Source: Bacteroidia bacterium (GTDB lineage Bacteria > Bacteroidota > Bacteroidia > AKYH767-A > OLB10). Taken from it: a stretch of DNA of 64,000 bases. The stretch covers positions 1,537-65,536 of the forward strand of contig DAOQTX010000002.1 in assembly GCA_035340715.1 (NCBI GenBank), in the 5' to 3' direction. The notes beneath the pieces were generated by a model. That model saw nothing but the letters and a program-made list of their open reading frames with translations, was not told where the DNA came from and ran no database searches. The translations under genes and the position numbers were made by a program. Each line of letters starts with the position of its first letter. Positions within the stretch are counted from its first letter, which is position 1. Positions 1-64,000 of this stretch are shown one piece after another.

Positions 1-1
1 T

Positions 2-2416
<2,415 letters not shown>

Positions 2417-2424
<8 letters not shown>

Positions 2425-3319
2425 GAAAAAACATAAATTAACTGGAACCGGTGTGGCATTGGTAACACCTTTTTATAAAGACGGTAGTATTGATTTTAAG
2501 TGCTTCAAAAAAGTAATTGAAAACTGTATTTCACAAAAAGTAGATTACTTAGTTCCATTGGGAACTACAGGAGAGTCTGTAACATTAAACCCATCGGAGA
2601 AGCAAGCGGTTATCGATTTTGTTTTGGAAGTGAATGATAAACGTTTACCCGTTGTTTTAGGGTTAGGAGGTAATAATACTCAATCATTGGTAACCCAAAT
2701 TTCTCAAACAGATTTTGATGGAATCGAAGCCATATTATCGGTATCTCCTTATTATAATAAGCCCAATCAGAAAGGTGTATATCAACACTATAAAATGATT
2801 GCAAACGAATGTCCGGTGCCTGTTATATTATATAATGTTCCTGGCAGAACCGGCTCAAATCTTACACCTGAAACCACTTTGAATCTTGCGAACGATTTTG
2901 AGAATATCATCGGAATAAAGGAAGCCTCTGGAAATATTTTTCAAATCATGGAAATCATTAAAAATAAACCCGATGGCTTTTTAGTGATTTCTGGCGATGA
3001 TGGATTAACCATGCCACTATTGACTATGGGTGCAGATGGCGTTATATCTGTATTGGCAAATGCTTATCCAAAACATTTTTCTACTATGGTGCGATATGCC
3101 ATGCAAGATAAACCAGAAAAAGCGCGTCCGATACATTACGCTTTAAGTGAGCTAATAGAGTTGCTATTTGTTGATGGATCTCCGGGAGGAATTAAATCGG
3201 CTTTAAAGGAAATGGGCATCTGTGATGATTATGTAAGAATGCCTTTAGCGCCTGTAGGTAAAAGTACAGCCAATAAAATTGCTCAAGTTATGAGTGATTT
3301 AAAAAAGAAATTAGGTTAA
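2417..3319 (+). CDS. dapA: 4-hydroxy-tetrahydrodipicolinate synthase
   Basis: 300 aa. N-terminal VTPF, GTTGES motif and YNVPGRTG, all typical of the DapA/NAL aldolase family. Confidence 0.85.
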
Positions 3320-3327
3320 TGAATTGA

Positions 3328-3510
3328 TTATTTTTCTCCATCAGGCATAACCAATGCCATGATTAAATAAACCAATAAACCTGTTCCGAAAATTAAAAGC
3401 GCAATAACAAAAATTATTCTAAAGATCACTGGGTCGGTATCAAAGTAATGTCCCAGTCCTCCACAAACACCAAAGAGTTTTTTTTCTCTTCTAACTAGAC
3501 GCTTATACAT
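3328..3510 (-). CDS. PspC-domain membrane protein (the ORF track extends it to 3567; the internal Met is the likely start)
   Basis: KRLVRREKKLFGVCGGLGHYFDTDP followed by one hydrophobic helix. Classic small PspC-domain architecture. Confidence 0.6.
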   Translation of the reverse strand: MYKRLVRREKKLFGVCGGLGHYFDTDPVIFRIIFVIALLIFGTGLLVYLIMALVMPDGEK

Positions 3511-3600
3511 AGGCAATTGAATTGATAAGTGTAAATATACATATTCTAAAATATTTTGATCACTCAATAAATTGGTATTTTAGCATCAATAATTCGACTT

Positions 3601-6600
3601 ATGAAAATCTATAAATGGTTATTCACTCTTTTATTGGTAAGCAACCATATTTCAACTAACGCACAAAGCCTATCTTTTCAACAGAAGAGTGATCATCAGA
3701 TTTTTGTGACACTAGATGATGTCAAGAACGAGCTGCATTGTTCTCAAACGGTTCGTTATACCAATAATTCATCAGACACATTAAAAGAGTTGTATTTTCA
3801 TATATGGCCTAATGCCTATTCCAATAGAGAGACTGCACTAGCGCAGCAAATGGTGCTCAGCAATAACTTAGATCTTTTTTTTGCAAAAGAAAGTGAAAAG
3901 GGACGCATGAAGAACTTTTCTGTTTTACAAAACGAATCAAAACTAACAGTGGTACTGGATGAATACGATATCGATATATGTAAAATTATCCTTCAAGAAC
4001 CAGTTGCTCCGGCAAGCTCAATAGATCTAGCTATGCGTTTTGATGTTGTAATTCCATCTGCTAAGTTCTCCCGTCTAGGACGAATTAATCAAGCCTATTA
4101 CATCACGCAATGGTATCCAAAGCCGGCTGTTTATGATTCATTAGGTTGGCACCAGATGCCATACCTTAATCAAGGTGAATTTTTTAGTGAATTTGGAGAC
4201 TACGAAGTACATATTACTGTTCCAGCAAATTATGTGGTAGCCGCTACAGGAGAATTGCAGAACAGTGCAGAACTAGATTGGCTAAAAAGTAAGAGCGAAT
4301 CGTATATCTTGAATGAAAGCAACGATTTAAAATTTCCTCCATCTGATTCAATTACAAAAACACTCATCTATAAACAAAGTAATATTCATGATTTTGCATG
4401 GTTTGCCGATAAGCGTTTTAATGTTTTGCACGACACGCTTCAGATTCCGGGTGAAGAAAGGATCATTGATGTATATGCTTATTTTACAGATAAATCAGCC
4501 AAGCATTGGGTGAAAGCCACTCATTATTTAAAGCGCTCCATACTTTTTTATTCCGAAAAACTTGGTAGTTATCCTTATAATGTAGTCTCAGCGGTAGATG
4601 GAACAATATCGGCAGGAGGAGGAATGGAATATCCTACGATAACCATACTCAGTAAAGTAGAAAATGATCTCGATCTTGAAACAGTTATCGTACACGAAGT
4701 TGGACACAATTGGTTATATGGAATATTAGCTTCCAATGAAAGAGATTACCCCTGGATGGATGAAGGAATCAACTCTTATTACGAAATTCGTTACCTAAAA
4801 ACATATCTGTCTGATCAAGATCGTCAACTCAATATGAACCGATTAAATCGATTGCTTGGTATTGATAATCTAGATTACTCCGGCCTTACTTCTTTATTAG
4901 TAAATATCAGTGAACGCAAAAGAGTCAATCAAAAAGTATCTTTAAAGTCGACCGAATATTCTTCGTTTAACTATGGTTTGATGATATATGGAAGAGTGCC
5001 AATGCTGTTCAATGCTATTGAAAGCCAATTCGGCACTGCACTGATGGACAGTTGCATGAGAATTTATTTCAACGAATGGAAATTTAGACATCCTTACCCA
5101 GGTCATTTAAAACAAATTTTGGAAACGGCAGGGAAAAAAGATGTCTCATGGTTATTTGATGATGCTTTCGATATGGAAAGAGGAATTGAATATAAGATTT
5201 ATGATGTTGCCACATATAGAGGAGAAAGAAATGAAAAAACGCAAAATGCCACACATTCTATTTTGGTGGGAAGCAAAGGCTTAGTGGCTGCTCCTTTTGA
5301 GATTACTGCTTATAAGGGAAAAAATCTGAAATACAGTTCAGCTTTTGACGGGATTTATGGAGGTGAAGTAGTGCATGTTGAATGTCCGGGATGTGACAAG
5401 TTTGTGATTAATGAACGCAAAATTTTCCCGGAACTCTATTATAATAACAATACGAAACGACTCAATGGGTTGTTTAGAGGAGTAGAGCCGTTAAAAATTG
5501 CTTTCCTTCCTCAAGTGGAAAGAGCTGATCGAACTCAACTGTTTATTTTGCCTTTAGCCGCTTGGAACAATACCGATAAATGGATGACCGGATTAAGTAT
5601 TTATAATATTTTTCTACCAGAGAAAAAATTTGAATTTGCATTTACTCCTTTATATAGTTTTAGAACCGAGGAGCTAAATGGTTTTGCTAATTTTCACCTG
5701 AATCTCTATCCTTCTTCTGGTTCTAGTAGGAGAATCCAATTAGGCGTTAAAGGACAAAAGTTTAGTTATCAAATTCGCGAGTATCAGAAAGACAGTCTAT
5801 CAACACAACGAGATTTCTTGTCTTATCAAGTGTTTGCTCCTTATCTTGAAGTAGATTTGTACAATAAAGATCCTCGTTCTGAAACTAAGAAGAAAGTGCG
5901 CTATCAATATTCTAATGTATCGAATGATTTCGAGGATTATCTTATTGTAAAAGATGGAGTTCCTCATATATCAGAAAAAAAGGAGGTCTATCATAACATA
6001 GATGTTGCTATTTCCAATAGAAGAAAACTGGATCCATTTTCAATTGGCTTTGGTTTAGAATTTCATAGTGAATATTTTAAAACATATTTTGAAGCGAAAT
6101 ACAAAATCACTTACAATAAACTAGGAAAGGGTATAAGCGCAAGATGGTTTGGTTCGATTTACGATAGTGACAACGATCAGTATGGAAATTATTTTTCTTT
6201 AAGTGGAAAACAAGCCAATAGTGATTATCAATATTCTAATCTATACTTCGATCGGAGCAATGCTGATTTTTGGAATCGACAGTTTCAAGAAAACGAGGGA
6301 GGTTTTAAAACCTATGTGCCAACAGCCGTTACAGAGCAAAAGGGCTTTTGGATGAGTGCTCTGAATATAGAGATAGAATTTCCGGGAGCATTACCAATTG
6401 TGGCATTTGCCGATATTGGAACCTATAACAATGCAGATAAAGTATTTGAGAAAGATATTTTTACTGATGCCGGCATCGCTTTAAAGCTGGGATCAATTTT
6501 TCAAGTATATTTTCCTTTCATGGTGAGTCAGAATCTTGATGATTATTACGATTTGAACGATATTGAATTCTCTGATCGAATTCGCTTTCAAATAAACTTA

Positions 6601-6654
6601 CCTTTGTTCGGATTTGAAAAGCTACGTGATCAACTAAGCTATCAGGTTTGGTAA
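3601..6654 (+). CDS. M1-family zinc metallopeptidase (aminopeptidase N-like), secreted
   Basis: Signal peptide. HEVGHNWLYG (HExxH) plus a downstream glutamate in WMDEGINSY, the gluzincin M1 signature. 1017 aa. Confidence 0.8.
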   Translation: MKIYKWLFTLLLVSNHISTNAQSLSFQQKSDHQIFVTLDDVKNELHCSQTVRYTNNSSDTLKELYFHIWPNAYSNRETALAQQMVLSNNLDLFFAKESEKGRMKNFSVLQNESKLTVVLDEYDIDICKIILQEPVAPASSIDLAMRFDVVIPSAKFSRLGRINQAYYITQWYPKPAVYDSLGWHQMPYLNQGEFFSEFGDYEVHITVPANYVVAATGELQNSAELDWLKSKSESYILNESNDLKFPPSDSITKTLIYKQSNIHDFAWFADKRFNVLHDTLQIPGEERIIDVYAYFTDKSAKHWVKATHYLKRSILFYSEKLGSYPYNVVSAVDGTISAGGGMEYPTITILSKVENDLDLETVIVHEVGHNWLYGILASNERDYPWMDEGINSYYEIRYLKTYLSDQDRQLNMNRLNRLLGIDNLDYSGLTSLLVNISERKRVNQKVSLKSTEYSSFNYGLMIYGRVPMLFNAIESQFGTALMDSCMRIYFNEWKFRHPYPGHLKQILETAGKKDVSWLFDDAFDMERGIEYKIYDVATYRGERNEKTQNATHSILVGSKGLVAAPFEITAYKGKNLKYSSAFDGIYGGEVVHVECPGCDKFVINERKIFPELYYNNNTKRLNGLFRGVEPLKIAFLPQVERADRTQLFILPLAAWNNTDKWMTGLSIYNIFLPEKKFEFAFTPLYSFRTEELNGFANFHLNLYPSSGSSRRIQLGVKGQKFSYQIREYQKDSLSTQRDFLSYQVFAPYLEVDLYNKDPRSETKKKVRYQYSNVSNDFEDYLIVKDGVPHISEKKEVYHNIDVAISNRRKLDPFSIGFGLEFHSEYFKTYFEAKYKITYNKLGKGISARWFGSIYDSDNDQYGNYFSLSGKQANSDYQYSNLYFDRSNADFWNRQFQENEGGFKTYVPTAVTEQKGFWMSALNIEIEFPGALPIVAFADIGTYNNADKVFEKDIFTDAGIALKLGSIFQVYFPFMVSQNLDDYYDLNDIEFSDRIRFQINLPLFGFEKLRDQLSYQVW

Positions 6655-7400
6655 TGAACAGTAAGAACAACATATATTTTATAAGTGATTTTCATTTAGG
6701 AGTTCCTAATTCAGATGCTAGTTTAAAGCGGGAAAAGGATATTGTTCGTTGGCTTGATTTCATAAAAAAAGATGCGCTTGAAGTTTACATTTTAGGAGAT
6801 GTTTTTGACTTTTGGTTTGAGTACAAGCATGTAGTTCCTAAGGGATTTGTGCGCTTACTCGGAAAGTTGGCAGAACTTTCTGATAGCGGAATTAAGATTC
6901 ATTATTTTACAGGCAATCACGACATGTGGGTTTTTGATTATTTGCCAAAAGAAATTGGATGTACCTTATACCGAGAGCCAATAGAACGAGAATTCGGCAA
7001 TAAAAAATTTTTTATAGGGCATGGTGACGGATTAGGTCCCGGTGATCATGGGTATAAATTCATTAAGAAAGTATTTGCCAGTAAAATATGCCAATGGTTG
7101 TTTGCACGTCTTCACCCCAATTTAGGAATAGGTATAGCCAATTATTGGTCACGAAGAAGTAGAATTGCAACTTCTACTGATAATGAAACCTACAAAGGTG
7201 ATGATAAAGAGTTTTTGGTTTTGTTTTGTAAAGAAAAAATTAAAACACAAGCAATCGACTATTTCATATTTGGTCATCGACATTTACCTATTGATATGAG
7301 AATAGGAGAGAGCAGATACATTAATTTAGGAGAATGGATCAACTACAGGAACTATGCTGTTTTCAACGGTTCAGAGTTGCTTTTCAAAACATTCGATTAG
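6654..7400 (+). CDS. lpxH: UDP-2,3-diacylglucosamine diphosphatase
   Basis: Calcineurin-like motifs DFHLG, GDVFDFW, GNHDMW, GHGDGLG and GHRH. Good colinearity with E. coli LpxH. The ATG overlaps the upstream TAA; the track start at 6648 is a TTG. Confidence 0.75.
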   Translation: MNSKNNIYFISDFHLGVPNSDASLKREKDIVRWLDFIKKDALEVYILGDVFDFWFEYKHVVPKGFVRLLGKLAELSDSGIKIHYFTGNHDMWVFDYLPKEIGCTLYREPIEREFGNKKFFIGHGDGLGPGDHGYKFIKKVFASKICQWLFARLHPNLGIGIANYWSRRSRIATSTDNETYKGDDKEFLVLFCKEKIKTQAIDYFIFGHRHLPIDMRIGESRYINLGEWINYRNYAVFNGSELLFKTFD

Positions 7401-7406
7401 AGCCTA

Positions 7407-7982
7407 TTATTTCGAACCATCGTCATGATACGACTGGTTGTGTGCAAGTTGATTCCCACACTTCGCGCAATTTTCCATTATACCACTTCCTCCAGCACAA
7501 CCTTTATTACAGATATAATGATATACACCTTTGCTATTAGTGGCCGGAGCAGCTGCCTGAGCAGGTTGTGTTTGAACTTGAGTCGCTTGAGGTGTGGCGG
7601 TAGGGGTTTGACCCGGTTGCTGATGAAACTTTTCGTTATGTACGTATTGTGTTTTGCAAACCGGACAATTCACTTGTTGGTCGCCTCCTGAACCTTGACA
7701 ATTGTTAGGACAGATGTAATGCTTTACTGACCCGCTTGCGGTTGTAGTTGCTTGCAATGGAGCGTTTGCAGGAGCTGCCGGATTGGGTTGCGAAGAAATA
7801 TTTACCGGAGCCACTTGATTCGTAGTATCTAAAGGATTTACTATAGCCGAATTTCCTGGTAAGGCTGTTTCGTTATATACTGGTGATGCTGGTGCCGTAT
7901 TATTCTGATCAGATGAGTTATCGCTGCTACAAGCTGAGAGGATTGAAGCGCTTATAACAAATAGAATAGTTTGTACTTTCAT
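7407..7982 (-). CDS. lipoprotein with a duplicated Cys4 (CxxxC...CxxC) module, putative metal-binding
   Basis: Lipobox-like LSAC signal. Pro/Ala/Thr/Gln-rich linkers. Two copies of HYIC-x3-C-xGGSG-x-NC-xx-C...H-N-x-x-[FY]-H. Confidence 0.55.
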   Translation of the reverse strand: MKVQTILFVISASILSACSSDNSSDQNNTAPASPVYNETALPGNSAIVNPLDTTNQVAPVNISSQPNPAAPANAPLQATTTASGSVKHYICPNNCQGSGGDQQVNCPVCKTQYVHNEKFHQQPGQTPTATPQATQVQTQPAQAAAPATNSKGVYHYICNKGCAGGSGIMENCAKCGNQLAHNQSYHDDGSK

Positions 7983-8014
7983 TGTATTAAATTTTGAATC
8001 AGATAAACTTACAA

Positions 8015-9010
8015 TTATTTTGATATAAACGCAATCAAATCTAATAAACGAGTTGAATAGCCCATTTCATTATCGTACCAACCCACTACTTTAGCCATTC
8101 GTCCAATAACACTGGTTAATTGTGAGTCAAAAATACAGCTGTGTGTGTTGCCAACAACATCAATTGACACAATAGGGTCTTCGGTGTATTGCAATATGGA
8201 CTTTAATCTACCCTCTGAGGCTGTCTTAAAGGCATTATTTATTTGATCAATATTCGTTTCCTTTTTCAGAATACAAGTGATGTCAGTTAGCGACCCATTG
8301 GGTACCGGTACTCGAATTCCAGCCCCACCGGTGCAATCTTTGAGTTCTGGAAAAATTTCAGTTATAGCTTTCGCAGCACCTGTAGTGGTAGGAATAATTG
8401 AAAGTGCCGCTGCTCTTGCTCTTCTTAAGTCTTTGTGAGGAGCATCGTGCAGATTTTGATCACCAGTGAAAGCGTGAACCGTAGTAATGTAAGCTGACTC
8501 TACTCCAAAATTTTCATTTAAAATTGAAATCATTGGTGCTGCATTGTTCGTGGTACACGAAGCATTAGAAATAACATTTTCACTGCCATCTAATATCTGT
8601 TCGTTTACACCTAGAACGATTGACTTGCAATGTCCATCAGATGGAGCCGAAATAATTACTTTTTTTGCGCCAGCTTTCAAATGAAGTTTAGCTTCATCTG
8701 TTTTTCTGAATTTACCAGTTGATTCTAATACAATTTGTGTCCTATAAGAAGCCCATGGTATGGAAGAAGGATCTTTCAATGAAGTACATGGAATTTTAAT
8801 TCCATTAATAATAATATTGTTTTCATCATGTGAAATCTCACCTCTAAAAATCCCATGAACACTATCGTATTTTAAAAGATGAGCCAGAGTTTTTGTATCC
8901 GCCAGATCGTTGATCCCACATATTTCTATTTGAGGAAAATGCATGGATTGTCGAAAAAAATTTCTTCCAATTCTTCCAAATCCATTTATACCAACCTTAA
9001 CTATGTTCAT
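8015..9010 (-). CDS. gap: type I glyceraldehyde-3-phosphate dehydrogenase
   Basis: NGFGRIGR NAD-binding motif. Catalytic SNASCTTN. 331 aa. Confidence 0.85.
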   Translation of the reverse strand: MNIVKVGINGFGRIGRNFFRQSMHFPQIEICGINDLADTKTLAHLLKYDSVHGIFRGEISHDENNIIINGIKIPCTSLKDPSSIPWASYRTQIVLESTGKFRKTDEAKLHLKAGAKKVIISAPSDGHCKSIVLGVNEQILDGSENVISNASCTTNNAAPMISILNENFGVESAYITTVHAFTGDQNLHDAPHKDLRRARAAALSIIPTTTGAAKAITEIFPELKDCTGGAGIRVPVPNGSLTDITCILKKETNIDQINNAFKTASEGRLKSILQYTEDPIVSIDVVGNTHSCIFDSQLTSVIGRMAKVVGWYDNEMGYSTRLLDLIAFISK

Positions 9011-9014
9011 AGTG

Positions 9015-9902
9015 TTATAATTTGTTTTCTAATATGTCTTCAACTGCTTTTAAAGAGTGGTTTTCCAACCATATAATGTCCTCATTTTTTCTGAACCAGG
9101 TCATTTGTCTTTTTGCAAAGTTACGTGTGTGTTGTTTGATTTTCTCAACGGCCTGATCTAATGTAGTGATTCCATCAAAATACTCAAACAATTCCATGTA
9201 CCCAACGGTTTTTAAAAAGTGATTATTCTTAAAATGATAAAAAGATTTAGCTTCTTCCACTAAACCTTCTTTTATCATTTGGTCGACTCTTCGATTAATT
9301 CTTTCATATAGAACCGAGCGCTCAAACTTGATTCCAATCCAATGAGCTTTAAACTCAATATTGGCAAGACTTTGATCTATTCCGGCAATCGGCTGACTGT
9401 TTTTTTCGATGAATCGTATTAATCTACGGCTATTATGAATATCGATTAGCTTTTCGACATTTGGATCAATTGCTTTTGCTTTCTCTTGTAAGATCGAAAT
9501 TCCCTCGTTGGCAAATTCTTCATTCAGTTGCTCCCTGAGTAATAAATTATTTGGAGCAAGGCTGTCAAAAGATTTTACAATAGCATCAATGTATAATCCG
9601 CTTCCACCACAAATGATGACTGCTTTGTGTTTTTTAAAGAGTTCCTTTAACACTAGTCGAGCGTCAATACCGAATTGACCTGCACTATATTGATCGTGTA
9701 TGGAATGAGAGTCAATAAAATGATGTGGAACGCATTGCAATTGTTCTTTGTTAGGTTTAGCTGTTCCAATGCTCAATTCTTTAACAAATTGTCTGCTATC
9801 GGCAGAAATAATTTCGGTTTTATAAAATTGAGCAAGCTCTATTGCTAATTCGCTCTTGCCCGAGGCAGTGGGCCCACATACAATGATGAGATAATTATTC
9901 AA
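9015..9902 (-). CDS. miaA: tRNA dimethylallyltransferase
   Basis: P-loop GPTASGKS at the N-terminus. 295 aa. Colinear with the IPT/MiaA family. Confidence 0.85.
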   Translation of the reverse strand: MNNYLIIVCGPTASGKSELAIELAQFYKTEIISADSRQFVKELSIGTAKPNKEQLQCVPHHFIDSHSIHDQYSAGQFGIDARLVLKELFKKHKAVIICGGSGLYIDAIVKSFDSLAPNNLLLREQLNEEFANEGISILQEKAKAIDPNVEKLIDIHNSRRLIRFIEKNSQPIAGIDQSLANIEFKAHWIGIKFERSVLYERINRRVDQMIKEGLVEEAKSFYHFKNNHFLKTVGYMELFEYFDGITTLDQAVEKIKQHTRNFAKRQMTWFRKNEDIIWLENHSLKAVEDILENKL

Positions 9903-9916
9903 TGCACCTTTTTCGA

Positions 9917-10525
9917 CTAATATTCTTCCTCCATCTCACTTTGCTCATCGCTTTCTTCGTTTACCTCTTCTCCCTCTTCGCCTTCAGTTTCCATTTCATC
10001 AGTTTCACCTTCGTCAACGCCATCAAAAATTTCATTGTCATTCTCGTCTGAGCTTTCGTCAACTAAAAACTCATCGAGATCCTCTTCGTCTTCTTTGCTA
10101 ATGTTTTCGATGCTGGCAAATTGCTTAGGGGATTGACCAATACTTCTGGTGCATTTTGGATAGGTTTCACCTTCAGTGGCACTTAGTATTTTAGTGAGTT
10201 CTACATAAAATATCCATCTATTCTCAAGATCAAATATGTAATATATTTTCTGGTGAGGGTCGCTTATGTAGTTTCTTAACTTCGCTTCTTTTAATAATGC
10301 TATAGAGTTGCCAGATTTGTCGGTCTTAGTTTCAGAAGTAATTTCGGTTCCTTTAATCCAATTGTCATTGGACATGTAAAACGATGAGGACATTTCTTTA
10401 TCAAACCCAATCGACTTTAAAATAACTTGTTGCAAATCGTAGAAAGTTTGATCTGATTTTATCTCTATCTCACGCGAAACATCTTCATAATCTTCAAATG
10501 AGATTTTAAATCTATAAACATGCAT
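9917..10525 (-). CDS. hypothetical protein, possible pRiA4b ORF-3-like fold, with a poly-acidic C-terminal tail
   Basis: The N-terminal pattern YRFKISFEDY...FYDLQQVILKSIGFD...SSFY resembles the PRiA4_ORF3 family. The last 50 residues are almost entirely D/E. Confidence 0.35.
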   Translation of the reverse strand: MHVYRFKISFEDYEDVSREIEIKSDQTFYDLQQVILKSIGFDKEMSSSFYMSNDNWIKGTEITSETKTDKSGNSIALLKEAKLRNYISDPHQKIYYIFDLENRWIFYVELTKILSATEGETYPKCTRSIGQSPKQFASIENISKEDEEDLDEFLVDESSDENDNEIFDGVDEGETDEMETEGEEGEEVNEESDEQSEMEEEY

Positions 10526-10618
10526 GTACTAAATATTTTAAACAAATGTACAAAAACATGTGCGTTCCTATTTAGGATAGATTCTAAATATTAGGGAAGA
10601 ATTATTAACAACCACACA

Positions 10619-12025
10619 CTAATCAATTGCAATTCCAATTTGTGTAGCATATTGATTAAGAAATTCTAGTGCTTCTTGTCGATCGTTTTTTATCTCACCT
10701 TCAATGATGGCTTCACGTAGAGCATTTTTTAATTGACCAATTTCTTTACCAGGTTTAAGTTTGAACAATTGCATAATCTCATTTCCGTCAACGGGTGGCT
10801 GCCAATTTCGCAAATGATCTTGTTCTTCGACATCAATTAATTTTTGCTTCACCAACTCAAAATTATTCAGATATTTTTTAACCTTCCATTCGTTTTTTGA
10901 AGTGATATCTGCTTGACATAACAACATCAATGCATCAACATCATGTCCGGCTTCAAATAACAAGCGCCTCACAGCACTATCGGTTACATTGCTTTGTGCC
11001 AGAACGATAGGACGCAAATGCAACAAAACCAACTTTTGAACAAATTTCATTTTTTCATTTAAAGGCAGCTTTAATTTCTTAAATAAATAAGGAACCATTC
11101 TTGCTCCCTTATCTTCATGGCCATGAAATGTCCATCCGGCCTTTGTGTCAAATCTCTTTGTAAGCGGTTTAGCAATATCATGTAAAATAGCAGCCCATCG
11201 CAACCACAAATCATTACTTAGAATGGATATGTTATCTAAAACCTGCAGGGTATGGTAGAAATTATCTTTGTGAGATTTGTTTTGAATGGTCTCAACTCCC
11301 TGTAGAGCGGCCATTTCAGGAAAAATAATTTGCAATAATCCTGTATCGAACAGTAGTTTAAATCCAATACTTGGCTGTCGACTCAGAATTATCTTATTGA
11401 TTTCCTCAGTAATTCTTTCTTGAGAAACGATAGAGATTCTTTCTTTGCATAGTGCTATTGCTTTTAATGATTCTTCCTCGATGGTAAATTCTAATTGCGT
11501 TGCAAAGCGAATGGCTCTCATCATTCTCAATGGATCATCAATGTATGTTATTTCAGGATCCAAAGGAGTTTTTATGGTCTTACTTTCAATATCATCCATA
11601 CCTCCAAATGGATCTAATATTTTCCCGAACTCATTTTTGTTTAGTGCTATTGCCAAAGCATTGATAGTAAAATCTCTTCTTTTTTGATCGTCTTCTAAAG
11701 TACCTGGACTTACTTCCGGTTTACGCGAACTGAGACGGTAACTTTCTTTACGCGCACCTACAAATTCAAATTTCTTTTCATTGTATTCGAACATGGCAGT
11801 TCCAAACTTTTTGAACACAACTATTTTACTGGATCCTTTAGTTCTTTCTGCCACCTTAGATGCTATAGCAATACCATCACCATCCACTACAATATCAATA
11901 TCGGTGCAAGAGCGATTCATAATCTTATCTCTAACATAGCCACCAATAACATAGCAAGCAGTGTTTAACTCATCGCATACATCGCTGATGATTTCAAATT
12001 CAGGATCGGAAACAAATTCTTTCAA
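10619..12025 (-). CDS. CCA tRNA nucleotidyltransferase / poly(A) polymerase family with HD domain
   Basis: Pol-beta-type GGYVRD...DIDI head and an HD motif (ILHDIAKP). 468 aa. Confidence 0.8.
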   Translation of the reverse strand: MKEFVSDPEFEIISDVCDELNTACYVIGGYVRDKIMNRSCTDIDIVVDGDGIAIASKVAERTKGSSKIVVFKKFGTAMFEYNEKKFEFVGARKESYRLSSRKPEVSPGTLEDDQKRRDFTINALAIALNKNEFGKILDPFGGMDDIESKTIKTPLDPEITYIDDPLRMMRAIRFATQLEFTIEEESLKAIALCKERISIVSQERITEEINKIILSRQPSIGFKLLFDTGLLQIIFPEMAALQGVETIQNKSHKDNFYHTLQVLDNISILSNDLWLRWAAILHDIAKPLTKRFDTKAGWTFHGHEDKGARMVPYLFKKLKLPLNEKMKFVQKLVLLHLRPIVLAQSNVTDSAVRRLLFEAGHDVDALMLLCQADITSKNEWKVKKYLNNFELVKQKLIDVEEQDHLRNWQPPVDGNEIMQLFKLKPGKEIGQLKNALREAIIEGEIKNDRQEALEFLNQYATQIGIAID

Positions 12026-12028
12026 GTT

Positions 12029-12592
12029 CTATTCTCTGATTATCTTAATGCTGCCATTCATTTCTAATTTTACTATAGATGATGGCTTCATATTCGTTTT
12101 ACTTTGGGTTGGCAAATTTACTACATAATCGATTTTTGCCAAAAGAGATTTGTCGGCTTCATCAGGTGTTTTTGGAGCTTCTTCTCCACTATAATTGGCC
12201 GAAGTGGAAACTAAGGCTCTATTATATTTTGATAAAAGTTCGTGCATAAAGCCGCTTTTGACAATTCGAATTCCAACACTTCCATCCGAAGATGGAATTA
12301 AAGGAGAAATGTTGTAGGCATCAGGAAAGATTATGGTTAATGGTTTAGTTGTGAATTCTATTAAATCGTAACTCATTTCAGGAATGCTTCTTACATATTT
12401 AGCAAGTAAATTTTCACTCGGTAATAGAATGATGAAGCTTTTGTGTTCGGGTCTTTTTTTAAGTTCTATTATTCTTTGAATAGCGGAATCTGATTTTGCA
12501 TCACAACTTAAACCCCAAATAGAATCGGTGGGACTAAAGATAATACCGTCAGATTTTAAGCACTGAATACTCTGTTTTATTTCTTCGATCAT
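12029..12592 (-). CDS. tsaC: L-threonylcarbamoyladenylate synthase (TsaC/YrdC family)
   Basis: 187 aa. PTDSIWGLSCDA and VSTSANYSGEEAP motifs of YrdC/Sua5. Confidence 0.75.
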   Translation of the reverse strand: MIEEIKQSIQCLKSDGIIFSPTDSIWGLSCDAKSDSAIQRIIELKKRPEHKSFIILLPSENLLAKYVRSIPEMSYDLIEFTTKPLTIIFPDAYNISPLIPSSDGSVGIRIVKSGFMHELLSKYNRALVSTSANYSGEEAPKTPDEADKSLLAKIDYVVNLPTQSKTNMKPSSIVKLEMNGSIKIIRE

Positions 12593-12598
12593 TATTTC

Positions 12599-13579
12599 TT
12601 AAAGTGCTGTAATATTTATTCCATTTCCACAACTAAAATGTTTTTCCGGACAATGGTTTAATCCATGTAACCCGCAAGGTTTGCATGCTGGATAAGGGTC
12701 AGATTCAACTACCACACTTTCATCGCTCAGAGGACCAAAACCAAATTGAGGAACAGTAGAGCAGAAGAATGCAGTAACCGGAGCATTCACAGCAGAAGCT
12801 AAGTGCAACGGAGCAGAATCATTTACATAATTCATTCTTGCTTTAGACATTAAATATGCCGATTCAAGTAAATTTAACTTACCACTTAAATTTTGCGCAT
12901 GCTTGCATCGTTCAGCAATTCTTTCACACAATGGATAATCATCGGATGAACCCAGGATATAAATTACTTCGAAACGAGGTTGAATATGCTCACATAATTC
13001 GATCCACTTTTCAAAAGGAAGTTGTTTTGTAAACCATACTGAAGCAGGGGCAATGCAACAATATTTTTTGTTTTTAATATCACCTACCAAACGATGAACT
13101 TTTTGTTCAACTGCATTGCTGGTATATAGTTTTGGTTTGTATTGATGAGGAATATTTAAAAAGTCCGTTAGTTTAGCGTTTCGTTGTGTTTCGTGTGTTC
13201 CATCACCGATAATATGCTTGGCTTTGTGTTGATAGAATAGCGATAAAGGATTTTTGTCGTATCCCACTTTTGTCCTGGCTTTACTGAACAAAGAGATTAA
13301 CCCAGTGCTAAGAAATCGCTGTAGATTAATGAGTACTGCATATTTGTTTTTTCGAACTTGTGCAATAAGCAACAACAGGTTTTTTATTTTCTTGTTCTTC
13401 TTATCCCATACAATTACTTCATTGATAAAGGGATGATCTTTGAATAATGATTCATTCCCTTTTCTGACCAAAATATCTATGGCTTCAAAACGATTCGAAC
13501 GATATAGTTGCTCCAACAGTGCGGTAGAAAGAATTACATCTCCTATAAAAGAAGTTTGTATGACCAAAACCTTGTTCAT
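12599..13579 (-). CDS. glycosyltransferase family 9 (heptosyltransferase-like)
   Basis: N-terminal VLVIQTSFIGDVIL and NDSAPLHLASAV, both GT9 hallmarks. Unusual C-terminal Cys/His cluster CKPCGLHGLNHCPEKHFSC. Confidence 0.7.
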   Translation of the reverse strand: MNKVLVIQTSFIGDVILSTALLEQLYRSNRFEAIDILVRKGNESLFKDHPFINEVIVWDKKNKKIKNLLLLIAQVRKNKYAVLINLQRFLSTGLISLFSKARTKVGYDKNPLSLFYQHKAKHIIGDGTHETQRNAKLTDFLNIPHQYKPKLYTSNAVEQKVHRLVGDIKNKKYCCIAPASVWFTKQLPFEKWIELCEHIQPRFEVIYILGSSDDYPLCERIAERCKHAQNLSGKLNLLESAYLMSKARMNYVNDSAPLHLASAVNAPVTAFFCSTVPQFGFGPLSDESVVVESDPYPACKPCGLHGLNHCPEKHFSCGNGINITAL

Positions 13580-13580
13580 A

Positions 13581-14399
13581 TCATACCGCTACATCATGTT
13601 CGCGCAATGCTTGATTGAGTGATGTTTTTAAATCAGTCGATTTTTTCCTTTGACCAATGATTAATGCACATGGAACACCATATTCACCGGCTTCAAAAAT
13701 TTTATTTAAAGTGCCCGGAATCACTACCGATCTTTCTGGAACTACGCCTTTGTATTCAACTGGAGTTTTATTCGTAACATCAATAATTTTTGTACTGGCG
13801 GTTAACACCACATTGGCTCCAAGCACTGCTTCTTTTTGAACTCGAACTCCTTCAACTACGATGCATCTTGATCCAATAAAACAACCATCTTCAATGATAA
13901 CGGGAGAAGATTGCACCGGTTCTAATACACCTCCAATTCCAACTCCACCACTCAGGTGAACGTTTTTTCCAATTTGCGCACATGATCCAACTGTAGCCCA
14001 TGTGTCAACCATGGATCCAGAATCGACATAAGCTCCAATGTTTACATAACTTGGCATCAGAATTACTCCCGATGAAATATAACTACCATGCCGCGCTATG
14101 GCATGCGGAACAACTCGAATTCCTTTTTGTGCGTAATTTCTTTTCAAAGGAATTTTATCGTGAAATTCCATTATACCCGCCTCAAGCACTTCCATTTTAC
14201 GAATTGGAAAATACAGAATGACGGCTTTTTTAATCCAATCGTTAACTATCCATTCAATCTCGGATTTTGGTTCCGCCACGCGCAACTCACCATTATCCAA
14301 TTTGTTTATAACGGATTCAATCGCGTCAATAACAATTTTATCAGATAATAGTGCGCGGTTGTCCCAAGCGGCTTCTATTAGTTCTTTTTCAGTCTTCAT
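13581..14399 (-). CDS. dapD: 2,3,4,5-tetrahydropyridine-2,6-dicarboxylate N-succinyltransferase
   Basis: Left-handed beta-helix hexapeptide repeats and DapD-like length. The track extension to 14432 runs through a promoter motif, so the Met at 14399 (MKTEKEL) is preferred. Confidence 0.7.
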   Translation of the reverse strand: MKTEKELIEAAWDNRALLSDKIVIDAIESVINKLDNGELRVAEPKSEIEWIVNDWIKKAVILYFPIRKMEVLEAGIMEFHDKIPLKRNYAQKGIRVVPHAIARHGSYISSGVILMPSYVNIGAYVDSGSMVDTWATVGSCAQIGKNVHLSGGVGIGGVLEPVQSSPVIIEDGCFIGSRCIVVEGVRVQKEAVLGANVVLTASTKIIDVTNKTPVEYKGVVPERSVVIPGTLNKIFEAGEYGVPCALIIGQRKKSTDLKTSLNQALREHDVAV

Positions 14400-14405
14400 A
14401 TTCAG

Positions 14406-14413
14406 CAAATATA
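14406..14413 (-). promoter_or_regulatory. Bacteroidota -7 promoter motif TAtaTTTG for dapD
   Basis: The reverse complement reads TATATTTG six nt upstream of the dapD ATG. Matches the TAnnTTTG sigma-A consensus of Bacteroidota. Confidence 0.5.
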
Positions 14414-14442
14414 GGAATACCCTATGGAGCAAAGCTAATTTT

Positions 14443-14450
14443 TATATTTG
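14443..14450 (+). promoter_or_regulatory. Bacteroidota -7 promoter motif TAtaTTTG for ruvX, apparently leaderless
   Basis: TATATTTG ends 6 nt before the ruvX ATG at 14457. Divergent partner of the dapD motif. Confidence 0.5.
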
Positions 14451-14456
14451 CAAAAT

Positions 14457-14873
14457 ATGGGTAGGATTTTAGCAATCGATTATGGAAAAAAAAGATGCGG
14501 GTTGGCCGTTACCGATCCATATAAAATGATTGCGACTGCCTTAAGCTCTGTTGAAACGAAACAATTATTTCAATTCATTGAAACATACATTAAGAAAGAA
14601 CAAGTAGAAACCATAGTTATTGGTGAGCCCAAACACAAAGATGGAATGCCGGCTGATATTATGAAAGATATTGTACACTTTGCAGGAAAATTACGCAATC
14701 TGTTTCCGCTCATTCCCGTACAGTTTATGGATGAGCGATATACGAGTAAAATTGCTACTCAAACCATGATTATGGCAGGTTATAAAAAGAAAGACAGAAT
14801 GAAAAAAGATAATATTGATAGAATTAGTGCAGTATTAATTTTACAATCTTTTTTAGAATCAATTAAGAGATAA
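14457..14873 (+). CDS. ruvX: Holliday junction resolvase-like protein RuvX/YqgF
   Basis: MGRILAIDYGKKRCGLAVTD, the RNase H-like YqgF signature. The track start at 14448 is a TTG inside the promoter motif. Confidence 0.8.
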   Translation: MGRILAIDYGKKRCGLAVTDPYKMIATALSSVETKQLFQFIETYIKKEQVETIVIGEPKHKDGMPADIMKDIVHFAGKLRNLFPLIPVQFMDERYTSKIATQTMIMAGYKKKDRMKKDNIDRISAVLILQSFLESIKR

Positions 14874-14877
14874 TAAT

Positions 14878-15435
14878 ATGATATTGCCAATAATAGCATT
14901 TGGAGATCCGGTACTAAAGAAAAAAGCTTTGGATTTTGACTTGAAAGATCCAAAATTAGATCAACTGATTGAAGATATGTTTGAAACAATGTATGAAGCT
15001 GCTGGTGTAGGTCTGGCTGCCCCTCAAGTGGGTTTATCGAGAAGGTTATTTGTAGTAGATGCCAGTCCATTTGAAGAAGATGACCCCAAGATGAAAGATT
15101 TTAAGAAAGTATTTATCAATCCGGTACTATTAGATGAGAATGGAGAAGAGTGGACTTTTAATGAAGGATGTTTGAGTATTCCTGGTGTACGTGAAGACGT
15201 TAACAGAAAAGCCATTATTAAAATTAAGTATTATGATCAGAAGAGGATTTTGAGAGAGGAAGAATACAATGGTCTAGCCGCTAGAATAATTCAGCATGAA
15301 TACGATCACATTGAAGGCATTTTATTCACCGATAAGTTATCTGCTTTTAAGAAAAGACTAATCAAAGGAAAGTTGTCTGATATTCAAAAAGGAAAAGCAA
15401 AAGTAAGTTACAAAATGCGTTTTTATCGAGCATGA
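14878..15435 (+). CDS. def: peptide deformylase
   Basis: GxGLAAPQ, EGCLSIPG and QHEYDHIEG motifs. Confidence 0.9.
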   Translation: MILPIIAFGDPVLKKKALDFDLKDPKLDQLIEDMFETMYEAAGVGLAAPQVGLSRRLFVVDASPFEEDDPKMKDFKKVFINPVLLDENGEEWTFNEGCLSIPGVREDVNRKAIIKIKYYDQKRILREEEYNGLAARIIQHEYDHIEGILFTDKLSAFKKRLIKGKLSDIQKGKAKVSYKMRFYRA

Positions 15436-15950
15436 GAATTTACTTAATTGGTTTTATGGGTGTCGGTAAGTCGAAGATGGCAAAGGCTGTTTCTGCTAAA
15501 ACACAATTGAAACATTTTGATATAGATGAACTTGTAGTTCATCAACGTGGAACTACTATTACAAAAATATTTGAAAAAGAAGGAGAAGAACAATTTAGGA
15601 TTTATGAGCGAGAAGCTTTGAAAGCTACTTTTGGTTTTGATAATTGTGTAGTTTCATGCGGAGGAGGAACGCCTTGTTTTTTTAATAATATTGATGAGAT
15701 TAATCGGAATGGAATAAGTGTTTATTTAAAATTGGATGTATCCATTCTTTTGAGTCGTCTGGAAAAAGATAAGAACGAAAGACCATTGTTATCATCTCTT
15801 TCGAAGGAGGACCTAAAAGATTTTATTCATCAGATATCAAAGGAAAGATCTGAATACTATAATAAGGCTCATGTTACAATTAATGCGTTTAATCTTTCCG
15901 CTAATGCGCTGATAGATCAATTAGAACAAAAAGGAATTCAACTTAGATAA
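15432..15950 (+). CDS. aroK: shikimate kinase
   Basis: Walker A GFMGVGKS. 172 aa. Overlaps the def stop by 4 nt. Confidence 0.8.
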   Translation: MRIYLIGFMGVGKSKMAKAVSAKTQLKHFDIDELVVHQRGTTITKIFEKEGEEQFRIYEREALKATFGFDNCVVSCGGGTPCFFNNIDEINRNGISVYLKLDVSILLSRLEKDKNERPLLSSLSKEDLKDFIHQISKERSEYYNKAHVTINAFNLSANALIDQLEQKGIQLR

Positions 15951-16441
15951 ACAGCTTCACTTCCTCTGGTCATATCTACACGAATGTGTTCTTGAAGGGT
16001 AGTTGATAATGTGTGGCCAACAAAATCAGCATTAATAGGATAATTTTTATGATCTCTATCAACCAACAAGACAGTCCTGATTTTTTTAATATCCGCTTCC
16101 AACAATGCTTTTAAGGCGTATGTGAGCGTTTTCCCGGTATTTAATACGTCATCAATAAGAATGATAACTTTCCCTTTCAATTGGCCTTTTTCTAAACTTA
16201 CATTAATAGAATTTTGGATGGGTTTACTTTTATCAAAGTGCACTTCGCAAAGAACCACTTTAATTTCGCTAATTGCTGAAAAAGCTTTCTCTAATTTTTT
16301 AGCAAAACTATATCCAGTTTTTGTAATACCCGCAAAAATCAATTCTTTTTCTTTAGAATTGTCTTCCAGAATTTGATAAGCAATACGGTTAATTCTTTGT
16401 TGGATCTGGTTTTTGTCGAGAATCAGAGTTTCTTTTGCCAT
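15938..16441 (-). CDS. pyrR: bifunctional pyr operon regulator / uracil phosphoribosyltransferase PyrR
   Basis: PRTase motif VIILIDDVLNTGKT, VLLVDRDH and PINADFVG. Colinear with B. subtilis PyrR. Confidence 0.75.
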   Translation of the reverse strand: MAKETLILDKNQIQQRINRIAYQILEDNSKEKELIFAGITKTGYSFAKKLEKAFSAISEIKVVLCEVHFDKSKPIQNSINVSLEKGQLKGKVIILIDDVLNTGKTLTYALKALLEADIKKIRTVLLVDRDHKNYPINADFVGHTLSTTLQEHIRVDMTRGSEAVYLS

Positions 16442-16986
16442 TCTTCTTGAGATATCAATCGGCCACCTTTATAAAATGTTCTTTTGTAGTAAGGCGATTC
16501 TAAATCGCTTATTATAACTCCATTTGACCGGCTTGAATGTACAAATTTATTCTCGCCTAAATACAAGCCCACATGGGATATGTTTTGAGAACGCGTTTTG
16601 AAAAATACCAAATCACCTTCGGCCAATTCGGTTTTCTTTAAAGGTGTGCATTGCTTGTACAATGAAACTGAATTGCCTTGCGATTCTAAATCAAATCCTG
16701 CACGGATCAATTTGTTTACTAAGCCACTGCAATCAATTCCGCCAAGAGTTTTTCCTGCATAGCGATAAGGAGTTCCGAGCCACTTTATAATTGATTCGTA
16801 TAGTTGAACATTCTGAATAGATGAGACACTTAATCCGGCAATTTGTGCGTAATATGATTTTACATATTCGTCTATAAAAGCTGGCCCAACACGAACTAAT
16901 TCCTTCTTTTCAATTGTAGTTTGAGCACCCACTGTTGAAAAGCTGAGTGTGAGACATAGAACAAAGATGCTTGACCAATATTTCAT
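16423..16986 (-). CDS. NlpC/P60 (C40) family peptidase, secreted
   Basis: Signal peptide. Catalytic Cys in GGIDCSGLV and downstream His. 187 aa. Confidence 0.75.
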   Translation of the reverse strand: MKYWSSIFVLCLTLSFSTVGAQTTIEKKELVRVGPAFIDEYVKSYYAQIAGLSVSSIQNVQLYESIIKWLGTPYRYAGKTLGGIDCSGLVNKLIRAGFDLESQGNSVSLYKQCTPLKKTELAEGDLVFFKTRSQNISHVGLYLGENKFVHSSRSNGVIISDLESPYYKRTFYKGGRLISQEEWQKKL

Positions 16987-17049
16987 GGCACAAAAATAAA
17001 GGATAGAATAATATGAAAATGAAGGCTTTCTGAATAAGTTTTCAACGAA

Positions 17050-17904
17050 TCAAGCCTTGGAATAAGCTAATATGTCCCACTGACAGTTATGCATTTCCGT
17101 TTCAACTGTTATAGCTGATTGATCAGAAGCTTTAATAATAGAATAATTTTGGTGGATCAAAAACGACACCAACTGTTTTGCACTTGAATTTTGTTCCTTC
17201 AAATTTCTATCATCTAACTCTATAAATAGTTTTGGCTTATAGTTTTTTATTGTATTAACGGAACCTTTGAGTACATTAAATTCAAAACCTTCAGTATCAA
17301 TTTTTATTAAATTAATTTCCTTTAGTTTTTGATTTTCTACAAACTCATCAAGAGTAATAATTTCAACTGGTATTTCGCCATTTTCACGAATACGATTCAT
17401 TCCTTTATTATGATTGTCAACCGTACTCATTCGATACGAAGCCTTATGATCACCAAAGCCATTTTGATAAGTAAAAACTTTTAGTTCCGGATTGAGCGAC
17501 AAATTTTTCTGTAAACGTTTATAGTTGAGTGGGTGCGGCTCAAAACTATAAACCGTTCCATTGGCCCCGCTTCTTTTTGCAAAATTCAAGCAAACTTCCC
17601 CCATATTTGATCCAATATCTAAGATCAAATCACCTGATTTTATTAAACTATATAAGTAATTTCTTTCCCTTTGTTGAAAATCCCAGAAAATATACCAGTC
17701 CACCATATCGGATAAGTCCAGTTCATAATTAATCCCGTTTCTTTTTACAAACCTTTTTGAGTTTTCTTTGTATTGATAAGGGTTAGGAGGCACCTTAGTA
17801 ATCCAATGACCAAAGTATTTGCCGGATGTCAACTTTTGAAGTATATACTCCAAAGGCATCCACTTGAACATTGTCCTGATCAAATTTAACAAACTCGACT
17901 TCAT
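17050..17904 (-). CDS. FkbM-family SAM-dependent methyltransferase
   Basis: LDIGSNMGE SAM-binding motif, FEPHP and IKIDTEGFE, typical of the FkbM family. Confidence 0.65.
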   Translation of the reverse strand: MKSSLLNLIRTMFKWMPLEYILQKLTSGKYFGHWITKVPPNPYQYKENSKRFVKRNGINYELDLSDMVDWYIFWDFQQRERNYLYSLIKSGDLILDIGSNMGEVCLNFAKRSGANGTVYSFEPHPLNYKRLQKNLSLNPELKVFTYQNGFGDHKASYRMSTVDNHNKGMNRIRENGEIPVEIITLDEFVENQKLKEINLIKIDTEGFEFNVLKGSVNTIKNYKPKLFIELDDRNLKEQNSSAKQLVSFLIHQNYSIIKASDQSAITVETEMHNCQWDILAYSKA

Positions 17905-18052
17905 GATACGAAAATATAAAGAGCCTTTAATTCTTTAAATAATATTTATAATAATATTGAGTTTAATGCTCTAAAACCATTGTTTTCATTGAAAACAGTA
18001 GTATTTACAATTTCATTATCCTATATTTATTGCTTAATTAAAAAAAACCAAA

Positions 18053-20866
18053 ATGAAACAACTTAGATTACTTAGCTTTTTTATCATCAGTGTCTTCGTG
18101 TGCACAAGTACTGTTGAAGCACAAAAGAAAAAGGACACTAAAACCAATTCCCAAACTCAAACTACGGTAGCTGCGATCGCACAAACAGAAACTTCAGTAC
18201 CTAAAAAGATCACCACCGTTGAAGGAATAACGGAATATAATCTTTCAAATGGTTTACGAGTGTTATTGTTTCCAGATCAATCTAAGCCTACCATTACTGT
18301 AAATATTACCTATTTGGTTGGTTCGAGACATGAGGGTTACGGAGAATCAGGCATGGCTCACTTGTTGGAACATATGGTGTTTAAAGGTTCAACTAATCAT
18401 CCTAACATACCACAGGAATTAAGTTCTCATGGAGCTCGTCCAAATGGAACCACTTGGTTGGATCGTACAAATTATTTTGAAACGTTTTCCGCTACTGATG
18501 AAAACCTCCGTTGGGCTTTGAGTCTGGAAAGTGATCGAATGATCAATTCATTTATTAAGAAGGAAGATTTAGAGTCTGAATTTTCTGTAGTTCGAAATGA
18601 GTTTGAATCTGGAGAAAACAATCCTGAAGGTGTGCTGATGGAAAGAGTTATGTCCACTGGATATTTATGGCACAATTATGGAAAAAGCACCATTGGTTCA
18701 AAAGAAGATATTGAGCGAGTACCGATAGAAAATCTTCGTGCTTTTTATAAAAAATATTATCAACCTGATAACGCTGTTTTAACCATTGCAGGAAAAATTG
18801 ATCAAGATGCTACCATAAAATTAGTGAATGAATATTTTGGTAAAATTCCTCGCCCTACCAGAGAGCTACAACCAACCTATACGGTTGAACCAACACAAGA
18901 TGGTGAGCGATTTGTTGAATTGAGAAGAGTAGGTGATGTTCAAGTTGTAGCAGCTGGATATCATATCCCTTCAGGTGCTCATGCTGATTATGCCGCAGTA
19001 GAAGTTTTAACTGAAGTATTAACCAACGAACCTTCCGGACGATTGTATAAAGCTTTAGTTGAGTCTAAAAAAGCGAGCGCTACATATGGATATTCTCTTC
19101 AATTGAAAGATCCGGGTTACGCTTATTTTGCGGCTCAAGTATTAAAGGATAAATCACTTACAGATGCCAATACTACTATGATGAGCGTGTTTGACAATTT
19201 AAGTTCGAACAAAATAACTGATGAAGAAGTAACACGCGCGAAAAATACCATCATTAAGTATTTTGAATTAATGTACAATAATAGCGATCGAGTAGGCTTG
19301 ACTTTAAGTGAATACATAGCTCAGGGAGATTGGCGCTTGTGGTTTTTATATCGCGATGCAGTTGAGAAAGTAACTGCCGATGATGTGAATCGTGTAGCAC
19401 AAGCTTATTTTAAACCAAGCAACCGTACAGTAGGAACATTTATTCCGGTTGATAAACCTGATCGTGCCACTATACCTGCATCACCAGATGTAACGGCCTT
19501 GGTTAAAGATTATAAGGGCAAAGCAGCATTGGCTGAAGCTGAAGCTTTTGATCCTTCGTGTGCGAATATTGACAAGCGTACTACAAAAGGAACTATCCCG
19601 GGTGGAGCTAAATATGCTTTTCTAACAAAATCTACTCGAGGAAGTAGTGTTAATGCTCAAATAAAATTATTCTTAGGTTCAGAGAAATCATTAGTTGGAA
19701 AAGGGTTGACAGCAGAGTATTGTGCATCTATGCTAAAGCGTGGAACCAAGACTAAAAGCTATCAACAAATTAATGATGCTTTCGATAGCATGAAAGCAAG
19801 CGTTAGTATTTCTGGTTCAGGACAAACGTTAACGGTGAACATTACAACAGTTAAAGACAGGTTAAACGAAGTTATGGCGCTAGTGAACGATATACTTCGT
19901 AATCCATCTTTCCCTGCCGATGAGTTTGATAAAATGAAAGAAGAAGATTTGGCTTCTATTGACCAGTCAAAATCCGATCCACAATCATTAGCCATCAATA
20001 CTTTCACAAGAATGATGAACAACTATGATAAAAGCGATTATCGTTATACCATGACTTTCGAAGAGAAATCTTCTGCTTTGAAGGCATTGAAGTTGGAAGA
20101 TGTAAAGAAATTTTATACCGACTTTTATAATGGATCAAATGCAACAGTTGCGGTAGTTGGAGATTTTGATGCAGAAGCTACCGCCAAAGGGTTAAGTTCG
20201 ATGTTGGCCAATTGGACTAGTACTCAAACATACAGCAGAGATGCGAATAAGTCATTTAATAATCCAGCCAAAGTTGAGAAGTTGAATACTCCTGATAAGG
20301 CGAATGCCATGATGATTTGTGGACATGATATGAACATTAAAGATGATAATGCAGATTATCCTTCATTAATTATTGGGAACTACATGTTGGGCGGTGGATT
20401 CTTAAACAGTCGATTGGCAACAAGAATACGTCAAAAAGAAGGAATCAGCTATGGAGTAGGTTCGCAATTGCGTGCCGATGCTAAAGATGAAAGCGGTTCA
20501 TTCATCTCATATGCTATTTATAACCCGGATAATTCAGCAAAATTAATTGAAGCATACAAAGACGAACTAAACAAAATGTTGACAAGCGGATTTACTTCAG
20601 ATGAGTTAAAAGATGCAATATCTGGATATTTGCAAGGTCAAAATGTTAGTCGTTCACAAGATCGAACATTGGCTTCGAGACTAAACAGCTATTTGGAATA
20701 CAATAGAACATTTGCTTGGGATGAAAACATCGAAAAAGCGATTTCTACTTTAAATGTGGATCAGGTTAATACAGCAATGAAAAAGTGGATTAGCCCTACA
20801 AATATAAGCTATGTAGAAGCTGGTGATTTTAATCGTATGAAAGACGATAAGATGAGTCAGGAGTAA
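18053..20866 (+). CDS. M16-family (pitrilysin/insulinase-like) zinc peptidase, secreted, fused two-domain form
   Basis: Signal peptide. Inverted zinc motif HLLEHMVFKGS (HxxEH). 937 aa. Confidence 0.85.
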   Translation: MKQLRLLSFFIISVFVCTSTVEAQKKKDTKTNSQTQTTVAAIAQTETSVPKKITTVEGITEYNLSNGLRVLLFPDQSKPTITVNITYLVGSRHEGYGESGMAHLLEHMVFKGSTNHPNIPQELSSHGARPNGTTWLDRTNYFETFSATDENLRWALSLESDRMINSFIKKEDLESEFSVVRNEFESGENNPEGVLMERVMSTGYLWHNYGKSTIGSKEDIERVPIENLRAFYKKYYQPDNAVLTIAGKIDQDATIKLVNEYFGKIPRPTRELQPTYTVEPTQDGERFVELRRVGDVQVVAAGYHIPSGAHADYAAVEVLTEVLTNEPSGRLYKALVESKKASATYGYSLQLKDPGYAYFAAQVLKDKSLTDANTTMMSVFDNLSSNKITDEEVTRAKNTIIKYFELMYNNSDRVGLTLSEYIAQGDWRLWFLYRDAVEKVTADDVNRVAQAYFKPSNRTVGTFIPVDKPDRATIPASPDVTALVKDYKGKAALAEAEAFDPSCANIDKRTTKGTIPGGAKYAFLTKSTRGSSVNAQIKLFLGSEKSLVGKGLTAEYCASMLKRGTKTKSYQQINDAFDSMKASVSISGSGQTLTVNITTVKDRLNEVMALVNDILRNPSFPADEFDKMKEEDLASIDQSKSDPQSLAINTFTRMMNNYDKSDYRYTMTFEEKSSALKALKLEDVKKFYTDFYNGSNATVAVVGDFDAEATAKGLSSMLANWTSTQTYSRDANKSFNNPAKVEKLNTPDKANAMMICGHDMNIKDDNADYPSLIIGNYMLGGGFLNSRLATRIRQKEGISYGVGSQLRADAKDESGSFISYAIYNPDNSAKLIEAYKDELNKMLTSGFTSDELKDAISGYLQGQNVSRSQDRTLASRLNSYLEYNRTFAWDENIEKAISTLNVDQVNTAMKKWISPTNISYVEAGDFNRMKDDKMSQE

Positions 20867-20887
20867 GCTTATTGACAAAGAGACATA

Positions 20888-20920
20888 GAACGGATACTGA
20901 ATTTCAGTATCCGTTTTTTT
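20888..20920. terminator. rho-independent terminator, bidirectional
   Basis: Perfect hairpin AACGGATACTG-loop-CAGTATCCGTT followed by T8. Lies between convergent genes. Confidence 0.7.
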
Positions 20921-21620
20921 ATGAAATAAAATTTGAAATGTTGCTTATTAAATCTTGTATAGAGATTGATTCAAAAGAATGCTTGGCCTGCATGTAGGAA
21001 CAGTAACTAAATTGACTACTGATACGGCATAAAGATTGATATTCTTCAGCACTTACAAAAGTGTCAAGTTCACTCCTGGAGAGTAATATTGGTCGATTTA
21101 TATTTCTTAAACCTTCATTAAATGCATTGCGGTTTTCTACTAAAGAAGCAAGAAATTGTTTGGTACTATCCAACAAATCTATTGCAGAAATTGGTGCATG
21201 AAGCGAATCCAAACTTTTGATAAAACCTGGAATTTTTTCACACATTTTATCGTAGTTCAATTTATGAAGCTCGTTTTGAAGAACTACAGGATTCCAATCA
21301 AGTTTGGTGTTGACCAAAATAATCCCTTTTGGATCGATCACATTTTGAATCAATGCATGCATTGCAACATATCCTCCCATACTATAACCGAGAATGAAAT
21401 ATTCTTTTTTCTTAAACGTACTTGCGATAAACTCTTTGAGTTGATTGGAGAGTGACTCCAGAGTAAATGCTTCATGGCTACCTCCATGCCCATGAAATGT
21501 AAATCGAGATAAATTAAATGAAGATGAACCTTCAAGGAATAATGAATCGAATTGCCTTTCTGTAGCAAGTGCTCCGTGTAGACAAATAATATTTACTTTC
21601 GAATTAAACTTCTTCATCAA
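20919..21620 (-). CDS. alpha/beta hydrolase fold protein
   Basis: Nucleophile elbow GYSMGG and an HG-rich region. 233 aa. Confidence 0.7.
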   Translation of the reverse strand: MMKKFNSKVNIICLHGALATERQFDSLFLEGSSSFNLSRFTFHGHGGSHEAFTLESLSNQLKEFIASTFKKKEYFILGYSMGGYVAMHALIQNVIDPKGIILVNTKLDWNPVVLQNELHKLNYDKMCEKIPGFIKSLDSLHAPISAIDLLDSTKQFLASLVENRNAFNEGLRNINRPILLSRSELDTFVSAEEYQSLCRISSQFSYCSYMQAKHSFESISIQDLISNISNFIS

Positions 21621-22257
21621 AAAACTCTACCAATCCATTGGTAACATTGTAATAAGCTCCTACGATTCCTACTTTCTTACTTGCTATCAAATCACCTAAG
21701 ATTTGACTTTTCATTTTGATGTTATTGATTGTTAAGTCTATATGAATATGACTTACTTCGTTTACAAACTCTTCATTGCTGCTGTTATGAATTTGATGCT
21801 TCTCCTTTGCTTTATCAACTGCAGGTTTTAGTTTGGATAATAAATGTGTCAAATGACCAAGTTTTACATCATCACAAGCTCCATTTATGGCTCCGCAACG
21901 TGTATGCCCCATTACTACTATAAGTTTTGCTCCGGCAACTAGACAGGCAAACTCCATTGAACCTAATATATCTTCGTTTAAAATATTACCCGCAATGCGT
22001 ATAGAAAAAACATCTCCCAATCCTTGATCAAATATCAACTCTGCGGAAGTTCTTGAGTCAATACAACTCAATATGGCTGCTACCGGAAATTGACCATCAC
22101 TGGTTTGGTTAACCTGACTCAATAAGTTTCGATTCGCTTTTAGGTTATTAATAAATCGTTGGTTCCCGTCTTTTAACATATTGAGAACATCTAGGGGTGA
22201 AAGTTTTTCTTGTTTATCTTTATTGATAGTATTCATAATAATTTTTGAAAAATACAA
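21604..22257 (-). CDS. beta-class carbonic anhydrase
   Basis: CIDSR and HTRCG zinc-ligand motifs. Confidence 0.8.
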   Translation of the reverse strand: MYFSKIIMNTINKDKQEKLSPLDVLNMLKDGNQRFINNLKANRNLLSQVNQTSDGQFPVAAILSCIDSRTSAELIFDQGLGDVFSIRIAGNILNEDILGSMEFACLVAGAKLIVVMGHTRCGAINGACDDVKLGHLTHLLSKLKPAVDKAKEKHQIHNSSNEEFVNEVSHIHIDLTINNIKMKSQILGDLIASKKVGIVGAYYNVTNGLVEFFDEEV

Positions 22258-22346
22258 AACCTATCACACATTATGTATATGAAAAATAGCTCTTCTTAAT
22301 TGTTTTGATAGTTATTCAATCTTTCTTTTATTCATTTTATACTGAA

Positions 22347-22592
22347 TAGATACTATACAGCTATAATCATGACATTGCATCACTATTCAATTATGAAAAT
22401 TTGAATAAACATGATGCTGCAGATATAGTCGTCTCAAATAAGCTGCCACAATTGGGTGGTGATGGTGGTGTAATTGTTCTTGATACAAAAGGCAACTTTC
22501 ATATGACGTTTTGCACTGATGGTATGTATAGAGGTTTTATCAATTCTAATGATAAACCTCATGTTTTTATCTATCAAGATGAAATACACTAA
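22347..22592 (+). pseudogene. C-terminal remnant of isoaspartyl peptidase / L-asparaginase (Ntn-hydrolase)
   Basis: KLPQLGGDGGVIVLDTKGNFHMTFCTDGMYRGF matches the extreme C-terminus of plant-type asparaginases. The frame is open from the stop at 22347. No upstream catalytic part is present, and a carbonic anhydrase gene occupies the space upstream. Confidence 0.6.
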
Positions 22593-22653
22593 ACACTAAA
22601 GCTGTTGTTAAAATTTAATTAGAGAATAAAGGTCTTTAACTCAATTAAAAACC

Positions 22654-22661
22654 TATTTTTG
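22654..22661 (+). promoter_or_regulatory. Bacteroidota -7 promoter motif TAttTTTG upstream of the desaturase gene
   Basis: TATTTTTG lies 18 nt upstream of the ATG at 22680. The track start at 22659 is a TTG inside this motif. Confidence 0.45.
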
Positions 22662-22679
22662 CACAAATCTGATAATTTA

Positions 22680-23777
22680 ATGGCAGAATCAATACATAAA
22701 ACGCTAAGCTACTTAAAGCCAGTCGATAAAGACTTCTTCAAAACCTTGAAGGAAAGAGTAGATGCATATTTTATTCAAAATAAGATTGAAAAATCTGGTG
22801 ATTGGAGAATGAAATTGAAGACGGTGGCTATGCTGACCATGTATTTTGTTCCTTATTTTTTAATCGTTACCGATCATCATTACAATATAGGCGTCTATTT
22901 TTTGCTTTGGGTTATTATGGGTTTTGGAATGGCCGGTATAGGTTTATCCGTTATGCACGATGCCATACATGGAGCCTATTCTTCAAATAAGACTTTAAAT
23001 AAAGTTGTTGGTGAGGTAATTAACCTGATTGGGGGATATTCTATTAATTGGAAAATTCAACACAATGTTTTACATCATGCATTTACCAATGTTCATGGTG
23101 TTGATGAAGATATAGATGCAGGGAAATTGTTGCGTTTTTCACCCCATGCCGAGAGATTTTCTTTTCATAGATTTCAACATGTATATGCATGGTTTTTATA
23201 CGGATTAATGACTTTATTCTGGGCAACCGGAAAAGATTTTACTCAACTCAAGCGATACTATAACATGGGCTTAGTAAAAACAAAAGTGTTGTATCGTAAA
23301 AAGGTTGCATTATTGATTCTTGTTAAATCTTTGTACTATATCTATGTGATTGGAATTCCATTGGTGTTTAGTTCACTGCCTTGGTATTTTACAATTCTCG
23401 GATTTTTAAGCATGCATTTTACAGCAGGGTTAATCTTATCTTCAATTTTTCAGCCGGCTCATGTGATGGAGACTTCAGACTTTCCAAATCCGGGTAAAAA
23501 CGGAACAATTGAAAATACATGGGCGATGAATCAACTTCAAAACACCTGTAATTTTGCCCCAAAGAGTAGACTTTTTTCATGGTATGTAGGAGGACTCAAT
23601 TTTCAGATAGAACATCATTTGTTTCCGAATATATGCCATATTCATTACAAAAAACTTTCTGCCATTGTACAGCAAGTAACTGCCGAGTTTCAGTTGCCTT
23701 ATTATGTTCTGCCTACGTTTGCTAAAGCATTAGTGGATCATGGTGTAATGCTAAAAAAGCTAGGTCAAACCAACTGA
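22680..23777 (+). CDS. membrane fatty-acid desaturase
   Basis: Three histidine boxes (HDAIHG, HNVLHH, HHLFP) and multiple transmembrane segments. Confidence 0.8.
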   Translation: MAESIHKTLSYLKPVDKDFFKTLKERVDAYFIQNKIEKSGDWRMKLKTVAMLTMYFVPYFLIVTDHHYNIGVYFLLWVIMGFGMAGIGLSVMHDAIHGAYSSNKTLNKVVGEVINLIGGYSINWKIQHNVLHHAFTNVHGVDEDIDAGKLLRFSPHAERFSFHRFQHVYAWFLYGLMTLFWATGKDFTQLKRYYNMGLVKTKVLYRKKVALLILVKSLYYIYVIGIPLVFSSLPWYFTILGFLSMHFTAGLILSSIFQPAHVMETSDFPNPGKNGTIENTWAMNQLQNTCNFAPKSRLFSWYVGGLNFQIEHHLFPNICHIHYKKLSAIVQQVTAEFQLPYYVLPTFAKALVDHGVMLKKLGQTN

Positions 23778-23836
23778 TTCATCTGATTTCCATTTCAAGT
23801 ATTGATCGTTTAGTAGTCATTCAATACTTTTATAAA

Positions 23837-24538
23837 ATGAAAAATAATTTCTTAGCGGTTTTGCTGGCAGCCTCTTGTCTTTTTTTTTCTTGTAATACAG
23901 CAACACAAATATTAAGTACTCTTCCTACACCCTTAACGGAATATGAAGTTGTTGAAGGGCTAAAAGAAGCGTTAACTATTGGAAGTAACAATGCAGGAAA
24001 TCTATTGCATAAAGAAGATGCATTCTTTAAAAATCAAATCATAAAAATTCTCTTTCCACCTGAAGTAGCCGATATGGAGAAAAAGCTCAGGGCGATTGGT
24101 ATGGGTTCAGAGATCGATAAATTAATTCTTACTATGAATAGAGCTGCAGAAAAGGCAGCGGTTGAAGCCATCCCTATATTTTCAAATGCTGTAGCTCAAA
24201 TGAGTATTCAGGATGGTATGACCATTTTGAAAGGAAAAGACAATGAAGCAACTCTTTATCTGAAGAAACATACGTATGAGTCTTTGAAGAATGCATTTCA
24301 ACCTAAAGTTAAAGAGTCTCTTAACTCAGTAGGTTTCTTTTCTATTTGGAATCCGTTGATGAATACGTATAATCAACTTCCATTTATAACTAAAGTAGAT
24401 CCAGATTTGGATAAATATGTTACTGAAAAATCATTAGACGGCCTGTTTGTTACCTTAGCAAAGGAGGAATATAAAATTAGAAAGGACCCGGTGGCCCGAG
24501 TAACAGATTTATTGAAGAAAGTATTCGGCTCAATTTGA
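23837..24538 (+). CDS. lipoprotein, DUF4197-like
   Basis: Lipoprotein signal peptide (FFSC). EGLKEAL...DGLF...RVTDLLKKVFG resembles the Bacteroidota DUF4197 family. Confidence 0.5.
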   Translation: MKNNFLAVLLAASCLFFSCNTATQILSTLPTPLTEYEVVEGLKEALTIGSNNAGNLLHKEDAFFKNQIIKILFPPEVADMEKKLRAIGMGSEIDKLILTMNRAAEKAAVEAIPIFSNAVAQMSIQDGMTILKGKDNEATLYLKKHTYESLKNAFQPKVKESLNSVGFFSIWNPLMNTYNQLPFITKVDPDLDKYVTEKSLDGLFVTLAKEEYKIRKDPVARVTDLLKKVFGSI

Positions 24539-24592
24539 TGTTCATCCTTAGTTCAGTATACACACGTACATTACATAAAACGATAATAGCGC

Positions 24593-25042
24593 ATGAAATA
24601 TCTTAGTTGTTTCTTAATTTATTTTTCTTTGTTGGCTAATGCAGTTACAGCGCAAAGCATATCACCAACCACTACAGATGAGTATCAATTTTGCACAGTT
24701 GGATATCGAATTCAATTGCAAACTAAATTAGATATGAAACAAGGTTACTCGTTAAAGGATTTGCCAGAGATAGATCATGTGGTTCGTAAAATGGAATTCA
24801 AAGCCTTATTTAGAAAAGGAGAAACTAAGCCTTGCGCTATCATCATGATTTATTCTCTTCCACGTGTGGCTCCTGTCTATTATTGTTTACCTACTTATGA
24901 TGCAGATCAAGCCCTATGGGATTTGTTCTACAGCAGTTTAGAATCGAAAGAAGAAAATCCAATGGATAAGCTGCATTTCTTCTCATATTGCATAGCCAAA
25001 GCGGGAATGTATTTAAGCAATCCTAATTGGGACACAAAATAA
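24593..25042 (+). CDS. hypothetical secreted protein
   Basis: Signal peptide. No motif I can recognise. Confidence 0.4.
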   Translation: MKYLSCFLIYFSLLANAVTAQSISPTTTDEYQFCTVGYRIQLQTKLDMKQGYSLKDLPEIDHVVRKMEFKALFRKGETKPCAIIMIYSLPRVAPVYYCLPTYDADQALWDLFYSSLESKEENPMDKLHFFSYCIAKAGMYLSNPNWDTK

Positions 25043-25125
25043 GTTCAACAGTTTTCGGCTGATAACAAATACAAAGCTTAGTTTTTTCGATTGAATAATT
25101 TGTAACCTTGTCATCGAATCGATTT

Positions 25126-26376
25126 ATGGCAAGTCAAAAGCAAGATCCACTATCTTCATTAAGAAAACCAGCATTCCGATTTTTTGTTGCCGGTCGCTTT
25201 GGTCACTTCTTGGCCATACAAATGGTGATGACTACCATCAATTTGCAAATCTATTTTGAATACATCAAAAACGTGTTTAAATTAGGTTTATTAGGTTTGG
25301 CAGAAGCTGTTCCATTTATACTGCTCAGTTTCTTTACAGGTCTTTTAGCCGATAAGTATTATCGCAAGAGACTTATACAGTATGGTCAAATTTTATTTTT
25401 TATACTAACCGTCATTCTGTATTTGTTTACCACATCTCATTTTGATTATTTGAAACAGTATGGAACAACTCCAATTTTTATCATAGTTGTACTTTTGGGA
25501 GTTCAACGTGCTTTTATATCTCCTTCCATGCATGCATTCATGGCTCAACTCATTCCAAGGACAGATTATGCCAATGCAGCTACTATCAACTCCAGTGCAT
25601 TTCATATAGCGGCAATAGCTGGTCCTGCTATTAGTGGAATGCTCTATGCATGGGTTGGGGCAGGTACATCATATCTTATTTTTTTATCGATCATTGTTTT
25701 ATCGTATCTGTCTATTCACAAAACACCGGACATTCCTGTTCCTAAAAGTGAAAGTAAAGAGACAGCTTGGCAAAAGGTTACTGCCGGCATAAAGTTTGTT
25801 TATCATAAGCAAGTTTTATTAAGTGCATTGACATTAGATTTATTTGCCGTTTTATTCGGAGGGGCAATTGCTTTAATGCCCGCATTTGCAGATCAAGTCT
25901 TGAATTCCGGTCCCGAAGTTGCTGGATGGCTCAGAACTGCTCCTGCTATTGGAGCATTGATCATGACTGTTTATCTCATCTACCATCCGCCCATGACAAA
26001 AAGCGGAACGAAAATGTTATGGAATGTTGCAGGTTTCGGATTGGCTACAATTTTGTTTGCATTGTCAACAAACCTTTGGCTTAGCCTTTTTTTAATGATG
26101 CTCACTGGAGCTTTTGATATGGTGAGTGTAATGATTAGACATACCATTGTACAGTTATTGACACCAGATGATATGCGTGGAAGGGTATCTGCTATCAACA
26201 GCATCTTTATCGGATCCAGCAATGAAATTGGTGCATTTGAAAGTGGCGTAGCAGCGCGTTTGCTCGGATTGATTCCTTCAGTAATATTCGGAGGAATGAT
26301 GACTATAGCTACCGTTGGGGCAGTATCCTTAAAAGCACCGAAGCTGCGTAAGTTGAATATTTCCGAAATCCAATAA
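25126..26376 (+). CDS. MFS transporter
   Basis: About twelve hydrophobic segments and a typical MFS loop motif. The track start at 25108 is a TTG; the first ATG is at 25126. Confidence 0.7.
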   Translation: MASQKQDPLSSLRKPAFRFFVAGRFGHFLAIQMVMTTINLQIYFEYIKNVFKLGLLGLAEAVPFILLSFFTGLLADKYYRKRLIQYGQILFFILTVILYLFTTSHFDYLKQYGTTPIFIIVVLLGVQRAFISPSMHAFMAQLIPRTDYANAATINSSAFHIAAIAGPAISGMLYAWVGAGTSYLIFLSIIVLSYLSIHKTPDIPVPKSESKETAWQKVTAGIKFVYHKQVLLSALTLDLFAVLFGGAIALMPAFADQVLNSGPEVAGWLRTAPAIGALIMTVYLIYHPPMTKSGTKMLWNVAGFGLATILFALSTNLWLSLFLMMLTGAFDMVSVMIRHTIVQLLTPDDMRGRVSAINSIFIGSSNEIGAFESGVAARLLGLIPSVIFGGMMTIATVGAVSLKAPKLRKLNISEIQ

Positions 26377-26452
26377 TCTTGAAATAAATTGATAAATGAT
26401 TTGCTTCTTAAAATCTTCAATGATATATTTGTGATATCAAAATAATATCACC

Positions 26453-27307
26453 ATGATCAGAGAAAAATTATACAAACCAATTTCAGGCTACCTTATGGTA
26501 GTAGTATCAATCGCTTTATTAATCTTTGCAATCTTTTGTTTTGTTCAATCTAATGTATTAGCAGGAATTGGATTGGCTGTATTAACCTTGTTCAGTTTGA
26601 TTGGCTTATTTGTAGTTAATCCAAACGATAGCAAAGTATTGACCCTTTTTGGAACCTACTCTGGAACGGTTAAACAAAGTGGTTTTCAGTGGGTGAATCC
26701 ATTTATGATGCGTAAGCACATTTCGCTTCGAGCGCGCAATTTAAATGGTCAATCTTTAAAAGTTAACGATATGGTAGGTAATCCTATTGAGATTGCCGCA
26801 GTTATTGTTTGGAGGGTTGAAGATACTGCTAAAGCTGCCTTTGAGGTAGATAACTATGTTCAGTACGTCAATATCCAAAGCGAAGCGGCCGTACGGCATT
26901 TAGCAGGTGCATTTCCTTATGATGCTTTTGACGATCAACAAGCAGAAGTAACATTAAGGGCTGGAGCGGATAAAGTAAATCATATTTTGGAGCAAGAACT
27001 GAATGAGCGTTTAGCTCCAGCCGGAATAGTAGTCATCGAGGCACGAATCAGTCACTTGGCATACTCACCTGAAATTGCGCAAGCGATGTTGCAGCGTCAA
27101 CAAGCAACTGCTATTGTATCGGCCAGAATTAAAATTGTGGAAGGTGCAGTTGGGATGGTTGAAATGGCACTTGAAAAATTGGCTGATAAAAAAGTTGTTG
27201 ATCTAGATGAAGAACGAAAAGCAGCAATGGTATCCAATTTATTGGTCGTATTGTGTGGCGATAGAAATGCGTCACCGGTTGTAAATGCCGGAACCTTACA
27301 TCACTAA
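26453..27307 (+). CDS. SPFH/band-7 domain membrane protein
   Basis: N-terminal transmembrane anchor followed by a band-7 core. 284 aa. Confidence 0.7.
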
Positions 27308-27318
27308 GATTGCAAATA

Positions 27319-27483
27319 ATGAGTGCCAAAAAACCATTTGCTTTGCGTATCAGTTCTGAAATTATGAAGGGTGTTGAGAAATGGGCTGCAGATGACTTTA
27401 GAAGTGTTAATGGTCAAATTGAGTATCTATTGCATAAAGCTTTGTTGGAAAGCAAAAGAATTAAAGAGAAAAAGAAAGAGTAA
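27319..27483 (+). CDS. Arc-family ribbon-helix-helix DNA-binding protein (54 aa), absent from the ORF track
   Basis: KPFALRISSEIMKGVEKWAADDFRSVNGQIEYLLHKAL matches the Arc/MetJ-like RHH signature (F-x-L-R...RS-x-N-x-x-I-E). Begins 11 nt after the SPFH stop. Confidence 0.6.
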   Translation: MSAKKPFALRISSEIMKGVEKWAADDFRSVNGQIEYLLHKALLESKRIKEKKKE

Positions 27484-27488
27484 GTGAA

Positions 27489-28181
27489 TTAAAGCAAAGA
27501 CGATAACTCTTCTAGCTTATTTATTTTATAGGTGCTGGGAACTTTTGCTTTTTTATTATCTGGATTAAACCAAACAGTGTCCCAACCCGAATTATATGCG
27601 CCATTAATATCGGTTTCTTCATTATCGCCAATCATTAAACAACTGCTGAAAATGGAACTGCATTTTTTTTCAGCGAATTTAAAAATCTGGGGATTCGGTT
27701 TTTGGTATCCTACTTCTTCCGATATTATGATATGATTAAAATGATCGATCAACCCTGAACTTATTAGCTTTATATGTTGAACTTCTTTGAATCCATTGGT
27801 AATGATATGAAGTTTGTATTTTTCTTTTAATTGAGAAATTATCTCAAGAGCACCTGGAATGAGTTTTCCTCTGTAAGGAGATCGCTTAACATATTCATCA
27901 GCAAAAAATTGAGCAAGTTCTTTCGTGTTCTTAAAGTTCAGTTCTTTAAATACTTTTCTGAATCGTGTAATTCGTAACTCTTCTTTCTTAATTCTTCCTT
28001 GATGATACGCTTTCCATAATTCTTCATTGGTATGCTGGTAGATGCTAAAAAAGTGGTCAAATGGAGTAAACTCTTGTAAATGGGTTTCATTATACAATTC
28101 CAATAAGGTTTCTTTAGAATTATGATTAAAGTCCCATAAAGTGTGATCGAGATCAAAAAAAATATGATCGTATTGGTTCAT
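27489..28181 (-). CDS. HAD-superfamily hydrolase, YjjG-like 5'-nucleotidase subfamily
   Basis: DxDxT motif in IFFDLDHTLWDF, followed by ITNG and GDNEETD. Confidence 0.7.
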   Translation of the reverse strand: MNQYDHIFFDLDHTLWDFNHNSKETLLELYNETHLQEFTPFDHFFSIYQHTNEELWKAYHQGRIKKEELRITRFRKVFKELNFKNTKELAQFFADEYVKRSPYRGKLIPGALEIISQLKEKYKLHIITNGFKEVQHIKLISSGLIDHFNHIIISEEVGYQKPNPQIFKFAEKKCSSIFSSCLMIGDNEETDINGAYNSGWDTVWFNPDNKKAKVPSTYKINKLEELSSLL

Positions 28182-28753
28182 TCAAATAGATTCTCTTGTA
28201 AAGATTTCAAAGTAAAAACATCGTATAACTCAAACAACGTTACCATTAGGACCGACCAAAATGTAATACTGATCAACATATAAAGAAATATTTTTCTTCG
28301 CTTTTCTACCAAACTATTTGCTACCACTGTGCCAATGGGAATGGATAATATTACTGGAGTAATGATTGCAATACCGGCAAGGCCATACTTTTGCCAAATT
28401 TTTACCAAACGTCTATTTCGTTTTGTAAAAACTTTTTTCTCTTCAGCTTTTGTTATGTAAGTGTATGTTACTTCAATATCGGAATTAGCATCGGTAATGG
28501 GTTTGGAAAAGGTATCCTTCTTCTTTCTTAGGCCGAAGCGAATGAATGAAAATATTTTCTTCCAAGCCATCAATATGTAAGGCGAGAAAAATGTGAACAC
28601 AAATACGCCCAACATTCCACCACTAACGCAATATAATATGGTTTCAAAAAATCCGAAATCGTACCTTGAATCGTAATACGCAAATGCAGGCCCTGCAACA
28701 AATTTAACACTGCTCAACAGGATTACCAGTAAGATTTTAACTAATTCGTTCAA
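28178..28753 (-). CDS. small multipass membrane protein, hypothetical
   Basis: Four hydrophobic segments. 4-nt overlap with the HAD gene. Confidence 0.45.
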   Translation of the reverse strand: MNELVKILLVILLSSVKFVAGPAFAYYDSRYDFGFFETILYCVSGGMLGVFVFTFFSPYILMAWKKIFSFIRFGLRKKKDTFSKPITDANSDIEVTYTYITKAEEKKVFTKRNRRLVKIWQKYGLAGIAIITPVILSIPIGTVVANSLVEKRRKIFLYMLISITFWSVLMVTLFELYDVFTLKSLQENLFE

Positions 28754-28756
28754 TGC

Positions 28757-29410
28757 TTACACTTTTGTTCCATAAGCTAAATCACCTGCATCTCCCAACC
28801 CGGGAACGATATAGGATTTAACTGTCAGTTCTTCATCAACTGCGGCTGTCCATATATGTGTGCCAAATGGAAGATGAGCTTTTACGTATTCTATTCCTTG
28901 TTTGCTTGAGATGGCAGAAACAAAATGTACTTGCGATGGTTTGCCTTTTTCTAAAAGCGCATTAAAAGCAACTACAGCAGAAGATCCGGTTGCCAACATA
29001 GGATCACTAATAATTACGATTCGATTGTCGAGTGAAGGTGCAGAGAGGTACTCGAATTTTATTTCGAATGAACCATCTTTGTGATGATGTCGATAAGCCG
29101 AAACAAATGCATTGTCCGCACGGTCGAAATAATTTAAAAGACCTTGATGGAGAGGAATGCCCGCTCTTAAAATAGTAGCTAAAACCGGCTGTTGATCAGG
29201 ATAATTTATCTTCGCAATGCCCAGTGGAGTAGTAGTCTCAATTGTTTCATAACTCAATTGCTTACTCAGTTCATATGCAATGACTTCACCAATTCGTTCT
29301 AAATTCCTTCTAAAGCGCATACGGTCGTTTTGAATTTTTACATCTCTTATCTCACCAAGAAAAACATTTAGAATAGAATTGTCTGTGTTGAGTATGTGTA
29401 GTGTTGACAT
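28757..29410 (-). CDS. upp: uracil phosphoribosyltransferase
   Basis: ILRAG, DPMLATGSS and PGLGDAGD motifs. Colinear with E. coli Upp. Confidence 0.85.
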   Translation of the reverse strand: MSTLHILNTDNSILNVFLGEIRDVKIQNDRMRFRRNLERIGEVIAYELSKQLSYETIETTTPLGIAKINYPDQQPVLATILRAGIPLHQGLLNYFDRADNAFVSAYRHHHKDGSFEIKFEYLSAPSLDNRIVIISDPMLATGSSAVVAFNALLEKGKPSQVHFVSAISSKQGIEYVKAHLPFGTHIWTAAVDEELTVKSYIVPGLGDAGDLAYGTKV

Positions 29411-29413
29411 ATA

Positions 29414-30127
29414 TTAGTATAAACCTCCGTTAATATGAATATTTTGACCTGTAATGTAATTTGATTGTTCTTGTAAAAGATACAGTAAACAATTGATAAT
29501 GTTTAACGGATCACCTAATATTTTTTTTGGAATTTTATTGATGATCTCATTTGTTTGCTCTGAATTGAGTTCGCTAATCATACCCGTGTTAAAGTAACCG
29601 GGTGATATTTGATTAACAGTGATATTGGTTTTGGCCGTTTCTAATGCCAGAGATTTGGTTAAACCCCATAAACCTGATTTCGATGCTGCATACGCAGAGG
29701 CCCCAGCTACTCCGGTACTTGCTACTATACTTGAAATATTTATTATTCTACCAAACTGGTTTTGCTTCATTATTGGAATTACATACTTTGAACATAAAAG
29801 TGGAGCTGTTAAATTTACCGCCAAAGTATCGTTCCATCTTTGCAGATCAATCTTCCAACTAATGGCATTGTAGTTCACTCCTGCATTATTTATCAATACA
29901 TCAATTTTACCGTGTTGTTGTATCGCATCATTAATTCCCTTTTGAATTTGATCTTCATCTCTTAAATCAACTTTATGCAAACTAATGCTTTGATCAGTTA
30001 ATAGAGTAGGTGAGGGCTCATTCTGTAAATAGAATAGTGCAAGTGAATAGCCTGCCTTTGCTAATCCTTGAGCTAGAGCTGTTCCCAATCCTCCTGATGA
30101 ACCTGTGATGAGTGCGACCTTTTTCAT
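29414..30127 (-). CDS. SDR-family oxidoreductase (FabG-like)
   Basis: TGSSGGLG cofactor motif, NNAG, and the S...YxxxK catalytic residues (YAASK). Confidence 0.8.
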   Translation of the reverse strand: MKKVALITGSSGGLGTALAQGLAKAGYSLALFYLQNEPSPTLLTDQSISLHKVDLRDEDQIQKGINDAIQQHGKIDVLINNAGVNYNAISWKIDLQRWNDTLAVNLTAPLLCSKYVIPIMKQNQFGRIINISSIVASTGVAGASAYAASKSGLWGLTKSLALETAKTNITVNQISPGYFNTGMISELNSEQTNEIINKIPKKILGDPLNIINCLLYLLQEQSNYITGQNIHINGGLY

Positions 30128-31020
30128 TTTGTTATACCTAATATGCTTTTGATCGATTTGTTTTGCAAGCGTAAATATACAAAGTCATCTGCTCCAAACC
30201 CCTTAAAAAATTGTGCAACACCTTTTACTGAGGATCCCCCAAAATCAAAACAGTCATATTTGTCTTTGTAATATTGTATGGCATCATACATGAGCAGATG
30301 CATTGATCCGCTTTTCTTGCCTTGATCACTGCTGCCTCCTTTTAAATACGTCACACATTTACCTGATATAATAAAACAAGCAGCGGCACAAACATTTCCT
30401 TCCAAGTCCACCACTTCCCAAAATTCAGCTTTTTGTTTTTGTTGGAGTTGTTTCATTAAATTCTCAAGAACATTTAAGTGATCACTCTGCAATTCTTTTA
30501 TTTGATTAAAAGCTGAGCTTTTGAATAAATTCATCACTGATTCTAGTGATCCATTGATCGTTCTATGTGACAAGCGTTTTGATTTCTTTATGTTGCGAAC
30601 ATGGTTTTCAGAAAATGTACTTATCAAATCTATTGATCTATCTTTAAAGGAAATGGCTTGATAATGACGTTCACTGATTTTTGTGTTAATCGGTATTTCA
30701 ATGGGCCTTTGCTCCACTTGGATGTCAAAGGTTCTATACGTTTTAAAAAGAGTAGTATAGAATGGATTGGGATCTATATCTTCTTTGCTGTGGATGGAAA
30801 TATACCTGCTGAAAATAGGTTGGCTTAAGTAACTATATCCAAATTTGCTCTGTTCAGGCACGGGCATCACTGCTTTATAATCTCCATGTATCAGGCCCTT
30901 CCAATTGGTATTTAAAGAGTCTAGGTAAATGCTCTCAGAAAAGATAGATGCATTTTTTGATTCTAAAATACATTGATCCCACCTTGAACGGTTTATATTC
31001 TCATTATGAATCAGATTCAT
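30124..31020 (-). CDS. FemAB-like / GNAT-fold acyltransferase (BioF2-like acetyltransferase domain), putative
   Basis: 298 aa. The C-terminal segment AAACFIISGKCVTYLKGGSSDQGKKSGSMHLLMYDAIQY resembles the FemAB/Acetyltransf_6 families. 4-nt overlaps on both sides. Confidence 0.4.
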   Translation of the reverse strand: MNLIHNENINRSRWDQCILESKNASIFSESIYLDSLNTNWKGLIHGDYKAVMPVPEQSKFGYSYLSQPIFSRYISIHSKEDIDPNPFYTTLFKTYRTFDIQVEQRPIEIPINTKISERHYQAISFKDRSIDLISTFSENHVRNIKKSKRLSHRTINGSLESVMNLFKSSAFNQIKELQSDHLNVLENLMKQLQQKQKAEFWEVVDLEGNVCAAACFIISGKCVTYLKGGSSDQGKKSGSMHLLMYDAIQYYKDKYDCFDFGGSSVKGVAQFFKGFGADDFVYLRLQNKSIKSILGITK

Positions 31021-32009
31021 ACATTACTTTTTAAAAAATACTCATAGTTAACAAACTCATGTTTGTCGCAATTATTTTTGATGAAAGTATGCAATCGATT
31101 AAACGAATACTCACTCATAGCTTTAGGATGTGAGAGGACCACCATACAATCCTTTCCATCTTTTAAGATTTGCTTTTGACTTTTATTTAAAAGTCTTGCG
31201 TTATATCCATCCACACTAATATATTGTCTGGTTCTTTGAGTTAATATTCTCTGTCTAAATCCCTTTTCCATTATGGGCAATCCATCTCCTATGGGTTTGT
31301 GTAAGCGTGGATTCAATCTTCCCAACACATATAATATCCAATAAAAAGTAGGGTTTACCATTCTACTCGAAACTGGAATCTCCAAGAAGGATCCATTGTG
31401 ATCTTCCTCAGCCGGATTGTCTTCAAAACGATATTGACATTTATCGGGTGCCGATCTAAAATCATATTCGTAATGCTCACTGCTTTTATATTCATTCACA
31501 ATCACAGATGAATCTATTCGAATATTAAGATCAATAAGAGCTTGCTTAAAATAGGAGAACGGTTGAATACACCATCCACCGGCTCTGAAAGCTGATCCTA
31601 ACTTGATATTATGTTTTTGAATGGAATGAGCATATTTAAGTATTATTTGCTTCGCTTCTGCTTTATTGAAATCGGATAATTTGTAACGATGCGTGTTAAA
31701 GATCCATTTCGTTTCCTCCAAAACTGCATCTTCCCAATGCGGATGAACATGCAAATACACTGAACTTTCGGATTCATTGATTGAGATTAAATGACTTAAT
31801 AATTTTTGATGCTGTTCTTTTGCATAAATATTGTTTTCTTTCTGCTCTTCAAGTTTACTGATCAATCCTGCATCAAAAAAGAAATTAAATGGAATAGAAA
31901 ACTCCTTGCTTATTTTTAGCAAGCGTTCACCAGGTTGTATGATGCATTTTTCTACGCTCCCGCTTTGTCCAAAGTATAATTCATGATCAAATGTGAGAAG
32001 GATCTTCAT
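31017..32009 (-). CDS. polysaccharide-deacetylase-like (NodB/DUF2334-like) hypothetical protein
   Basis: N-terminal KILLTFDHELYFG is reminiscent of the TFDD motif of the NodB fold. 330 aa. Confidence 0.35.
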   Translation of the reverse strand: MKILLTFDHELYFGQSGSVEKCIIQPGERLLKISKEFSIPFNFFFDAGLISKLEEQKENNIYAKEQHQKLLSHLISINESESSVYLHVHPHWEDAVLEETKWIFNTHRYKLSDFNKAEAKQIILKYAHSIQKHNIKLGSAFRAGGWCIQPFSYFKQALIDLNIRIDSSVIVNEYKSSEHYEYDFRSAPDKCQYRFEDNPAEEDHNGSFLEIPVSSRMVNPTFYWILYVLGRLNPRLHKPIGDGLPIMEKGFRQRILTQRTRQYISVDGYNARLLNKSQKQILKDGKDCMVVLSHPKAMSEYSFNRLHTFIKNNCDKHEFVNYEYFLKSNV

Positions 32010-32938
32010 GCTTGCGAGTCTATTCCTAATGGATGATACATGGTTACTTTATTAGCCAAATAAGCATCGACCATGACTTGATGTAGCTTGTATGCATCAA
32101 GTACAATACATTTTGCTTTTCCAATTTGAATTTCTTTCAAAACGTTTTCTTTTATAAAAATTGGCTTCAATGCATCGCAATCTCTGGTTGAAGAAACTGT
32201 TGGATCATGCACTTTTGTTTTCATGATATGTGCATTACCATTATCATCAATCATTTTAACTTCGTATGTTGTATTAAGATAGACTGGAAGATTGAATTCT
32301 TTTATGTCCTCTAACGTATGCAAATTGGTTAAACTTTGATTCATAGTTACTCCAATGAGTAAAATCTTTCCATTTTGATTACAAAGTTTTCTGAAGGGAC
32401 TATTTTCAGAAAATGGTGTTAATTCTCCAAAATGTGAGTTGGTTAAATGATCCGCCAAGGGACCTCTTGCACAGACGGGATGTGTAGGATGAAAGCTTCT
32501 TTTTACTCCAGGCATTTTTCTGAATATCTCAGTAACCATACCCATTTGCGAAGGTGTATTCAATTGATCAAATGTAAAGTTTCCCTTTTGAATGGTTGTA
32601 GCAGCATCTTCTCGTATAGGGAAGGAGGGCATGGCTAAGGTTCCATTTGTCCCTATGCAATGTAACAAGGCTTCGATTAGAGTGTTTGCACCATTTTCAA
32701 TTTTACCAATTTTTCTCAGCGAGCTATGAACCATAAGCAAATCATCATTTGTGATTCCGGCTTCTATTAAATCTTGAATAAGATCTTCTTTGCTTAAGAC
32801 TGATTCGGTTGAAAGGTAATTTCGGAAAATATTACGTGATTTACGCTTAGCAGATCTCAGAAATGAAAAAACTGATGGGAATGACTTTCTGAATTTTCCA
32901 TGCAGAAGCATAAAGTATTTATTTTCATACAAGCTCAT
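32006..32938 (-). CDS. AAC(3)-family (Antibiotic_NAT) acetyltransferase
   Basis: LLMVHSSLRKIGKIENGANTLIEALLHCIGTNGTLAMPSF matches the aminoglycoside 3-N-acetyltransferase family signature. Confidence 0.65.
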   Translation of the reverse strand: MSLYENKYFMLLHGKFRKSFPSVFSFLRSAKRKSRNIFRNYLSTESVLSKEDLIQDLIEAGITNDDLLMVHSSLRKIGKIENGANTLIEALLHCIGTNGTLAMPSFPIREDAATTIQKGNFTFDQLNTPSQMGMVTEIFRKMPGVKRSFHPTHPVCARGPLADHLTNSHFGELTPFSENSPFRKLCNQNGKILLIGVTMNQSLTNLHTLEDIKEFNLPVYLNTTYEVKMIDDNGNAHIMKTKVHDPTVSSTRDCDALKPIFIKENVLKEIQIGKAKCIVLDAYKLHQVMVDAYLANKVTMYHPLGIDSQA

Positions 32939-34248
32939 TTTGTTGCGTACTCAACCATTTGTTCATAAACGGTACTCCATCCTTTCCAATCTCTTCTTTC
33001 ACTAAGTGATTCATTATGCCATAAACTGATAAAAGTTCCATTTACTTTTTTTACCTGATCAATCATGGGTATGATATGTGATAAAGCTTGATCAGGTTCA
33101 ATTTTCATATAATATTTTAATGTAGCATCCATTACGCCAAAAGGATGTACTCTTAAATTGGTTTCTTTTTCTTGGTCAATGTCGTAAAACAAAAAAGAAG
33201 AGCAAGTTCCTGCTCTGAACCCCACTTCATTAGCATAGCCCATGCTATAATCATCTGTTATATCGTGTTCAATCAATTTACGATAGGTTTCAGGCAAACG
33301 TATTTTTAAGAAATGTTGTCTACTTTGATAAATATCTCTACGTAGGATTTTTGATAGATGATTGATTTCTTTCTTAAGTCGATCGGGTTCTTTGTTTGAT
33401 CCGTATGATGGATGAATGCCTACATCGGCATAGTCGGCAAGTGATTTAATCAGCGATTGAAACTTTCTGTTTTCAATAGGAACGTTCTTATCGTTTTCGC
33501 CATATTTACCTAACAAGATAAAGTACAAGACTTTTAAATTGTACTTTTTCATGATATCCAATTGATAATCATACGTATCATATGGGTCCTGTGTTTTTCC
33601 GCTGATAACACTAAGCCTTTCTTTAATATCGGCCAGATCAAATTTTAGAAGTGATCTCAAAAAAGCACCGCCTGTACGCATAAAACCTTTTTCAAGAAAA
33701 GCATACGCATTGTCGATATCCAAGCTGGAGATGTACTTGTAGTTTCTTTTCTTATAAGGCAGGTTTGGATATTTTTGAAGAATCATTTTCTGAAACTTCA
33801 TAGCATAAAGATCGACCAGAGGCAGATGTAAAAAATTATGTGTATGAGCGAATGAGTTTTGTGCAATGTATCGGTCGTGTTGATCTCTTACGTGCGGAAG
33901 ATATTCTTCGTACCGACTCACCATGAAAAACGTAGCTGCAAATACATCAAAAGGGATATCGTACTTAGGGTGAGTTGCAAAAAAGGCAGGTAAATTGTCC
34001 CAATAGAATATGTTTAAATCCTGATCTTCTATTCCTTTTTTGAACAACAGGTTTTCTGAATAAACGAAAAACTCATTGTCAAGTAATTTATCAGAGTAAT
34101 TTATTTTCGGTCCATCGTAAGACCTGAATTCATGCGCTTTAAGTGTAAATCGAAACTCAAATCCACATAGTTCTTTTAAGAAAAAGTTCAGTGTGTACTG
34201 TAATCGACTTGATTCTTTGTGTGAGTAAACCAATATATAGGCGCTCAT
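32935..34248 (-). CDS. orphan hypothetical protein (437 aa), possibly deacetylase-like
   Basis: No clear motif. The segment IHPSYGS...QSRQHFLKIRLPETY is faintly deacetylase-like. Confidence 0.3.
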   Translation of the reverse strand: MSAYILVYSHKESSRLQYTLNFFLKELCGFEFRFTLKAHEFRSYDGPKINYSDKLLDNEFFVYSENLLFKKGIEDQDLNIFYWDNLPAFFATHPKYDIPFDVFAATFFMVSRYEEYLPHVRDQHDRYIAQNSFAHTHNFLHLPLVDLYAMKFQKMILQKYPNLPYKKRNYKYISSLDIDNAYAFLEKGFMRTGGAFLRSLLKFDLADIKERLSVISGKTQDPYDTYDYQLDIMKKYNLKVLYFILLGKYGENDKNVPIENRKFQSLIKSLADYADVGIHPSYGSNKEPDRLKKEINHLSKILRRDIYQSRQHFLKIRLPETYRKLIEHDITDDYSMGYANEVGFRAGTCSSFLFYDIDQEKETNLRVHPFGVMDATLKYYMKIEPDQALSHIIPMIDQVKKVNGTFISLWHNESLSERRDWKGWSTVYEQMVEYATK

Positions 34249-34266
34249 ATTCTATATGTTAAACTC

Positions 34267-35406
34267 CTATTTTAAAATGATATTACAAATAAGCTCTGCT
34301 GCATTCCCTTCACCATAAAAGGAAGGATAGGTATAATCATTCTTCGAATATAAATGGTTAAAAGATTGAACTATTAATTCCTGATCAGCTGCTGCCAATC
34401 GGTTGTTCCCATTTTCTACCAATTCAATCCATTCTGTCTCGGGTCTGAGCACTACACAAGGTTTCTTAAAGAAGAAAGCTTCTTTTTGAACTCCACCGGA
34501 GTCGGTTAGAACAATACGACTATTGCTTTCTAAGGCGATCATATCTAAAAAACTTACAGGATCAATAATCAATAAGTTGTTTTGTTTCTTTATATCGGAT
34601 AAAAGGCTTTCAGAAAGATTACTACTCATTAATTTCTTTGTACGTGGATGAAGTGGAAGTACAATTTTTAAGGACTGCGTTTTGATGATTTCAAGTAGTG
34701 AGAGAAAAATATTTTCAAAATTCACTTTGTTATCGGTATTATGATCGCGATGCACAGTGCATAATGAAAAATTGTTCGGAGATAGATTGAGATCTTTCAA
34801 TATGGTGGAAGATGATTTTGCCTTTTGTTCAAAGAAGATGCTGTTGTCGTACATAATGTCTCCACTCAAAAATATTCCAGGCTCATCAGCAGAATATGGA
34901 CCTTTTGATTGTAAGGAAAATCCTTCGTGCTCTAAATTTTGCATAGCTGAAGAAGTAGGGCAGAAGAGAAAGGTAGCAAGATGATCGCAAACAATTCGAT
35001 TTACTTCTTCGGGCATTTTCTTATTAAACGATCTCAATCCGGCTTCGATGTGTATGCAAGGGATGTGTAATTTAGAAGCGGCCAATGATCCGGCCAGAGT
35101 ACTATTGGTGTCACCGTAAACCAAAACAAAATCGGGTTTGTTTTTTAAGCACACCTCTTCAATGCCAACCAACATTTCGCTCGTTTGTTTACCATGGGTA
35201 TTTGAACCCACATTCAGATTCATGTCCGGTTTGGGAATTTCCAATTCCTGAAAAAAAACATCGGACATATTATGATCGTAATGTTGACCGGTATGCAGAA
35301 TGGTTTCTTCGATTTGACCTTTGAACGAGTTACGAATGCAACGGCTCATAGCGGATGCTTTAATAATCTGAGGGCGTGCCCCGATGATTGTAAGTACTTT
35401 TATCAC
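34267..35406 (-). CDS. wecB: UDP-N-acetylglucosamine 2-epimerase (WecB/NeuC family)
   Basis: MIKVLTIIGARPQIIKASAM, HTGQHYD and GDTNSTLAG motifs. Confidence 0.85.
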   Translation of the reverse strand: MIKVLTIIGARPQIIKASAMSRCIRNSFKGQIEETILHTGQHYDHNMSDVFFQELEIPKPDMNLNVGSNTHGKQTSEMLVGIEEVCLKNKPDFVLVYGDTNSTLAGSLAASKLHIPCIHIEAGLRSFNKKMPEEVNRIVCDHLATFLFCPTSSAMQNLEHEGFSLQSKGPYSADEPGIFLSGDIMYDNSIFFEQKAKSSSTILKDLNLSPNNFSLCTVHRDHNTDNKVNFENIFLSLLEIIKTQSLKIVLPLHPRTKKLMSSNLSESLLSDIKKQNNLLIIDPVSFLDMIALESNSRIVLTDSGGVQKEAFFFKKPCVVLRPETEWIELVENGNNRLAAADQELIVQSFNHLYSKNDYTYPSFYGEGNAAELICNIILK

Positions 35407-35414
35407 AATTCGAT

Positions 35415-36101
35415 TTATATTAAACCTTCATCGGCAAAACTAAAATAATTTGAGCCTGCAATAATAATATGATCAATCAAGTTTAATTCTAACATTTTAC
35501 CGGCTTCCTTTAATTTTGACGTTATTTTTTTATCCTCATCACTTGGAAAAGGAGATTCGCTTGGATGATTGTGCGCTACGATAATTCCATGTGCCTGCAT
35601 CTCAATAGCCATCTTAAAAATCAATTTAGGATCTACCACCGTTCCTGACATTCCACCTTTACTCAATTTAATTTTCTTAATCAGTTTGTTCGCTCTATTT
35701 AAACAGATCACATGAAATTCTTCGTGATTTAAATCCTCTAAATCCGTTCGAAAAAGTTCAAACGCATCTCTGCTGCTTTTTATTTGCGATTTGGTTCGGG
35801 CTTCTTCTTCACGTCTTCTTTTGCCAATTTCCAATGCAGCAGACAAGGTAATGGCTTTAACCTTGCCTATACCTTTAGTCTTTATTAAATCAGGTATGGA
35901 TTTTCGAGAGAGTTCAGCCCAATTGTACTGATGTTCACTGAGCAACTCTCTTGCAAGAGTGATGGCATTTTTCTTAGTAGTACCTGTTCGGAGTAAAATG
36001 GCTAAGAGTTCAGCATCACTCAGCGAAGAAGCTCCATTTTTCTCGAGCTTTTCACGAGGTTTGTCATCATTATTTAGCTTTCGTATTTGTTGATCTTCCA
36101 T
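35415..36101 (-). CDS. radC: DNA repair protein RadC (JAB/MPN domain)
   Basis: HhH-like N-terminus and JAMM motif HNHPSESPFPSDED. Confidence 0.8.
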   Translation of the reverse strand: MEDQQIRKLNNDDKPREKLEKNGASSLSDAELLAILLRTGTTKKNAITLARELLSEHQYNWAELSRKSIPDLIKTKGIGKVKAITLSAALEIGKRRREEEARTKSQIKSSRDAFELFRTDLEDLNHEEFHVICLNRANKLIKKIKLSKGGMSGTVVDPKLIFKMAIEMQAHGIIVAHNHPSESPFPSDEDKKITSKLKEAGKMLELNLIDHIIIAGSNYFSFADEGLI

Positions 36102-36119
36102 TTTAGCTACGGTGAAGAT

Positions 36120-36154
36120 AAAAAAATAGCCCTTCCTGTGTTTCAGAAAGGGCT
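36120..36154 (-). terminator. rho-independent terminator after rpsT
   Basis: On the minus strand, AGCCCTT-loop-AAGGGCT followed by ATTTTTTT. Confidence 0.6.
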
Positions 36155-36175
36155 TTATATAGAATGATCGTTTGG

Positions 36176-36430
36176 TTATTTTAAACTATTCACGTGTTTA
36201 ACTAAGCTCGACTTTAAGTTCGATGCTTTGTTTTTATGAATAATATTCTTTTTAGAGAGTTTGTCGAGCATACTTACTACTTGAGGTAATAAGGTATTTG
36301 CTTCTTTCTTATCGGTAGCAGTTCTTAATTTCTTAATAACTGTACGTGTACTTTTAGCCTGATAACGGTTAGTTACACGCTTTTTGTCGTTAGCACGAAT
36401 GCGTTTAATTGCTGATTTGTGATTTGCCAT
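36176..36430 (-). CDS. rpsT: 30S ribosomal protein S20
   Basis: MANHKSAIKRIR N-terminus. 84 aa and basic. Confidence 0.9.
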   Translation of the reverse strand: MANHKSAIKRIRANDKKRVTNRYQAKSTRTVIKKLRTATDKKEANTLLPQVVSMLDKLSKKNIIHKNKASNLKSSLVKHVNSLK

Positions 36431-36447
36431 TTTCTTTCAATCTTTAG

Positions 36448-36519
36448 TAGCCCGTAGGGGAATCGAACCCCTGTTTCCTCCGTGAAAGGGAGATGTCCTA
36501 ACCCCTAGACGAACGGGCC
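36448..36519 (-). tRNA. tRNA-Glu (anticodon TTC)
   Basis: Folds manually into a cloverleaf. Acceptor GGCCCGT/ACGGGCT, D-loop containing GG, anticodon loop CTTTCAC, T-loop TTCGATT. Confidence 0.85.
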
Positions 36520-36580
36520 TTTGGTTAAAAAAGAGGTGCAAAGGTAGAGGTATTTTTGTTTTCCACAAACAAAAATTAAA

Positions 36581-37264
36581 CTATTCGGGTTTATTTTGTT
36601 CGTTTTGGAACTTAAAGCCTAATCTTTTGCCAGTACTAATACTTGAACTCAAGCTATTGGCGTCCAATTCTTGCATAGATACACGGTAAACTTGCTCAAT
36701 AGGAGGTACAAATAGATCTTCTTGTAAACAGCCGATGATAACCGTTTCTAATAGATTGCAAATTACATCTTCCGTTAAAATCGAATTGGCAAAGTCATTA
36801 TACAAAAATCCAAGTTGTCCCTTTCCTTCTATGAAAAAGTGATTTTCTGCATTGATAAAGATTCGACCAACTAAAATTCCAATATCGTTGGTGCGCTGAT
36901 ATTTGAATGAGTCGTTTAAAAAGTTATAGATTGAGATCATTCCGCAGTGAGCTCTCAAAGGGTTTTCAGCAACGTAACTGGTCTTCCATAAGCTGTGGGA
37001 AGATTCGAAGGTAAATACATTTGTGTGGTGTACGAATACCAATAAATCGTCTGAGATGGTAAGGTTTACTTCAAACTCACTATCAGATTCAACTTTTAAA
37101 GGAATTCTTGGGTCAATTTTCTCCAGTTTCTTTTTTAATTCATCATGCATCAACTTCAATTTATTATGGATCAAATTAAAATTTGAACCAGTTTGTTCAA
37201 TTATTTGAAGATGCATGGGCCCTCTAATTTTTAATAGTTTAAAAACATTATCAAATTTCTCCAT
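36581..37264 (-). CDS. hypothetical protein (227 aa), translationally coupled to proS
   Basis: Start lies 3 nt after the proS stop. No motif I can recognise. Confidence 0.4.
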   Translation of the reverse strand: MEKFDNVFKLLKIRGPMHLQIIEQTGSNFNLIHNKLKLMHDELKKKLEKIDPRIPLKVESDSEFEVNLTISDDLLVFVHHTNVFTFESSHSLWKTSYVAENPLRAHCGMISIYNFLNDSFKYQRTNDIGILVGRIFINAENHFFIEGKGQLGFLYNDFANSILTEDVICNLLETVIIGCLQEDLFVPPIEQVYRVSMQELDANSLSSSISTGKRLGFKFQNEQNKPE

Positions 37265-37266
37265 TA

Positions 37267-38742
37267 TTAGTACGCTTTTGCAAATAATACTCTTTGAATC
37301 GATTTATTACCGGTTAATATACATTTTCCTTCTTCTAATTTATTGTTCAAAGGAATACATCGTATTGTTGCTTTAGTTTTTTCTTTTATCAATTGTTCTG
37401 TTGCTCCGGTTCCATCCCAGTGTGCTAATACAAATCCACCTTTGGTATTTAGCAAATCAGTAAATTCTTCCCAGGTATCAGCACGGTGCGTATTCTCATT
37501 TCTAAAATCGAGTGCTTTGTTGTATAAATTTTGTTGAATTTGATTTAAAAGAGCGGACACTTTAATTCCTAAATCAATATTTTGCATGTTTTGTTTTTCC
37601 TTGGTATCTCTCCGTGCCAGTTCAATGGTATTGTTCTCCATGTCTCTTGGTCCAATAGCAATGCGAATGGGAATTCCTTTGAGTTCATATTCAGCAAACT
37701 TGAATCCCGGTTTTTGATTATCGCGCTGATCTAGATGAACTCTTACTTGATTTTTTTCCAGTTCACTTTTAATTTGTTGACCATACTCAATTACTTTTTG
37801 TTGCTCTTCTTCAGTCTTATAAATCGGAACAATTACAACCTGGTTTGGAGCGAGTTTTGGTGGAAGAATTAAGCCATCATCATCGCTATGTGCCATTACC
37901 AAAGCGCCCATCAAACGAGTCGATACTCCCCAAGATGTTGCCCAAACATATTCTTGATTGCCGTTTTGTGTGGTAAATTTAACATCAAATGCTTTGGCAA
38001 AATTTTGGGCAAGAAAATGTGATGTTCCTGCTTGCAAAGCTTTTCGATCCTGCATTAGTGCTTCAATACAATAGGTGATTTCTGCGCCAGCAAATCTTTC
38101 ATTTTCTGTTTTTACTCCTTTGATAACAGGCAATGCCATAAAATTCTCGGCAAAATCAGAATAAACATCGAGCATTAATTCAGCTTCAGTTATCGCTTCT
38201 TCTTTTGTGGCATGAGCAGTATGTCCTTCTTGCCAAAGAAACTCTGCAGTTCGTAGAAACAATCGTGTTCTCATTTCCCATCGTACCACATTTGCCCATT
38301 GATTTATGAGTAAGGGTAAATCTCTGTAGGATTGAATCCAATTTCTATACGTGCTCCAGATAATGGTTTCGGATGTAGGTCGAATGATCAACTCTTCTTC
38401 AAGTTTAGCATCAGGATCTACTACGACTTCTTTTCCATCATCACTGTTCTTTAATCGGTAATGAGTAACGACTGCACATTCTTTTGCAAAGCCTTCAACA
38501 TGCTTTGCTTCTTTACTTAAAAATGATTTTGGTATGAAGATAGGGAAGTAAGCATTTTGATGGCCGGTGTCTTTAAACATCTTATCTAAGGCTTGTTGCA
38601 TTCTTTCCCAAATGCCAAATCCGTAGGGCTTTATAACCATGCAGCCACGTACAGCACTGTTTTCGGCCAATCCCGCTTTGATCACCAGGTCTTGATACCA
38701 TTCATTATAATTTAATTCACGAGTTGTTATTTGCTTTGCCAT
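37267..38742 (-). CDS. proS: proline--tRNA ligase (archaeal/eukaryotic-type ProRS)
   Basis: 491 aa class II core with a C-terminal Zn-binding-like domain, the form found in Bacteroidota. Confidence 0.85.
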
Positions 38743-38847
38743 AGGATATCTTTGTTTTATTCTTGGTACAGTAATTGAAATATGAATTGTGCGACAAAAG
38801 TCTTAAACAAAATTTACTTAAGCAATTAGTCGTTAAACCAAAGTAAT

Positions 38848-40509
38848 ATGAATACGTCAAACATTAAAACCAGCAAGAACATGAAAGCAAAAGCAATTTT
38901 AATTATCGCTTCCATGTTGGGGATTTACAGTTGTACATCCACTTCATACACCTCATCATCTCGAAACATGGACGATGTTTACTACAGTGAAAATCAATCA
39001 GAGCCTATCTTCATGGGCAACTCATCTTCGTCCGAAGATAATAGTTCAAGTGGAGAAATTACAAGTGAGTATGAATCAATTTCATCATCTCAGTCGAATG
39101 AAGGCAGTGATGATAATCGTTTTTCATATGATGAACCAAGTGAACCGAGTCAGGAATATTCAACTGATCCATCCAATAGTGAAAGATATAGAGATGAAAG
39201 TGGTAATACCTATGTGACCAACAATTACTATGGAGACTATTACGATTATGAGTATAGTTCTCGTTTAAGACGATTCTATCGCCCGTCCTCATATGGATAT
39301 TATCATAGTTATTATACTAACAGTTATTATTATACCTACCATCCTAATCATTGGGGATTGAGTATTTATTTAGGTTATAATTTTTGGTATCCACCAGTTT
39401 CGGTTTCTTTTGGATGGGGTAGTCCGGGATATTATGGCTCAAGTTGGTATGGATATAATCCTTATGGATGGTCAAGTCCAATTTATCCTTCGTATTATTT
39501 CGGCTATGGAAGTCCTTACGGATATTATGGAAGTAGTTACTACAATGGATATTATGCGGGTTATTGGAATGGTTATTACCAAGGATATTATAATTCCGTA
39601 TATGGTCCTTACGGTTACCCACATATCAACCCATACTATTGCAATACTTATGATGGCTCACTTGGATATTATTATGGTCCACGAAGTGGTGGTAGTGGTG
39701 AGAACAACAACCCTGTGCAAGCTTCAGGACCTAGAACGATTCAAAATAGTCTTTACCAGAACATGGTATATAATAATGATGGACCAAAAACTCCTACATT
39801 TGAAAGCGATGTAAAAGGTCCTGGAAAAACTCCGGTTCAAAGTGTTTCTCCTGTAAAGGGATCACCCAATGATGTTTCTCCAAGCATTGGATCCGGTCAT
39901 ACCGATGTTGCCCCGGTTAAAGGAAATAGTAGTGTGTCTCCTGTTAAAGGAAATACCGATGTCGCTCCAGTAAAAGGTAATAGTGAAACAAATCCTGTTA
40001 AAGGAAATAGTCATAGTGAGACAGTTAGCCCTGTTAAAGATCCTAGGACTATTAGTCAGCCAGGGAATAATTCTTCAGAAACAGCTCCAACCAAAAATAA
40101 CCCTATTAAAACGGAGCCTGCTCCAAAGCCAAGGCCTTATCAGTCTCCTTCATATGAGCAGCCAAAGAATAATCAACCTGGTGTGGATTCTCCTCGTGAC
40201 AATAATAATGTTACACCAAGAAGTCCAAACGTTGCTCCTTCAAAATCACCTCGACCAAGAAGTAGTTACGATTCACCTAGAAACTACGGAAATTCTACAA
40301 AAGGAAATAGTTGGAACTCGAATGATGTGAAGAGTAGTCAACCCAAGAGTAATTCACCTCGACCTTCAATTCAATCAGGTGGTTCGGGAATTAAAAGTAC
40401 TCCAAGAAATAATAACTCCAGTTCTGGTGTTAGTTCTAGTCCTCGCAACTCAAACTCGGGGAGTAATAGTCCAAGTAGTGGCGGATCGAAAAGGACCCCT
40501 AGAAATTAA
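38848..40509 (+). CDS. secreted low-complexity protein with an acidic segment, a Tyr/Gly/Ser-rich segment and tandem PVKGN repeats
   Basis: Possible lipoprotein signal if it starts at the Met at 38881 (MKAKAILIIASMLGIYSC). Extreme compositional bias. Several long alternative-frame ORFs in the same region are treated as artefacts. Confidence 0.55.
   Translation: MNTSNIKTSKNMKAKAILIIASMLGIYSCTSTSYTSSSRNMDDVYYSENQSEPIFMGNSSSSEDNSSSGEITSEYESISSSQSNEGSDDNRFSYDEPSEPSQEYSTDPSNSERYRDESGNTYVTNNYYGDYYDYEYSSRLRRFYRPSSYGYYHSYYTNSYYYTYHPNHWGLSIYLGYNFWYPPVSVSFGWGSPGYYGSSWYGYNPYGWSSPIYPSYYFGYGSPYGYYGSSYYNGYYAGYWNGYYQGYYNSVYGPYGYPHINPYYCNTYDGSLGYYYGPRSGGSGENNNPVQASGPRTIQNSLYQNMVYNNDGPKTPTFESDVKGPGKTPVQSVSPVKGSPNDVSPSIGSGHTDVAPVKGNSSVSPVKGNTDVAPVKGNSETNPVKGNSHSETVSPVKDPRTISQPGNNSSETAPTKNNPIKTEPAPKPRPYQSPSYEQPKNNQPGVDSPRDNNNVTPRSPNVAPSKSPRPRSSYDSPRNYGNSTKGNSWNSNDVKSSQPKSNSPRPSIQSGGSGIKSTPRNNNSSSGVSSSPRNSNSGSNSPSSGGSKRTPRN
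39846..40044 (+). repeat. 27-nt tandem repeat inside the CDS, encoding x-x-[SA]-PVKG-[NSD]
   Basis: About six copies. The core CCTGTTAAAGGAAATA recurs with small variation. Confidence 0.7.
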
Positions 40510-40527
40510 CAATTAATTCTGATTATT

Positions 40528-42015
40528 ATGAGACATTATATATCAGGAATGCTGTTTACAACAGCATTCCTTTTCATTCCTTTTTTTATTTCTGCACAAA
40601 ATCAAATAGATGCATTACGATATAGCCGAATGCAATTTGGATCAACAGCACGTAGTCTTGCCACAGGAGGAGCATTTTCTGCACTAGGAGCTGATTTGTC
40701 TGTTTTGTCAACCAACCCTGGTGGTTTAGGTTTGTATAGAAACGGAGATATAAATTTTACTCCTGCATTTTATATTAGAAGCGTTGATAGTAAATATCTT
40801 GATAAGAACTTAAGTGATAGTAAGGTGCAATTTGGATTTTACAATCTTGGAATCGTTGCTGTATCACAAAATGGATCATCTTCTCCTTGGAAAAGACACG
40901 TTATTTCTTTTGGATACAATAAGTTAGCTAGTTTTAATACCAATTCATATTTTGAAGGATTCAACCAACAGAATTCTTTACTAACCAATTTCGTTGAACA
41001 ATCGCAAGGACTGAGTGCTTCTACATTGAGCAACAACAGCGCTTTTGATCTAAATCTTGCTTTTCAAACTTGTGCAATAGATACTTCAAGTGATGGAAAT
41101 TATTATTCGGGATTTCCAAATGCACATGTAATGCAAAGCCGATTATTTGAAAGCAGAGGTTCGATAGGAGAGTGGTCGTTTGGTTATGGTGGTACGCTTG
41201 AAGAAAAATTATATCTCGGAGCATCACTTAATTTTCCTACCATTAGATATGATGAAGTTTCTTTATATGAGGAATCCGATATACAGCATGATTCTTCTTT
41301 AGTTTGTGGAGCCGATTTGGATGCCATTACGTATAGAAAAGATCTTTTGACCAAAGGGAATGGAATAAATTTAAAGTTTGGAATGATTGTACGACCTTCC
41401 GATTATGTGCGATTGGGTATTGCCATTCATACTCCAACTTATTTTGTAATGAAAGATTATTATTCATCGAGATTTACCAGCAACTTTACAGATGGCAGTA
41501 GCTATAGCGAAGATTCTCCTGCTGGTTTTTATCAGTACAACTTAACCACGCCATTTAGAATGCTAGCAAGTGTAGCATTTATGTTTGGTCAAGCCGGATT
41601 TCTGACGGGTGAATATGAGTATGTTGACTATGCCAATGCCAAATTAAAAGCTCCTGATTATTCATTTAGTCAAGAGAATTCAGCTATTAAAGGACAGTAT
41701 ACCTCATCACATAATGTACGATTGGGAGCTGAGGCTAAGCTCGACAACATCAGTTTGCGATTTGGCGCTTCTTATGCACAATCACCTTATGAAGGAGACT
41801 CACAATCTATTTCTGAATCGAATAGTAGAAATACTATTGGCTTTAGTGGTGGCTTTGGTTACAAATATGAAAATTGGTATTTGGATGTAGGATATGCATT
41901 CAACTCGTCTAAAGAGTATTATCAGCCATATACAGTCAATAATGGTCTTAGTCCGGTTAGTTTAGAGGAAATAAAGGAACATCGCTTACTGATCACTACA
42001 GGATGGCGATTCTAG
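40528..42015 (+). CDS. outer-membrane beta-barrel protein, FadL/PorV-like family
   Basis: Signal peptide. N-terminal ALRYSRMQFGSTARSLATGGAFSALGADLSVLSTNPGGL signature and terminal Phe. Confidence 0.55.
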   Translation: MRHYISGMLFTTAFLFIPFFISAQNQIDALRYSRMQFGSTARSLATGGAFSALGADLSVLSTNPGGLGLYRNGDINFTPAFYIRSVDSKYLDKNLSDSKVQFGFYNLGIVAVSQNGSSSPWKRHVISFGYNKLASFNTNSYFEGFNQQNSLLTNFVEQSQGLSASTLSNNSAFDLNLAFQTCAIDTSSDGNYYSGFPNAHVMQSRLFESRGSIGEWSFGYGGTLEEKLYLGASLNFPTIRYDEVSLYEESDIQHDSSLVCGADLDAITYRKDLLTKGNGINLKFGMIVRPSDYVRLGIAIHTPTYFVMKDYYSSRFTSNFTDGSSYSEDSPAGFYQYNLTTPFRMLASVAFMFGQAGFLTGEYEYVDYANAKLKAPDYSFSQENSAIKGQYTSSHNVRLGAEAKLDNISLRFGASYAQSPYEGDSQSISESNSRNTIGFSGGFGYKYENWYLDVGYAFNSSKEYYQPYTVNNGLSPVSLEEIKEHRLLITTGWRF

Positions 42016-43016
42016 TTTGAGTAGTGTTTAATAAACGCTTTAAGATTATTCCCAAACGTATCATTCATTTCTTTTGAAAAATCTGTTTGCTTGATGCGAT
42101 ATCGTTTGAAATCAACAAAAAAACTATTGTTGGGCAAATGACTACGATAATACGTGTACTTAGTATTGTTTTTTACTTTCAGTGTATCCAAGGTTTGAAA
42201 AGTTTGACTAATGATCGAGTACTTTCTTTGAATTGAAGGAGTATGATTTCGAGTATATAGTGAATCTAATAATTGATATGCTTTTAGAAAATGCAACTCA
42301 TATAATTGCTGATCATGAAGCTCATTCGAATAGAATTGGTATTGTGAAGATTCTTTAGAGAATTTATATTCTAAAAATAACCGTGCTCCTTGCTCACCTA
42401 TAAAGGTTGCCAGATTCTCATTGAAATCGATATCGTTTTTAATAAAAATGGTGCTATGCGTTAGTTCATGAATAATTAGTTCTGCTAACTTTCCTTCACT
42501 TTTGTTAAACATAGAACTTAAAATGGGATCTTTAAAAAATCCCAATGTGCTCCAAGCTGATGCCGGACTTAAATCAGTGTCAAAACCCTGTCGTATTAGT
42601 TCAAGTTGTTCTATAGTTCCTTCACCTTTATTGAAAAAACCTTTGTATGTACTCCGTCCGAATATGGGAAACTTCCATTCATGCTCCTCAAATGATAGAG
42701 CTTTGCAAGCACTAAGTACCCACAGAGGATAGTTATTTTGTTGATCATAAAAGGTAGAATAGTTATTCGTTTTTTTCAATCCCAGGTTCTCTTCAGCGAA
42801 ACTTTTTACCTCTTGAATAAAATTTATCTTTTGTTTGATGCTATCCGAAATCAGCGAGTCATTTAGAATAGTTTCAATTGGTATTGAATTCTGAATAATG
42901 TTCAGCTGCCCTTTTAATTGTTTAATACCATACGAAATGTGATGACGATTGACAGTAAACCAAACTCCGGTAATTATCACTAAGACGATTAGGGAGTAGA
43001 GAAGAACTTTCTTCAA
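42012..43016 (-). CDS. putative zinc aminopeptidase (HExxH), membrane-anchored
   Basis: N-terminal transmembrane segment and HELTHSTIF motif. Resembles the predicted-aminopeptidase family. Confidence 0.5.
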   Translation of the reverse strand: MKKVLLYSLIVLVIITGVWFTVNRHHISYGIKQLKGQLNIIQNSIPIETILNDSLISDSIKQKINFIQEVKSFAEENLGLKKTNNYSTFYDQQNNYPLWVLSACKALSFEEHEWKFPIFGRSTYKGFFNKGEGTIEQLELIRQGFDTDLSPASAWSTLGFFKDPILSSMFNKSEGKLAELIIHELTHSTIFIKNDIDFNENLATFIGEQGARLFLEYKFSKESSQYQFYSNELHDQQLYELHFLKAYQLLDSLYTRNHTPSIQRKYSIISQTFQTLDTLKVKNNTKYTYYRSHLPNNSFFVDFKRYRIKQTDFSKEMNDTFGNNLKAFIKHYSN

Positions 43017-43028
43017 GTGTGCTTGTAA

Positions 43029-44816
43029 TTAAAAACAATAGGAATTCGCTTCAAGCATGTGTCTGGCGATTCTGCGTCTTGCTTCTTTCGAGTTATAATT
43101 CTGAACTTTTGTGAAGCGCTTTAGTCCCATTTGCAACATTCTTAATTCATCTCCTTCGGCCATTGCTCCAATGGCTGCTTTACCGGCTAAGTTTATTCTA
43201 TCGGAGGCGGATTGAACATATACATTGAGCATGTCATGATATACCGATAACTTTTTTTCATCAATACTTCCGCTGAGTTTATTGACTCTCAAATAAATTG
43301 ATTCTGCAACGAAAATGTCGATCAGCATATCGGTTATGTTCATTATTATTTCTTGCTCTGTTACAAGCTTCATCATATACTTCTGTGCTGCAAAGCCTGC
43401 AACCATCAGAGCCGCTTTCTTAAAAGCGTTTATATTATTTTCCAACAGCAACATTGGATCATCCGATCCATTACCAAACTCTGGAATAGACATAAGTTCT
43501 TTTTGAACATTTGAAGCCGCTGTCATCAAATCCAATTCTCCTTTCATGGCTCTTTTAACCAACATATCCACTGTCAATAGTCGATTGATCTCATTGGTGC
43601 CTTCAAAAATTCTATTGATTCTGGAGTCACGATAAGACCTATCCATTGGATAATCGGTTGAGTATCCATAGCCACCGTATATTTGTACACCTTCGTCCAC
43701 TACGAAATCCAGAACTTCACTTCCAAATACTTTTATCATTGCACATTCCGCAGCATATTCTTCAGCGGCCGACAAAAGTGATTTTTCGTAACTCATTCCC
43801 TCAGACTGTTTAAGTTTTTCATCCTCATCAATCATGTGGGCTAAACGATAAAGTGTAGTTTCCAGCGCAAAGGTTCTTATTGCTTGTTCGGCTAATTTGT
43901 GCTTTATAGCTCCAAATTTTCCAAGCGACATATTAAACTGTTCTCTTGTATTTGCATATTCAACCGAAAGTCCGGCACTTCTTTTGCATCCACCTAAAGC
44001 AGCCGCAGCTAATTTTAAGCGACCAATATTTAATATATTAAATGCAATCAGGTGCCCCTTACCAATTTCGCCAAGAACGTTTTCAACCGGTACTTTACAA
44101 TCGTTAAAAAATACCTGACGGGTAGAAGAACCTTTAATTCCCATTTTATGTTCTTCATTGCCTAATGAAATACCGGGATATTCTTTCTCAATAATAAATC
44201 CTGTAAATTTCTCTCCATCAATTTTAGCGAATACAATAAAAACATCTGCAAAACCTGCATTGGTAATCCACATTTTCTGTCCATTAATGATATAATGTTT
44301 CTTATCAGCGCTGAGCACAGCTTTAGTTTTTGCTGCTAAAGCATCTGATCCAGATCCAGGTTCGGTTAAACAATAAGAAGCTTTTAATTCTCCGCTGGAT
44401 AGTTTAGGCAGATACTTCTTTTTTTGATCTTCATTTCCGAAATATAAAATTGGTAATGTACCAATACCAGTATGAGCAGCCATAGCCACTGCAAATGAAT
44501 GTCCAGCTCCCAGAACTTCTGTAATTAATGTTCCGGTAATAAAATCTTTTCCTAAGCCTTCATAACTTTCAGGAATACTAAGACTAAGCAAGCCCAACTG
44601 TCCGGCTTTATCAATCAAAGAAGCCATTAAACCTTCTTCCATATTGTCTATTCGATCGAGTATTGGAAAGACTTCTGTATTAAGAAATTCCTTACCCATA
44701 TCAGCCATCATTTTGTGTTCTTCTGAAAATTGTTCGGGAATAAAAGTGCTCATTTCAGAAGTGGGTGTGACTAGAAATGCACCACCACGCATTGTTTTTG
44801 TTTCTACCTTATTCAT
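43029..44816 (-). CDS. long-form acyl-CoA dehydrogenase
   Basis: 595 aa with the ACAD N-terminal, middle and C-terminal domains. Confidence 0.8.
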   Translation of the reverse strand: MNKVETKTMRGGAFLVTPTSEMSTFIPEQFSEEHKMMADMGKEFLNTEVFPILDRIDNMEEGLMASLIDKAGQLGLLSLSIPESYEGLGKDFITGTLITEVLGAGHSFAVAMAAHTGIGTLPILYFGNEDQKKKYLPKLSSGELKASYCLTEPGSGSDALAAKTKAVLSADKKHYIINGQKMWITNAGFADVFIVFAKIDGEKFTGFIIEKEYPGISLGNEEHKMGIKGSSTRQVFFNDCKVPVENVLGEIGKGHLIAFNILNIGRLKLAAAALGGCKRSAGLSVEYANTREQFNMSLGKFGAIKHKLAEQAIRTFALETTLYRLAHMIDEDEKLKQSEGMSYEKSLLSAAEEYAAECAMIKVFGSEVLDFVVDEGVQIYGGYGYSTDYPMDRSYRDSRINRIFEGTNEINRLLTVDMLVKRAMKGELDLMTAASNVQKELMSIPEFGNGSDDPMLLLENNINAFKKAALMVAGFAAQKYMMKLVTEQEIIMNITDMLIDIFVAESIYLRVNKLSGSIDEKKLSVYHDMLNVYVQSASDRINLAGKAAIGAMAEGDELRMLQMGLKRFTKVQNYNSKEARRRIARHMLEANSYCF

Positions 44817-44880
44817 AATACATTAAATGATTATTATAATACGAAAAAAAAGGCAATTAGTTTTAATATTCGGATATTAA

Positions 44881-46059
44881 TCAGAACATTTCGAAAACCC
44901 CAGCTGCACCTTGTCCGGTACCTACACACATGGTTACCATGCCGTATTTTAAATTTCTTCTTGTAAGCTCGTTGAAAAGCTGAACACTAAGTTTGGCTCC
45001 CGAGCATCCTAGCGGATGGCCTAGTGCAATTGCACCGCCATTAACATTTACCATGTCAGGGTTTAAACCTGTTTCTCTAATAACAGCTATGGACTGCGAT
45101 GCGAAAGCCTCATTTAATTCTACCAACTGAATATCACTGAGTTTAAGATTCGCTTTTTTCAATGCTTTAGGAATTGCTTCAACCGGGCCAATGCCCATAA
45201 TACGTGGACTAACTCCTGCTACCCCATAAGACAACATTTTTGCCAAGGGTTTATTTTTTAATTTTTTGGCAAAGGTATCTGAAACCAATAGCACAAATGC
45301 AGCTCCATCACTTGTTTGAGAAGAATTTCCTGCCGTAATACTACCTTGAGCGGAAAATACCGGCTTTAATGTATTTAGTTTTTCAACGCTGGTATCGGCT
45401 CTAGGGCCTTCATCAATACTAAATTGTATTTCTTTCTCACTGCGTTTATTTTTTTCGTTTAGAAATACTTCCTTGAAAGTATATGGAACAATTTGCGAAG
45501 TAAAATATCCTTGATCAATTGCTTTTATTGCTTTTTGATGAGAATGGTAAGAAAATTCATCTTGGTCGCTGCGACTAACCTTATATTCATTCGCTACGGC
45601 CTCTGCAGTAAGTCCCATTCCCCAATAGTAATCGGGGTTTTCTAATGCGACTTTCGGATTGGGTGTAATTCTCCAACCCCCAAATGGAATAGGGGACATA
45701 CATTCAACTCCACCTGCAATAATACAATCTGCTTGACCTGAAACAATTTTTGAATGCGCAATAGCTATGGTTTCAAGGCCTGATGCACAATAGCGGTTTA
45801 CGGTCATGCCGGGTACTTTTTCGGTATTCAAGCCCATCAACGATATCATTCTGCCAATATTGAGACCTTGCTCTGCCTCAGGAGTAGCATTACCAACGAT
45901 GACATCATCTATATCATTGGGATCTAATTCGGGTACACTTTGAAGCAGATGTTTAATAACAGACACCGCTAAATCATCAGGTCGAACATTCTTCAAAGTT
46001 CCTCGTGGGGCTTTACCCACTGCACTTCTAAATCCGGCTATGATATAGGCTTCCTTCAA
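44881..46059 (-). CDS. fadA: acetyl-CoA C-acyltransferase (thiolase)
   Basis: Active-site Cys in NRYCASGL, and the C-terminal GHPLGCSGA and CVGTGQGAA motifs. Confidence 0.85.
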
Positions 46060-46072
46060 TAGTAAAAATCAA

Positions 46073-46750
46073 TTAGTTATTTTCTTCTGTTTTCTGATCG
46101 TCTCCACCTTCATTATTTTGCTCATCTGTTGGTGCAACATTTAATTTTGGTGCTGTGCCATTAGGATTTTTCTGAGCTTCTAAAGCTGCTTTTCTGGCCG
46201 CTTCATCTGCTTTCTTTTTATCATCTGCGGCTTTTGCTGCCTCAGCGGCTTTCACGTCAACCCCATCTTTATAGATTACACTATTGGTTAGCGCACCTCT
46301 ACGGTTGTATGCGCGCCATTCTCCATCTTTTTGACCATATTTGTAATCTCCTTCAAGAGAAACCTCTCCATCATCAAAATACTTAGTCCATCGCCCATTC
46401 TTTTTTCCTCCTAAATACTCTCCTTCTATCCTCAAACTTCCCGAGTAGTAGTATCTACGATATACACCTTCTTTTACACCACTGAAATATTCAGTCTCTT
46501 CCATGATTTTTGTGTAGGGATAATAGCGCTTACTAATTCCATGTTTTTTATTGTTCAAATACTCAATTTCTTGAGTGATCTCACACATAGAATTGAAGTA
46601 CTTCCAAACTCCTTGCTTTTGACCAAATTCATCAGTTTTGTTTCTATGCTTTTCTTTTCGAGGAGCATATTTGGGTTTGTCTTCGGTCTGACTGAATGAA
46701 GCAAAGGGCAGTAGAGCCAGAAAAAGAATCAGGATTTTACGAGCAAGCAT
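46073..46750 (-). CDS. secreted MORN-repeat (YwqK-like) protein with a Lys/Ala/Glu-rich tail
   Basis: Signal peptide. Repeated Y-x-x-G-x-x-x-G-x-W units. Located between fadB and fadA. Confidence 0.5.
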   Translation of the reverse strand: MLARKILILFLALLPFASFSQTEDKPKYAPRKEKHRNKTDEFGQKQGVWKYFNSMCEITQEIEYLNNKKHGISKRYYPYTKIMEETEYFSGVKEGVYRRYYYSGSLRIEGEYLGGKKNGRWTKYFDDGEVSLEGDYKYGQKDGEWRAYNRRGALTNSVIYKDGVDVKAAEAAKAADDKKKADEAARKAALEAQKNPNGTAPKLNVAPTDEQNNEGGDDQKTEENN

Positions 46751-46793
46751 CTGACAGGTGTTTTTTATTTATGGGTTAAAAATAATACAAAAA

Positions 46794-49196
46794 TTAATTT
46801 CTGAGTGGCTTTCCGCTTGTAAGAATACTTTGTATCCGTTCGAGCGTTTTTTTCTCGGTGCACAAAGATAAAAATGCTTTTCTTTCCAAATCAAGCAGAT
46901 ACTGTTCATTTACATGTGTTCCCGAAGGTAAATCTCCTCCACAAAGTGCATAACCCAATTTCTGACTTATTTTTAGATCATATTCGGAAATATAGTTACC
47001 GGCCAACATGGAATTTGCTCCCGCATAAACCATTCCAAGACCGGTGTTGCCCATTATTTTTATCGGTTTTGGCGAAGGTTTTACATAACCAGATTCTGAT
47101 AATGCGATTACTGATTCTTTGGCTCTGAATATTTGTAAAGATCGATTGATTTCGATTTGATCGATACCTTTTCTCAAATAACCCAAGTTGAATGCCTCCA
47201 ATCCGGATGTACTGACTTTTGCCATAGCGATGGTAAGGAATCGGGACTTTAACTGATTCAATTCAATATCACCCTCGCTAATCTCTTCAGACAATCTTAA
47301 AGCAAATTCTTTAGTTCCTCCACCGGCAGGAATTAATCCAACTCCCACTTCCACCAATCCCATATAAGTTTCGGCTGCAGCAACAACTTTCGCAGAATGC
47401 ATACTGAATTCACAAGCACCTCCTAAAGAAAGGCTATGAGGGGCAAGCACAACAGGAACTGAGGAGTATTTTATCTTCATTGAAGCATTTTGAAAAGATC
47501 TAACAGCGAAATCGATTTCATCAAATTCCTGTTCAACAGCCATCATAAACACAAGACCAAGGTTTGCTCCGGCTGAAAAGTTCATTCCTTCATTGGCGAT
47601 GACCATACCTCGGTGATTTTTTTCAGCAATATCGATCGATTGGTTAATAGCGTTTAGAATTTCACCTCCAACGGTATTCATTTTGGTATGGAACTCAAGA
47701 TTTACAACATCGTTACCTATATCGATTAAGCTTGCACCTGAATTATTCCAAACCACATTGTTTTGTTTCAATATGGATAATGAAATTTTAGATTCTCTTC
47801 CCGGAATGCGCTCATAAGACTTAGTTGCAGTAGCGAAGTACGCTAATTGGTTTTCAGTTAATTGATAAAAAGCATTGGATTTATTCTCCTGTATGTTGCC
47901 AATCCATTTAGCTTCAGTTAAAGAATGTTCTTTTATTAATGATCTTCCATTGTCAAATCCTACACAATCCCAAAGTTCAAAAGGTCCCAATTGCCAACCA
48001 AAGCCACTTTTCATGGCATCATCAATCTGATAAAAATCATCACAAATTTCTCCGACACGATGAGCGGAGTAAGCAAATAGATGGGCAAGAATATGTCTAT
48101 AAAACTTTCCTACATCATCTTTGGTTTGTACTAAAAATCGAATTCGATCTTTTAAGTCGTCTATAGCTTTTGCCGATTCAATAGTTGCGATTTTTTTTCG
48201 TTTTTGCTCAGTATATTCTAACGTTGTAAGATCTAAAGAGAGTATGGCTTTCTTTCCAGATTCATTTTTGGTTTTAAAATAAAAGCCTTTACCACTCTTA
48301 TCGCCTAACTGATTGTTCTGCTTCATTTGCTGAACATAAGAAGGTAGATTAAACTCTTCTCTTCGTTCATCGTTTATGGCGTGTTGATGAAGTCCTTCTG
48401 CAACAAAGACTAAAGTGTCTAGACCAACTACATCACATGTTCTGAAGGTTGCTGACTTTGGTCTTCCAAACACAGTTCCGGTAAGTATATCAACATCTTC
48501 TATCGTTAAACTTGAATTGCTCATAAAATGAAATAAATTCACAATTGAGTAAACACCAATGCGGTTGGCTATAAAAGCTGGTGAGTCTTTGCAGATAACG
48601 CAATCTTTTCCGAGATATCTAGTGCCAAAATCTACCAAAAAATTGATCAACTCTTTTTCAGTTTCATTTCCGGGTATGATTTCTAATAAGGGTAAGTAAC
48701 GAACCGGATTAAAGAAGTGAGTTCCACAAAAGTGTTTTTTAAAATCATCGCTTCGGTTTTGCGTTAGAACTGAAATTGGAATGCCTGAAGTATTGCTGCT
48801 GATGATGGTTCCGGTTTTTCTGTATTGCTCTACCTTTTCATACAATGATTGTTTAATGGCAGGTTGTTCAATTATAGCCTCAATAATCCAATCGCATTCT
48901 GCTATTTTAGATAAATGGTCTTCTAGATTTCCACAGGTGATTAAATTTCTCATCTCCGGTAGATAAACAGAAGAAGGTTTTGATTTTAAGGTTTGCTCGA
49001 GAGCTTGGTTAACTATTCGATTGCGTACTCTTGGGTGGTCGAGTGTAAGGCCTGATTGTTCTTCTTGAGTGCTTAATTTGTTGGGAACAATATCCAACAA
49101 CAATACTTGTATTCCGGTATTTGCAAAGTGGCAAGCAATTCTTGATCCCATAACACCGGATCCTAAAACAGCTACCTTTTTTATAGAGCGATTCAT
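46794..49196 (-). CDS. fused 3-hydroxyacyl-CoA dehydrogenase / enoyl-CoA hydratase
   Basis: N-terminal Rossmann motif VLGSGVMGSRIA and a C-terminal crotonase fold. 800 aa. Confidence 0.8.
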   Translation of the reverse strand: MNRSIKKVAVLGSGVMGSRIACHFANTGIQVLLLDIVPNKLSTQEEQSGLTLDHPRVRNRIVNQALEQTLKSKPSSVYLPEMRNLITCGNLEDHLSKIAECDWIIEAIIEQPAIKQSLYEKVEQYRKTGTIISSNTSGIPISVLTQNRSDDFKKHFCGTHFFNPVRYLPLLEIIPGNETEKELINFLVDFGTRYLGKDCVICKDSPAFIANRIGVYSIVNLFHFMSNSSLTIEDVDILTGTVFGRPKSATFRTCDVVGLDTLVFVAEGLHQHAINDERREEFNLPSYVQQMKQNNQLGDKSGKGFYFKTKNESGKKAILSLDLTTLEYTEQKRKKIATIESAKAIDDLKDRIRFLVQTKDDVGKFYRHILAHLFAYSAHRVGEICDDFYQIDDAMKSGFGWQLGPFELWDCVGFDNGRSLIKEHSLTEAKWIGNIQENKSNAFYQLTENQLAYFATATKSYERIPGRESKISLSILKQNNVVWNNSGASLIDIGNDVVNLEFHTKMNTVGGEILNAINQSIDIAEKNHRGMVIANEGMNFSAGANLGLVFMMAVEQEFDEIDFAVRSFQNASMKIKYSSVPVVLAPHSLSLGGACEFSMHSAKVVAAAETYMGLVEVGVGLIPAGGGTKEFALRLSEEISEGDIELNQLKSRFLTIAMAKVSTSGLEAFNLGYLRKGIDQIEINRSLQIFRAKESVIALSESGYVKPSPKPIKIMGNTGLGMVYAGANSMLAGNYISEYDLKISQKLGYALCGGDLPSGTHVNEQYLLDLERKAFLSLCTEKKTLERIQSILTSGKPLRN

Positions 49197-49199
49197 AAA

Positions 49200-50972
49200 T
49201 TAATTTGAGTTCGAATATATTTTATTGATTAATGATTCGTTTGCTTTGAACAGATTTTTTCTCTTTAGTTTCAGTGTTGGAGTCAATTCGTTGTTGTCAA
49301 TAGTCCATTCACGATCGATCAATTCAAACTTTTTAATTTGCTCAACCTGGCTTAATGATTCATTTAAACGATTAATCTCGTTTCTGATAATGGATCTAAC
49401 TTCCTTGAGTTCGATCAATTCGTGTTGCGAAACCAAACTTATATTATTCGATTTACACCATTCAATCAGATAGGGGAAAGAAGGAACGACCAAAGCGGCT
49501 GTATATTTTTGGTTTTCCCCAATCACCATTATTTGTTCAATAAATGGCGACTCTTTCATTTTGTTTTCAATTACCTGTGGTGCAATATATTTTCCACCCG
49601 AATTCTTGAATATTTCTTTTTTGCGATCGGTGATTTTCAAATACTTTCCTTCTTCTAGAGTGCCTATATCACCCGTATGAAACCATCCATCCTTATCAAT
49701 GGCGCTCTCGGTAAGATCCGGTCTGTTGTAATATCCTTTCATTAAGTTTGGACCTTTGCTGAGTATTTCACCGTCCTCTGCTATCTTGACTTCAACATTT
49801 TTGATAACTGTACCTACTGTGCCAAATTTGGTATTGCCTTTGCCAAAATAATTGACAGATATTACAGGAGAGGTTTCTGTTAGTCCATATCCTTCCAAAA
49901 CCGGTAGCTGAGCAGCCCAAAAAACACGAGCCAATTTTACTTGCAATGCGGCTCCACCTGATACAATAACTTTGGTATTCCCTCCAAGTGCTTCACGCCA
50001 TTTGTTGAATATAATTTTATTCGCCAGTTTAAGCTGAAACTCATACCACCATCCATTTTTTCCATCGAGCTCGTAGCGTAGTCCAAGATTCAAAGCCCAA
50101 AAAAACAAACTTCTTTTTATACCTTTCAGTTCATTGCCTTTGTTTACAATTTTATCATATACTTTTTCCAAAAGCCGAGGGACACAGCTGAAAACATGAG
50201 GTTGTACTTCTTTAATATTATCCCCAATCTTTTCCATTGATTCGGCATAATAGATATCGACACCCAGATATAAATACAGATAGGTAAGCATTCTTTCAAA
50301 AGAATGGCAAAGGGGAAGAAAACTTAATGCTTTATGTTCATGATTTACTGGAACGCGATCAGCACTATCCAAAACATTACTCACAATGTTTGAGTGCATC
50401 AGCATAACTCCTTTTGGATTGCCTGTAGTACCACTGGTGTATAAAATGGTAGCTACATCATGCGATTTTATGTTTTGATTTCTATTCCTTAGTTCCTCGA
50501 CATGCGTGTTGTTTTTTCCGTTTTGAATAAAACTATCAAAGGATATCGTATTTGGGATAGCGTTAAAGGTGATGATGTATTCTAAAGAAGGACACTGTTC
50601 TTTAATACTTATTATTTTGTTGTAGATCTCTTCATCGGATATCAAAACCGCCTTTATGGATGCATCATTGATAATAAATGCATATTCTGAAGCTGTTATG
50701 GTAGGATATATTGGAATATGAATTAACCCTGCTTCCATGATACCCATGTCAGCAAAATTCCATTCTGGACGGTTATTGGATATAGATCCTACCTTATCTC
50801 CGGGTTTAAATCCTAACTCTATAAATGCATAACTAACATAGTTGGCATTTTCGACCAATTGCTTTGTACTAAAACTCTTCCAAGTATTATCTGTTTTACA
50901 ACTCAAACATTTTTCCGTTGGATGCGTTTGTTGTTGCCAGTACATGATATCGAATAATCGGCTTATCTTCAT
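49200..50972 (-). CDS. fadD: long-chain-fatty-acid--CoA ligase
   Basis: AMP-binding motif YTSGTTGNPKG. Confidence 0.85.
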   Translation of the reverse strand: MKISRLFDIMYWQQQTHPTEKCLSCKTDNTWKSFSTKQLVENANYVSYAFIELGFKPGDKVGSISNNRPEWNFADMGIMEAGLIHIPIYPTITASEYAFIINDASIKAVLISDEEIYNKIISIKEQCPSLEYIITFNAIPNTISFDSFIQNGKNNTHVEELRNRNQNIKSHDVATILYTSGTTGNPKGVMLMHSNIVSNVLDSADRVPVNHEHKALSFLPLCHSFERMLTYLYLYLGVDIYYAESMEKIGDNIKEVQPHVFSCVPRLLEKVYDKIVNKGNELKGIKRSLFFWALNLGLRYELDGKNGWWYEFQLKLANKIIFNKWREALGGNTKVIVSGGAALQVKLARVFWAAQLPVLEGYGLTETSPVISVNYFGKGNTKFGTVGTVIKNVEVKIAEDGEILSKGPNLMKGYYNRPDLTESAIDKDGWFHTGDIGTLEEGKYLKITDRKKEIFKNSGGKYIAPQVIENKMKESPFIEQIMVIGENQKYTAALVVPSFPYLIEWCKSNNISLVSQHELIELKEVRSIIRNEINRLNESLSQVEQIKKFELIDREWTIDNNELTPTLKLKRKNLFKANESLINKIYSNSN

Positions 50973-51060
50973 AAATCGTAACTTTGCATTTCGCTTCTAA
51001 TGAATATTACTTTATGTACAATAATAAACAAATATCAAGCATTTTCCGAAAGGAATTCAT

Positions 51061-52089
51061 ATGAATAATTCAAAACTTTCTATACAAAATAAATTTACTT
51101 CACAAACGAATGCCGCTTTGCCAGTAATTATGGCTCCTATGTTTTTAGTTTCAAATCTTGCAATGATAAAGTCGGCTATGCAAAATGGCATTGTTGGTAC
51201 ATTTCCTACTTTAAATTTTCGAGAAGAAGGAGAATTGGATTCTGTTTTAAAGGAGCTGAATAATTTCAGTTCGCAAGGAACAAACATGCCGTCATATGGT
51301 GTTAATTTAATCGTACAGAAAACAAATCCTTTATACGAAAAGCATTTAAAAATTTGTATCCAATGTAAAGTGCCCTTTTTTATTACCTCATTGGGCAATC
51401 CAAAAGATGTGATAAAATTAGCACATGCGTATGGAGCAAAAGTGTATTGCGATGTAACCAATTTTGAACATGCACATAAAAGTGCATCCGCGGGTTGCGA
51501 TGGATTTATTGCGGTTGGTGCCGGTGCAGGCGGTCATGCAGGAAACATTCCGTTAAACGTGCTGGTGCCTGCCTTAAAGAAGAAGTATCCCGAAATGCCA
51601 GTTATGGCAGCTGGAGGAATAAGTACTGGCGAAGGAATTGCTTCAATGCTTATGTTGGGAGCCGATGGGGCTAGTATTGGAACAAGGTTTATTGCTTGCG
51701 ATGAAGCAAAAGTTAATGATCAATACAAAACTGCAATTATAAATGCAGGCATGGAGGACTTAATGCTGACCACACGATTGAGTGGGACTCCCTGTAATGT
51801 GATTAAAACAGAAGATGCACTTCGAATGGGAGCAGAGCAAAATTGGTTCGAACGATTGCTCAATAATAATCCTAAAACAAAAAAGTACTTCAAAATGCTG
51901 GTGCAATTTAAGGGAATGAAAAAGCTTGAAAAAGCTATCAAACCAGGCAACTATAAGAATTTATGGTCAGCAGGAATGTCGGTCGAGTTCATTGATAGTG
52001 AAATGTCTGTCGCAGAGATAGTTAAGCAACTCGACAAAGAATTGTATGAAACATTGAAAAAAAGTAATAATTTCATTGCTGCAGTGTAG
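51061..52089 (+). CDS. nitronate monooxygenase / FabK-like FMN oxidoreductase
   Basis: MAPMFLVSN and GAGAGGHAGN motifs of the NMO/2-nitropropane dioxygenase family. Confidence 0.65.
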   Translation: MNNSKLSIQNKFTSQTNAALPVIMAPMFLVSNLAMIKSAMQNGIVGTFPTLNFREEGELDSVLKELNNFSSQGTNMPSYGVNLIVQKTNPLYEKHLKICIQCKVPFFITSLGNPKDVIKLAHAYGAKVYCDVTNFEHAHKSASAGCDGFIAVGAGAGGHAGNIPLNVLVPALKKKYPEMPVMAAGGISTGEGIASMLMLGADGASIGTRFIACDEAKVNDQYKTAIINAGMEDLMLTTRLSGTPCNVIKTEDALRMGAEQNWFERLLNNNPKTKKYFKMLVQFKGMKKLEKAIKPGNYKNLWSAGMSVEFIDSEMSVAEIVKQLDKELYETLKKSNNFIAAV

Positions 52090-52129
52090 AACAATAATTA
52101 AAACTTAATTTAGAAAAAAAATTATCGAA

Positions 52130-53308
52130 ATGAAAAAGATCATCTTATCCGCTCTAATAATGTTATTTGGCATTAGTGTAATAGCAAGCGATATTAAATT
52201 TTTTAGTGGAACGCATAAGGACGCTTTAACCAAAGCGAATAAAGAGAAAAAGTTAATTTTTATTGATGCATATACAGAATGGTGTCACTGGTGCAAAGTG
52301 ATGGACAAAGAAGTGTTCAGTACCGATGAAGTCTCTGAATATTTGAATAAAAACTTTGTTCCCATGCGATGGGATATGGAAAAGGATTTTGGAATTACTT
52401 TGGCCATGAAATACAAAGTACGTTCTTATCCAAGTTTTATAGTTTTAAGAGGCGATGGGCAATTAGTGAGTTTAGTGAGTGGATATATGCCAAAAGATGA
52501 TTTTGTGAGTTGGCTTGAGTCTTGTATGCAAAACCAAGAAGCGAACCTTTATCCCGGTATTAGTCCTGTAGTGGACATAGCATATCCTGAATTTTACAAA
52601 AATTTATATTCTAATTCTAAAAAATCATCCGTAAAGATCGATCACAATGATGTGATGAATTACTTAAGTCAACAAGAAGATCTGACCAATGAAATAAATT
52701 GGGCTGTGCTATATTCCTTCAATGTTCCAAAGTATGATGATCAATTTTTAAATGCTTTTGCTACTTATAAGGAACTATATGGAAAATCAGAATGTGAGAA
52801 TAAAGTGATGAAAATTGTTTATCAGAAACTAAAGAAAGCCGCGGAAGAGAAGAATGATGATATGATGGCTGAATCTGTAATGATGATTGAGAAATACATT
52901 GAAGAAGATAAAGAGAAACTGATCATTGGATCGATGATTGATTATTATGGCAAAACCAATAAATGGAATGAATATGCTTCTAATGTTAATGCCATGGTTG
53001 AGTTGATGCGTGAAGATAAAATAGAAGAAGTTCAATCTAGGTTGAATTCATATTCCTGGAATGTTTATGAGAATTGTAATGATAGTGAAGTAATACATCA
53101 ATCGTTGGGTTGGATGTCGAAAGTAATAGAAGGTTCGAATGACTATTCGTATATCGATACGTATGCGGCATTATTATTCAAATCGGGGCAATATGGTGAA
53201 GCCGAGCAATATGCAAACAAAGCAATAGAGTTAGGCAAACAATCTGGAGAAGATGTTACTGAAACAGAAGAACTTTTGAAGAAGATAAAATCAGCAAACA
53301 ACCAATAA
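52130..53308 (+). CDS. thioredoxin-fold protein with C-terminal helical domain, secreted
   Basis: Signal peptide. WCHWCKVM thioredoxin-like motif. TPR-like C-terminus. Confidence 0.5.
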   Translation: MKKIILSALIMLFGISVIASDIKFFSGTHKDALTKANKEKKLIFIDAYTEWCHWCKVMDKEVFSTDEVSEYLNKNFVPMRWDMEKDFGITLAMKYKVRSYPSFIVLRGDGQLVSLVSGYMPKDDFVSWLESCMQNQEANLYPGISPVVDIAYPEFYKNLYSNSKKSSVKIDHNDVMNYLSQQEDLTNEINWAVLYSFNVPKYDDQFLNAFATYKELYGKSECENKVMKIVYQKLKKAAEEKNDDMMAESVMMIEKYIEEDKEKLIIGSMIDYYGKTNKWNEYASNVNAMVELMREDKIEEVQSRLNSYSWNVYENCNDSEVIHQSLGWMSKVIEGSNDYSYIDTYAALLFKSGQYGEAEQYANKAIELGKQSGEDVTETEELLKKIKSANNQ

Positions 53309-53320
53309 GCTTCACTTTTT

Positions 53321-53860
53321 ATGGATTCGAAATTGGATCAACTACGATTTCCTATCGGGAAATTTAATTATGATGAATCGTCAAATGCAAGCGATCTAAA
53401 GAGTTGGATCGAAATCATAAAGACTCTTCCTTCAAGATTAAAGTCGTCTGTTGCAAATCTGAATACAGATCAATTAAATACTCCCTATAGACCTGAGGGT
53501 TGGACAATAACTCAAGTGATACATCATTTGGCGGATAGCCACATCAACAGTTATATCAGGTTTAAGTTAGCTCTTACGGAAAACAATCCTACCATCAAAC
53601 CATACGAAGAAGCTGATTGGGCCAAATTACCCGACAGTAATTTATTGCCAATTGAAGTGAGCCTAAATCTATTGGAGGCATTACACACTAGATGGACTTT
53701 TATGTTAGATCGAATGACAGATGAAGACTTTTCCCGGACTTTTTTTCATCCTGAAACTAAAACCTCATTCGAATTAAAAAAGGTATGTGCATTGTATGCC
53801 TGGCATTGCGAGCATCACTTAGCGCATGTAACATCACTTATTCAACGTAAGAACTGGTAA
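53321..53860 (+). CDS. DinB/YfiT-family putative metal-dependent hydrolase or thiol transferase
   Basis: His triad HHLADSH...HCEHH across a four-helix-bundle-length protein. Confidence 0.5.
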   Translation: MDSKLDQLRFPIGKFNYDESSNASDLKSWIEIIKTLPSRLKSSVANLNTDQLNTPYRPEGWTITQVIHHLADSHINSYIRFKLALTENNPTIKPYEEADWAKLPDSNLLPIEVSLNLLEALHTRWTFMLDRMTDEDFSRTFFHPETKTSFELKKVCALYAWHCEHHLAHVTSLIQRKNW

Positions 53861-53864
53861 TAAC

Positions 53865-56006
53865 ATGAAATCTATAAACCTCACTTTTTCATTATTAGCG
53901 ATTCTATTGAGTGCTAATGTGAACACAGGATTTTCACAATCAAAATCAAACAAGAAAAACAAAATGGATAAAGCGCCTATAGCTGAGATTATTCCCGAAA
54001 CTCTTCAAGTACATAATCACACTCGTATTGATAATTATTATTGGCTAAATAATAGAGAAGATAAAAAAGTAATACAATATTTAGAACAAGAGAATGCTTA
54101 TACAAAGAAGCAACTCAATTCGGTAAAGGATTTAGAAGATAAATTGTTTGCAGAGATTACAGGAAGAATTAAACAAGATGATAATTCGGTTCCCTTTAAG
54201 CGAAATGGCTATTACTATTACACACGATATGAAGAGAAAAAAGAATATCCTATTTATTGTAGAAAAAAGGGAGACTTAAATGCATCAGAAGAAGTGATTT
54301 TGGATGTTAACAGTATAGCACAAAACAAAGACTTCTGTAACATTCCTGGACTAAGTATTAGTCCAAATGGGCGCTATATGGCCTATGCCTTGGACAGTGT
54401 AGGCCGAAACTTATTTACAGTTAATATATTTGATCTTAGTACTGGTACACAATTAACAGATCAATTTCCGAGCTCATGGGGTAATATCATATGGGCAAAC
54501 AACAATTCGACTTTATACTATGATGTAAAAGATGAATCGTTGCGATCATTCAAAGTATATCGACATCATTTGGGTTCCGATTCAAAGAATGATCAACTTA
54601 TATTTGAAGAAAAAGATGAAACCTTTAGTGTAAGTATTGGCAAAACCAAGAGCGACAAATTTATTGTCATTTCTTCGGGGAGTACACTCACTTCAGAATA
54701 TCGGTATGCCGATGCCGATGATGCGAACGCTGACTTTAAGATATTTCAGGTGAGAGAACGTGGTCATGAATACAGCATTGATCATTTAGGCGATCATTTT
54801 TATATTCTCACCAATGATCGGGCAAAAAATTTCCGATTGATGAAATGCTATCAGACGGATACCGATAAGCATTTTTGGAAAGAAGTGATAGCACATCGGG
54901 AGGATGTTCTATTGGAAGGTATGGAGTTGTTCGATTCGTTTTTAGTGGTAGAAGAAAGAAAAGATGGATTGAATCAGATACGGATCACTGACCAAACCGA
55001 AAACGAAGATCACTACCTTGAATTTCCGGATGCAGCATACAGCGCTTATCTAAGTTCTAATTACGAATCGGATAGCCAGGTACTTCGCTTTGCTTATGTT
55101 TCGTTAAACACACCACCATCTGTGATCGATTATCACATGATCAATAAGACAAGAACTGTTATGAAGGAAACTGAAGTAGTTGGCACCTATAATAAGGATG
55201 ACTATGAAACGGAGAGGTTATATATAACAGTAAGAGATGGTGTAAAAGTTCCCGTTTCATTAATCTATAAAAAGGGGACTGCATTAAATGGAACTGCACC
55301 TATGTTGGTTTATGGATATGGTTCATATGGACACAGTCTTGATCCCGGATTTAGCTACTCGAGAGTTAGTTTGCTCGATCGAGGATTTGTTTATGCAATC
55401 CTTCATGTCAGAGGTGGAGAAGAAATGGGAAGATTTTGGTACGAAGATGGAAAACTCCTTAAAAAGAAAAATACATTCTACGATTTTATTGATTGTACAA
55501 AGTACTTGCAGAGTCAGAAATATTCTTCACCCCAAAAAACATTTGCCATGGGTGGATCAGCAGGTGGTCTATTGATGGGAGCTGTTATGAATATGGCTCC
55601 CGAACTCTATCATGGAGTTATAGCTGCTGTGCCTTTCGTAGATGTGGTTACAACCATGTTGGATGAAAGTATACCATTGACTACAGGAGAATTTGACGAA
55701 TGGGGTAATCCTAAAGACCAAGAGTATTATAATTATATTTTATCCTACTCTCCCTATGACAATGTAGAGCGGAAAGCTTATCCTAACGTTTTAGTTACTA
55801 CCGGATTGCATGATAGCCAAGTTCAGTATTGGGAGCCAGCTAAATGGGTTGCTAAACTTAGAACTCATAAAACCGATTCTAATCTACTGCTTATGCATAC
55901 CAATATGGAAGCAGGACATGCAGGGGCAAGTGGAAGATTTACAGCATACAAGGAGATTGCGATGGAGTATGCTTTTATGTTGATGCTGGCCGACATCAAA
56001 TTCTAA
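53865..56006 (+). CDS. S9A-family serine peptidase (oligopeptidase B / prolyl oligopeptidase-like)
   Basis: Signal peptide. Beta-propeller region. Catalytic GGSAGG, with a downstream Asp and an His (EAGHAG). Confidence 0.8.
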   Translation: MKSINLTFSLLAILLSANVNTGFSQSKSNKKNKMDKAPIAEIIPETLQVHNHTRIDNYYWLNNREDKKVIQYLEQENAYTKKQLNSVKDLEDKLFAEITGRIKQDDNSVPFKRNGYYYYTRYEEKKEYPIYCRKKGDLNASEEVILDVNSIAQNKDFCNIPGLSISPNGRYMAYALDSVGRNLFTVNIFDLSTGTQLTDQFPSSWGNIIWANNNSTLYYDVKDESLRSFKVYRHHLGSDSKNDQLIFEEKDETFSVSIGKTKSDKFIVISSGSTLTSEYRYADADDANADFKIFQVRERGHEYSIDHLGDHFYILTNDRAKNFRLMKCYQTDTDKHFWKEVIAHREDVLLEGMELFDSFLVVEERKDGLNQIRITDQTENEDHYLEFPDAAYSAYLSSNYESDSQVLRFAYVSLNTPPSVIDYHMINKTRTVMKETEVVGTYNKDDYETERLYITVRDGVKVPVSLIYKKGTALNGTAPMLVYGYGSYGHSLDPGFSYSRVSLLDRGFVYAILHVRGGEEMGRFWYEDGKLLKKKNTFYDFIDCTKYLQSQKYSSPQKTFAMGGSAGGLLMGAVMNMAPELYHGVIAAVPFVDVVTTMLDESIPLTTGEFDEWGNPKDQEYYNYILSYSPYDNVERKAYPNVLVTTGLHDSQVQYWEPAKWVAKLRTHKTDSNLLLMHTNMEAGHAGASGRFTAYKEIAMEYAFMLMLADIKF

Positions 56007-56042
56007 TTTGTATATTTATCTTTCAACCTAAACAAAATACCA

Positions 56043-57044
56043 ATGAAAATTATTAAAAGGATTTTAATCGGATTGGTCATCGTTATAGTGGCTTTGTTAG
56101 CGATTGGCTTTTTTCTTCCACAACAAGTTCATGTCGAAAGAAGTATAGACATTAATGCCCCGTCTTCGCTTGCTTTTGCTCAAGTGAATAACCTTACGAA
56201 TTGGGTTAATTGGTCACCTTGGGATAAGAGGGATTCATTAATGGTAAAAACGTTTTCAGGACCTGAAGCAGGAATTGGTGCTACCTATGCTTGGAGTAGT
56301 GAGCATTCAGAAGTAGGTAAAGGCAGCATGACGATTAGTGAAAGTGTAGAGAATGAGAAAGTGGTTACCGAATTAGATTTTATGGAAAATGGAAAAGCTA
56401 CAGGTGGATTTTTATTTGCTGAAAGTAATGGTGTTACAAAAGTTACTTGGTACTTTGACACCGATTTAGGGATGAATCCAATTGCTCGTTATTTTGGATT
56501 GATGATGGATAAATTTGTTGGTCCTGATTTTGAAAGTGGCCTTGCTGCTTTGAAACAACAATGTGAGAACAATCAAGATGGTGCATACACAATTGAAAAG
56601 CTTACAACTCCTGAAATGGAATTGCTTTCAATGAAAATTACTTGCACCGGAGCTGAAATTTCTCAAAAGTTAGGGGAGTGTTATGGGCAAATTATGGCAT
56701 ATGTAACCGCAAAAAAAGTTAACATGGCCGGTATGCCTATGGCTTTCTATTATTACTATTCTGAAGATAGTATTGTAATGGAGCCAGCAATACCTATTGC
56801 GATCAAAACAGAAGGTTCGGGAAATATATTGAGTACAACTATGCCATCGATGAATAATGTGTTGAAATTGAATTTCTATGGTGATTATCATCAATTGGGA
56901 TTAGCGCATGAAGCAATGGATAAATACATGGCAGAGAATAATCTAGTCCAAGGAGATAAAGTTTGGGAGATTTATGCTACTGATCCCGGTCAAGAGCCCG
57001 ACACCAGTAAATGGTTGACAGAAGTTTATTACTTAACGCAATAA
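56043..57044 (+). CDS. membrane-anchored SRPBCC-like / GyrI-like ligand-binding protein
   Basis: N-terminal transmembrane helix, then two START/GyrI-like halves. Confidence 0.4.
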   Translation: MKIIKRILIGLVIVIVALLAIGFFLPQQVHVERSIDINAPSSLAFAQVNNLTNWVNWSPWDKRDSLMVKTFSGPEAGIGATYAWSSEHSEVGKGSMTISESVENEKVVTELDFMENGKATGGFLFAESNGVTKVTWYFDTDLGMNPIARYFGLMMDKFVGPDFESGLAALKQQCENNQDGAYTIEKLTTPEMELLSMKITCTGAEISQKLGECYGQIMAYVTAKKVNMAGMPMAFYYYYSEDSIVMEPAIPIAIKTEGSGNILSTTMPSMNNVLKLNFYGDYHQLGLAHEAMDKYMAENNLVQGDKVWEIYATDPGQEPDTSKWLTEVYYLTQ

Positions 57045-57177
57045 AACAAAAACATAATTTATAAAATGCGGTTGTAGAAATTTACGACCGCTTTTTTTTA
57101 TATTCTTACTTTTAATTCACCGCATTCTTTTCAACTATTAACCAATCGCTTAAAATCAAATTTGTATTTTTAGAAAC

Positions 57178-57741
57178 ATGGCAAGAGTAACATTAAAACA
57201 TCAAACATTAAGCAAATCGAATTGGAAAGACTTCACGCAATTATTTGGCCCCAATGGGGCCTGTGGAAATTGTTGGTGTACCTATTGGCGAGTTCCGAAA
57301 ATGGTTCATGAAGCAGGGAAGAGTGGAGGTAATAAAAGATATATGCAGAGTTTGACTACACAAGAGAAACAAGTTGGACTATTATTTTATGCAGATGATA
57401 AACCAATTGCTTGGTGTAGCATAGCTCCACGTGAAGAGTTTTCTCAATTAAAAAGAAGTAAATTATTTAAAGCAATTGATGATAAAAAAGTATGGAGTAT
57501 TACCTGCTTGTTTATGCATAAGGACATCAGGAAAAAGAATATGAGTACTCGTATTATACGGGCTGCGGCTTCGTATGCTTTAAAGAAAGGAGCAGAAGCG
57601 GTAGAGTCTTATCCGGTGAATCCAAAGGATAAAACAGCTGATGTTTTTTTGTGGACAGGTATTCAATCAACCTATGAAAAAGCAGGGTTTGAAATCGTTA
57701 AGCAAGTTTCTGAAACAAGGAGTATTATGCGCAAGGCATGA
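57178..57741 (+). CDS. GNAT-family N-acetyltransferase
   Basis: 187 aa. Acetyl-CoA-binding-like stretch RIIRAAASYALKKGA. Confidence 0.5.
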   Translation: MARVTLKHQTLSKSNWKDFTQLFGPNGACGNCWCTYWRVPKMVHEAGKSGGNKRYMQSLTTQEKQVGLLFYADDKPIAWCSIAPREEFSQLKRSKLFKAIDDKKVWSITCLFMHKDIRKKNMSTRIIRAAASYALKKGAEAVESYPVNPKDKTADVFLWTGIQSTYEKAGFEIVKQVSETRSIMRKA

Positions 57742-57743
57742 AT

Positions 57744-57780
57744 AAAAAAAGCCGAATCAATTATGACTCGGCTTTTTAAT
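57744..57780. terminator. rho-independent terminator between convergent genes
   Basis: AAAAAGCCGAATC...GACTCGGCTTTTT, an imperfect hairpin flanked by an A-run and a T-run. Confidence 0.55.
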
Positions 57781-57796
57781 TAGTTTGGTTTATCAA

Positions 57797-58204
57797 TTAG
57801 TGAGTAATCATAGGTTCTAAGGTAGACGCATGAGTAACCCAATCCTCAACTGTTTTCTCAGATGGCAATGAGCGCACTAATTTCTTTGTTGTGTTTACTT
57901 CGGTCATTTTAGCAGCAAGATTCGTAGCATTACGATTGCGTAATTCCTTTACCGTATCAACACCGGCAGCCTCAAGTAGTTCTGCATACTCTTGACCCAC
58001 TCCTTTGATACGAAATAAATCGGCCATGTTAACCCACTTTAAGATTCTTGATTCATCAAGCCCTGTAGTTTCTGCCAATTGCTTGCGGCCTTCTTTACTG
58101 GCACCTTTTTTTAGCAAAGATTCTACTGTGGTTACATCAGCCTTTTCAAACTTTTCACTTAATGCTGGTCCAATACCTTCGATTTCTGAAATTTTCTTAC
58201 TCAT
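57797..58204 (-). CDS. DUF4332-like helix-hairpin-helix protein
   Basis: Two HhH-like units (IEGIGPALSEKF and IKGVGQEYAELLEAAGV). Confidence 0.45.
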   Translation of the reverse strand: MSKKISEIEGIGPALSEKFEKADVTTVESLLKKGASKEGRKQLAETTGLDESRILKWVNMADLFRIKGVGQEYAELLEAAGVDTVKELRNRNATNLAAKMTEVNTTKKLVRSLPSEKTVEDWVTHASTLEPMITH

Positions 58205-58306
58205 TTTTATTTTTTGTTAATTATTTTGTAATGAGTTAGAATATACAAAAATTCTTCAATAATTGAAAAGCGAGAATAGTTTTTCAATAAAAATTCATAA
58301 AAGAGT

Positions 58307-58762
58307 TTATACCAAATTGAATTGAGTGAAATGATGTGTAAAATGTTTCTCTTGAACTCTAAGCCACCCTTCGGCTGTGAGCATTCCAAATACCGGATGT
58401 AAAGTTTTTATATCAGGGTTGCGATTAAAAAAATCAACCGATTCTAATAATTGTGCTTTCAACATTTCTTTAGCTTCATCGAGTGATGAATATTGATGAC
58501 TGAATCCGGTTTCGGGAACAAATGGGGCTTTGTAATAGCGTGGCATTGGTAAATCGCTAAATAAAAACTGCTGAGCTCTTTCAATTTTGTCTTCCGGTGT
58601 GTGTTGTGTAGCAGAATGTTTATTCATGCTAACTTCTATGACCAATGTTAGATGTTCAATCATTTGTTGTGCATCCATAGTTCCCCATTCGGGTTTTGAT
58701 TGTTCTGTTAATTTAGATAATATATTAGTTAAGTTTTCTTCAGAATAGGGGTTAAGAAACAT
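58307..58762 (-). CDS. DUF1569-like protein
   Basis: HPVFGMLTAEGW...HFTHHFTQF C-terminal signature. Confidence 0.45.
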   Translation of the reverse strand: MFLNPYSEENLTNILSKLTEQSKPEWGTMDAQQMIEHLTLVIEVSMNKHSATQHTPEDKIERAQQFLFSDLPMPRYYKAPFVPETGFSHQYSSLDEAKEMLKAQLLESVDFFNRNPDIKTLHPVFGMLTAEGWLRVQEKHFTHHFTQFNLV

Positions 58763-58786
58763 ATCGTTTTAATTTGAATAATTATA

Positions 58787-60043
58787 TTAAACAGCACTCA
58801 GCTCAAAAGCATTGTCATTTATTTTTACAATGTTTCTGCTTAAGTCTTCAATACTTTCACGTTTGCGAATAAGATGGGCCTTACCATTCATAATCATTAC
58901 CTCGGCTGGTCTAAGTCGTGCATTGTAATTGTTGCTCATACTAAATCCATAAGCTCCTGCATTTCGGATGCAAAGTATATGACCTTCATTGATCTCATGT
59001 AGTTTTCGATCCCAACCAAGTGTATCGGTTTCGCATATATATCCTACAATTGTATAAATACGTTGTCGGCCATTGGTATTACTCAAATTTATTATATCGT
59101 GATAGGCATCATAAAACATTGGACGTATCAAATGATTTTGACCGCTGTTTACACCAGCGAAAACCGTGGCTGTAGTCTGTTTTATTACATTCACTTTTAC
59201 CAGTAAAACACCTGCTTCTGATACTAAAAATTTACCAGGCTCAAACCAAAGTTCGAGTGATCTTCCATATTCTTTACAGAATTCATTGAATCGATTGCAT
59301 AAGGAAATGCCTAAATCTTCTATGTCGGTATAAACATCATCATCTTTATATTGTACTTTAAATCCAGAGCCAAAGTCAATAAATTGTAAATCTGGAAAAT
59401 CGGCAGCAGCTTCAAAAAGTATTTCAGCTCCTCTGATAAAAACATCAGAATCAAGAATTTCACTTCCGGTATGCATATGCAAACCATTGACCAATATTCC
59501 TTCCGATTTTATAACTCGTAGAACATGTCTTAGTTGGTATATAGAAATGCCAAACTTAGAATCAATATGACCCGTTTGAATATGACTATGGCCTCCTGCT
59601 ACAATATGAGGATTGATACGTATGCAACAGGGAACGCTATTGCCATATTCGTGTCCAAACTGTTCCAGAATACTGATGTTATCGATATTTATTTGAAGGC
59701 CTAGTTTAACTCCTTGCTTTATTTCTTCAAATGAAACGCAATTGGGTGTAAACAATATTTCGCTGGGTTGAAACCCTGCTTGCAAACCCAAATGCGCCTC
59801 TTCTATAGAAACGACATCCAGTCCTGCGCCTAGTTTGTGTAATAATTGCAAAATATTCAGGTTGTTTAGTGCTTTGCATGCATATTTTATTTTTACCGGA
59901 CTTTTATCAAATGCTTTCAATAGCCTTTGATATTGATTCGTAATTTTCTCTGCATCATATACATAAAGAGGTGTTCCAAATTCTTCGGCTACTTTTAAAA
60001 GATTTAGTCCTTGTATCTGATATTGATTGTTGCTCAGTTCCAT
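58787..60043 (-). CDS. lysA: diaminopimelate decarboxylase
   Basis: Fold III PLP decarboxylase. 418 aa. PLP-binding Lys in the YACKAL-like segment and GGG loop. Confidence 0.75.
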   Translation of the reverse strand: MELSNNQYQIQGLNLLKVAEEFGTPLYVYDAEKITNQYQRLLKAFDKSPVKIKYACKALNNLNILQLLHKLGAGLDVVSIEEAHLGLQAGFQPSEILFTPNCVSFEEIKQGVKLGLQINIDNISILEQFGHEYGNSVPCCIRINPHIVAGGHSHIQTGHIDSKFGISIYQLRHVLRVIKSEGILVNGLHMHTGSEILDSDVFIRGAEILFEAAADFPDLQFIDFGSGFKVQYKDDDVYTDIEDLGISLCNRFNEFCKEYGRSLELWFEPGKFLVSEAGVLLVKVNVIKQTTATVFAGVNSGQNHLIRPMFYDAYHDIINLSNTNGRQRIYTIVGYICETDTLGWDRKLHEINEGHILCIRNAGAYGFSMSNNYNARLRPAEVMIMNGKAHLIRKRESIEDLSRNIVKINDNAFELSAV

Positions 60044-60072
60044 TTTCTATTATTTTATCTGTAAAGATATTT

Positions 60073-61824
60073 TTATTCATCCAATAAACCCATAAAACGA
60101 TAAACCGGATATCGCTTGAAGCCCTTTTCGAAATAAGGGGAATTTTGATAGACATAATACAAGCGCATAAAAGGATTGCTCTTAAAACTGGAGTCATTCT
60201 CAAGTTTAATGGTGAAGGATTTTTTAAGTTCAGGATTTTGTTCCAACAATTCTGCAGCAATATCTTCAAAAACATAATCGCTGTACCATTCCTTCTGCTG
60301 CAATATTGCGTCAAAAAATCCCCAGTTGAAATAAGAATCTGTCGCTCTTGGTTCCAACACTTCGCAAACAAAGCGGTCGTGGTTTTGTCCCATTGGTATG
60401 ATGTAATCACCCTTTCTAAATAATATTCTTTGATTGCTTGAAGTGGTAATAGTATTGTAATGAAGGTAATGACCTTCGAAAGGGTTTTCCGTAGTTTTAA
60501 AATCTTTTATATGATATACTTCCACAACCATGCTACTGTCATTCGATAATCGAAACATAGGTACTTGATTATATTTTAAGCGATCTATAATACTTCTCCA
60601 TGCTTGTGGTATGATATAGAAGATGGGCTTTGAAACAGAATCAATAGCAGTGCAATAAGGGAAATACTTTATTTTCTTATTGTAAGGTTTGCTGCGATCA
60701 TAGTAGAGTCGATCTTTACCGCTAATGGTACTCGGTTTGTAAGATGCGGTATATCCAGCAAAGTCGATTGGAGTGCTTCTTGTTACATCTACCTTCCAAG
60801 CTATCGGAATCCAATTTGTCATTTTATATAGTTCAAAGCTTTGCTCTCTGTTTGTAAGAATTTCCGTTCTGTATTGAACACACATTTCACTGATTGCCTG
60901 AATTATATTTAATGTTGATTCAACTCTCTGTGGGAATGGTTTTAGCATATGTGCTTCAGTTACAAATCCTACGCTATGATAGAGAGCGGTATATCCTGTT
61001 GCGTATCGTGGAGTTTCAATAAATGCATACAATCCACTATCGGGAGGGTATGACCATTTTTCAGTATTGATATAAGGAACAATAGGATCATTTTTGCTCT
61101 TCATCCATACATAAACAAAGGGCTCCAGTTTGTTGCGCAATAGGGGAGAAAGTTCGGGTGCCATTTTATCGCTCTGCGAAGTAATCAAGGTCATGTTATA
61201 CGTATAGTCGGCTCCATTACTCACATGGGTATCAATAAAAACATCGGGATTCCATTGCTGAAAAATGGATACAAATGTTTTAGCATTTTCGGAATCCATT
61301 TTTATAAAGTCTCTGTTTAAATCAAGGTACTGATCGTTTGCCCTGAATCCGTATTCCTCAGGTCCATTTTGGTTTACACGAGAACAGCATGACCTGTTGA
61401 CAGATCCATCAACATTAAAAACAGGAACGATGCAAAAGGTGATGTGTTCAAGTAGATGTGCATATTTCTTTTGCGTTAATAGTTCTTTGGTAAAGATCAT
61501 TGAGGCGTCAATGCCATCGGGTTCTCCGGGATGTATGCCATTATTAATCAGCAAAACAATTTTTCCTCTTGATTTACTTTTTGCAGCAGAAAATTCTTTA
61601 TGAGCATCAATAACAAATAAGCCAATCAATGAGCCATTGCTGCTTATTCCGGCATCAATAAATTTGGTGCTTGAATATTTTTCAGAGAGACCCTGATAGT
61701 AATCCATGCTTTCCTCATAAGTAGCACTTTTATTTTGTAAGTGCATGTGCTCATTGAATTGAGCAAAAGCTTTAAGATTTAAAAATAGGATGGATAAGAA
61801 AAATGTAAAACGGATAAGTGCCAT
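60073..61824 (-). CDS. M14-family zinc carboxypeptidase, secreted
   Basis: Signal peptide. HPGEPDG (HxxE) and a downstream DTHVSNG histidine. Confidence 0.6.
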   Translation of the reverse strand: MALIRFTFFLSILFLNLKAFAQFNEHMHLQNKSATYEESMDYYQGLSEKYSSTKFIDAGISSNGSLIGLFVIDAHKEFSAAKSKSRGKIVLLINNGIHPGEPDGIDASMIFTKELLTQKKYAHLLEHITFCIVPVFNVDGSVNRSCCSRVNQNGPEEYGFRANDQYLDLNRDFIKMDSENAKTFVSIFQQWNPDVFIDTHVSNGADYTYNMTLITSQSDKMAPELSPLLRNKLEPFVYVWMKSKNDPIVPYINTEKWSYPPDSGLYAFIETPRYATGYTALYHSVGFVTEAHMLKPFPQRVESTLNIIQAISEMCVQYRTEILTNREQSFELYKMTNWIPIAWKVDVTRSTPIDFAGYTASYKPSTISGKDRLYYDRSKPYNKKIKYFPYCTAIDSVSKPIFYIIPQAWRSIIDRLKYNQVPMFRLSNDSSMVVEVYHIKDFKTTENPFEGHYLHYNTITTSSNQRILFRKGDYIIPMGQNHDRFVCEVLEPRATDSYFNWGFFDAILQQKEWYSDYVFEDIAAELLEQNPELKKSFTIKLENDSSFKSNPFMRLYYVYQNSPYFEKGFKRYPVYRFMGLLDE

Positions 61825-61868
61825 AAGAATTTAGTAATGGCACAAGGTACAAAAAGAAGGCTGACTAC

Positions 61869-62282
61869 TTATTCTTCAGCGTATTGAGCATTTATTTCTT
61901 CATCGCCAGGAAAACTTACTGAATTATCTCCACTCTTACGAACCCAATACAAATACTTTCCGGTGCCGGCACAGGCATATCCTGAAATAATTTCTTCGGG
62001 CCGCATGTTCAATCGGGTATAAGTTCTCCAACGTAAATCACTTTCTTGAACTGCTAATTTTACATCAAGTATTCTGCTGCATTCGTTTCTAAAATAAACG
62101 GTATAACTTTTCGAAGAGTTGTTGCATTGTTTGCAATCTTGGCCCCATTTTGCATCGTATTTCACAATGCAAGCAGTTACGTCCTCTGAGTTAATGGGCT
62201 TAATTTCTGCTGTAAGAGCAATCACAGAAATAAAGAAACTGATTGCTATACAAGTGCTGATGAGAAATGCTTGTCGATTCAT
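61869..62282 (-). CDS. small Cys-containing secreted protein (the track extends it to 62369)
   Basis: Signal peptide from the Met in MNRQAFLIS. Six Cys. Start lies 1 nt from the upstream stop. Confidence 0.4.
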   Translation of the reverse strand: MNRQAFLISTCIAISFFISVIALTAEIKPINSEDVTACIVKYDAKWGQDCKQCNNSSKSYTVYFRNECSRILDVKLAVQESDLRWRTYTRLNMRPEEIISGYACAGTGKYLYWVRKSGDNSVSFPGDEEINAQYAEE

Positions 62283-62283
62283 T

Positions 62284-62811
62284 TTATTTACAACGATTAT
62301 TTTTGATGATGATTGAAGCTTCTTCATTCCCAAGTTTACGTGAAGTATGCCAGTCATTGCATGCATCACTTAATTTGCCCATGCCTTTATAAGCAAAGCC
62401 CCGGTTATTGTATGCTTCCTGATTTTTTGGATCTAATTTTATGGCCATTTCAAAATCGAGAATGGCTGTTTCAAACTCTTCAATCTTATTATAGGCGCTT
62501 CCTCTTGAAACATAAGCTGCAACATGTTCCGGTTCCAATTTGATCAAATGTGTGTAATCTTCTATAGCTTCTGAGTACATACTTAACGCAGCATAGCAAA
62601 AACCTCTTTGCAATAAAGCGTTTTTGTGAACATCATTTTTAGATAAAACATCAGAGTAATATTGAGCAGCTTCTTTAAAGTTAGCATTGTTATACTCTAT
62701 CTGAGCTTTGATTATAAGCTCTTTTATTTCTTCGCTGTCTTGTGCTCGAACAAGAGTTCCAAGCAAAAGAAATGCAGTACAAAGAATTACATTTTTAATC
62801 AAACGATTCAT
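62284..62811 (-). CDS. TPR-repeat protein, secreted
   Basis: Signal peptide and three or four TPR units. Confidence 0.6.
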   Translation of the reverse strand: MNRLIKNVILCTAFLLLGTLVRAQDSEEIKELIIKAQIEYNNANFKEAAQYYSDVLSKNDVHKNALLQRGFCYAALSMYSEAIEDYTHLIKLEPEHVAAYVSRGSAYNKIEEFETAILDFEMAIKLDPKNQEAYNNRGFAYKGMGKLSDACNDWHTSRKLGNEEASIIIKNNRCK

Positions 62812-63259
62812 CGGCAGTATATTTTGAATTAGTAGTCATTTGTATAAGATGCTTTAAGGCACGCGTTAAATTATCGGCAGAAGGAGTATCCAATTTTACA
62901 TAAAAGCTGATTCTGCCATATCTTCTTCTGATTTTTTGAATATATAGTTGTCGGTCAACGCATTTATTCTTAACTCCTATACAGTTAATAATCATCATTT
63001 GTTCCGAAGCATTATAATAAATGCTATTAATGTCGATATCCTTCACATGCATTAAGTCTTCTCTATAAAGGTCTTTCCCATTTTCGTAATAGCTTGCAAC
63101 TAAATAGTTGCCTTTTAATTTTACTTCAAAACCTTTTCCGAGCTTACTGTTAATATAATCTACGGTTGCACCGCTTTTGGGAGATTGTCCAAATAATGCT
63201 AATGGAAAAAATAGCATTAAAAAGAGTAACTTTATTATGTTTTGTCGTATAAATCCCAT
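62795..63259 (-). CDS. hypothetical secreted protein
   Basis: Signal peptide. Overlaps the TPR gene start by 17 nt. Confidence 0.4.
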   Translation of the reverse strand: MGFIRQNIIKLLFLMLFFPLALFGQSPKSGATVDYINSKLGKGFEVKLKGNYLVASYYENGKDLYREDLMHVKDIDINSIYYNASEQMMIINCIGVKNKCVDRQLYIQKIRRRYGRISFYVKLDTPSADNLTRALKHLIQMTTNSKYTADESFD

Positions 63260-63337
63260 ATGAACAATAACTTTGTAAATCGGCAGATAATTGTGTCTGA
63301 TAAGATACTAATTTGTAAAGCTATACGCTACAAGAAC

Positions 63338-64000
63338 ATGAGGGGTTTCATATTTAATACATTTCTTGCATCCCAATTGCTTTTTCAAGTGATTTTTGCC
63401 CTTTTTTCTTTTGAAGGAAATGCTCAAGAGGTGAATGCGCTTACAGTCCCAATACGTTTTATGGTCAATGGTGGAAATTATGAAACATCGGGTGTTACAA
63501 TTGAGCGCAGCAATGGCTCACAAGAATATGTAAAAGGTCAAAGTAATATTACGATTCATCTTCCTTTTAACGATGAATATATTTTATCCTTCAAGAAGGA
63601 AGGATACATTACTAAAAAGATTTTTATTTCAACTAAAGTACCTAGCGATCGTTCTTCACAAGGATTTGATACTTACAATTTTGATATTGTTATTTTCCCA
63701 CAAGAAGACGATGTAAATCTTGTTGTATTCAATCAGCCGGTGGCACGAATTAATTACAATAAGAAAATTGATGATTTTGATTATGATGTTGATTATACCA
63801 AGCGAATACAATCCGCTATTCGTCAAGCAGAAGCTGAATTAGAACAAGCAGCAAAAGATCGAAAGAAGCAAGAATCAAAACAGGCTGATACTAAGAAAAA
63901 GGATAATGTAAATTCGGAGACTACTGCATCAATAGAGAACAAGCAGAGTGATCAAAGTAACGCAAAGGCAGTACTCAATACTCAAAAAGGAAGTGATGAA
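63338..64000 (+). CDS. hypothetical secreted protein, 3' end beyond the window
   Basis: ATG at 63338 and a signal peptide. Open to the window end. Lys/Glu/Gln-rich distal part. Not in the ORF track because no stop is reached. Confidence 0.45.
   Translation, partial: MRGFIFNTFLASQLLFQVIFALFSFEGNAQEVNALTVPIRFMVNGGNYETSGVTIERSNGSQEYVKGQSNITIHLPFNDEYILSFKKEGYITKKIFISTKVPSDRSSQGFDTYNFDIVIFPQEDDVNLVVFNQPVARINYNKKIDDFDYDVDYTKRIQSAIRQAEAELEQAAKDRKKQESKQADTKKKDNVNSETTASIENKQSDQSNAKAVLNTQKGSDE

Follow-up and report, generated by a model that had tools for sequence, protein, structure and literature searches.

We found nine co-directional open reading frames (ORFs) on the minus strand that exactly fill positions 27489-35406 of the window (the whole 64,000-nt stretch of Bacteroidia DNA analysed). 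The ORF listing and a reading of the junctions revealed five ATGA overlaps (437-aa protein/AAC(3)-like protein, AAC(3)-like protein/330-aa protein, 330-aa protein/298-aa protein, 298-aa protein/SDR, and membrane protein/HAD phosphatase), and the other junctions within the array are gaps of 18, 3, and 3 nt. The original prediction had counted four such overlaps and ten genes; nine lie in the span, and a tenth is reached only if the neighbouring RadC-family gene (35415..36101, minus strand, 8 nt upstream of the epimerase gene) is included. The tight packing is borne out, and a chance origin of the array can be dismissed, since dozens of independent genomes share its gene order. Inside it, we found no recognisable terminator or promoter. 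A terminator-like hairpin (36128..36154, minus strand; 11-bp stem and T-run) follows rpsT, 17 nt ahead of the RadC start, and marks either the upstream limit of the transcription unit or a site of read-through. RadC (Pfam RadC and UPF0758_N; NCBIfam NF000642, 229.6 bits, cut-off 180) adjoins in 33 of 41 VimE-containing loci. We regard it as a syntenic neighbour that is probably co-transcribed with the array and do not assign it to the pathway.

Pfam and NCBIfam searches confirmed the families named from the sequence alone, with the NodB-like assignment of the 330-aa protein supported by fold instead. The 437-aa protein (32935-34248), previously considered an orphan, is placed by NCBIfam in the VimE deacetylase family, which links the cassette to a known pathway that the original prediction had not considered. 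It comprises DUF7033 (Pfam, 113 bits) and a deacetylase region, and matches NF053580 (deacetylase_VimE) over model positions 88-428 of 431 (E 2.8e-54, 184 bits). As the equivalog cut-off is 440 bits, the same substrate as VimE cannot be assumed. D177, D179, H279, H312, and H411 are conserved across 53 orthologues, and the protein is a putative N-deacetylase for a UDP-linked acetamido sugar, by its family; NCBIfam describes VimE as acting on a UDP-sugar. The 330-aa protein (H330; 31017-32009) adopts a CE4/NodB fold, in which the Asp and His motifs are conserved, and is a putative second N-deacetylase. No Pfam or NCBIfam model matched it above cut-off, and no signal peptide was evident when its N-terminus was inspected by eye.

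The hub of the cassette is the gene for a 298-aa tandem-GNAT protein of the FemA/FemX fold (30124-31020), which we refer to as VimA-like. Apart from the uncharacterised protein 2hqy, the top structural neighbours of its model are aminoacyl-tRNA-dependent transferases, among them Sbb17, whose structure is a complex with streptothrisamine. Nine of 17 orthologues match TIGR03019 (best E 6.8e-8) with scores far under the 260-bit cut-off, and two of the 17 weakly match the FemX model. The protein is a putative aminoacyl-tRNA-dependent N-aminoacyl transferase.

Three further genes are variably present among approximately 170 related loci. The first gene of the array encodes a WecB-type non-hydrolysing UDP-GlcNAc 2-epimerase (34267-35406, GTG start; Pfam Epimerase_2, 345 bits; TIGR00236, 312.6 bits, cut-off 210), an accessory gene found in only some of these loci. 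The AAC(3)/Antibiotic_NAT-family protein (32006-32938; Pfam Antibiotic_NAT, 183.5 bits) has PDB relatives AAC(3)-IVa, YokD, and FrbF, keeps the family motifs across 55 orthologues, and is a putative N-acetyltransferase for a second amine. It scores 122 bits against NCBIfam AAC_3 (cut-off 270) and falls under every NCBIfam AAC(3) cut-off, and we rejected a resistance-type identity. The third is a classical FabG-like SDR (29414-30127; Pfam adh_short, 180 bits), whose best NCBIfam matches are under their equivalog cut-offs; in one relative it is naturally fused to the VimA-like protein (protein P0364, locus L084).

The last three genes encode uracil phosphoribosyltransferase (upp; 28757-29410, 3 nt downstream of the SDR gene; NF001097, 205 bits, cut-off 114), a 191-aa membrane protein of the PF06695 ("small multi-drug export") type (28178-28753), whose N-terminus, from a TTG start, lines up with its orthologues, and a HAD phosphatase of the YjjG/YfnB type (27489-28181; noncanonical pyrimidine nucleotidase family, TIGR02254, 225 bits, cut-off 159.9). 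The previously noted adjacency of upp and the HAD gene to the tailoring genes is kept in 35 of 41 VimE-containing loci. The rpsT/RadC adjacency is conserved equally well (33/41), so synteny alone can explain the upp linkage. In a VimA-centred metagenome sample, upp lies directly downstream of the VimA-like gene in only 13 of 40 loci, and upp and HAD are missing beside the cassette in many loci of that sample, in three others (L001, L002, and L014), and in 18 Crocinitomicaceae/Fluviicola-type loci. Opposite-strand genes split the trio from the cassette in L054. One locus (L085) retains VimA-upp-membrane-HAD and lacks all other cassette genes, which is unexpected if the trio are mere passengers. 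These three genes are probably co-transcribed with the cassette, and we prefer to see them as a neighbouring pyrimidine salvage/house-cleaning module, kept by synteny, rather than as parts of the pathway; upp itself is a conserved neighbour whose pathway membership is unproven.

Hundreds of environmental Bacteroidia share the gene row, which is distributed over at least 547 species and has a core-genome context. Across the approximately 170 related loci, the part that stays constant is the FemX-fold transferase gene preceded by a deacetylase gene, either the VimE-like one or that for the 330-aa CE4 protein, and many loci have this pair without the AAC(3)-like gene. Directly upstream of the VimA-like gene, 16 of the 40 VimA-centred loci have a VimE-like gene and eight the 330-aa CE4 gene; two loci (L087 and L088) have a compact VimE-VimA pair, and another (L119) carries a Polysacc_deac_1 gene directly downstream of the VimA-like gene. 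As originally noted, the array has no glycosyltransferase, Wzx/Wzy, or exporter; it also has no Wbp genes or aminotransferase. The sole glycan gene within approximately 27 kb on either side is a lone GT9 (12599-13579) about 14 kb away, and the whole window has no exporter. In the 18 Crocinitomicaceae-type loci, 330aa-VimA-(SDR) is followed directly by a Polysacc_synt_2 (CapD/PglF/WbpM-type) dehydratase gene, and GT4 glycosyltransferases and Wzx-type flippases lie downstream of more distant VimA-like genes. The arrangement that the original prediction had named as speaking against it, with upp and HAD unlinked and the tailoring genes in ordinary glycan loci, is found in some relatives but not in this window.

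We consider it fairly probable that the genes at 30124-35406, together with the SDR gene, make up a Vim-type cassette for remodelling the N-acyl group of an amino sugar in the cytoplasm, with the sugar linked to a nucleotide or possibly to a polyprenol. Most likely, it swaps N-acetyl for N-aminoacyl on a building block of a surface glycan. In the sequence of steps, substrates, donor, and destination that we infer, a CE4-type deacetylase (VimE-like, the 330-aa CE4, or both) would strip the N-acetyl group, and the VimA-like enzyme would load an amino acid from aminoacyl-tRNA onto the freed amine. A second amine, either one more on the ring or the alpha-amine of the newly attached aminoacyl group, would then be acetylated by the AAC(3)-like enzyme. 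Optional steps by the epimerase and the SDR may alter sugar stereochemistry or the side chain, and glycosyltransferases encoded elsewhere would build the product into a glycan of the cell surface (LPS, an O-glycan, or the anchor that holds type IX secretion cargo). The NF053580 match that spans the model, the CE4 fold of the 330-aa protein, the structural neighbours of the VimA-like protein, the VimA::SDR fusion, the VimE-VimA pairs, the relatives in glycan loci, and a PMT_2 GT-C gene inserted within the cassette in L052 support this reading, and the sugar-nucleotide tailoring logic seen from the sequence (an epimerase, two deacetylase-like proteins, two N-acyl/aminoacyl transferases, and an oxidoreductase) fits it. 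Against it count that a classical FabG-type SDR is an unusual kind of nucleotide-sugar reductase, that a deacetylase beside an acetyltransferase appears futile unless they target different amines, that the VimE-like protein scores well under the equivalog cut-off, that the array has no Wbp genes, aminotransferase, or glycosyltransferase, and that L085 keeps the upp trio beside VimA alone.

Alternatively, the sugar could be remodelled on polyprenyl-phosphate at the inner membrane face, flipped by the PF06695 protein, and transferred by a GT-C encoded elsewhere to lipid A, core, or protein. The model for such an Arn-like route is ArnD, which deformylates Und-P-Ara4FN. The membrane protein still adjoins the VimA-like gene in loci that have lost upp (L012, L052, and L059), one of which (L052) carries a PMT_2 (ArnT/PMT-type GT-C) gene inserted within the cassette, and an EamA transporter lies downstream of the cassette in L001. 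Yet the PMT_2 insertion occurs in one locus only, the membrane protein is missing near the Crocinitomicaceae-type loci except L054 and L083, generic CE4 deacetylases outscore ArnD, the array has no ArnC-like GT2 or polyprenyl-phosphate transferase, and the VimE substrate is a UDP-sugar according to NCBIfam; we consider this route unlikely. A substrate outside surface glycans, for example a soluble amino-sugar metabolite processed much as in mycothiol synthesis (deacetylation, attachment of an amino acid, and its N-acetylation) or a peptidoglycan precursor, seems quite improbable to us. A deacetylase, an aminoacyl transferase, and an N-acetyltransferase parallel the order of MshB, MshC, and MshD, FemX, whose model two orthologues weakly match, acts on UDP-MurNAc-pentapeptide, and the scarcity of glycosyltransferases in the window would fit. 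However, MshB (LmbE type) and MshC (an ATP-dependent ligase) differ in fold class from the cassette enzymes, relatives are found among GT4, Wzx, and PglF-type dehydratase genes in glycan loci, and many loci with the deacetylase-transferase pair lack the AAC(3)-like gene.

The original prediction had favoured a single pathway to a modified UDP-amino-sugar or a uridine-derived, nucleoside-type metabolite; with all nine genes in it, upp would supply UMP and the HAD protein would be a dedicated nucleotidase. The 3-nt SDR-upp gap and the uninterrupted array agree with this, as does the position of upp directly after VimA/SDR whether the full cassette, VimE-VimA only (L087 and L088), or nothing (L085) lies upstream, and FemX-fold tRNA-dependent transferases are known from uridyl-peptide antibiotic pathways. 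We nevertheless judge it very improbable. Both upp and HAD exceed the equivalog cut-offs of ordinary housekeeping enzymes, and we found no pointer to a uridine-derived or peptidyl-nucleoside product. The equal rpsT/RadC linkage, the low share of VimA-centred loci with upp directly downstream, the loci without upp, and the separated trio in L054 also argue against it. The window has no radical-SAM, NRPS, ATP-grasp, or resistance genes, and the broad core-genome distribution is unlike that of a secondary-metabolite cluster.

Among the known systems closest to the proposed Vim-type cassette is the Wbp/Vim pathway found in Porphyromonas gingivalis and Tannerella forsythia, which makes the linking sugar of type IX secretion cargo (PMC7468200, PMC13086638). 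VimE and VimA of P. gingivalis are proposed to deacetylate a UDP-diacetamido uronic acid at N-2 and then add Ser or Gly (PMC7468200). There, too, a DUF7033 VimE-family protein adjoins a FemAB-type GNAT protein about 300 aa long in a Bacteroidota host, and the weak TIGR03019 signature is the one that Veith et al. report for VimA. The P. gingivalis vimA and vimE genes adjoin just one glycosyltransferase gene, vimF (PMC13086638), a precedent for a cassette encoded, like ours, away from most of its glycosyltransferases. In contrast, the VimE-like protein is far under the equivalog cut-off, and the cassette has additional genes for an epimerase, an SDR, an AAC(3)-like acetyltransferase, and a second CE4 protein that fits no family model. 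It has no VimF-type glycosyltransferase gene beside it, no Wbp genes were seen in the window, and the hosts are environmental Bacteroidia rather than oral pathogens.

Similar logic is proposed for the Caulobacter crescentus holdfast, where the cytoplasmic polysaccharide deacetylase HfsH unmasks a precursor amine and HfsK, a Fem-like GNAT N-acyltransferase, re-acylates it, which is thought to aid anchoring; unlike the cassette, these proteins are from a different phylum, HfsK is c-di-GMP-regulated, and the genes are not described as adjacent (PMC5362036). PEP-CTERM/exosortase loci likewise pair a TIGR03019 FemAB-family protein with a polysaccharide deacetylase (PMC7468200), but the cassette has no exosortase or PEP-CTERM context and its TIGR03019 scores are low. 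Sequence identity of the VimA-like protein to Sbb17-type streptothricin-related transferases (PDB: 9wqx) and FemX/FemA is only 10-15%; those enzymes serve secondary-metabolite or peptidoglycan pathways, whereas the cassette has no antibiotic cluster context. The AAC(3)-like protein shares Pfam Antibiotic_NAT and conserved motifs with aminoglycoside 3-N-acetyltransferases, FrbF, and YokD; unlike the AAC(3) enzymes, it is encoded in a core-genome biosynthetic operon, and a resistance function is not to be expected.

The minus-strand array at 27489-35406 comprises nine ORFs with no intervening room, which encode, from 5' to 3', an epimerase, a 437-aa protein (32935-34248), an AAC(3)-like acetyltransferase, a 330-aa protein (31017-32009), a 298-aa FemX-fold transferase (30124-31020), an SDR (29414-30127), Upp, a 191-aa membrane protein (28178-28753), and a HAD phosphatase (27489-28181). 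The original prediction spoke of ten genes while listing nine; RadC (35415-36101), 8 nt upstream, is the only possible tenth member. Reading each junction yielded five ATGA start/stop overlaps rather than the four first counted (437-aa/AAC(3)-like, AAC(3)-like/330-aa, 330-aa/298-aa, 298-aa/SDR, and membrane protein/HAD); the epimerase and 437-aa genes are 18 nt apart, and upp is separated by 3 nt from both the SDR gene and the membrane protein gene. Alignment with the N-termini of orthologues supports TTG as the start codon of the membrane protein gene.

Matches to the Bacteroidetes-type promoter consensus (TTTG...TAnnTTTG) occur only 5' of the Band7 gene and 5' of tRNA-Glu/rpsT. The latter (36539-36573, minus strand) lies just upstream of a tRNA-Glu(UUC) gene (36447-36519, minus strand), the sole Rfam match, which is located between a 227-aa ORF and rpsT. 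A strong rpsT hairpin followed by a T-run (36154-36128, minus strand) ends 17 nt before the RadC ATG and is probably the point at which a joint tRNA-Glu/rpsT unit terminates. The promoter and terminator scans found neither a Bacteroidetes consensus promoter nor a convincing terminator inside the array, which fits, and does not prove, a single transcript. The sigma-70 promoter scan performed at chance level (45 found versus 40.5 expected), as did the terminator scan with the exception of the rpsT hairpin.

The epimerase is of the WecB type (TIGR00236, 312.6 bits versus a cut-off of 210.15); it scores only 52 bits against the NeuC model, and these two models do not distinguish a WbpI-type specificity. 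The 437-aa protein, previously taken for an orphan, carries Pfam DUF7033 (113 bits versus 27) and aligns along the NCBIfam VimE model NF053580 (positions 88-428 of 431, E 2.8e-54). By its sequence it is thus a member of the VimE-family deacetylases, with an N-terminal DUF7033 and a deacetylase region, but it misses the VimE equivalog level, which implies UDP-2,3-diacetamido-2,3-dideoxy-glucuronate as substrate (184 bits versus the curated 440). Our full-text literature search retrieved no paper on DUF7033. The 330-aa protein has a NodB fold and the Asp/His metal-binding or catalytic motifs of CE4 enzymes, and it matches no curated Pfam or NCBIfam model; a profile comparison between its family and the VimE-like family was insignificant, so there is no detectable paralogy. 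The SDR is a classical FabG-like enzyme, Upp is genuine (NF001097, 205 bits versus 114), the HAD protein is a YjjG/YfnB-type phosphatase (TIGR02254, 225 bits versus 159.9), and the small membrane protein is of the PF06695 type. PDB sequence searches with the 298-aa, 330-aa, and 437-aa proteins returned nothing significant; their folds are taken from prediction, and fold matches indicate enzyme class, not substrate. The AAC(3)-like protein belongs to the Antibiotic_NAT family and misses every NCBIfam cut-off for AAC(3) resistance enzymes (AAC_3, 122 versus 270 bits; AAC_3_IV, 100 versus 420; AAC_3_II, 96 versus 480); the locus is not one for aminoglycoside resistance.

At least 547 loci encode the 330-aa family in a scan of one genome per species. 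We compared the window proteins with mechanically called stop-to-stop ORFs of 83 of these loci (each designated by an L number), 62 of which have enough flanking DNA; every carrier is a MAG (as is the Bacteroidia source of the window) or a metagenome contig, taxon labels are unreliable, and the loci are phylogenetically non-independent, so the counts are descriptive. Genes for VimE-like and AAC(3)-like proteins both lie 5' of the pair formed by the 330-aa gene and the FemX-fold (VimA-like) gene in 41 of the 62 loci. Among these 41, the membrane protein gene is found downstream in 37, upp in 35, and the HAD gene in 34, and RadC is located upstream in 33. The epimerase and SDR genes are each variably present and are largely mutual alternatives, both occurring in the window and in L017. 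The order of the block is constant while its outer flanks vary: upstream are proS-x-rpsT-RadC or unrelated genes such as hemE and lutA, and downstream are psd/yidC, ftsX/rpsF-rpsR-rplI, or, in the window, the Band7 gene. Single loci carry insertions between the VimE-like gene and a divergent AAC(3)-like gene, namely a PMT_2 (ArnT/PMT-type GT-C) membrane glycosyltransferase in L052 (7623-9173) and an FkbH-like HAD-domain protein in L012 (7481-9172).

A shorter form occurs in 18 Crocinitomicaceae/Fluviicola-type loci (L063, L080, L036, L046, and 14 others), whose cassette content is only the 330-aa gene, the VimA-like gene, and, in some, the SDR gene. These lead directly into a Polysacc_synt_2 dehydratase, a 4HBT thioesterase, and a MORN-repeat protein (approximately 12.5-14.5 kb), and VimE, AAC(3), upp, and HAD genes are absent from all 18. 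The Polysacc_synt_2 gene encodes a CapD/PglF/WbpM-type 4,6-dehydratase (411 bits); a PglF-type gene is also present in L017, approximately 6 kb beyond the HAD gene and not directly after it.

The VimA-like family is large, with 3942 clusters in an exhaustive HMMER search (2152 at E <= 1e-10); a word-index protein search with the 298-aa query returned just two homologues. A sample centred on this gene, assembled from look-ups and a metagenome scan with a 10-sequence alignment, is free of bias towards the 330-aa gene and includes 40 loci whose flanks extend 2.5 kb or more in both directions. The gene immediately upstream is VimE-like in 16 of the 40 and the 330-aa CE4 gene in eight; immediately downstream is upp in 13, an SDR gene in two, and the membrane protein gene in two. 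Compact arrangements comprise rpsT-VimE-VimA-upp (L088) and VimE-VimA-upp (L087). Other genes found 3' of the VimA-like gene encode Wzx-type flippases (L107 and L152), methyltransferases (L116 and L118), another Polysacc_deac_1 protein (L119), and, only in more distant relatives, Pfam-confirmed GT4 glycosyltransferases (L107 and L111). In L084, the VimA-like protein and a FabG-like SDR are naturally fused into a single 556-aa polypeptide (P0364, 1303-2973), with AAC(3)-like and 330-aa genes upstream and upp, membrane protein, and HAD genes downstream.

What recurs is a FemX-fold transferase gene preceded by that of a CE4-type deacetylase, a pairing that matches the proposed logic of VimE and VimA. 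In Porphyromonas gingivalis and Tannerella forsythia, VimE is proposed to deacetylate the Wbp product at N-2, after which VimA would add serine or glycine, and the resulting free amine is the proposed attachment point for type IX secretion system (T9SS) cargo by the PorU sortase (PMC7468200; PMC13086638). The same pairing of deacetylase and transferase has been proposed for HfsH and HfsK of the Caulobacter holdfast (PMC5362036). In its proposed mode of action, the cassette resembles the Vim half of the Wbp/Vim pathway, and it includes a VimE-family deacetylase, but we do not assign it to that pathway because its VimE-like protein falls below the equivalog threshold and no VimF-type glycosyltransferase is adjacent. 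Neither WbpA, WbpB, WbpE, and WbpD nor T9SS genes occur in the 64-kb window. Por_Secre_tail proteins are encoded near the cassette in L003, L085, and L086, which indicates no more than that the hosts are Bacteroidota with a T9SS. The cassette does not correspond to an Arn-type system for lipid-linked amino-sugar modification, as it lacks the combination of ArnC-like GT2, ArnD deformylase, ArnE/F flippase, and ArnT GT-C. The cassette, which is conserved in hundreds of environmental Bacteroidia, is best described as a Vim-type pair to which a second CE4 family and an AAC(3)-like acetyltransferase have been added, with the epimerase and the SDR as optional steps.

The linkage to upp and the YjjG-like gene had been interpreted as a direct fusion of uracil salvage to the tailoring enzymes. 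The adjacency is indeed conserved, yet it is weak evidence of shared function because RadC and rpsT, for which a role in a sugar pathway would not be expected, are adjacent about as often (33 versus 35 of 41 loci). Further points against shared function are that upp directly follows the VimA-like gene in only about a third of the VimA-centred sample, that the cassettes of L001, L002, and L014 end without upp and are followed by ArsC and EamA, that in L054 opposite-strand genes separate the cassette from an intact upp-membrane-HAD trio at a distance of 3.4 kb, and that Upp and the HAD protein score above the equivalog cut-offs of ordinary housekeeping families. In favour of it, upp follows the transferase gene regardless of what lies upstream, including in L085 (10001-13039), where VimA-like, upp, membrane protein, and HAD genes stand without any other cassette gene between a 1491-aa protein lacking a Pfam match and RsgA, Dtd, and MazG. 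Likewise, the membrane protein gene adjoins the VimA-like gene in L012, L052, and L059 despite the loss of upp, and a homologue search with this protein matched close relatives only. That the three are plain passengers is the more likely reading, although L085, L087, and L088 weaken it. Functional integration of Upp and the HAD protein with the cassette is improbable, and that of the membrane protein somewhat less so. A nucleoside-antibiotic cluster, tentatively suggested earlier from a loose likeness to tunicamycin or peptidyl-nucleoside tailoring, is not supported: radical SAM TunB-type enzymes, NRPS, ATP-grasp ligases, and a resistance gene are all missing from the Pfam-scanned window ORFs, and the distribution is not sporadic, the cassette occurring in a core-genome setting in 547 species or more.

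We propose that the genes at 30124-35406 exchange an N-acetyl for an N-aminoacyl group on a cytoplasmic amino-sugar precursor, a reading suggested by the VimE/VimA-like unit, with substrates, order of steps, and final glycan all inferred. Judging from gene content, either CE4 enzyme can partner the transferase, since VimE-VimA occurs alone in L087 and L088 and 330aa-VimA alone in Crocinitomicaceae. The two deacetylases and two transferases of the window suggest that two amines would be edited in this form, and the AAC(3)-like enzyme may transfer its acetyl group to the other ring amine or, as a cap, to the newly added aminoacyl group. FrbF, a member of the Antibiotic_NAT family, acetylates a CMP-linked amine, which makes a nucleotide-linked substrate plausible for the AAC(3)-like enzyme. 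The fusion protein of L084 indicates that the SDR works with the transferase, and the family is assigned to surface-glycan synthesis by its links, in relatives, to PglF-type dehydratases, GT4 and GT-C glycosyltransferases, and Wzx flippases.

A tentative and rather unlikely extension is that the cassette provides a second, widespread route to an amino-acid-bearing linking sugar for PorU-attached T9SS cargo in environmental Bacteroidia. In the short form of Fluviicola and other Crocinitomicaceae, the 330-aa CE4 enzyme, the FemX-fold transferase, the SDR, and the PglF-type dehydratase would yield an N-aminoacyl-6-deoxyhexosamine. Cargo of Prevotella intermedia, which lacks VimA and VimE, bears an N-alanyl-deoxyhexose sugar made by an unknown pathway (PMC11969387), and this sugar is of the same class as the proposed product. 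In the long form of the window, editing of a second amine would fall to the AAC(3)-like and VimE-like enzymes, and the PF06695 membrane protein, perhaps with Upp and YjjG, would be a genuine part of the system. Veith and colleagues consider that several distinct linking-sugar pathways probably exist across Bacteroidota (PMC11969387). For the tethering of T9SS cargo and surface proteins beyond oral pathogens, the cassette offers a defined set of candidate genes, conserved across hundreds of environmental species and testable in cultivable Fluviicola-type strains.

The cassette also brings in a CE4 family whose window member matches no curated model, as well as a relative of the AAC(3) resistance enzymes with a biosynthetic role; that this resistance-family acetyltransferase is most likely a housekeeping glycan enzyme bears on the resistome annotation of metagenomes.

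According to Pfam and NCBIfam scans, glycosyltransferases are absent within the array and directly beside it. The sole glycosyltransferase-type or glycan gene in the 64-kb window is a lone GT9 (heptosyltransferase-family) gene (12599-13579, minus strand), which adjoins a dapD-like gene approximately 14 kb from the array. Otherwise the window is made up of housekeeping genes (ligA, dapA, gap, miaA, cca, def, aroK, proS, several peptidases, and a beta-oxidation block). This block (43029-50972, minus strand) encodes an acyl-CoA dehydrogenase, a thiolase, a MORN-repeat protein, a FadB-like 3-hydroxyacyl-CoA dehydrogenase/enoyl-CoA hydratase, and an AMP-binding acyl-CoA ligase. Two large ORFs of 553 and 495 aa without Pfam matches (38848-42015, plus strand) are divergent from proS and syntenic with it in many relatives, and among their orthologues in L001 and L003 is a protein whose match to Toluene_X (FadL-type outer-membrane proteins) ranges from weak to clear. 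Next to the array, a 54-aa ORF, MSAKKPFALRISSEIMKGVEKWAADDFRSVNGQIEYLLHKALLESKRIKEKKKE (27314-27478, plus strand), starts 7 nt past the Band7 gene and converges on the HAD gene, ending 10 nt from its stop codon; judged by eye, it resembles Arc/ribbon-helix-helix DNA-binding proteins. Also amid housekeeping genes, the minus-strand gene at 9917-10525 encodes a 202-aa protein that contains a PRiA4_ORF3 (plasmid pRiA4b ORF-3-like) domain.

Follow-up and report, generated by a model that had tools for sequence, protein, structure and literature searches.

A gene for a putative lipoprotein and a gene for a FadL-type outer-membrane β-barrel, which lie side by side in the window (64,000 nucleotides of DNA from a Bacteroidia bacterium), form the local version of a two-gene module of the outer membrane found in nearly all of the related Bacteroidota loci examined. 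On balance, the pair probably represents a housekeeping outer-membrane barrel-lipoprotein complex with a FadL-type channel for hydrophobic molecules; we infer complex formation as well as the topology, the substrate and the role of the pair. According to the ORF list of the window, the lipoprotein ORF (38848-40509) and the barrel ORF (40528-42015) are in the same frame and 18 nt apart. The 553-aa ORF, the 495-aa barrel located 18 bp downstream and its terminal Phe are therefore as an earlier note on this DNA had given them. The locus comprises the following features:

37267..38742, minus strand: proS (prolyl-tRNA synthetase), the divergent neighbor for which synteny is kept (precomputed Pfam assignments tRNA-synt_2b, HGTP_anticodon and ProRS-C_1)
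38743..38847, no strand assigned: intergenic spacer that separates the divergent genes for proS and the lipoprotein, a putative promoter region
38848..40509, plus strand: lipoprotein gene, 553 aa as listed ORF; probable true start at ATG 38881 (M12)
40528..42015, plus strand: FadL-family outer-membrane β-barrel gene, 495 aa, ending in ...TTGWRF
40545..40571, plus strand: stem-loop with a perfect 12-bp stem and a T-rich run behind it, a terminator-like match just inside the barrel ORF

In about 71 of 72 informative Bacteroidota loci the gene order is proS (divergent), lipoprotein and barrel, and tblastn analyses located a divergent proS directly upstream in 68 of 80 related loci, with identities of 67-75%. 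The β-oxidation cluster that adjoins the pair in the window was kept in none of these 80 loci. Pairing was counted in the 72 loci with enough upstream DNA, requiring a lipoprotein ORF directly upstream of the barrel and on the same strand, and the partner was present in about 71 of them (66 recognized by an HMM of the aromatic domain and 5 by a DDxYY motif). Conservation of the gene pair in relatives, which the earlier note had suggested checking, was thus observed, and, given this count, neither is the lipoprotein ORF absent from close relatives nor is the barrel always found without its partner, the two outcomes that the note had named as speaking against its proposal. With hundreds of homologues for each of the two proteins and pairing in nearly every related locus, the ORF pair stands far above chance. 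Also, distances between barrels correlate with distances between aromatic domains when proS is controlled for (partial r 0.41, permutation p about 5e-4), a weak mirror-tree signal. A functional pair of lipoprotein and barrel is supported by these data, with an interaction suggested by adjacency, by the weak mirror-tree signal and by analogy, and the two genes are probably co-transcribed. A scan for sigma-70-like rather than Bacteroidota-type sites revealed no enrichment in 38743..38847. The stem-loop has a fold z-score of -3.6 in the window, z-scores below -2 were obtained for the same region in 23% of 74 related loci, and the structure might be an intercistronic attenuator or stabilizer.

By synteny and short peptide matches, proS, the lipoprotein gene and the barrel gene of the window probably correspond to Fjoh_4939, Fjoh_4940 and Fjoh_4941 of Flavobacterium johnsoniae, where the pair has the same order beside proS and encodes the same protein classes. 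Fjoh_4939 is proS, Fjoh_4940 an SPII lipoprotein and Fjoh_4941 a 55-kDa FadL homologue (PMC12045153), and peptides of Fjoh_4941 match the barrel family at the corresponding site. Fjoh_4940 and Fjoh_4941 are expressed and rise upon depletion of TamL (FC 2.6 and 5.6), and a functional link was suggested by the authors (PMC12045153). In membrane proteomes the F. johnsoniae lipoprotein reaches about 46 spectral counts, a high abundance comparable to that of BamG (PMC12045153), Fjoh_4940 was classed as periplasm-facing (PMC12045153 supplement), and both proteins are lower in vesicles.

The anatomy of the lipoprotein is as described in the earlier note, comprising a lipoprotein signal, an acidic block, a Tyr-rich block and a basic Pro/Ser/Asn/Lys block:

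38881..38934, plus strand: signal peptide and lipobox, reading ...ASMLGIYS-C29 and ending at the putatively lipidated Cys29 (codon 38932-38934)
38971..38988, plus strand: DDVYYS motif, residues 42-47, by which an N-terminal tether might dock
38989..39183, plus strand: acidic Ser/Glu/Asp-rich block, residues 48-112, net charge -15
39184..39684, plus strand: aromatic domain, residues 113-279 (167 aa), 36.5% Y/W/F (family median 36%)
39685..40506, plus strand: basic Pro/Ser/Asn/Lys/Arg-rich disordered tail, residues 280-553, net charge +15, 14% Pro
39899..39982, plus strand: 27-nt tandem repeat encoding PVKGN units (Tandem Repeats Finder: 3.1 copies, 70% match, score 84)

M12 is the likelier start of this protein because it is nearly invariant in the alignment with homologues. 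The protein, which is encoded in identical form on 7 metagenome contigs, is composed of 19.2% S, 11.6% Y, 10.5% N, 10.1% P and 9.6% G. With its lipobox it is a putative SPII substrate, and a hydrophobic stretch followed by a Cys, as judged from sequence, occurs in 64 of 68 homologues; the lipid Cys is missing in the homologues L046, L057, L071 and L079, and lipidation therefore seems not to be essential to the family. Pfam and NCBIfam searches gave no match for the window protein or for 63 homologues, and no PDB relative was found. Judged from these comparisons, the lipoprotein is a family without described Pfam, NCBIfam or PDB relative that is conserved in a position-specific manner.

The spacing from Cys to the DD pair is 8-15 residues (mode 11-12) in 64 homologues, and D43 of DDVYYS is invariant, with D42 and Y45 nearly so. 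Of 68 homologues, 57 carry a net negative charge in the counterpart of the acidic block. R142, Y151, P166 and G242 of the aromatic domain are invariant, about 25 further positions are nearly invariant, and recurrent motifs are the GNTYxTNNYY hairpin, YSSRLRRF, YYTNSYWY and YYNSYD..YYYGPR. The sequence of the tail is poorly conserved, with composition and charge alone being retained (the net charge is positive in 67 of the 68 homologues, with a median of +23, and the length is about 295 aa). AlphaFold2 predicted the lipoprotein to be almost wholly disordered (pLDDT 49; about 50 for the tail), so that no binding surface is visible, and the sole confident part of the model is a hairpin formed by residues 112-124. 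The earlier note had counted about six tandem 9-aa PVKGN repeats. Their period of 27 nt was found, but six is generous for 3.1 copies and for six PVK[G/D] motifs with only three regular spacings of 9 aa, the others being 22 and 12 aa. This repeat, the only tandem repeat detected in the lipoprotein by Tandem Repeats Finder, sits in the sequence-variable tail.

For the barrel, the following segments were delimited:

40528..40596, plus strand: signal peptide, residues 1-23, with a predicted cleavage between ...ISA and Q24
40597..40743, plus strand: N-terminal hatch segment, residues 24-72, with DALRYS, GxxARxxAxGGAF and N63-P64-G65
40714-40722, plus strand: N63-P64-G65 motif, counterpart of the NPA motif of FadL

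Q24 is the invariant first mature residue in two alignments, and residues 1-22 have a pLDDT <50. D28, A29, L30, R31 and S33 are nearly invariant in the barrel alignment, N63 and P64 do not vary among 40 homologues, and the third position of the motif, A in the consensus, is occupied by G in the window. The signature G-x-A-R-x-x-A-x-G-G-A-F that had been reported for the N-terminus is present, but its spacing is one residue longer (G-S-T-A-R-S-L-A-T-G-G-A-F). The AlphaFold2 model of the barrel (pLDDT 90.2, pTM 0.85) was compared with known structures by Foldseek, and BamG was the best match, followed by FadL, TodX and TbuX, with E-values of 5e-18 to 1e-12. Matches to FadL, TodX, TbuX and CymD (E 1e-12 to 8e-15, probability 1.0) extended over about 510-540 aligned columns, and TMq values of 0.50-0.56 were obtained for FadL and BamG. 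With E-values of 1e-14 to 1e-18 for FadL, TodX and BamG, this agrees with the former description of the barrel as FadL-like. When a family profile was run against PDB sequences, TbuX was the only relative (E 9e-8), and HMMER aligned the hatch stretch to ...ENPATLGL of TbuX. At E <1e-30, barrel homologues fall into 3743 clusters of 50% identity. In the search against Pfam proposed earlier, the window barrel reached no threshold, that of Toluene_X (PF03349) included, and no match was obtained at E up to 1; Toluene_X was matched by 6 of 40 barrel homologues at E up to 0.01, and many relatives carry a precomputed PF03349 assignment. Taken together, model and sequence point to a FadL-type fold with an N-terminal hatch and a counterpart of the NPA motif.

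FadL, TodX and TbuX (OMPP1/FadL/TodX, PF03349) are 14-stranded channels for hydrophobic molecules. The window barrel shares with them the barrel fold, the hatch with an invariant N-P, the C-terminal Phe and, in some members of its family, PF03349, but it is about 50-70 residues longer, lies below every Pfam threshold and belongs to a family paired with a dedicated lipoprotein in nearly all loci, whereas we know of no need for a dedicated lipoprotein in the case of the classical FadL, TodX and TbuX. FadL-like UPF0164 proteins of Treponema are distant members of the same barrel superfamily, and the UPF0164 HMM matched 7 of 40 barrel homologues weakly and below curated cut-offs. PorV and PorQ are distant members as well. 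The barrel had earlier been called PorV-like, an identity that is not borne out, since the NCBIfam model PorV_fam (NF033709) matches residues 293-462 only, with 24.9 bits (E 1.3e-5) for a cut-off of 90, PorV2 gives 13.9 bits for a cut-off of 325, and the Foldseek match to PorV (8gl6_F) is poor (E 2e-5). The weak PorV_fam match and the common N-terminal GGAF-type motif might hint at a T9SS shuttle of the PorV/PorQ type with the lipoprotein as cargo or partner. However, the PorV_fam score is far under its cut-off, TMq amounts to 0.33 for PorV versus the values above for FadL and BamG, Pfam and NCBIfam searches found no T9SS C-terminal sorting domain in the lipoprotein or in 63 homologues, and the conserved neighborhood is devoid of T9SS genes, and we consider such a shuttle very improbable.

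The three best structural matches of the barrel were chains of BamG (9hiv_F, 9n2d_B and 9hjm_F; E 5e-18 to 3e-15, probability 1.0). BamG is a FadL-like protein that clamps the lipidated N-terminus of BamH, and there is also a BamG2-BamH2 operon (PMC12611786, PMC12578637). As in BamG-BamH, a FadL-like barrel is here combined with a lipoprotein partner whose lipidated N-terminus is conserved, and both are widespread in the phylum. The barrel is not an orthologue of BamG (Bt4367, Fjoh_1412): the profile search found no sequence similarity, and identity to BamG is 12-15%. A BamG/BamH-type accessory unit of the Bacteroidota BAM, aiding the assembly of OMPs or lipoproteins, would fit with the BamG chains as best matches, with the resemblance of the barrel-plus-lipoprotein operon to BamG2-BamH2 (PMC12578637), with the fall of Fjoh_4941 on BamA and BamG depletion, as seen for OMP clients, and with the Tyr/Gly/Asn-rich composition of the lipoprotein, which echoes the extracellular, flexible loop EL3 of Bacteroidota BamA (PMC12578637). 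EL3 and the aromatic domain, compared by composition alone, share this unusual composition and flexibility, but EL3 is a loop of 38 residues and the lipoprotein domain has about 150. Against such a unit, no BamG chain appeared among PDB-sequence matches at E up to 10 with the profile of 40 family members that found TbuX, although the structural library contains 9hiv, 9n2d and 9hjm, TM-scores to BamG are no better than to FadL, and neither protein is among the reported co-purifying BAM subunits of F. johnsoniae, B. thetaiotaomicron and P. gingivalis. Also, BamH, a surface lipoprotein, is folded and carries acidic residues directly behind its Cys, whereas the partner described here is disordered (pLDDT 49), aromatic-rich and without them. 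By eye, 14 residues precede G-x-x-A-R in the barrel, about 3 more than the 11 that we take to precede this motif in E. coli FadL, whereas in BamG an N-terminal extension of about 10-12 residues threads the lateral opening. A BAM accessory function of the pair is quite unlikely in our opinion.

The earlier note had viewed the Tyr-rich protein as exported to the surface, with the barrel as its anchor or translocator, where it would form an adhesive, cross-linked or amyloid-like fiber or matrix. Its Tyr/Gly/Asn/Ser-rich composition, its predicted disorder and the acidic block that follows the lipid anchor in most homologues are compatible with this, FadL-type barrels open laterally and BamG holds a surface lipoprotein (PMC12611786), and the extracellular loop of BamA demonstrates that a Tyr/Gly/Asn-rich composition does occur on the surface (PMC12578637). 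However, the surface-export signal consists of acidic residues in the first 6 or so positions behind the lipidated Cys, of which BamH-K have at least two (PMC12578637), and D/E at +2 to +7 is found in none of the positions in 59 of 64 homologues and once in the other 5, so that the former lack the canonical Bacteroidota signal; the conserved DD pair is located at +8 to +15. The probable orthologue Fjoh_4940 was classed as periplasm-facing, a T9SS C-terminal domain was not detected, and O-glycosylation sequons are depleted (0.32 observed versus 1.02 expected). The prion, adhesin, matrix or amyloid nature once suspected finds little support in a Tyr-rich block that does not drift like low-complexity sequence but is conserved position by position, unlike variable adhesins, in a pair that adjoins proS throughout the sampled related loci, as an envelope module with a housekeeping function would, and in an AlphaFold2 prediction without β-solenoid or amyloid-type repeat unit. 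The adhesin or amyloid reading is thus poorly supported, and a surface fiber is unlikely. With a slightly better chance, though still rather unlikely, the lipoprotein could be an envelope tether or spacer whose tail attaches to peptidoglycan or extends as far as the inner membrane to provide cohesion or signaling, the barrel being mainly an anchor. A Pro-rich tail of about 295 aa that stays net positive despite sequence drift, the predicted periplasm-facing topology, the abundance in membrane proteomes and the induction when TamL depletion disturbs outer-membrane homeostasis speak for this role. Yet no known peptidoglycan-binding domain was found, the argument is purely compositional, and such a role accounts neither for the conserved aromatic domain nor for the need for a FadL-type barrel whose hatch motif is intact.

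In the complex that we favor, the barrel would most likely still serve hydrophobic or amphipathic molecules as a channel for lateral diffusion or as a binding site, as its N-terminal hatch and N-P-(A/G) motif suggest, and the lipoprotein would be its dedicated outer-membrane partner. A lipidated tether (Cys, 8-15 residues, DDVYYS), together with the conserved β-hairpin, might hold the lipoprotein on the barrel, a docking modeled by analogy on the N-terminus of BamH clamped by BamG (PMC12611786, PMC12578637). The 36%-aromatic domain would then act at the membrane interface or the barrel opening, and the basic, disordered tail of about 300 residues would extend into the periplasm or, with lower probability, to the cell surface. 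The pair would likely handle outer-membrane lipids or hydrophobic solutes and contribute to envelope homeostasis, and the constant place beside proS and the rise on TamL depletion point to a basic envelope function. A further-reaching idea, to which we assign a low probability, is that of a widely conserved Bacteroidota machine in which the lateral gate of a FadL-type barrel clamps the disordered 36%-aromatic lipoprotein or has it threaded through, and the lipoprotein serves as a 'sticky' holdase or conduit for lipids, for acyl chains of LPS or lipoproteins, or for unfolded outer-membrane proteins. Such a device would have a mechanistic kinship with the Tyr/Gly/Asn-rich loop of BamA and could belong to a route by which lipoproteins or lipids are flipped to the surface of the cell.

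Among the Bacteroidota are dominant symbionts of the gut, pathogens of the mouth and degraders of polymers in the environment. According to the BAM structures of 2025, they construct their outer membrane otherwise than E. coli does, and the present module adds a FadL-type barrel with a lipoprotein family that has no relative in Pfam, NCBIfam or the PDB and in which the succession of acidic block, 36%-aromatic domain and basic tail is strikingly conserved. Fjoh_4940 and Fjoh_4941 make the module directly testable in F. johnsoniae. If the proposed docking is true, it would be the second example, after BamG-BamH, of FadL-like barrels as lipoprotein docks, and defining the function of the module would fill a gap in Bacteroidota envelope biology.

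The lipoprotein and barrel genes lie at the coordinates that the earlier note had claimed, in the same frame and separated by a gap of 18 nt:

38848-40509, + strand, lipoprotein gene (553-aa ORF)
40528-42015, + strand, barrel gene (495-aa ORF)

The compositional skew claimed for the lipoprotein was likewise found (Y 11.6%, S 19.2%, N 10.5%, P 10.1%, G 9.6%), and the barrel ends in ...GWRF, with the terminal Phe as described, and carries GSTARSLATGGAF in its N-terminal region. Tandem Repeats Finder located the 27-nt repeat at 39899-39982, but with 3.1 copies and a 70% match instead of about six tandem copies; the lipoprotein does contain six PVK[G/D] motifs and, because just three of the spacings between them are regular, 'six tandem repeats' was a generous description. 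The signal peptide of the lipoprotein runs to ...LGIYS-C29; judging from the aligned homologues, translation more likely begins at M12 (ATG 38881). Shortly past the barrel start codon there is a stem-loop (40545-40571, +) with a perfect 12-bp stem, a 3-nt loop and a T-rich run. The intercistronic region in the window was more stable than shuffled versions (fold z -3.6), and it was also stably folded in 23% of 74 related loci (median z -0.4). The stem-loop could tune the ratio of lipoprotein to barrel, for which spectral counts in Flavobacterium johnsoniae were about 46 versus 19 (PMC12045153).

A genome scan yielded 80 loci with the barrel, among at least 568 relatives, and 72 of these loci had enough upstream DNA to be inspected for the partner. 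An HMM of the lipoprotein's aromatic domain matched the same-strand ORF immediately upstream of the barrel in 66 of the 72 loci, and five further loci encoded at this place a DDxYY lipoprotein with an HMM score below threshold. The sole exception was locus L024, where the upstream ORF (4758-5849) encodes a 363-aa secreted protein which is not a Tyr-rich lipoprotein and which matched DUF3300 weakly (E 1e-4, below the cut-off). With 66 plus five of 72 loci paired, the lipoprotein is not absent or out of frame in relatives and the barrel is not always found alone, the two situations that the earlier note had named as speaking against its reading. The prolyl-tRNA synthetase gene proS (37267-38742, - in the window) is located divergently upstream in 68/80 loci, and no gene downstream of the barrel was universal among 70 loci. 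Pairwise distances of barrel and aromatic domain, controlled for proS, were correlated (partial r 0.41, permutation p about 5e-4), which is weak but consistent evidence for co-evolution of the two proteins.

For the analysis of lipoprotein conservation, the upstream ORFs of related loci and, independently, database homologues (alignment A2) were aligned. Because conserved elements recur across the aligned homologues, the lipoprotein is evidently more than mere low complexity. At its start, the lipobox Cys is followed 8-15 residues on (mode 11-12) by DDVYYS, and a hairpin, GNTYxTNNYY, is conserved as well. In the aromatic domain of about 150 aa, R142, Y151, P166 and G242 are invariant and some 25 positions nearly so, with the pattern YSSRLRRF..P...YY..YYTN.YWY..P..G.SIY.GY..W.P ... 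YYNSYD..YYYGPR. The acidic/aromatic/basic three-part layout is a property of the family: the N-block is net negative in 57/68 homologues, Y/W/F make up a median 36% of the aromatic domain, and the C-terminal tail of about 295 aa is net positive in 67/68 (median +23) while its sequence drifts. No family was matched by 63 family members in Pfam or by the window lipoprotein in NCBIfam, and a search of PDB sequences with the lipoprotein profile returned no relative, the matches being low-complexity noise like the tails of trypanosomatid S21 (E >=0.13). AlphaFold2 with a 63-sequence alignment gave a disordered model (pLDDT 49), leaving no lipoprotein fold to search; ordered exceptions were a short helix (298-308) and the hairpin at 112-124, whose pLDDT was about 87. 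In 59/64 homologues no acidic residue occurs at +2 to +7 after the Cys, and the canonical Bacteroidota surface-export signal is therefore absent. O-glycosylation sequons were depleted and not enriched, making a mucin-like glycoprotein unlikely. Four related loci (L046, 4244-5875; L057, 4503-5960; L071, 261-1898; L079, 4723-5949) encode a partner without the lipobox Cys, which has a signal-peptidase-I-type signal (..AQ) and, within a few residues, a DD motif (DDGIY or DDVYY). These Cys-less partners suggest that the DD-aromatic motif may be weightier than the lipid.

The barrel had no match in Pfam, and its sole NCBIfam match was PorV_fam at 24.9 bits, far below the cut-off of 90. Within a sample of 40 family members, only 6 matched Pfam Toluene_X and 7 matched UPF0164. 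AlphaFold2 with the 40-sequence homologue alignment A1 gave a confident barrel model (pLDDT 90.2, pTM 0.85), for which the top three Foldseek matches in the PDB were BamG chains, 9hiv_F (E 5e-18), 9n2d_B and 9hjm_F, followed by FadL, TodX, CymD and TbuX (E 1e-12 to 8e-15). All of these had probability 1.0, similar query TM-scores (0.50-0.56) and 10-15% identity, whereas the PorV chain 8gl6_F reached just E 2e-5 and TM 0.33; the PorV-like identity considered in the earlier note is thus not supported. When the family profile was compared with all PDB chain sequences at E up to 10, TbuX alone was found (E 9e-8), and HMMER aligned the N-P stretch of the barrel with the NPA region of TbuX. In the hatch segment, Q24, N63 and P64 are invariant and DALRYS is nearly invariant (A1). 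Therefore, from the fold, the structure ranking, the TbuX-only profile match and the hatch motifs, the barrel represents a separate clade within the FadL superfamily and is neither a BamG orthologue nor a PorV. The clade comprises 3743 clusters at 50% identity (E below 1e-30), whose members are named 'hypothetical protein' or 'outer membrane protein transport protein'. Searches with Flavobacteriales and Bacteroidales queries, together with cluster look-up, returned MAG entries and no named model-organism proteins.

In literature searches, the gene pair turned up only in a TamL study in F. johnsoniae (PMC12045153). There, Fjoh_4939 is annotated as proline-tRNA ligase, Fjoh_4941 as a FadL homologue and Fjoh_4940, classed SPII, as a 'periplasm-facing lipoprotein, function unknown'. 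Depletion of TamL raised Fjoh_4940 and Fjoh_4941 (FC 2.6 and 5.6), Fjoh_4941 was lower in vesicles, and the authors remarked that the adjacency of the two genes 'might indicate a functional link' (PMC12045153). Peptides of Fjoh_4941 (55 kDa, classed OMP) from a BAM proteomics supplement align with the homologous region of the barrel family; a concatenated peptide pair scored 60, whereas shuffled versions reached at most 46, short peptides being non-significant singly. On synteny and peptides rather than full sequences, Fjoh_4940/4941 are probable orthologues of the window pair.

Downstream of the barrel, the window contains an aminopeptidase gene and a complete fatty-acid beta-oxidation set (43029-50972, -) at a distance of 1-9 kb:

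42012-43016, PF10023 aminopeptidase
43029-44816, - strand, acyl-CoA dehydrogenase (fadE homologue)
44881-46059, - strand, thiolase (fadA homologue)
46794-49196, - strand, FadB-like 3-hydroxyacyl-CoA dehydrogenase/enoyl-CoA hydratase
49200-50972, - strand, AMP-binding acyl-CoA synthetase-like gene (fadD homologue)

Because the dehydrogenase or thiolase was kept within 6 kb in 0/80 related loci, this adjacency looks lineage-specific, and a fatty-acid uptake operon was rejected as a general explanation. Partial synteny at 0-4.5 kb downstream was seen in related loci, with gene names assigned by eye from sequence motifs: a convergent 499-aa secreted protein (26/70), a coiled-coil/zinc-ribbon-like protein of about 283 aa (36/70), a NIF3-like protein (33/70) and an LpxK-like kinase (22/70). 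None of these is encoded in the window, where the aminopeptidase takes their place. On the other side, directly downstream of proS, a 227-aa protein with no obvious signal peptide (36581-37264, -) had no match in Pfam or NCBIfam and occurs at the same position in 25/80 related loci (35-49% identity); between its gene and rpsT lies a tRNA-Glu(UUC) (36447-36519, -), the sole Rfam/ARAGORN match in the 64-kb window. The Bacteroidota-type locus was also encountered under the MAG labels Bifidobacterium breve (L001), Comamonadaceae (L023), Hyphomicrobiales (L061) and Bifidobacteriaceae (L069); proS of L001, L061 and L069 is about 70% identical to that of the window, and the four labels are probably binning or labelling errors.

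Directly established here are both genes and the families to which they belong, the fold of the barrel, the conserved charge/aromatic layout, and the constancy of pairing and synteny; we infer that lipoprotein and barrel would form a stable outer-membrane complex. In the Bacteroidota BAM complex, according to work from 2025, the FadL-like barrel BamG holds the lipoprotein BamH in a clamp by its conserved, lipidated N-terminus, and a paralogous BamG2-BamH2 operon exists (PMC12611786, PMC12578637). Docking onto our barrel may similarly occur via the hairpin and an N-terminal tether that runs from the Cys over 8-15 residues to DDVYYS. With its FadL hatch and N-P motif retained, the barrel would still handle hydrophobic or amphipathic molecules, with the aromatic domain acting at the membrane interface or barrel opening and the basic tail reaching into the periplasm. 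Increased levels after depletion of TamL, and a position next to a housekeeping gene, point to a function in the homeostasis of outer-membrane lipids or the envelope. This composite reading seems moderately probable to us, the complex itself being more likely than its specific role in homeostasis.

An envelope tether acting through the basic tail would account for that tail but leaves the aromatic domain and the intact hatch unexplained, and we consider it rather unlikely. The surface fibre, matrix or adhesin with outer-membrane anchor or translocator proposed in the earlier note, or an amyloid, fits the composition of the lipoprotein, and a flexible surface loop rich in Tyr, Gly and Asn is present in Bacteroidota BamA (PMC12611786, PMC12578637). 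However, such surface material appears unlikely, given that the canonical export signal is missing, that Fjoh_4940 is classed as facing the periplasm, that conservation is strict position by position, and that the pair keeps its synteny with a housekeeping gene. Although BamG chains are the best structural matches of the barrel, a BamG/BamH-like accessory of BAM is improbable, given that the barrel has no sequence relation to BamG, that the lipoprotein does not resemble BamH, and that the subunits reported for three purified BAM complexes include neither of the two. Most improbable by far is a PorV-type T9SS shuttle, which fell short of the curated cut-off and found no support in the structural comparison or the genomic context.

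The complex proposed here would thus join a new barrel clade within a known superfamily to a lipoprotein family that Pfam, NCBIfam and the PDB do not describe; their pairing had been noticed once, in passing, and never analysed before. This combination of a FadL-like barrel and its own lipoprotein characterises the phylum, not this window alone.
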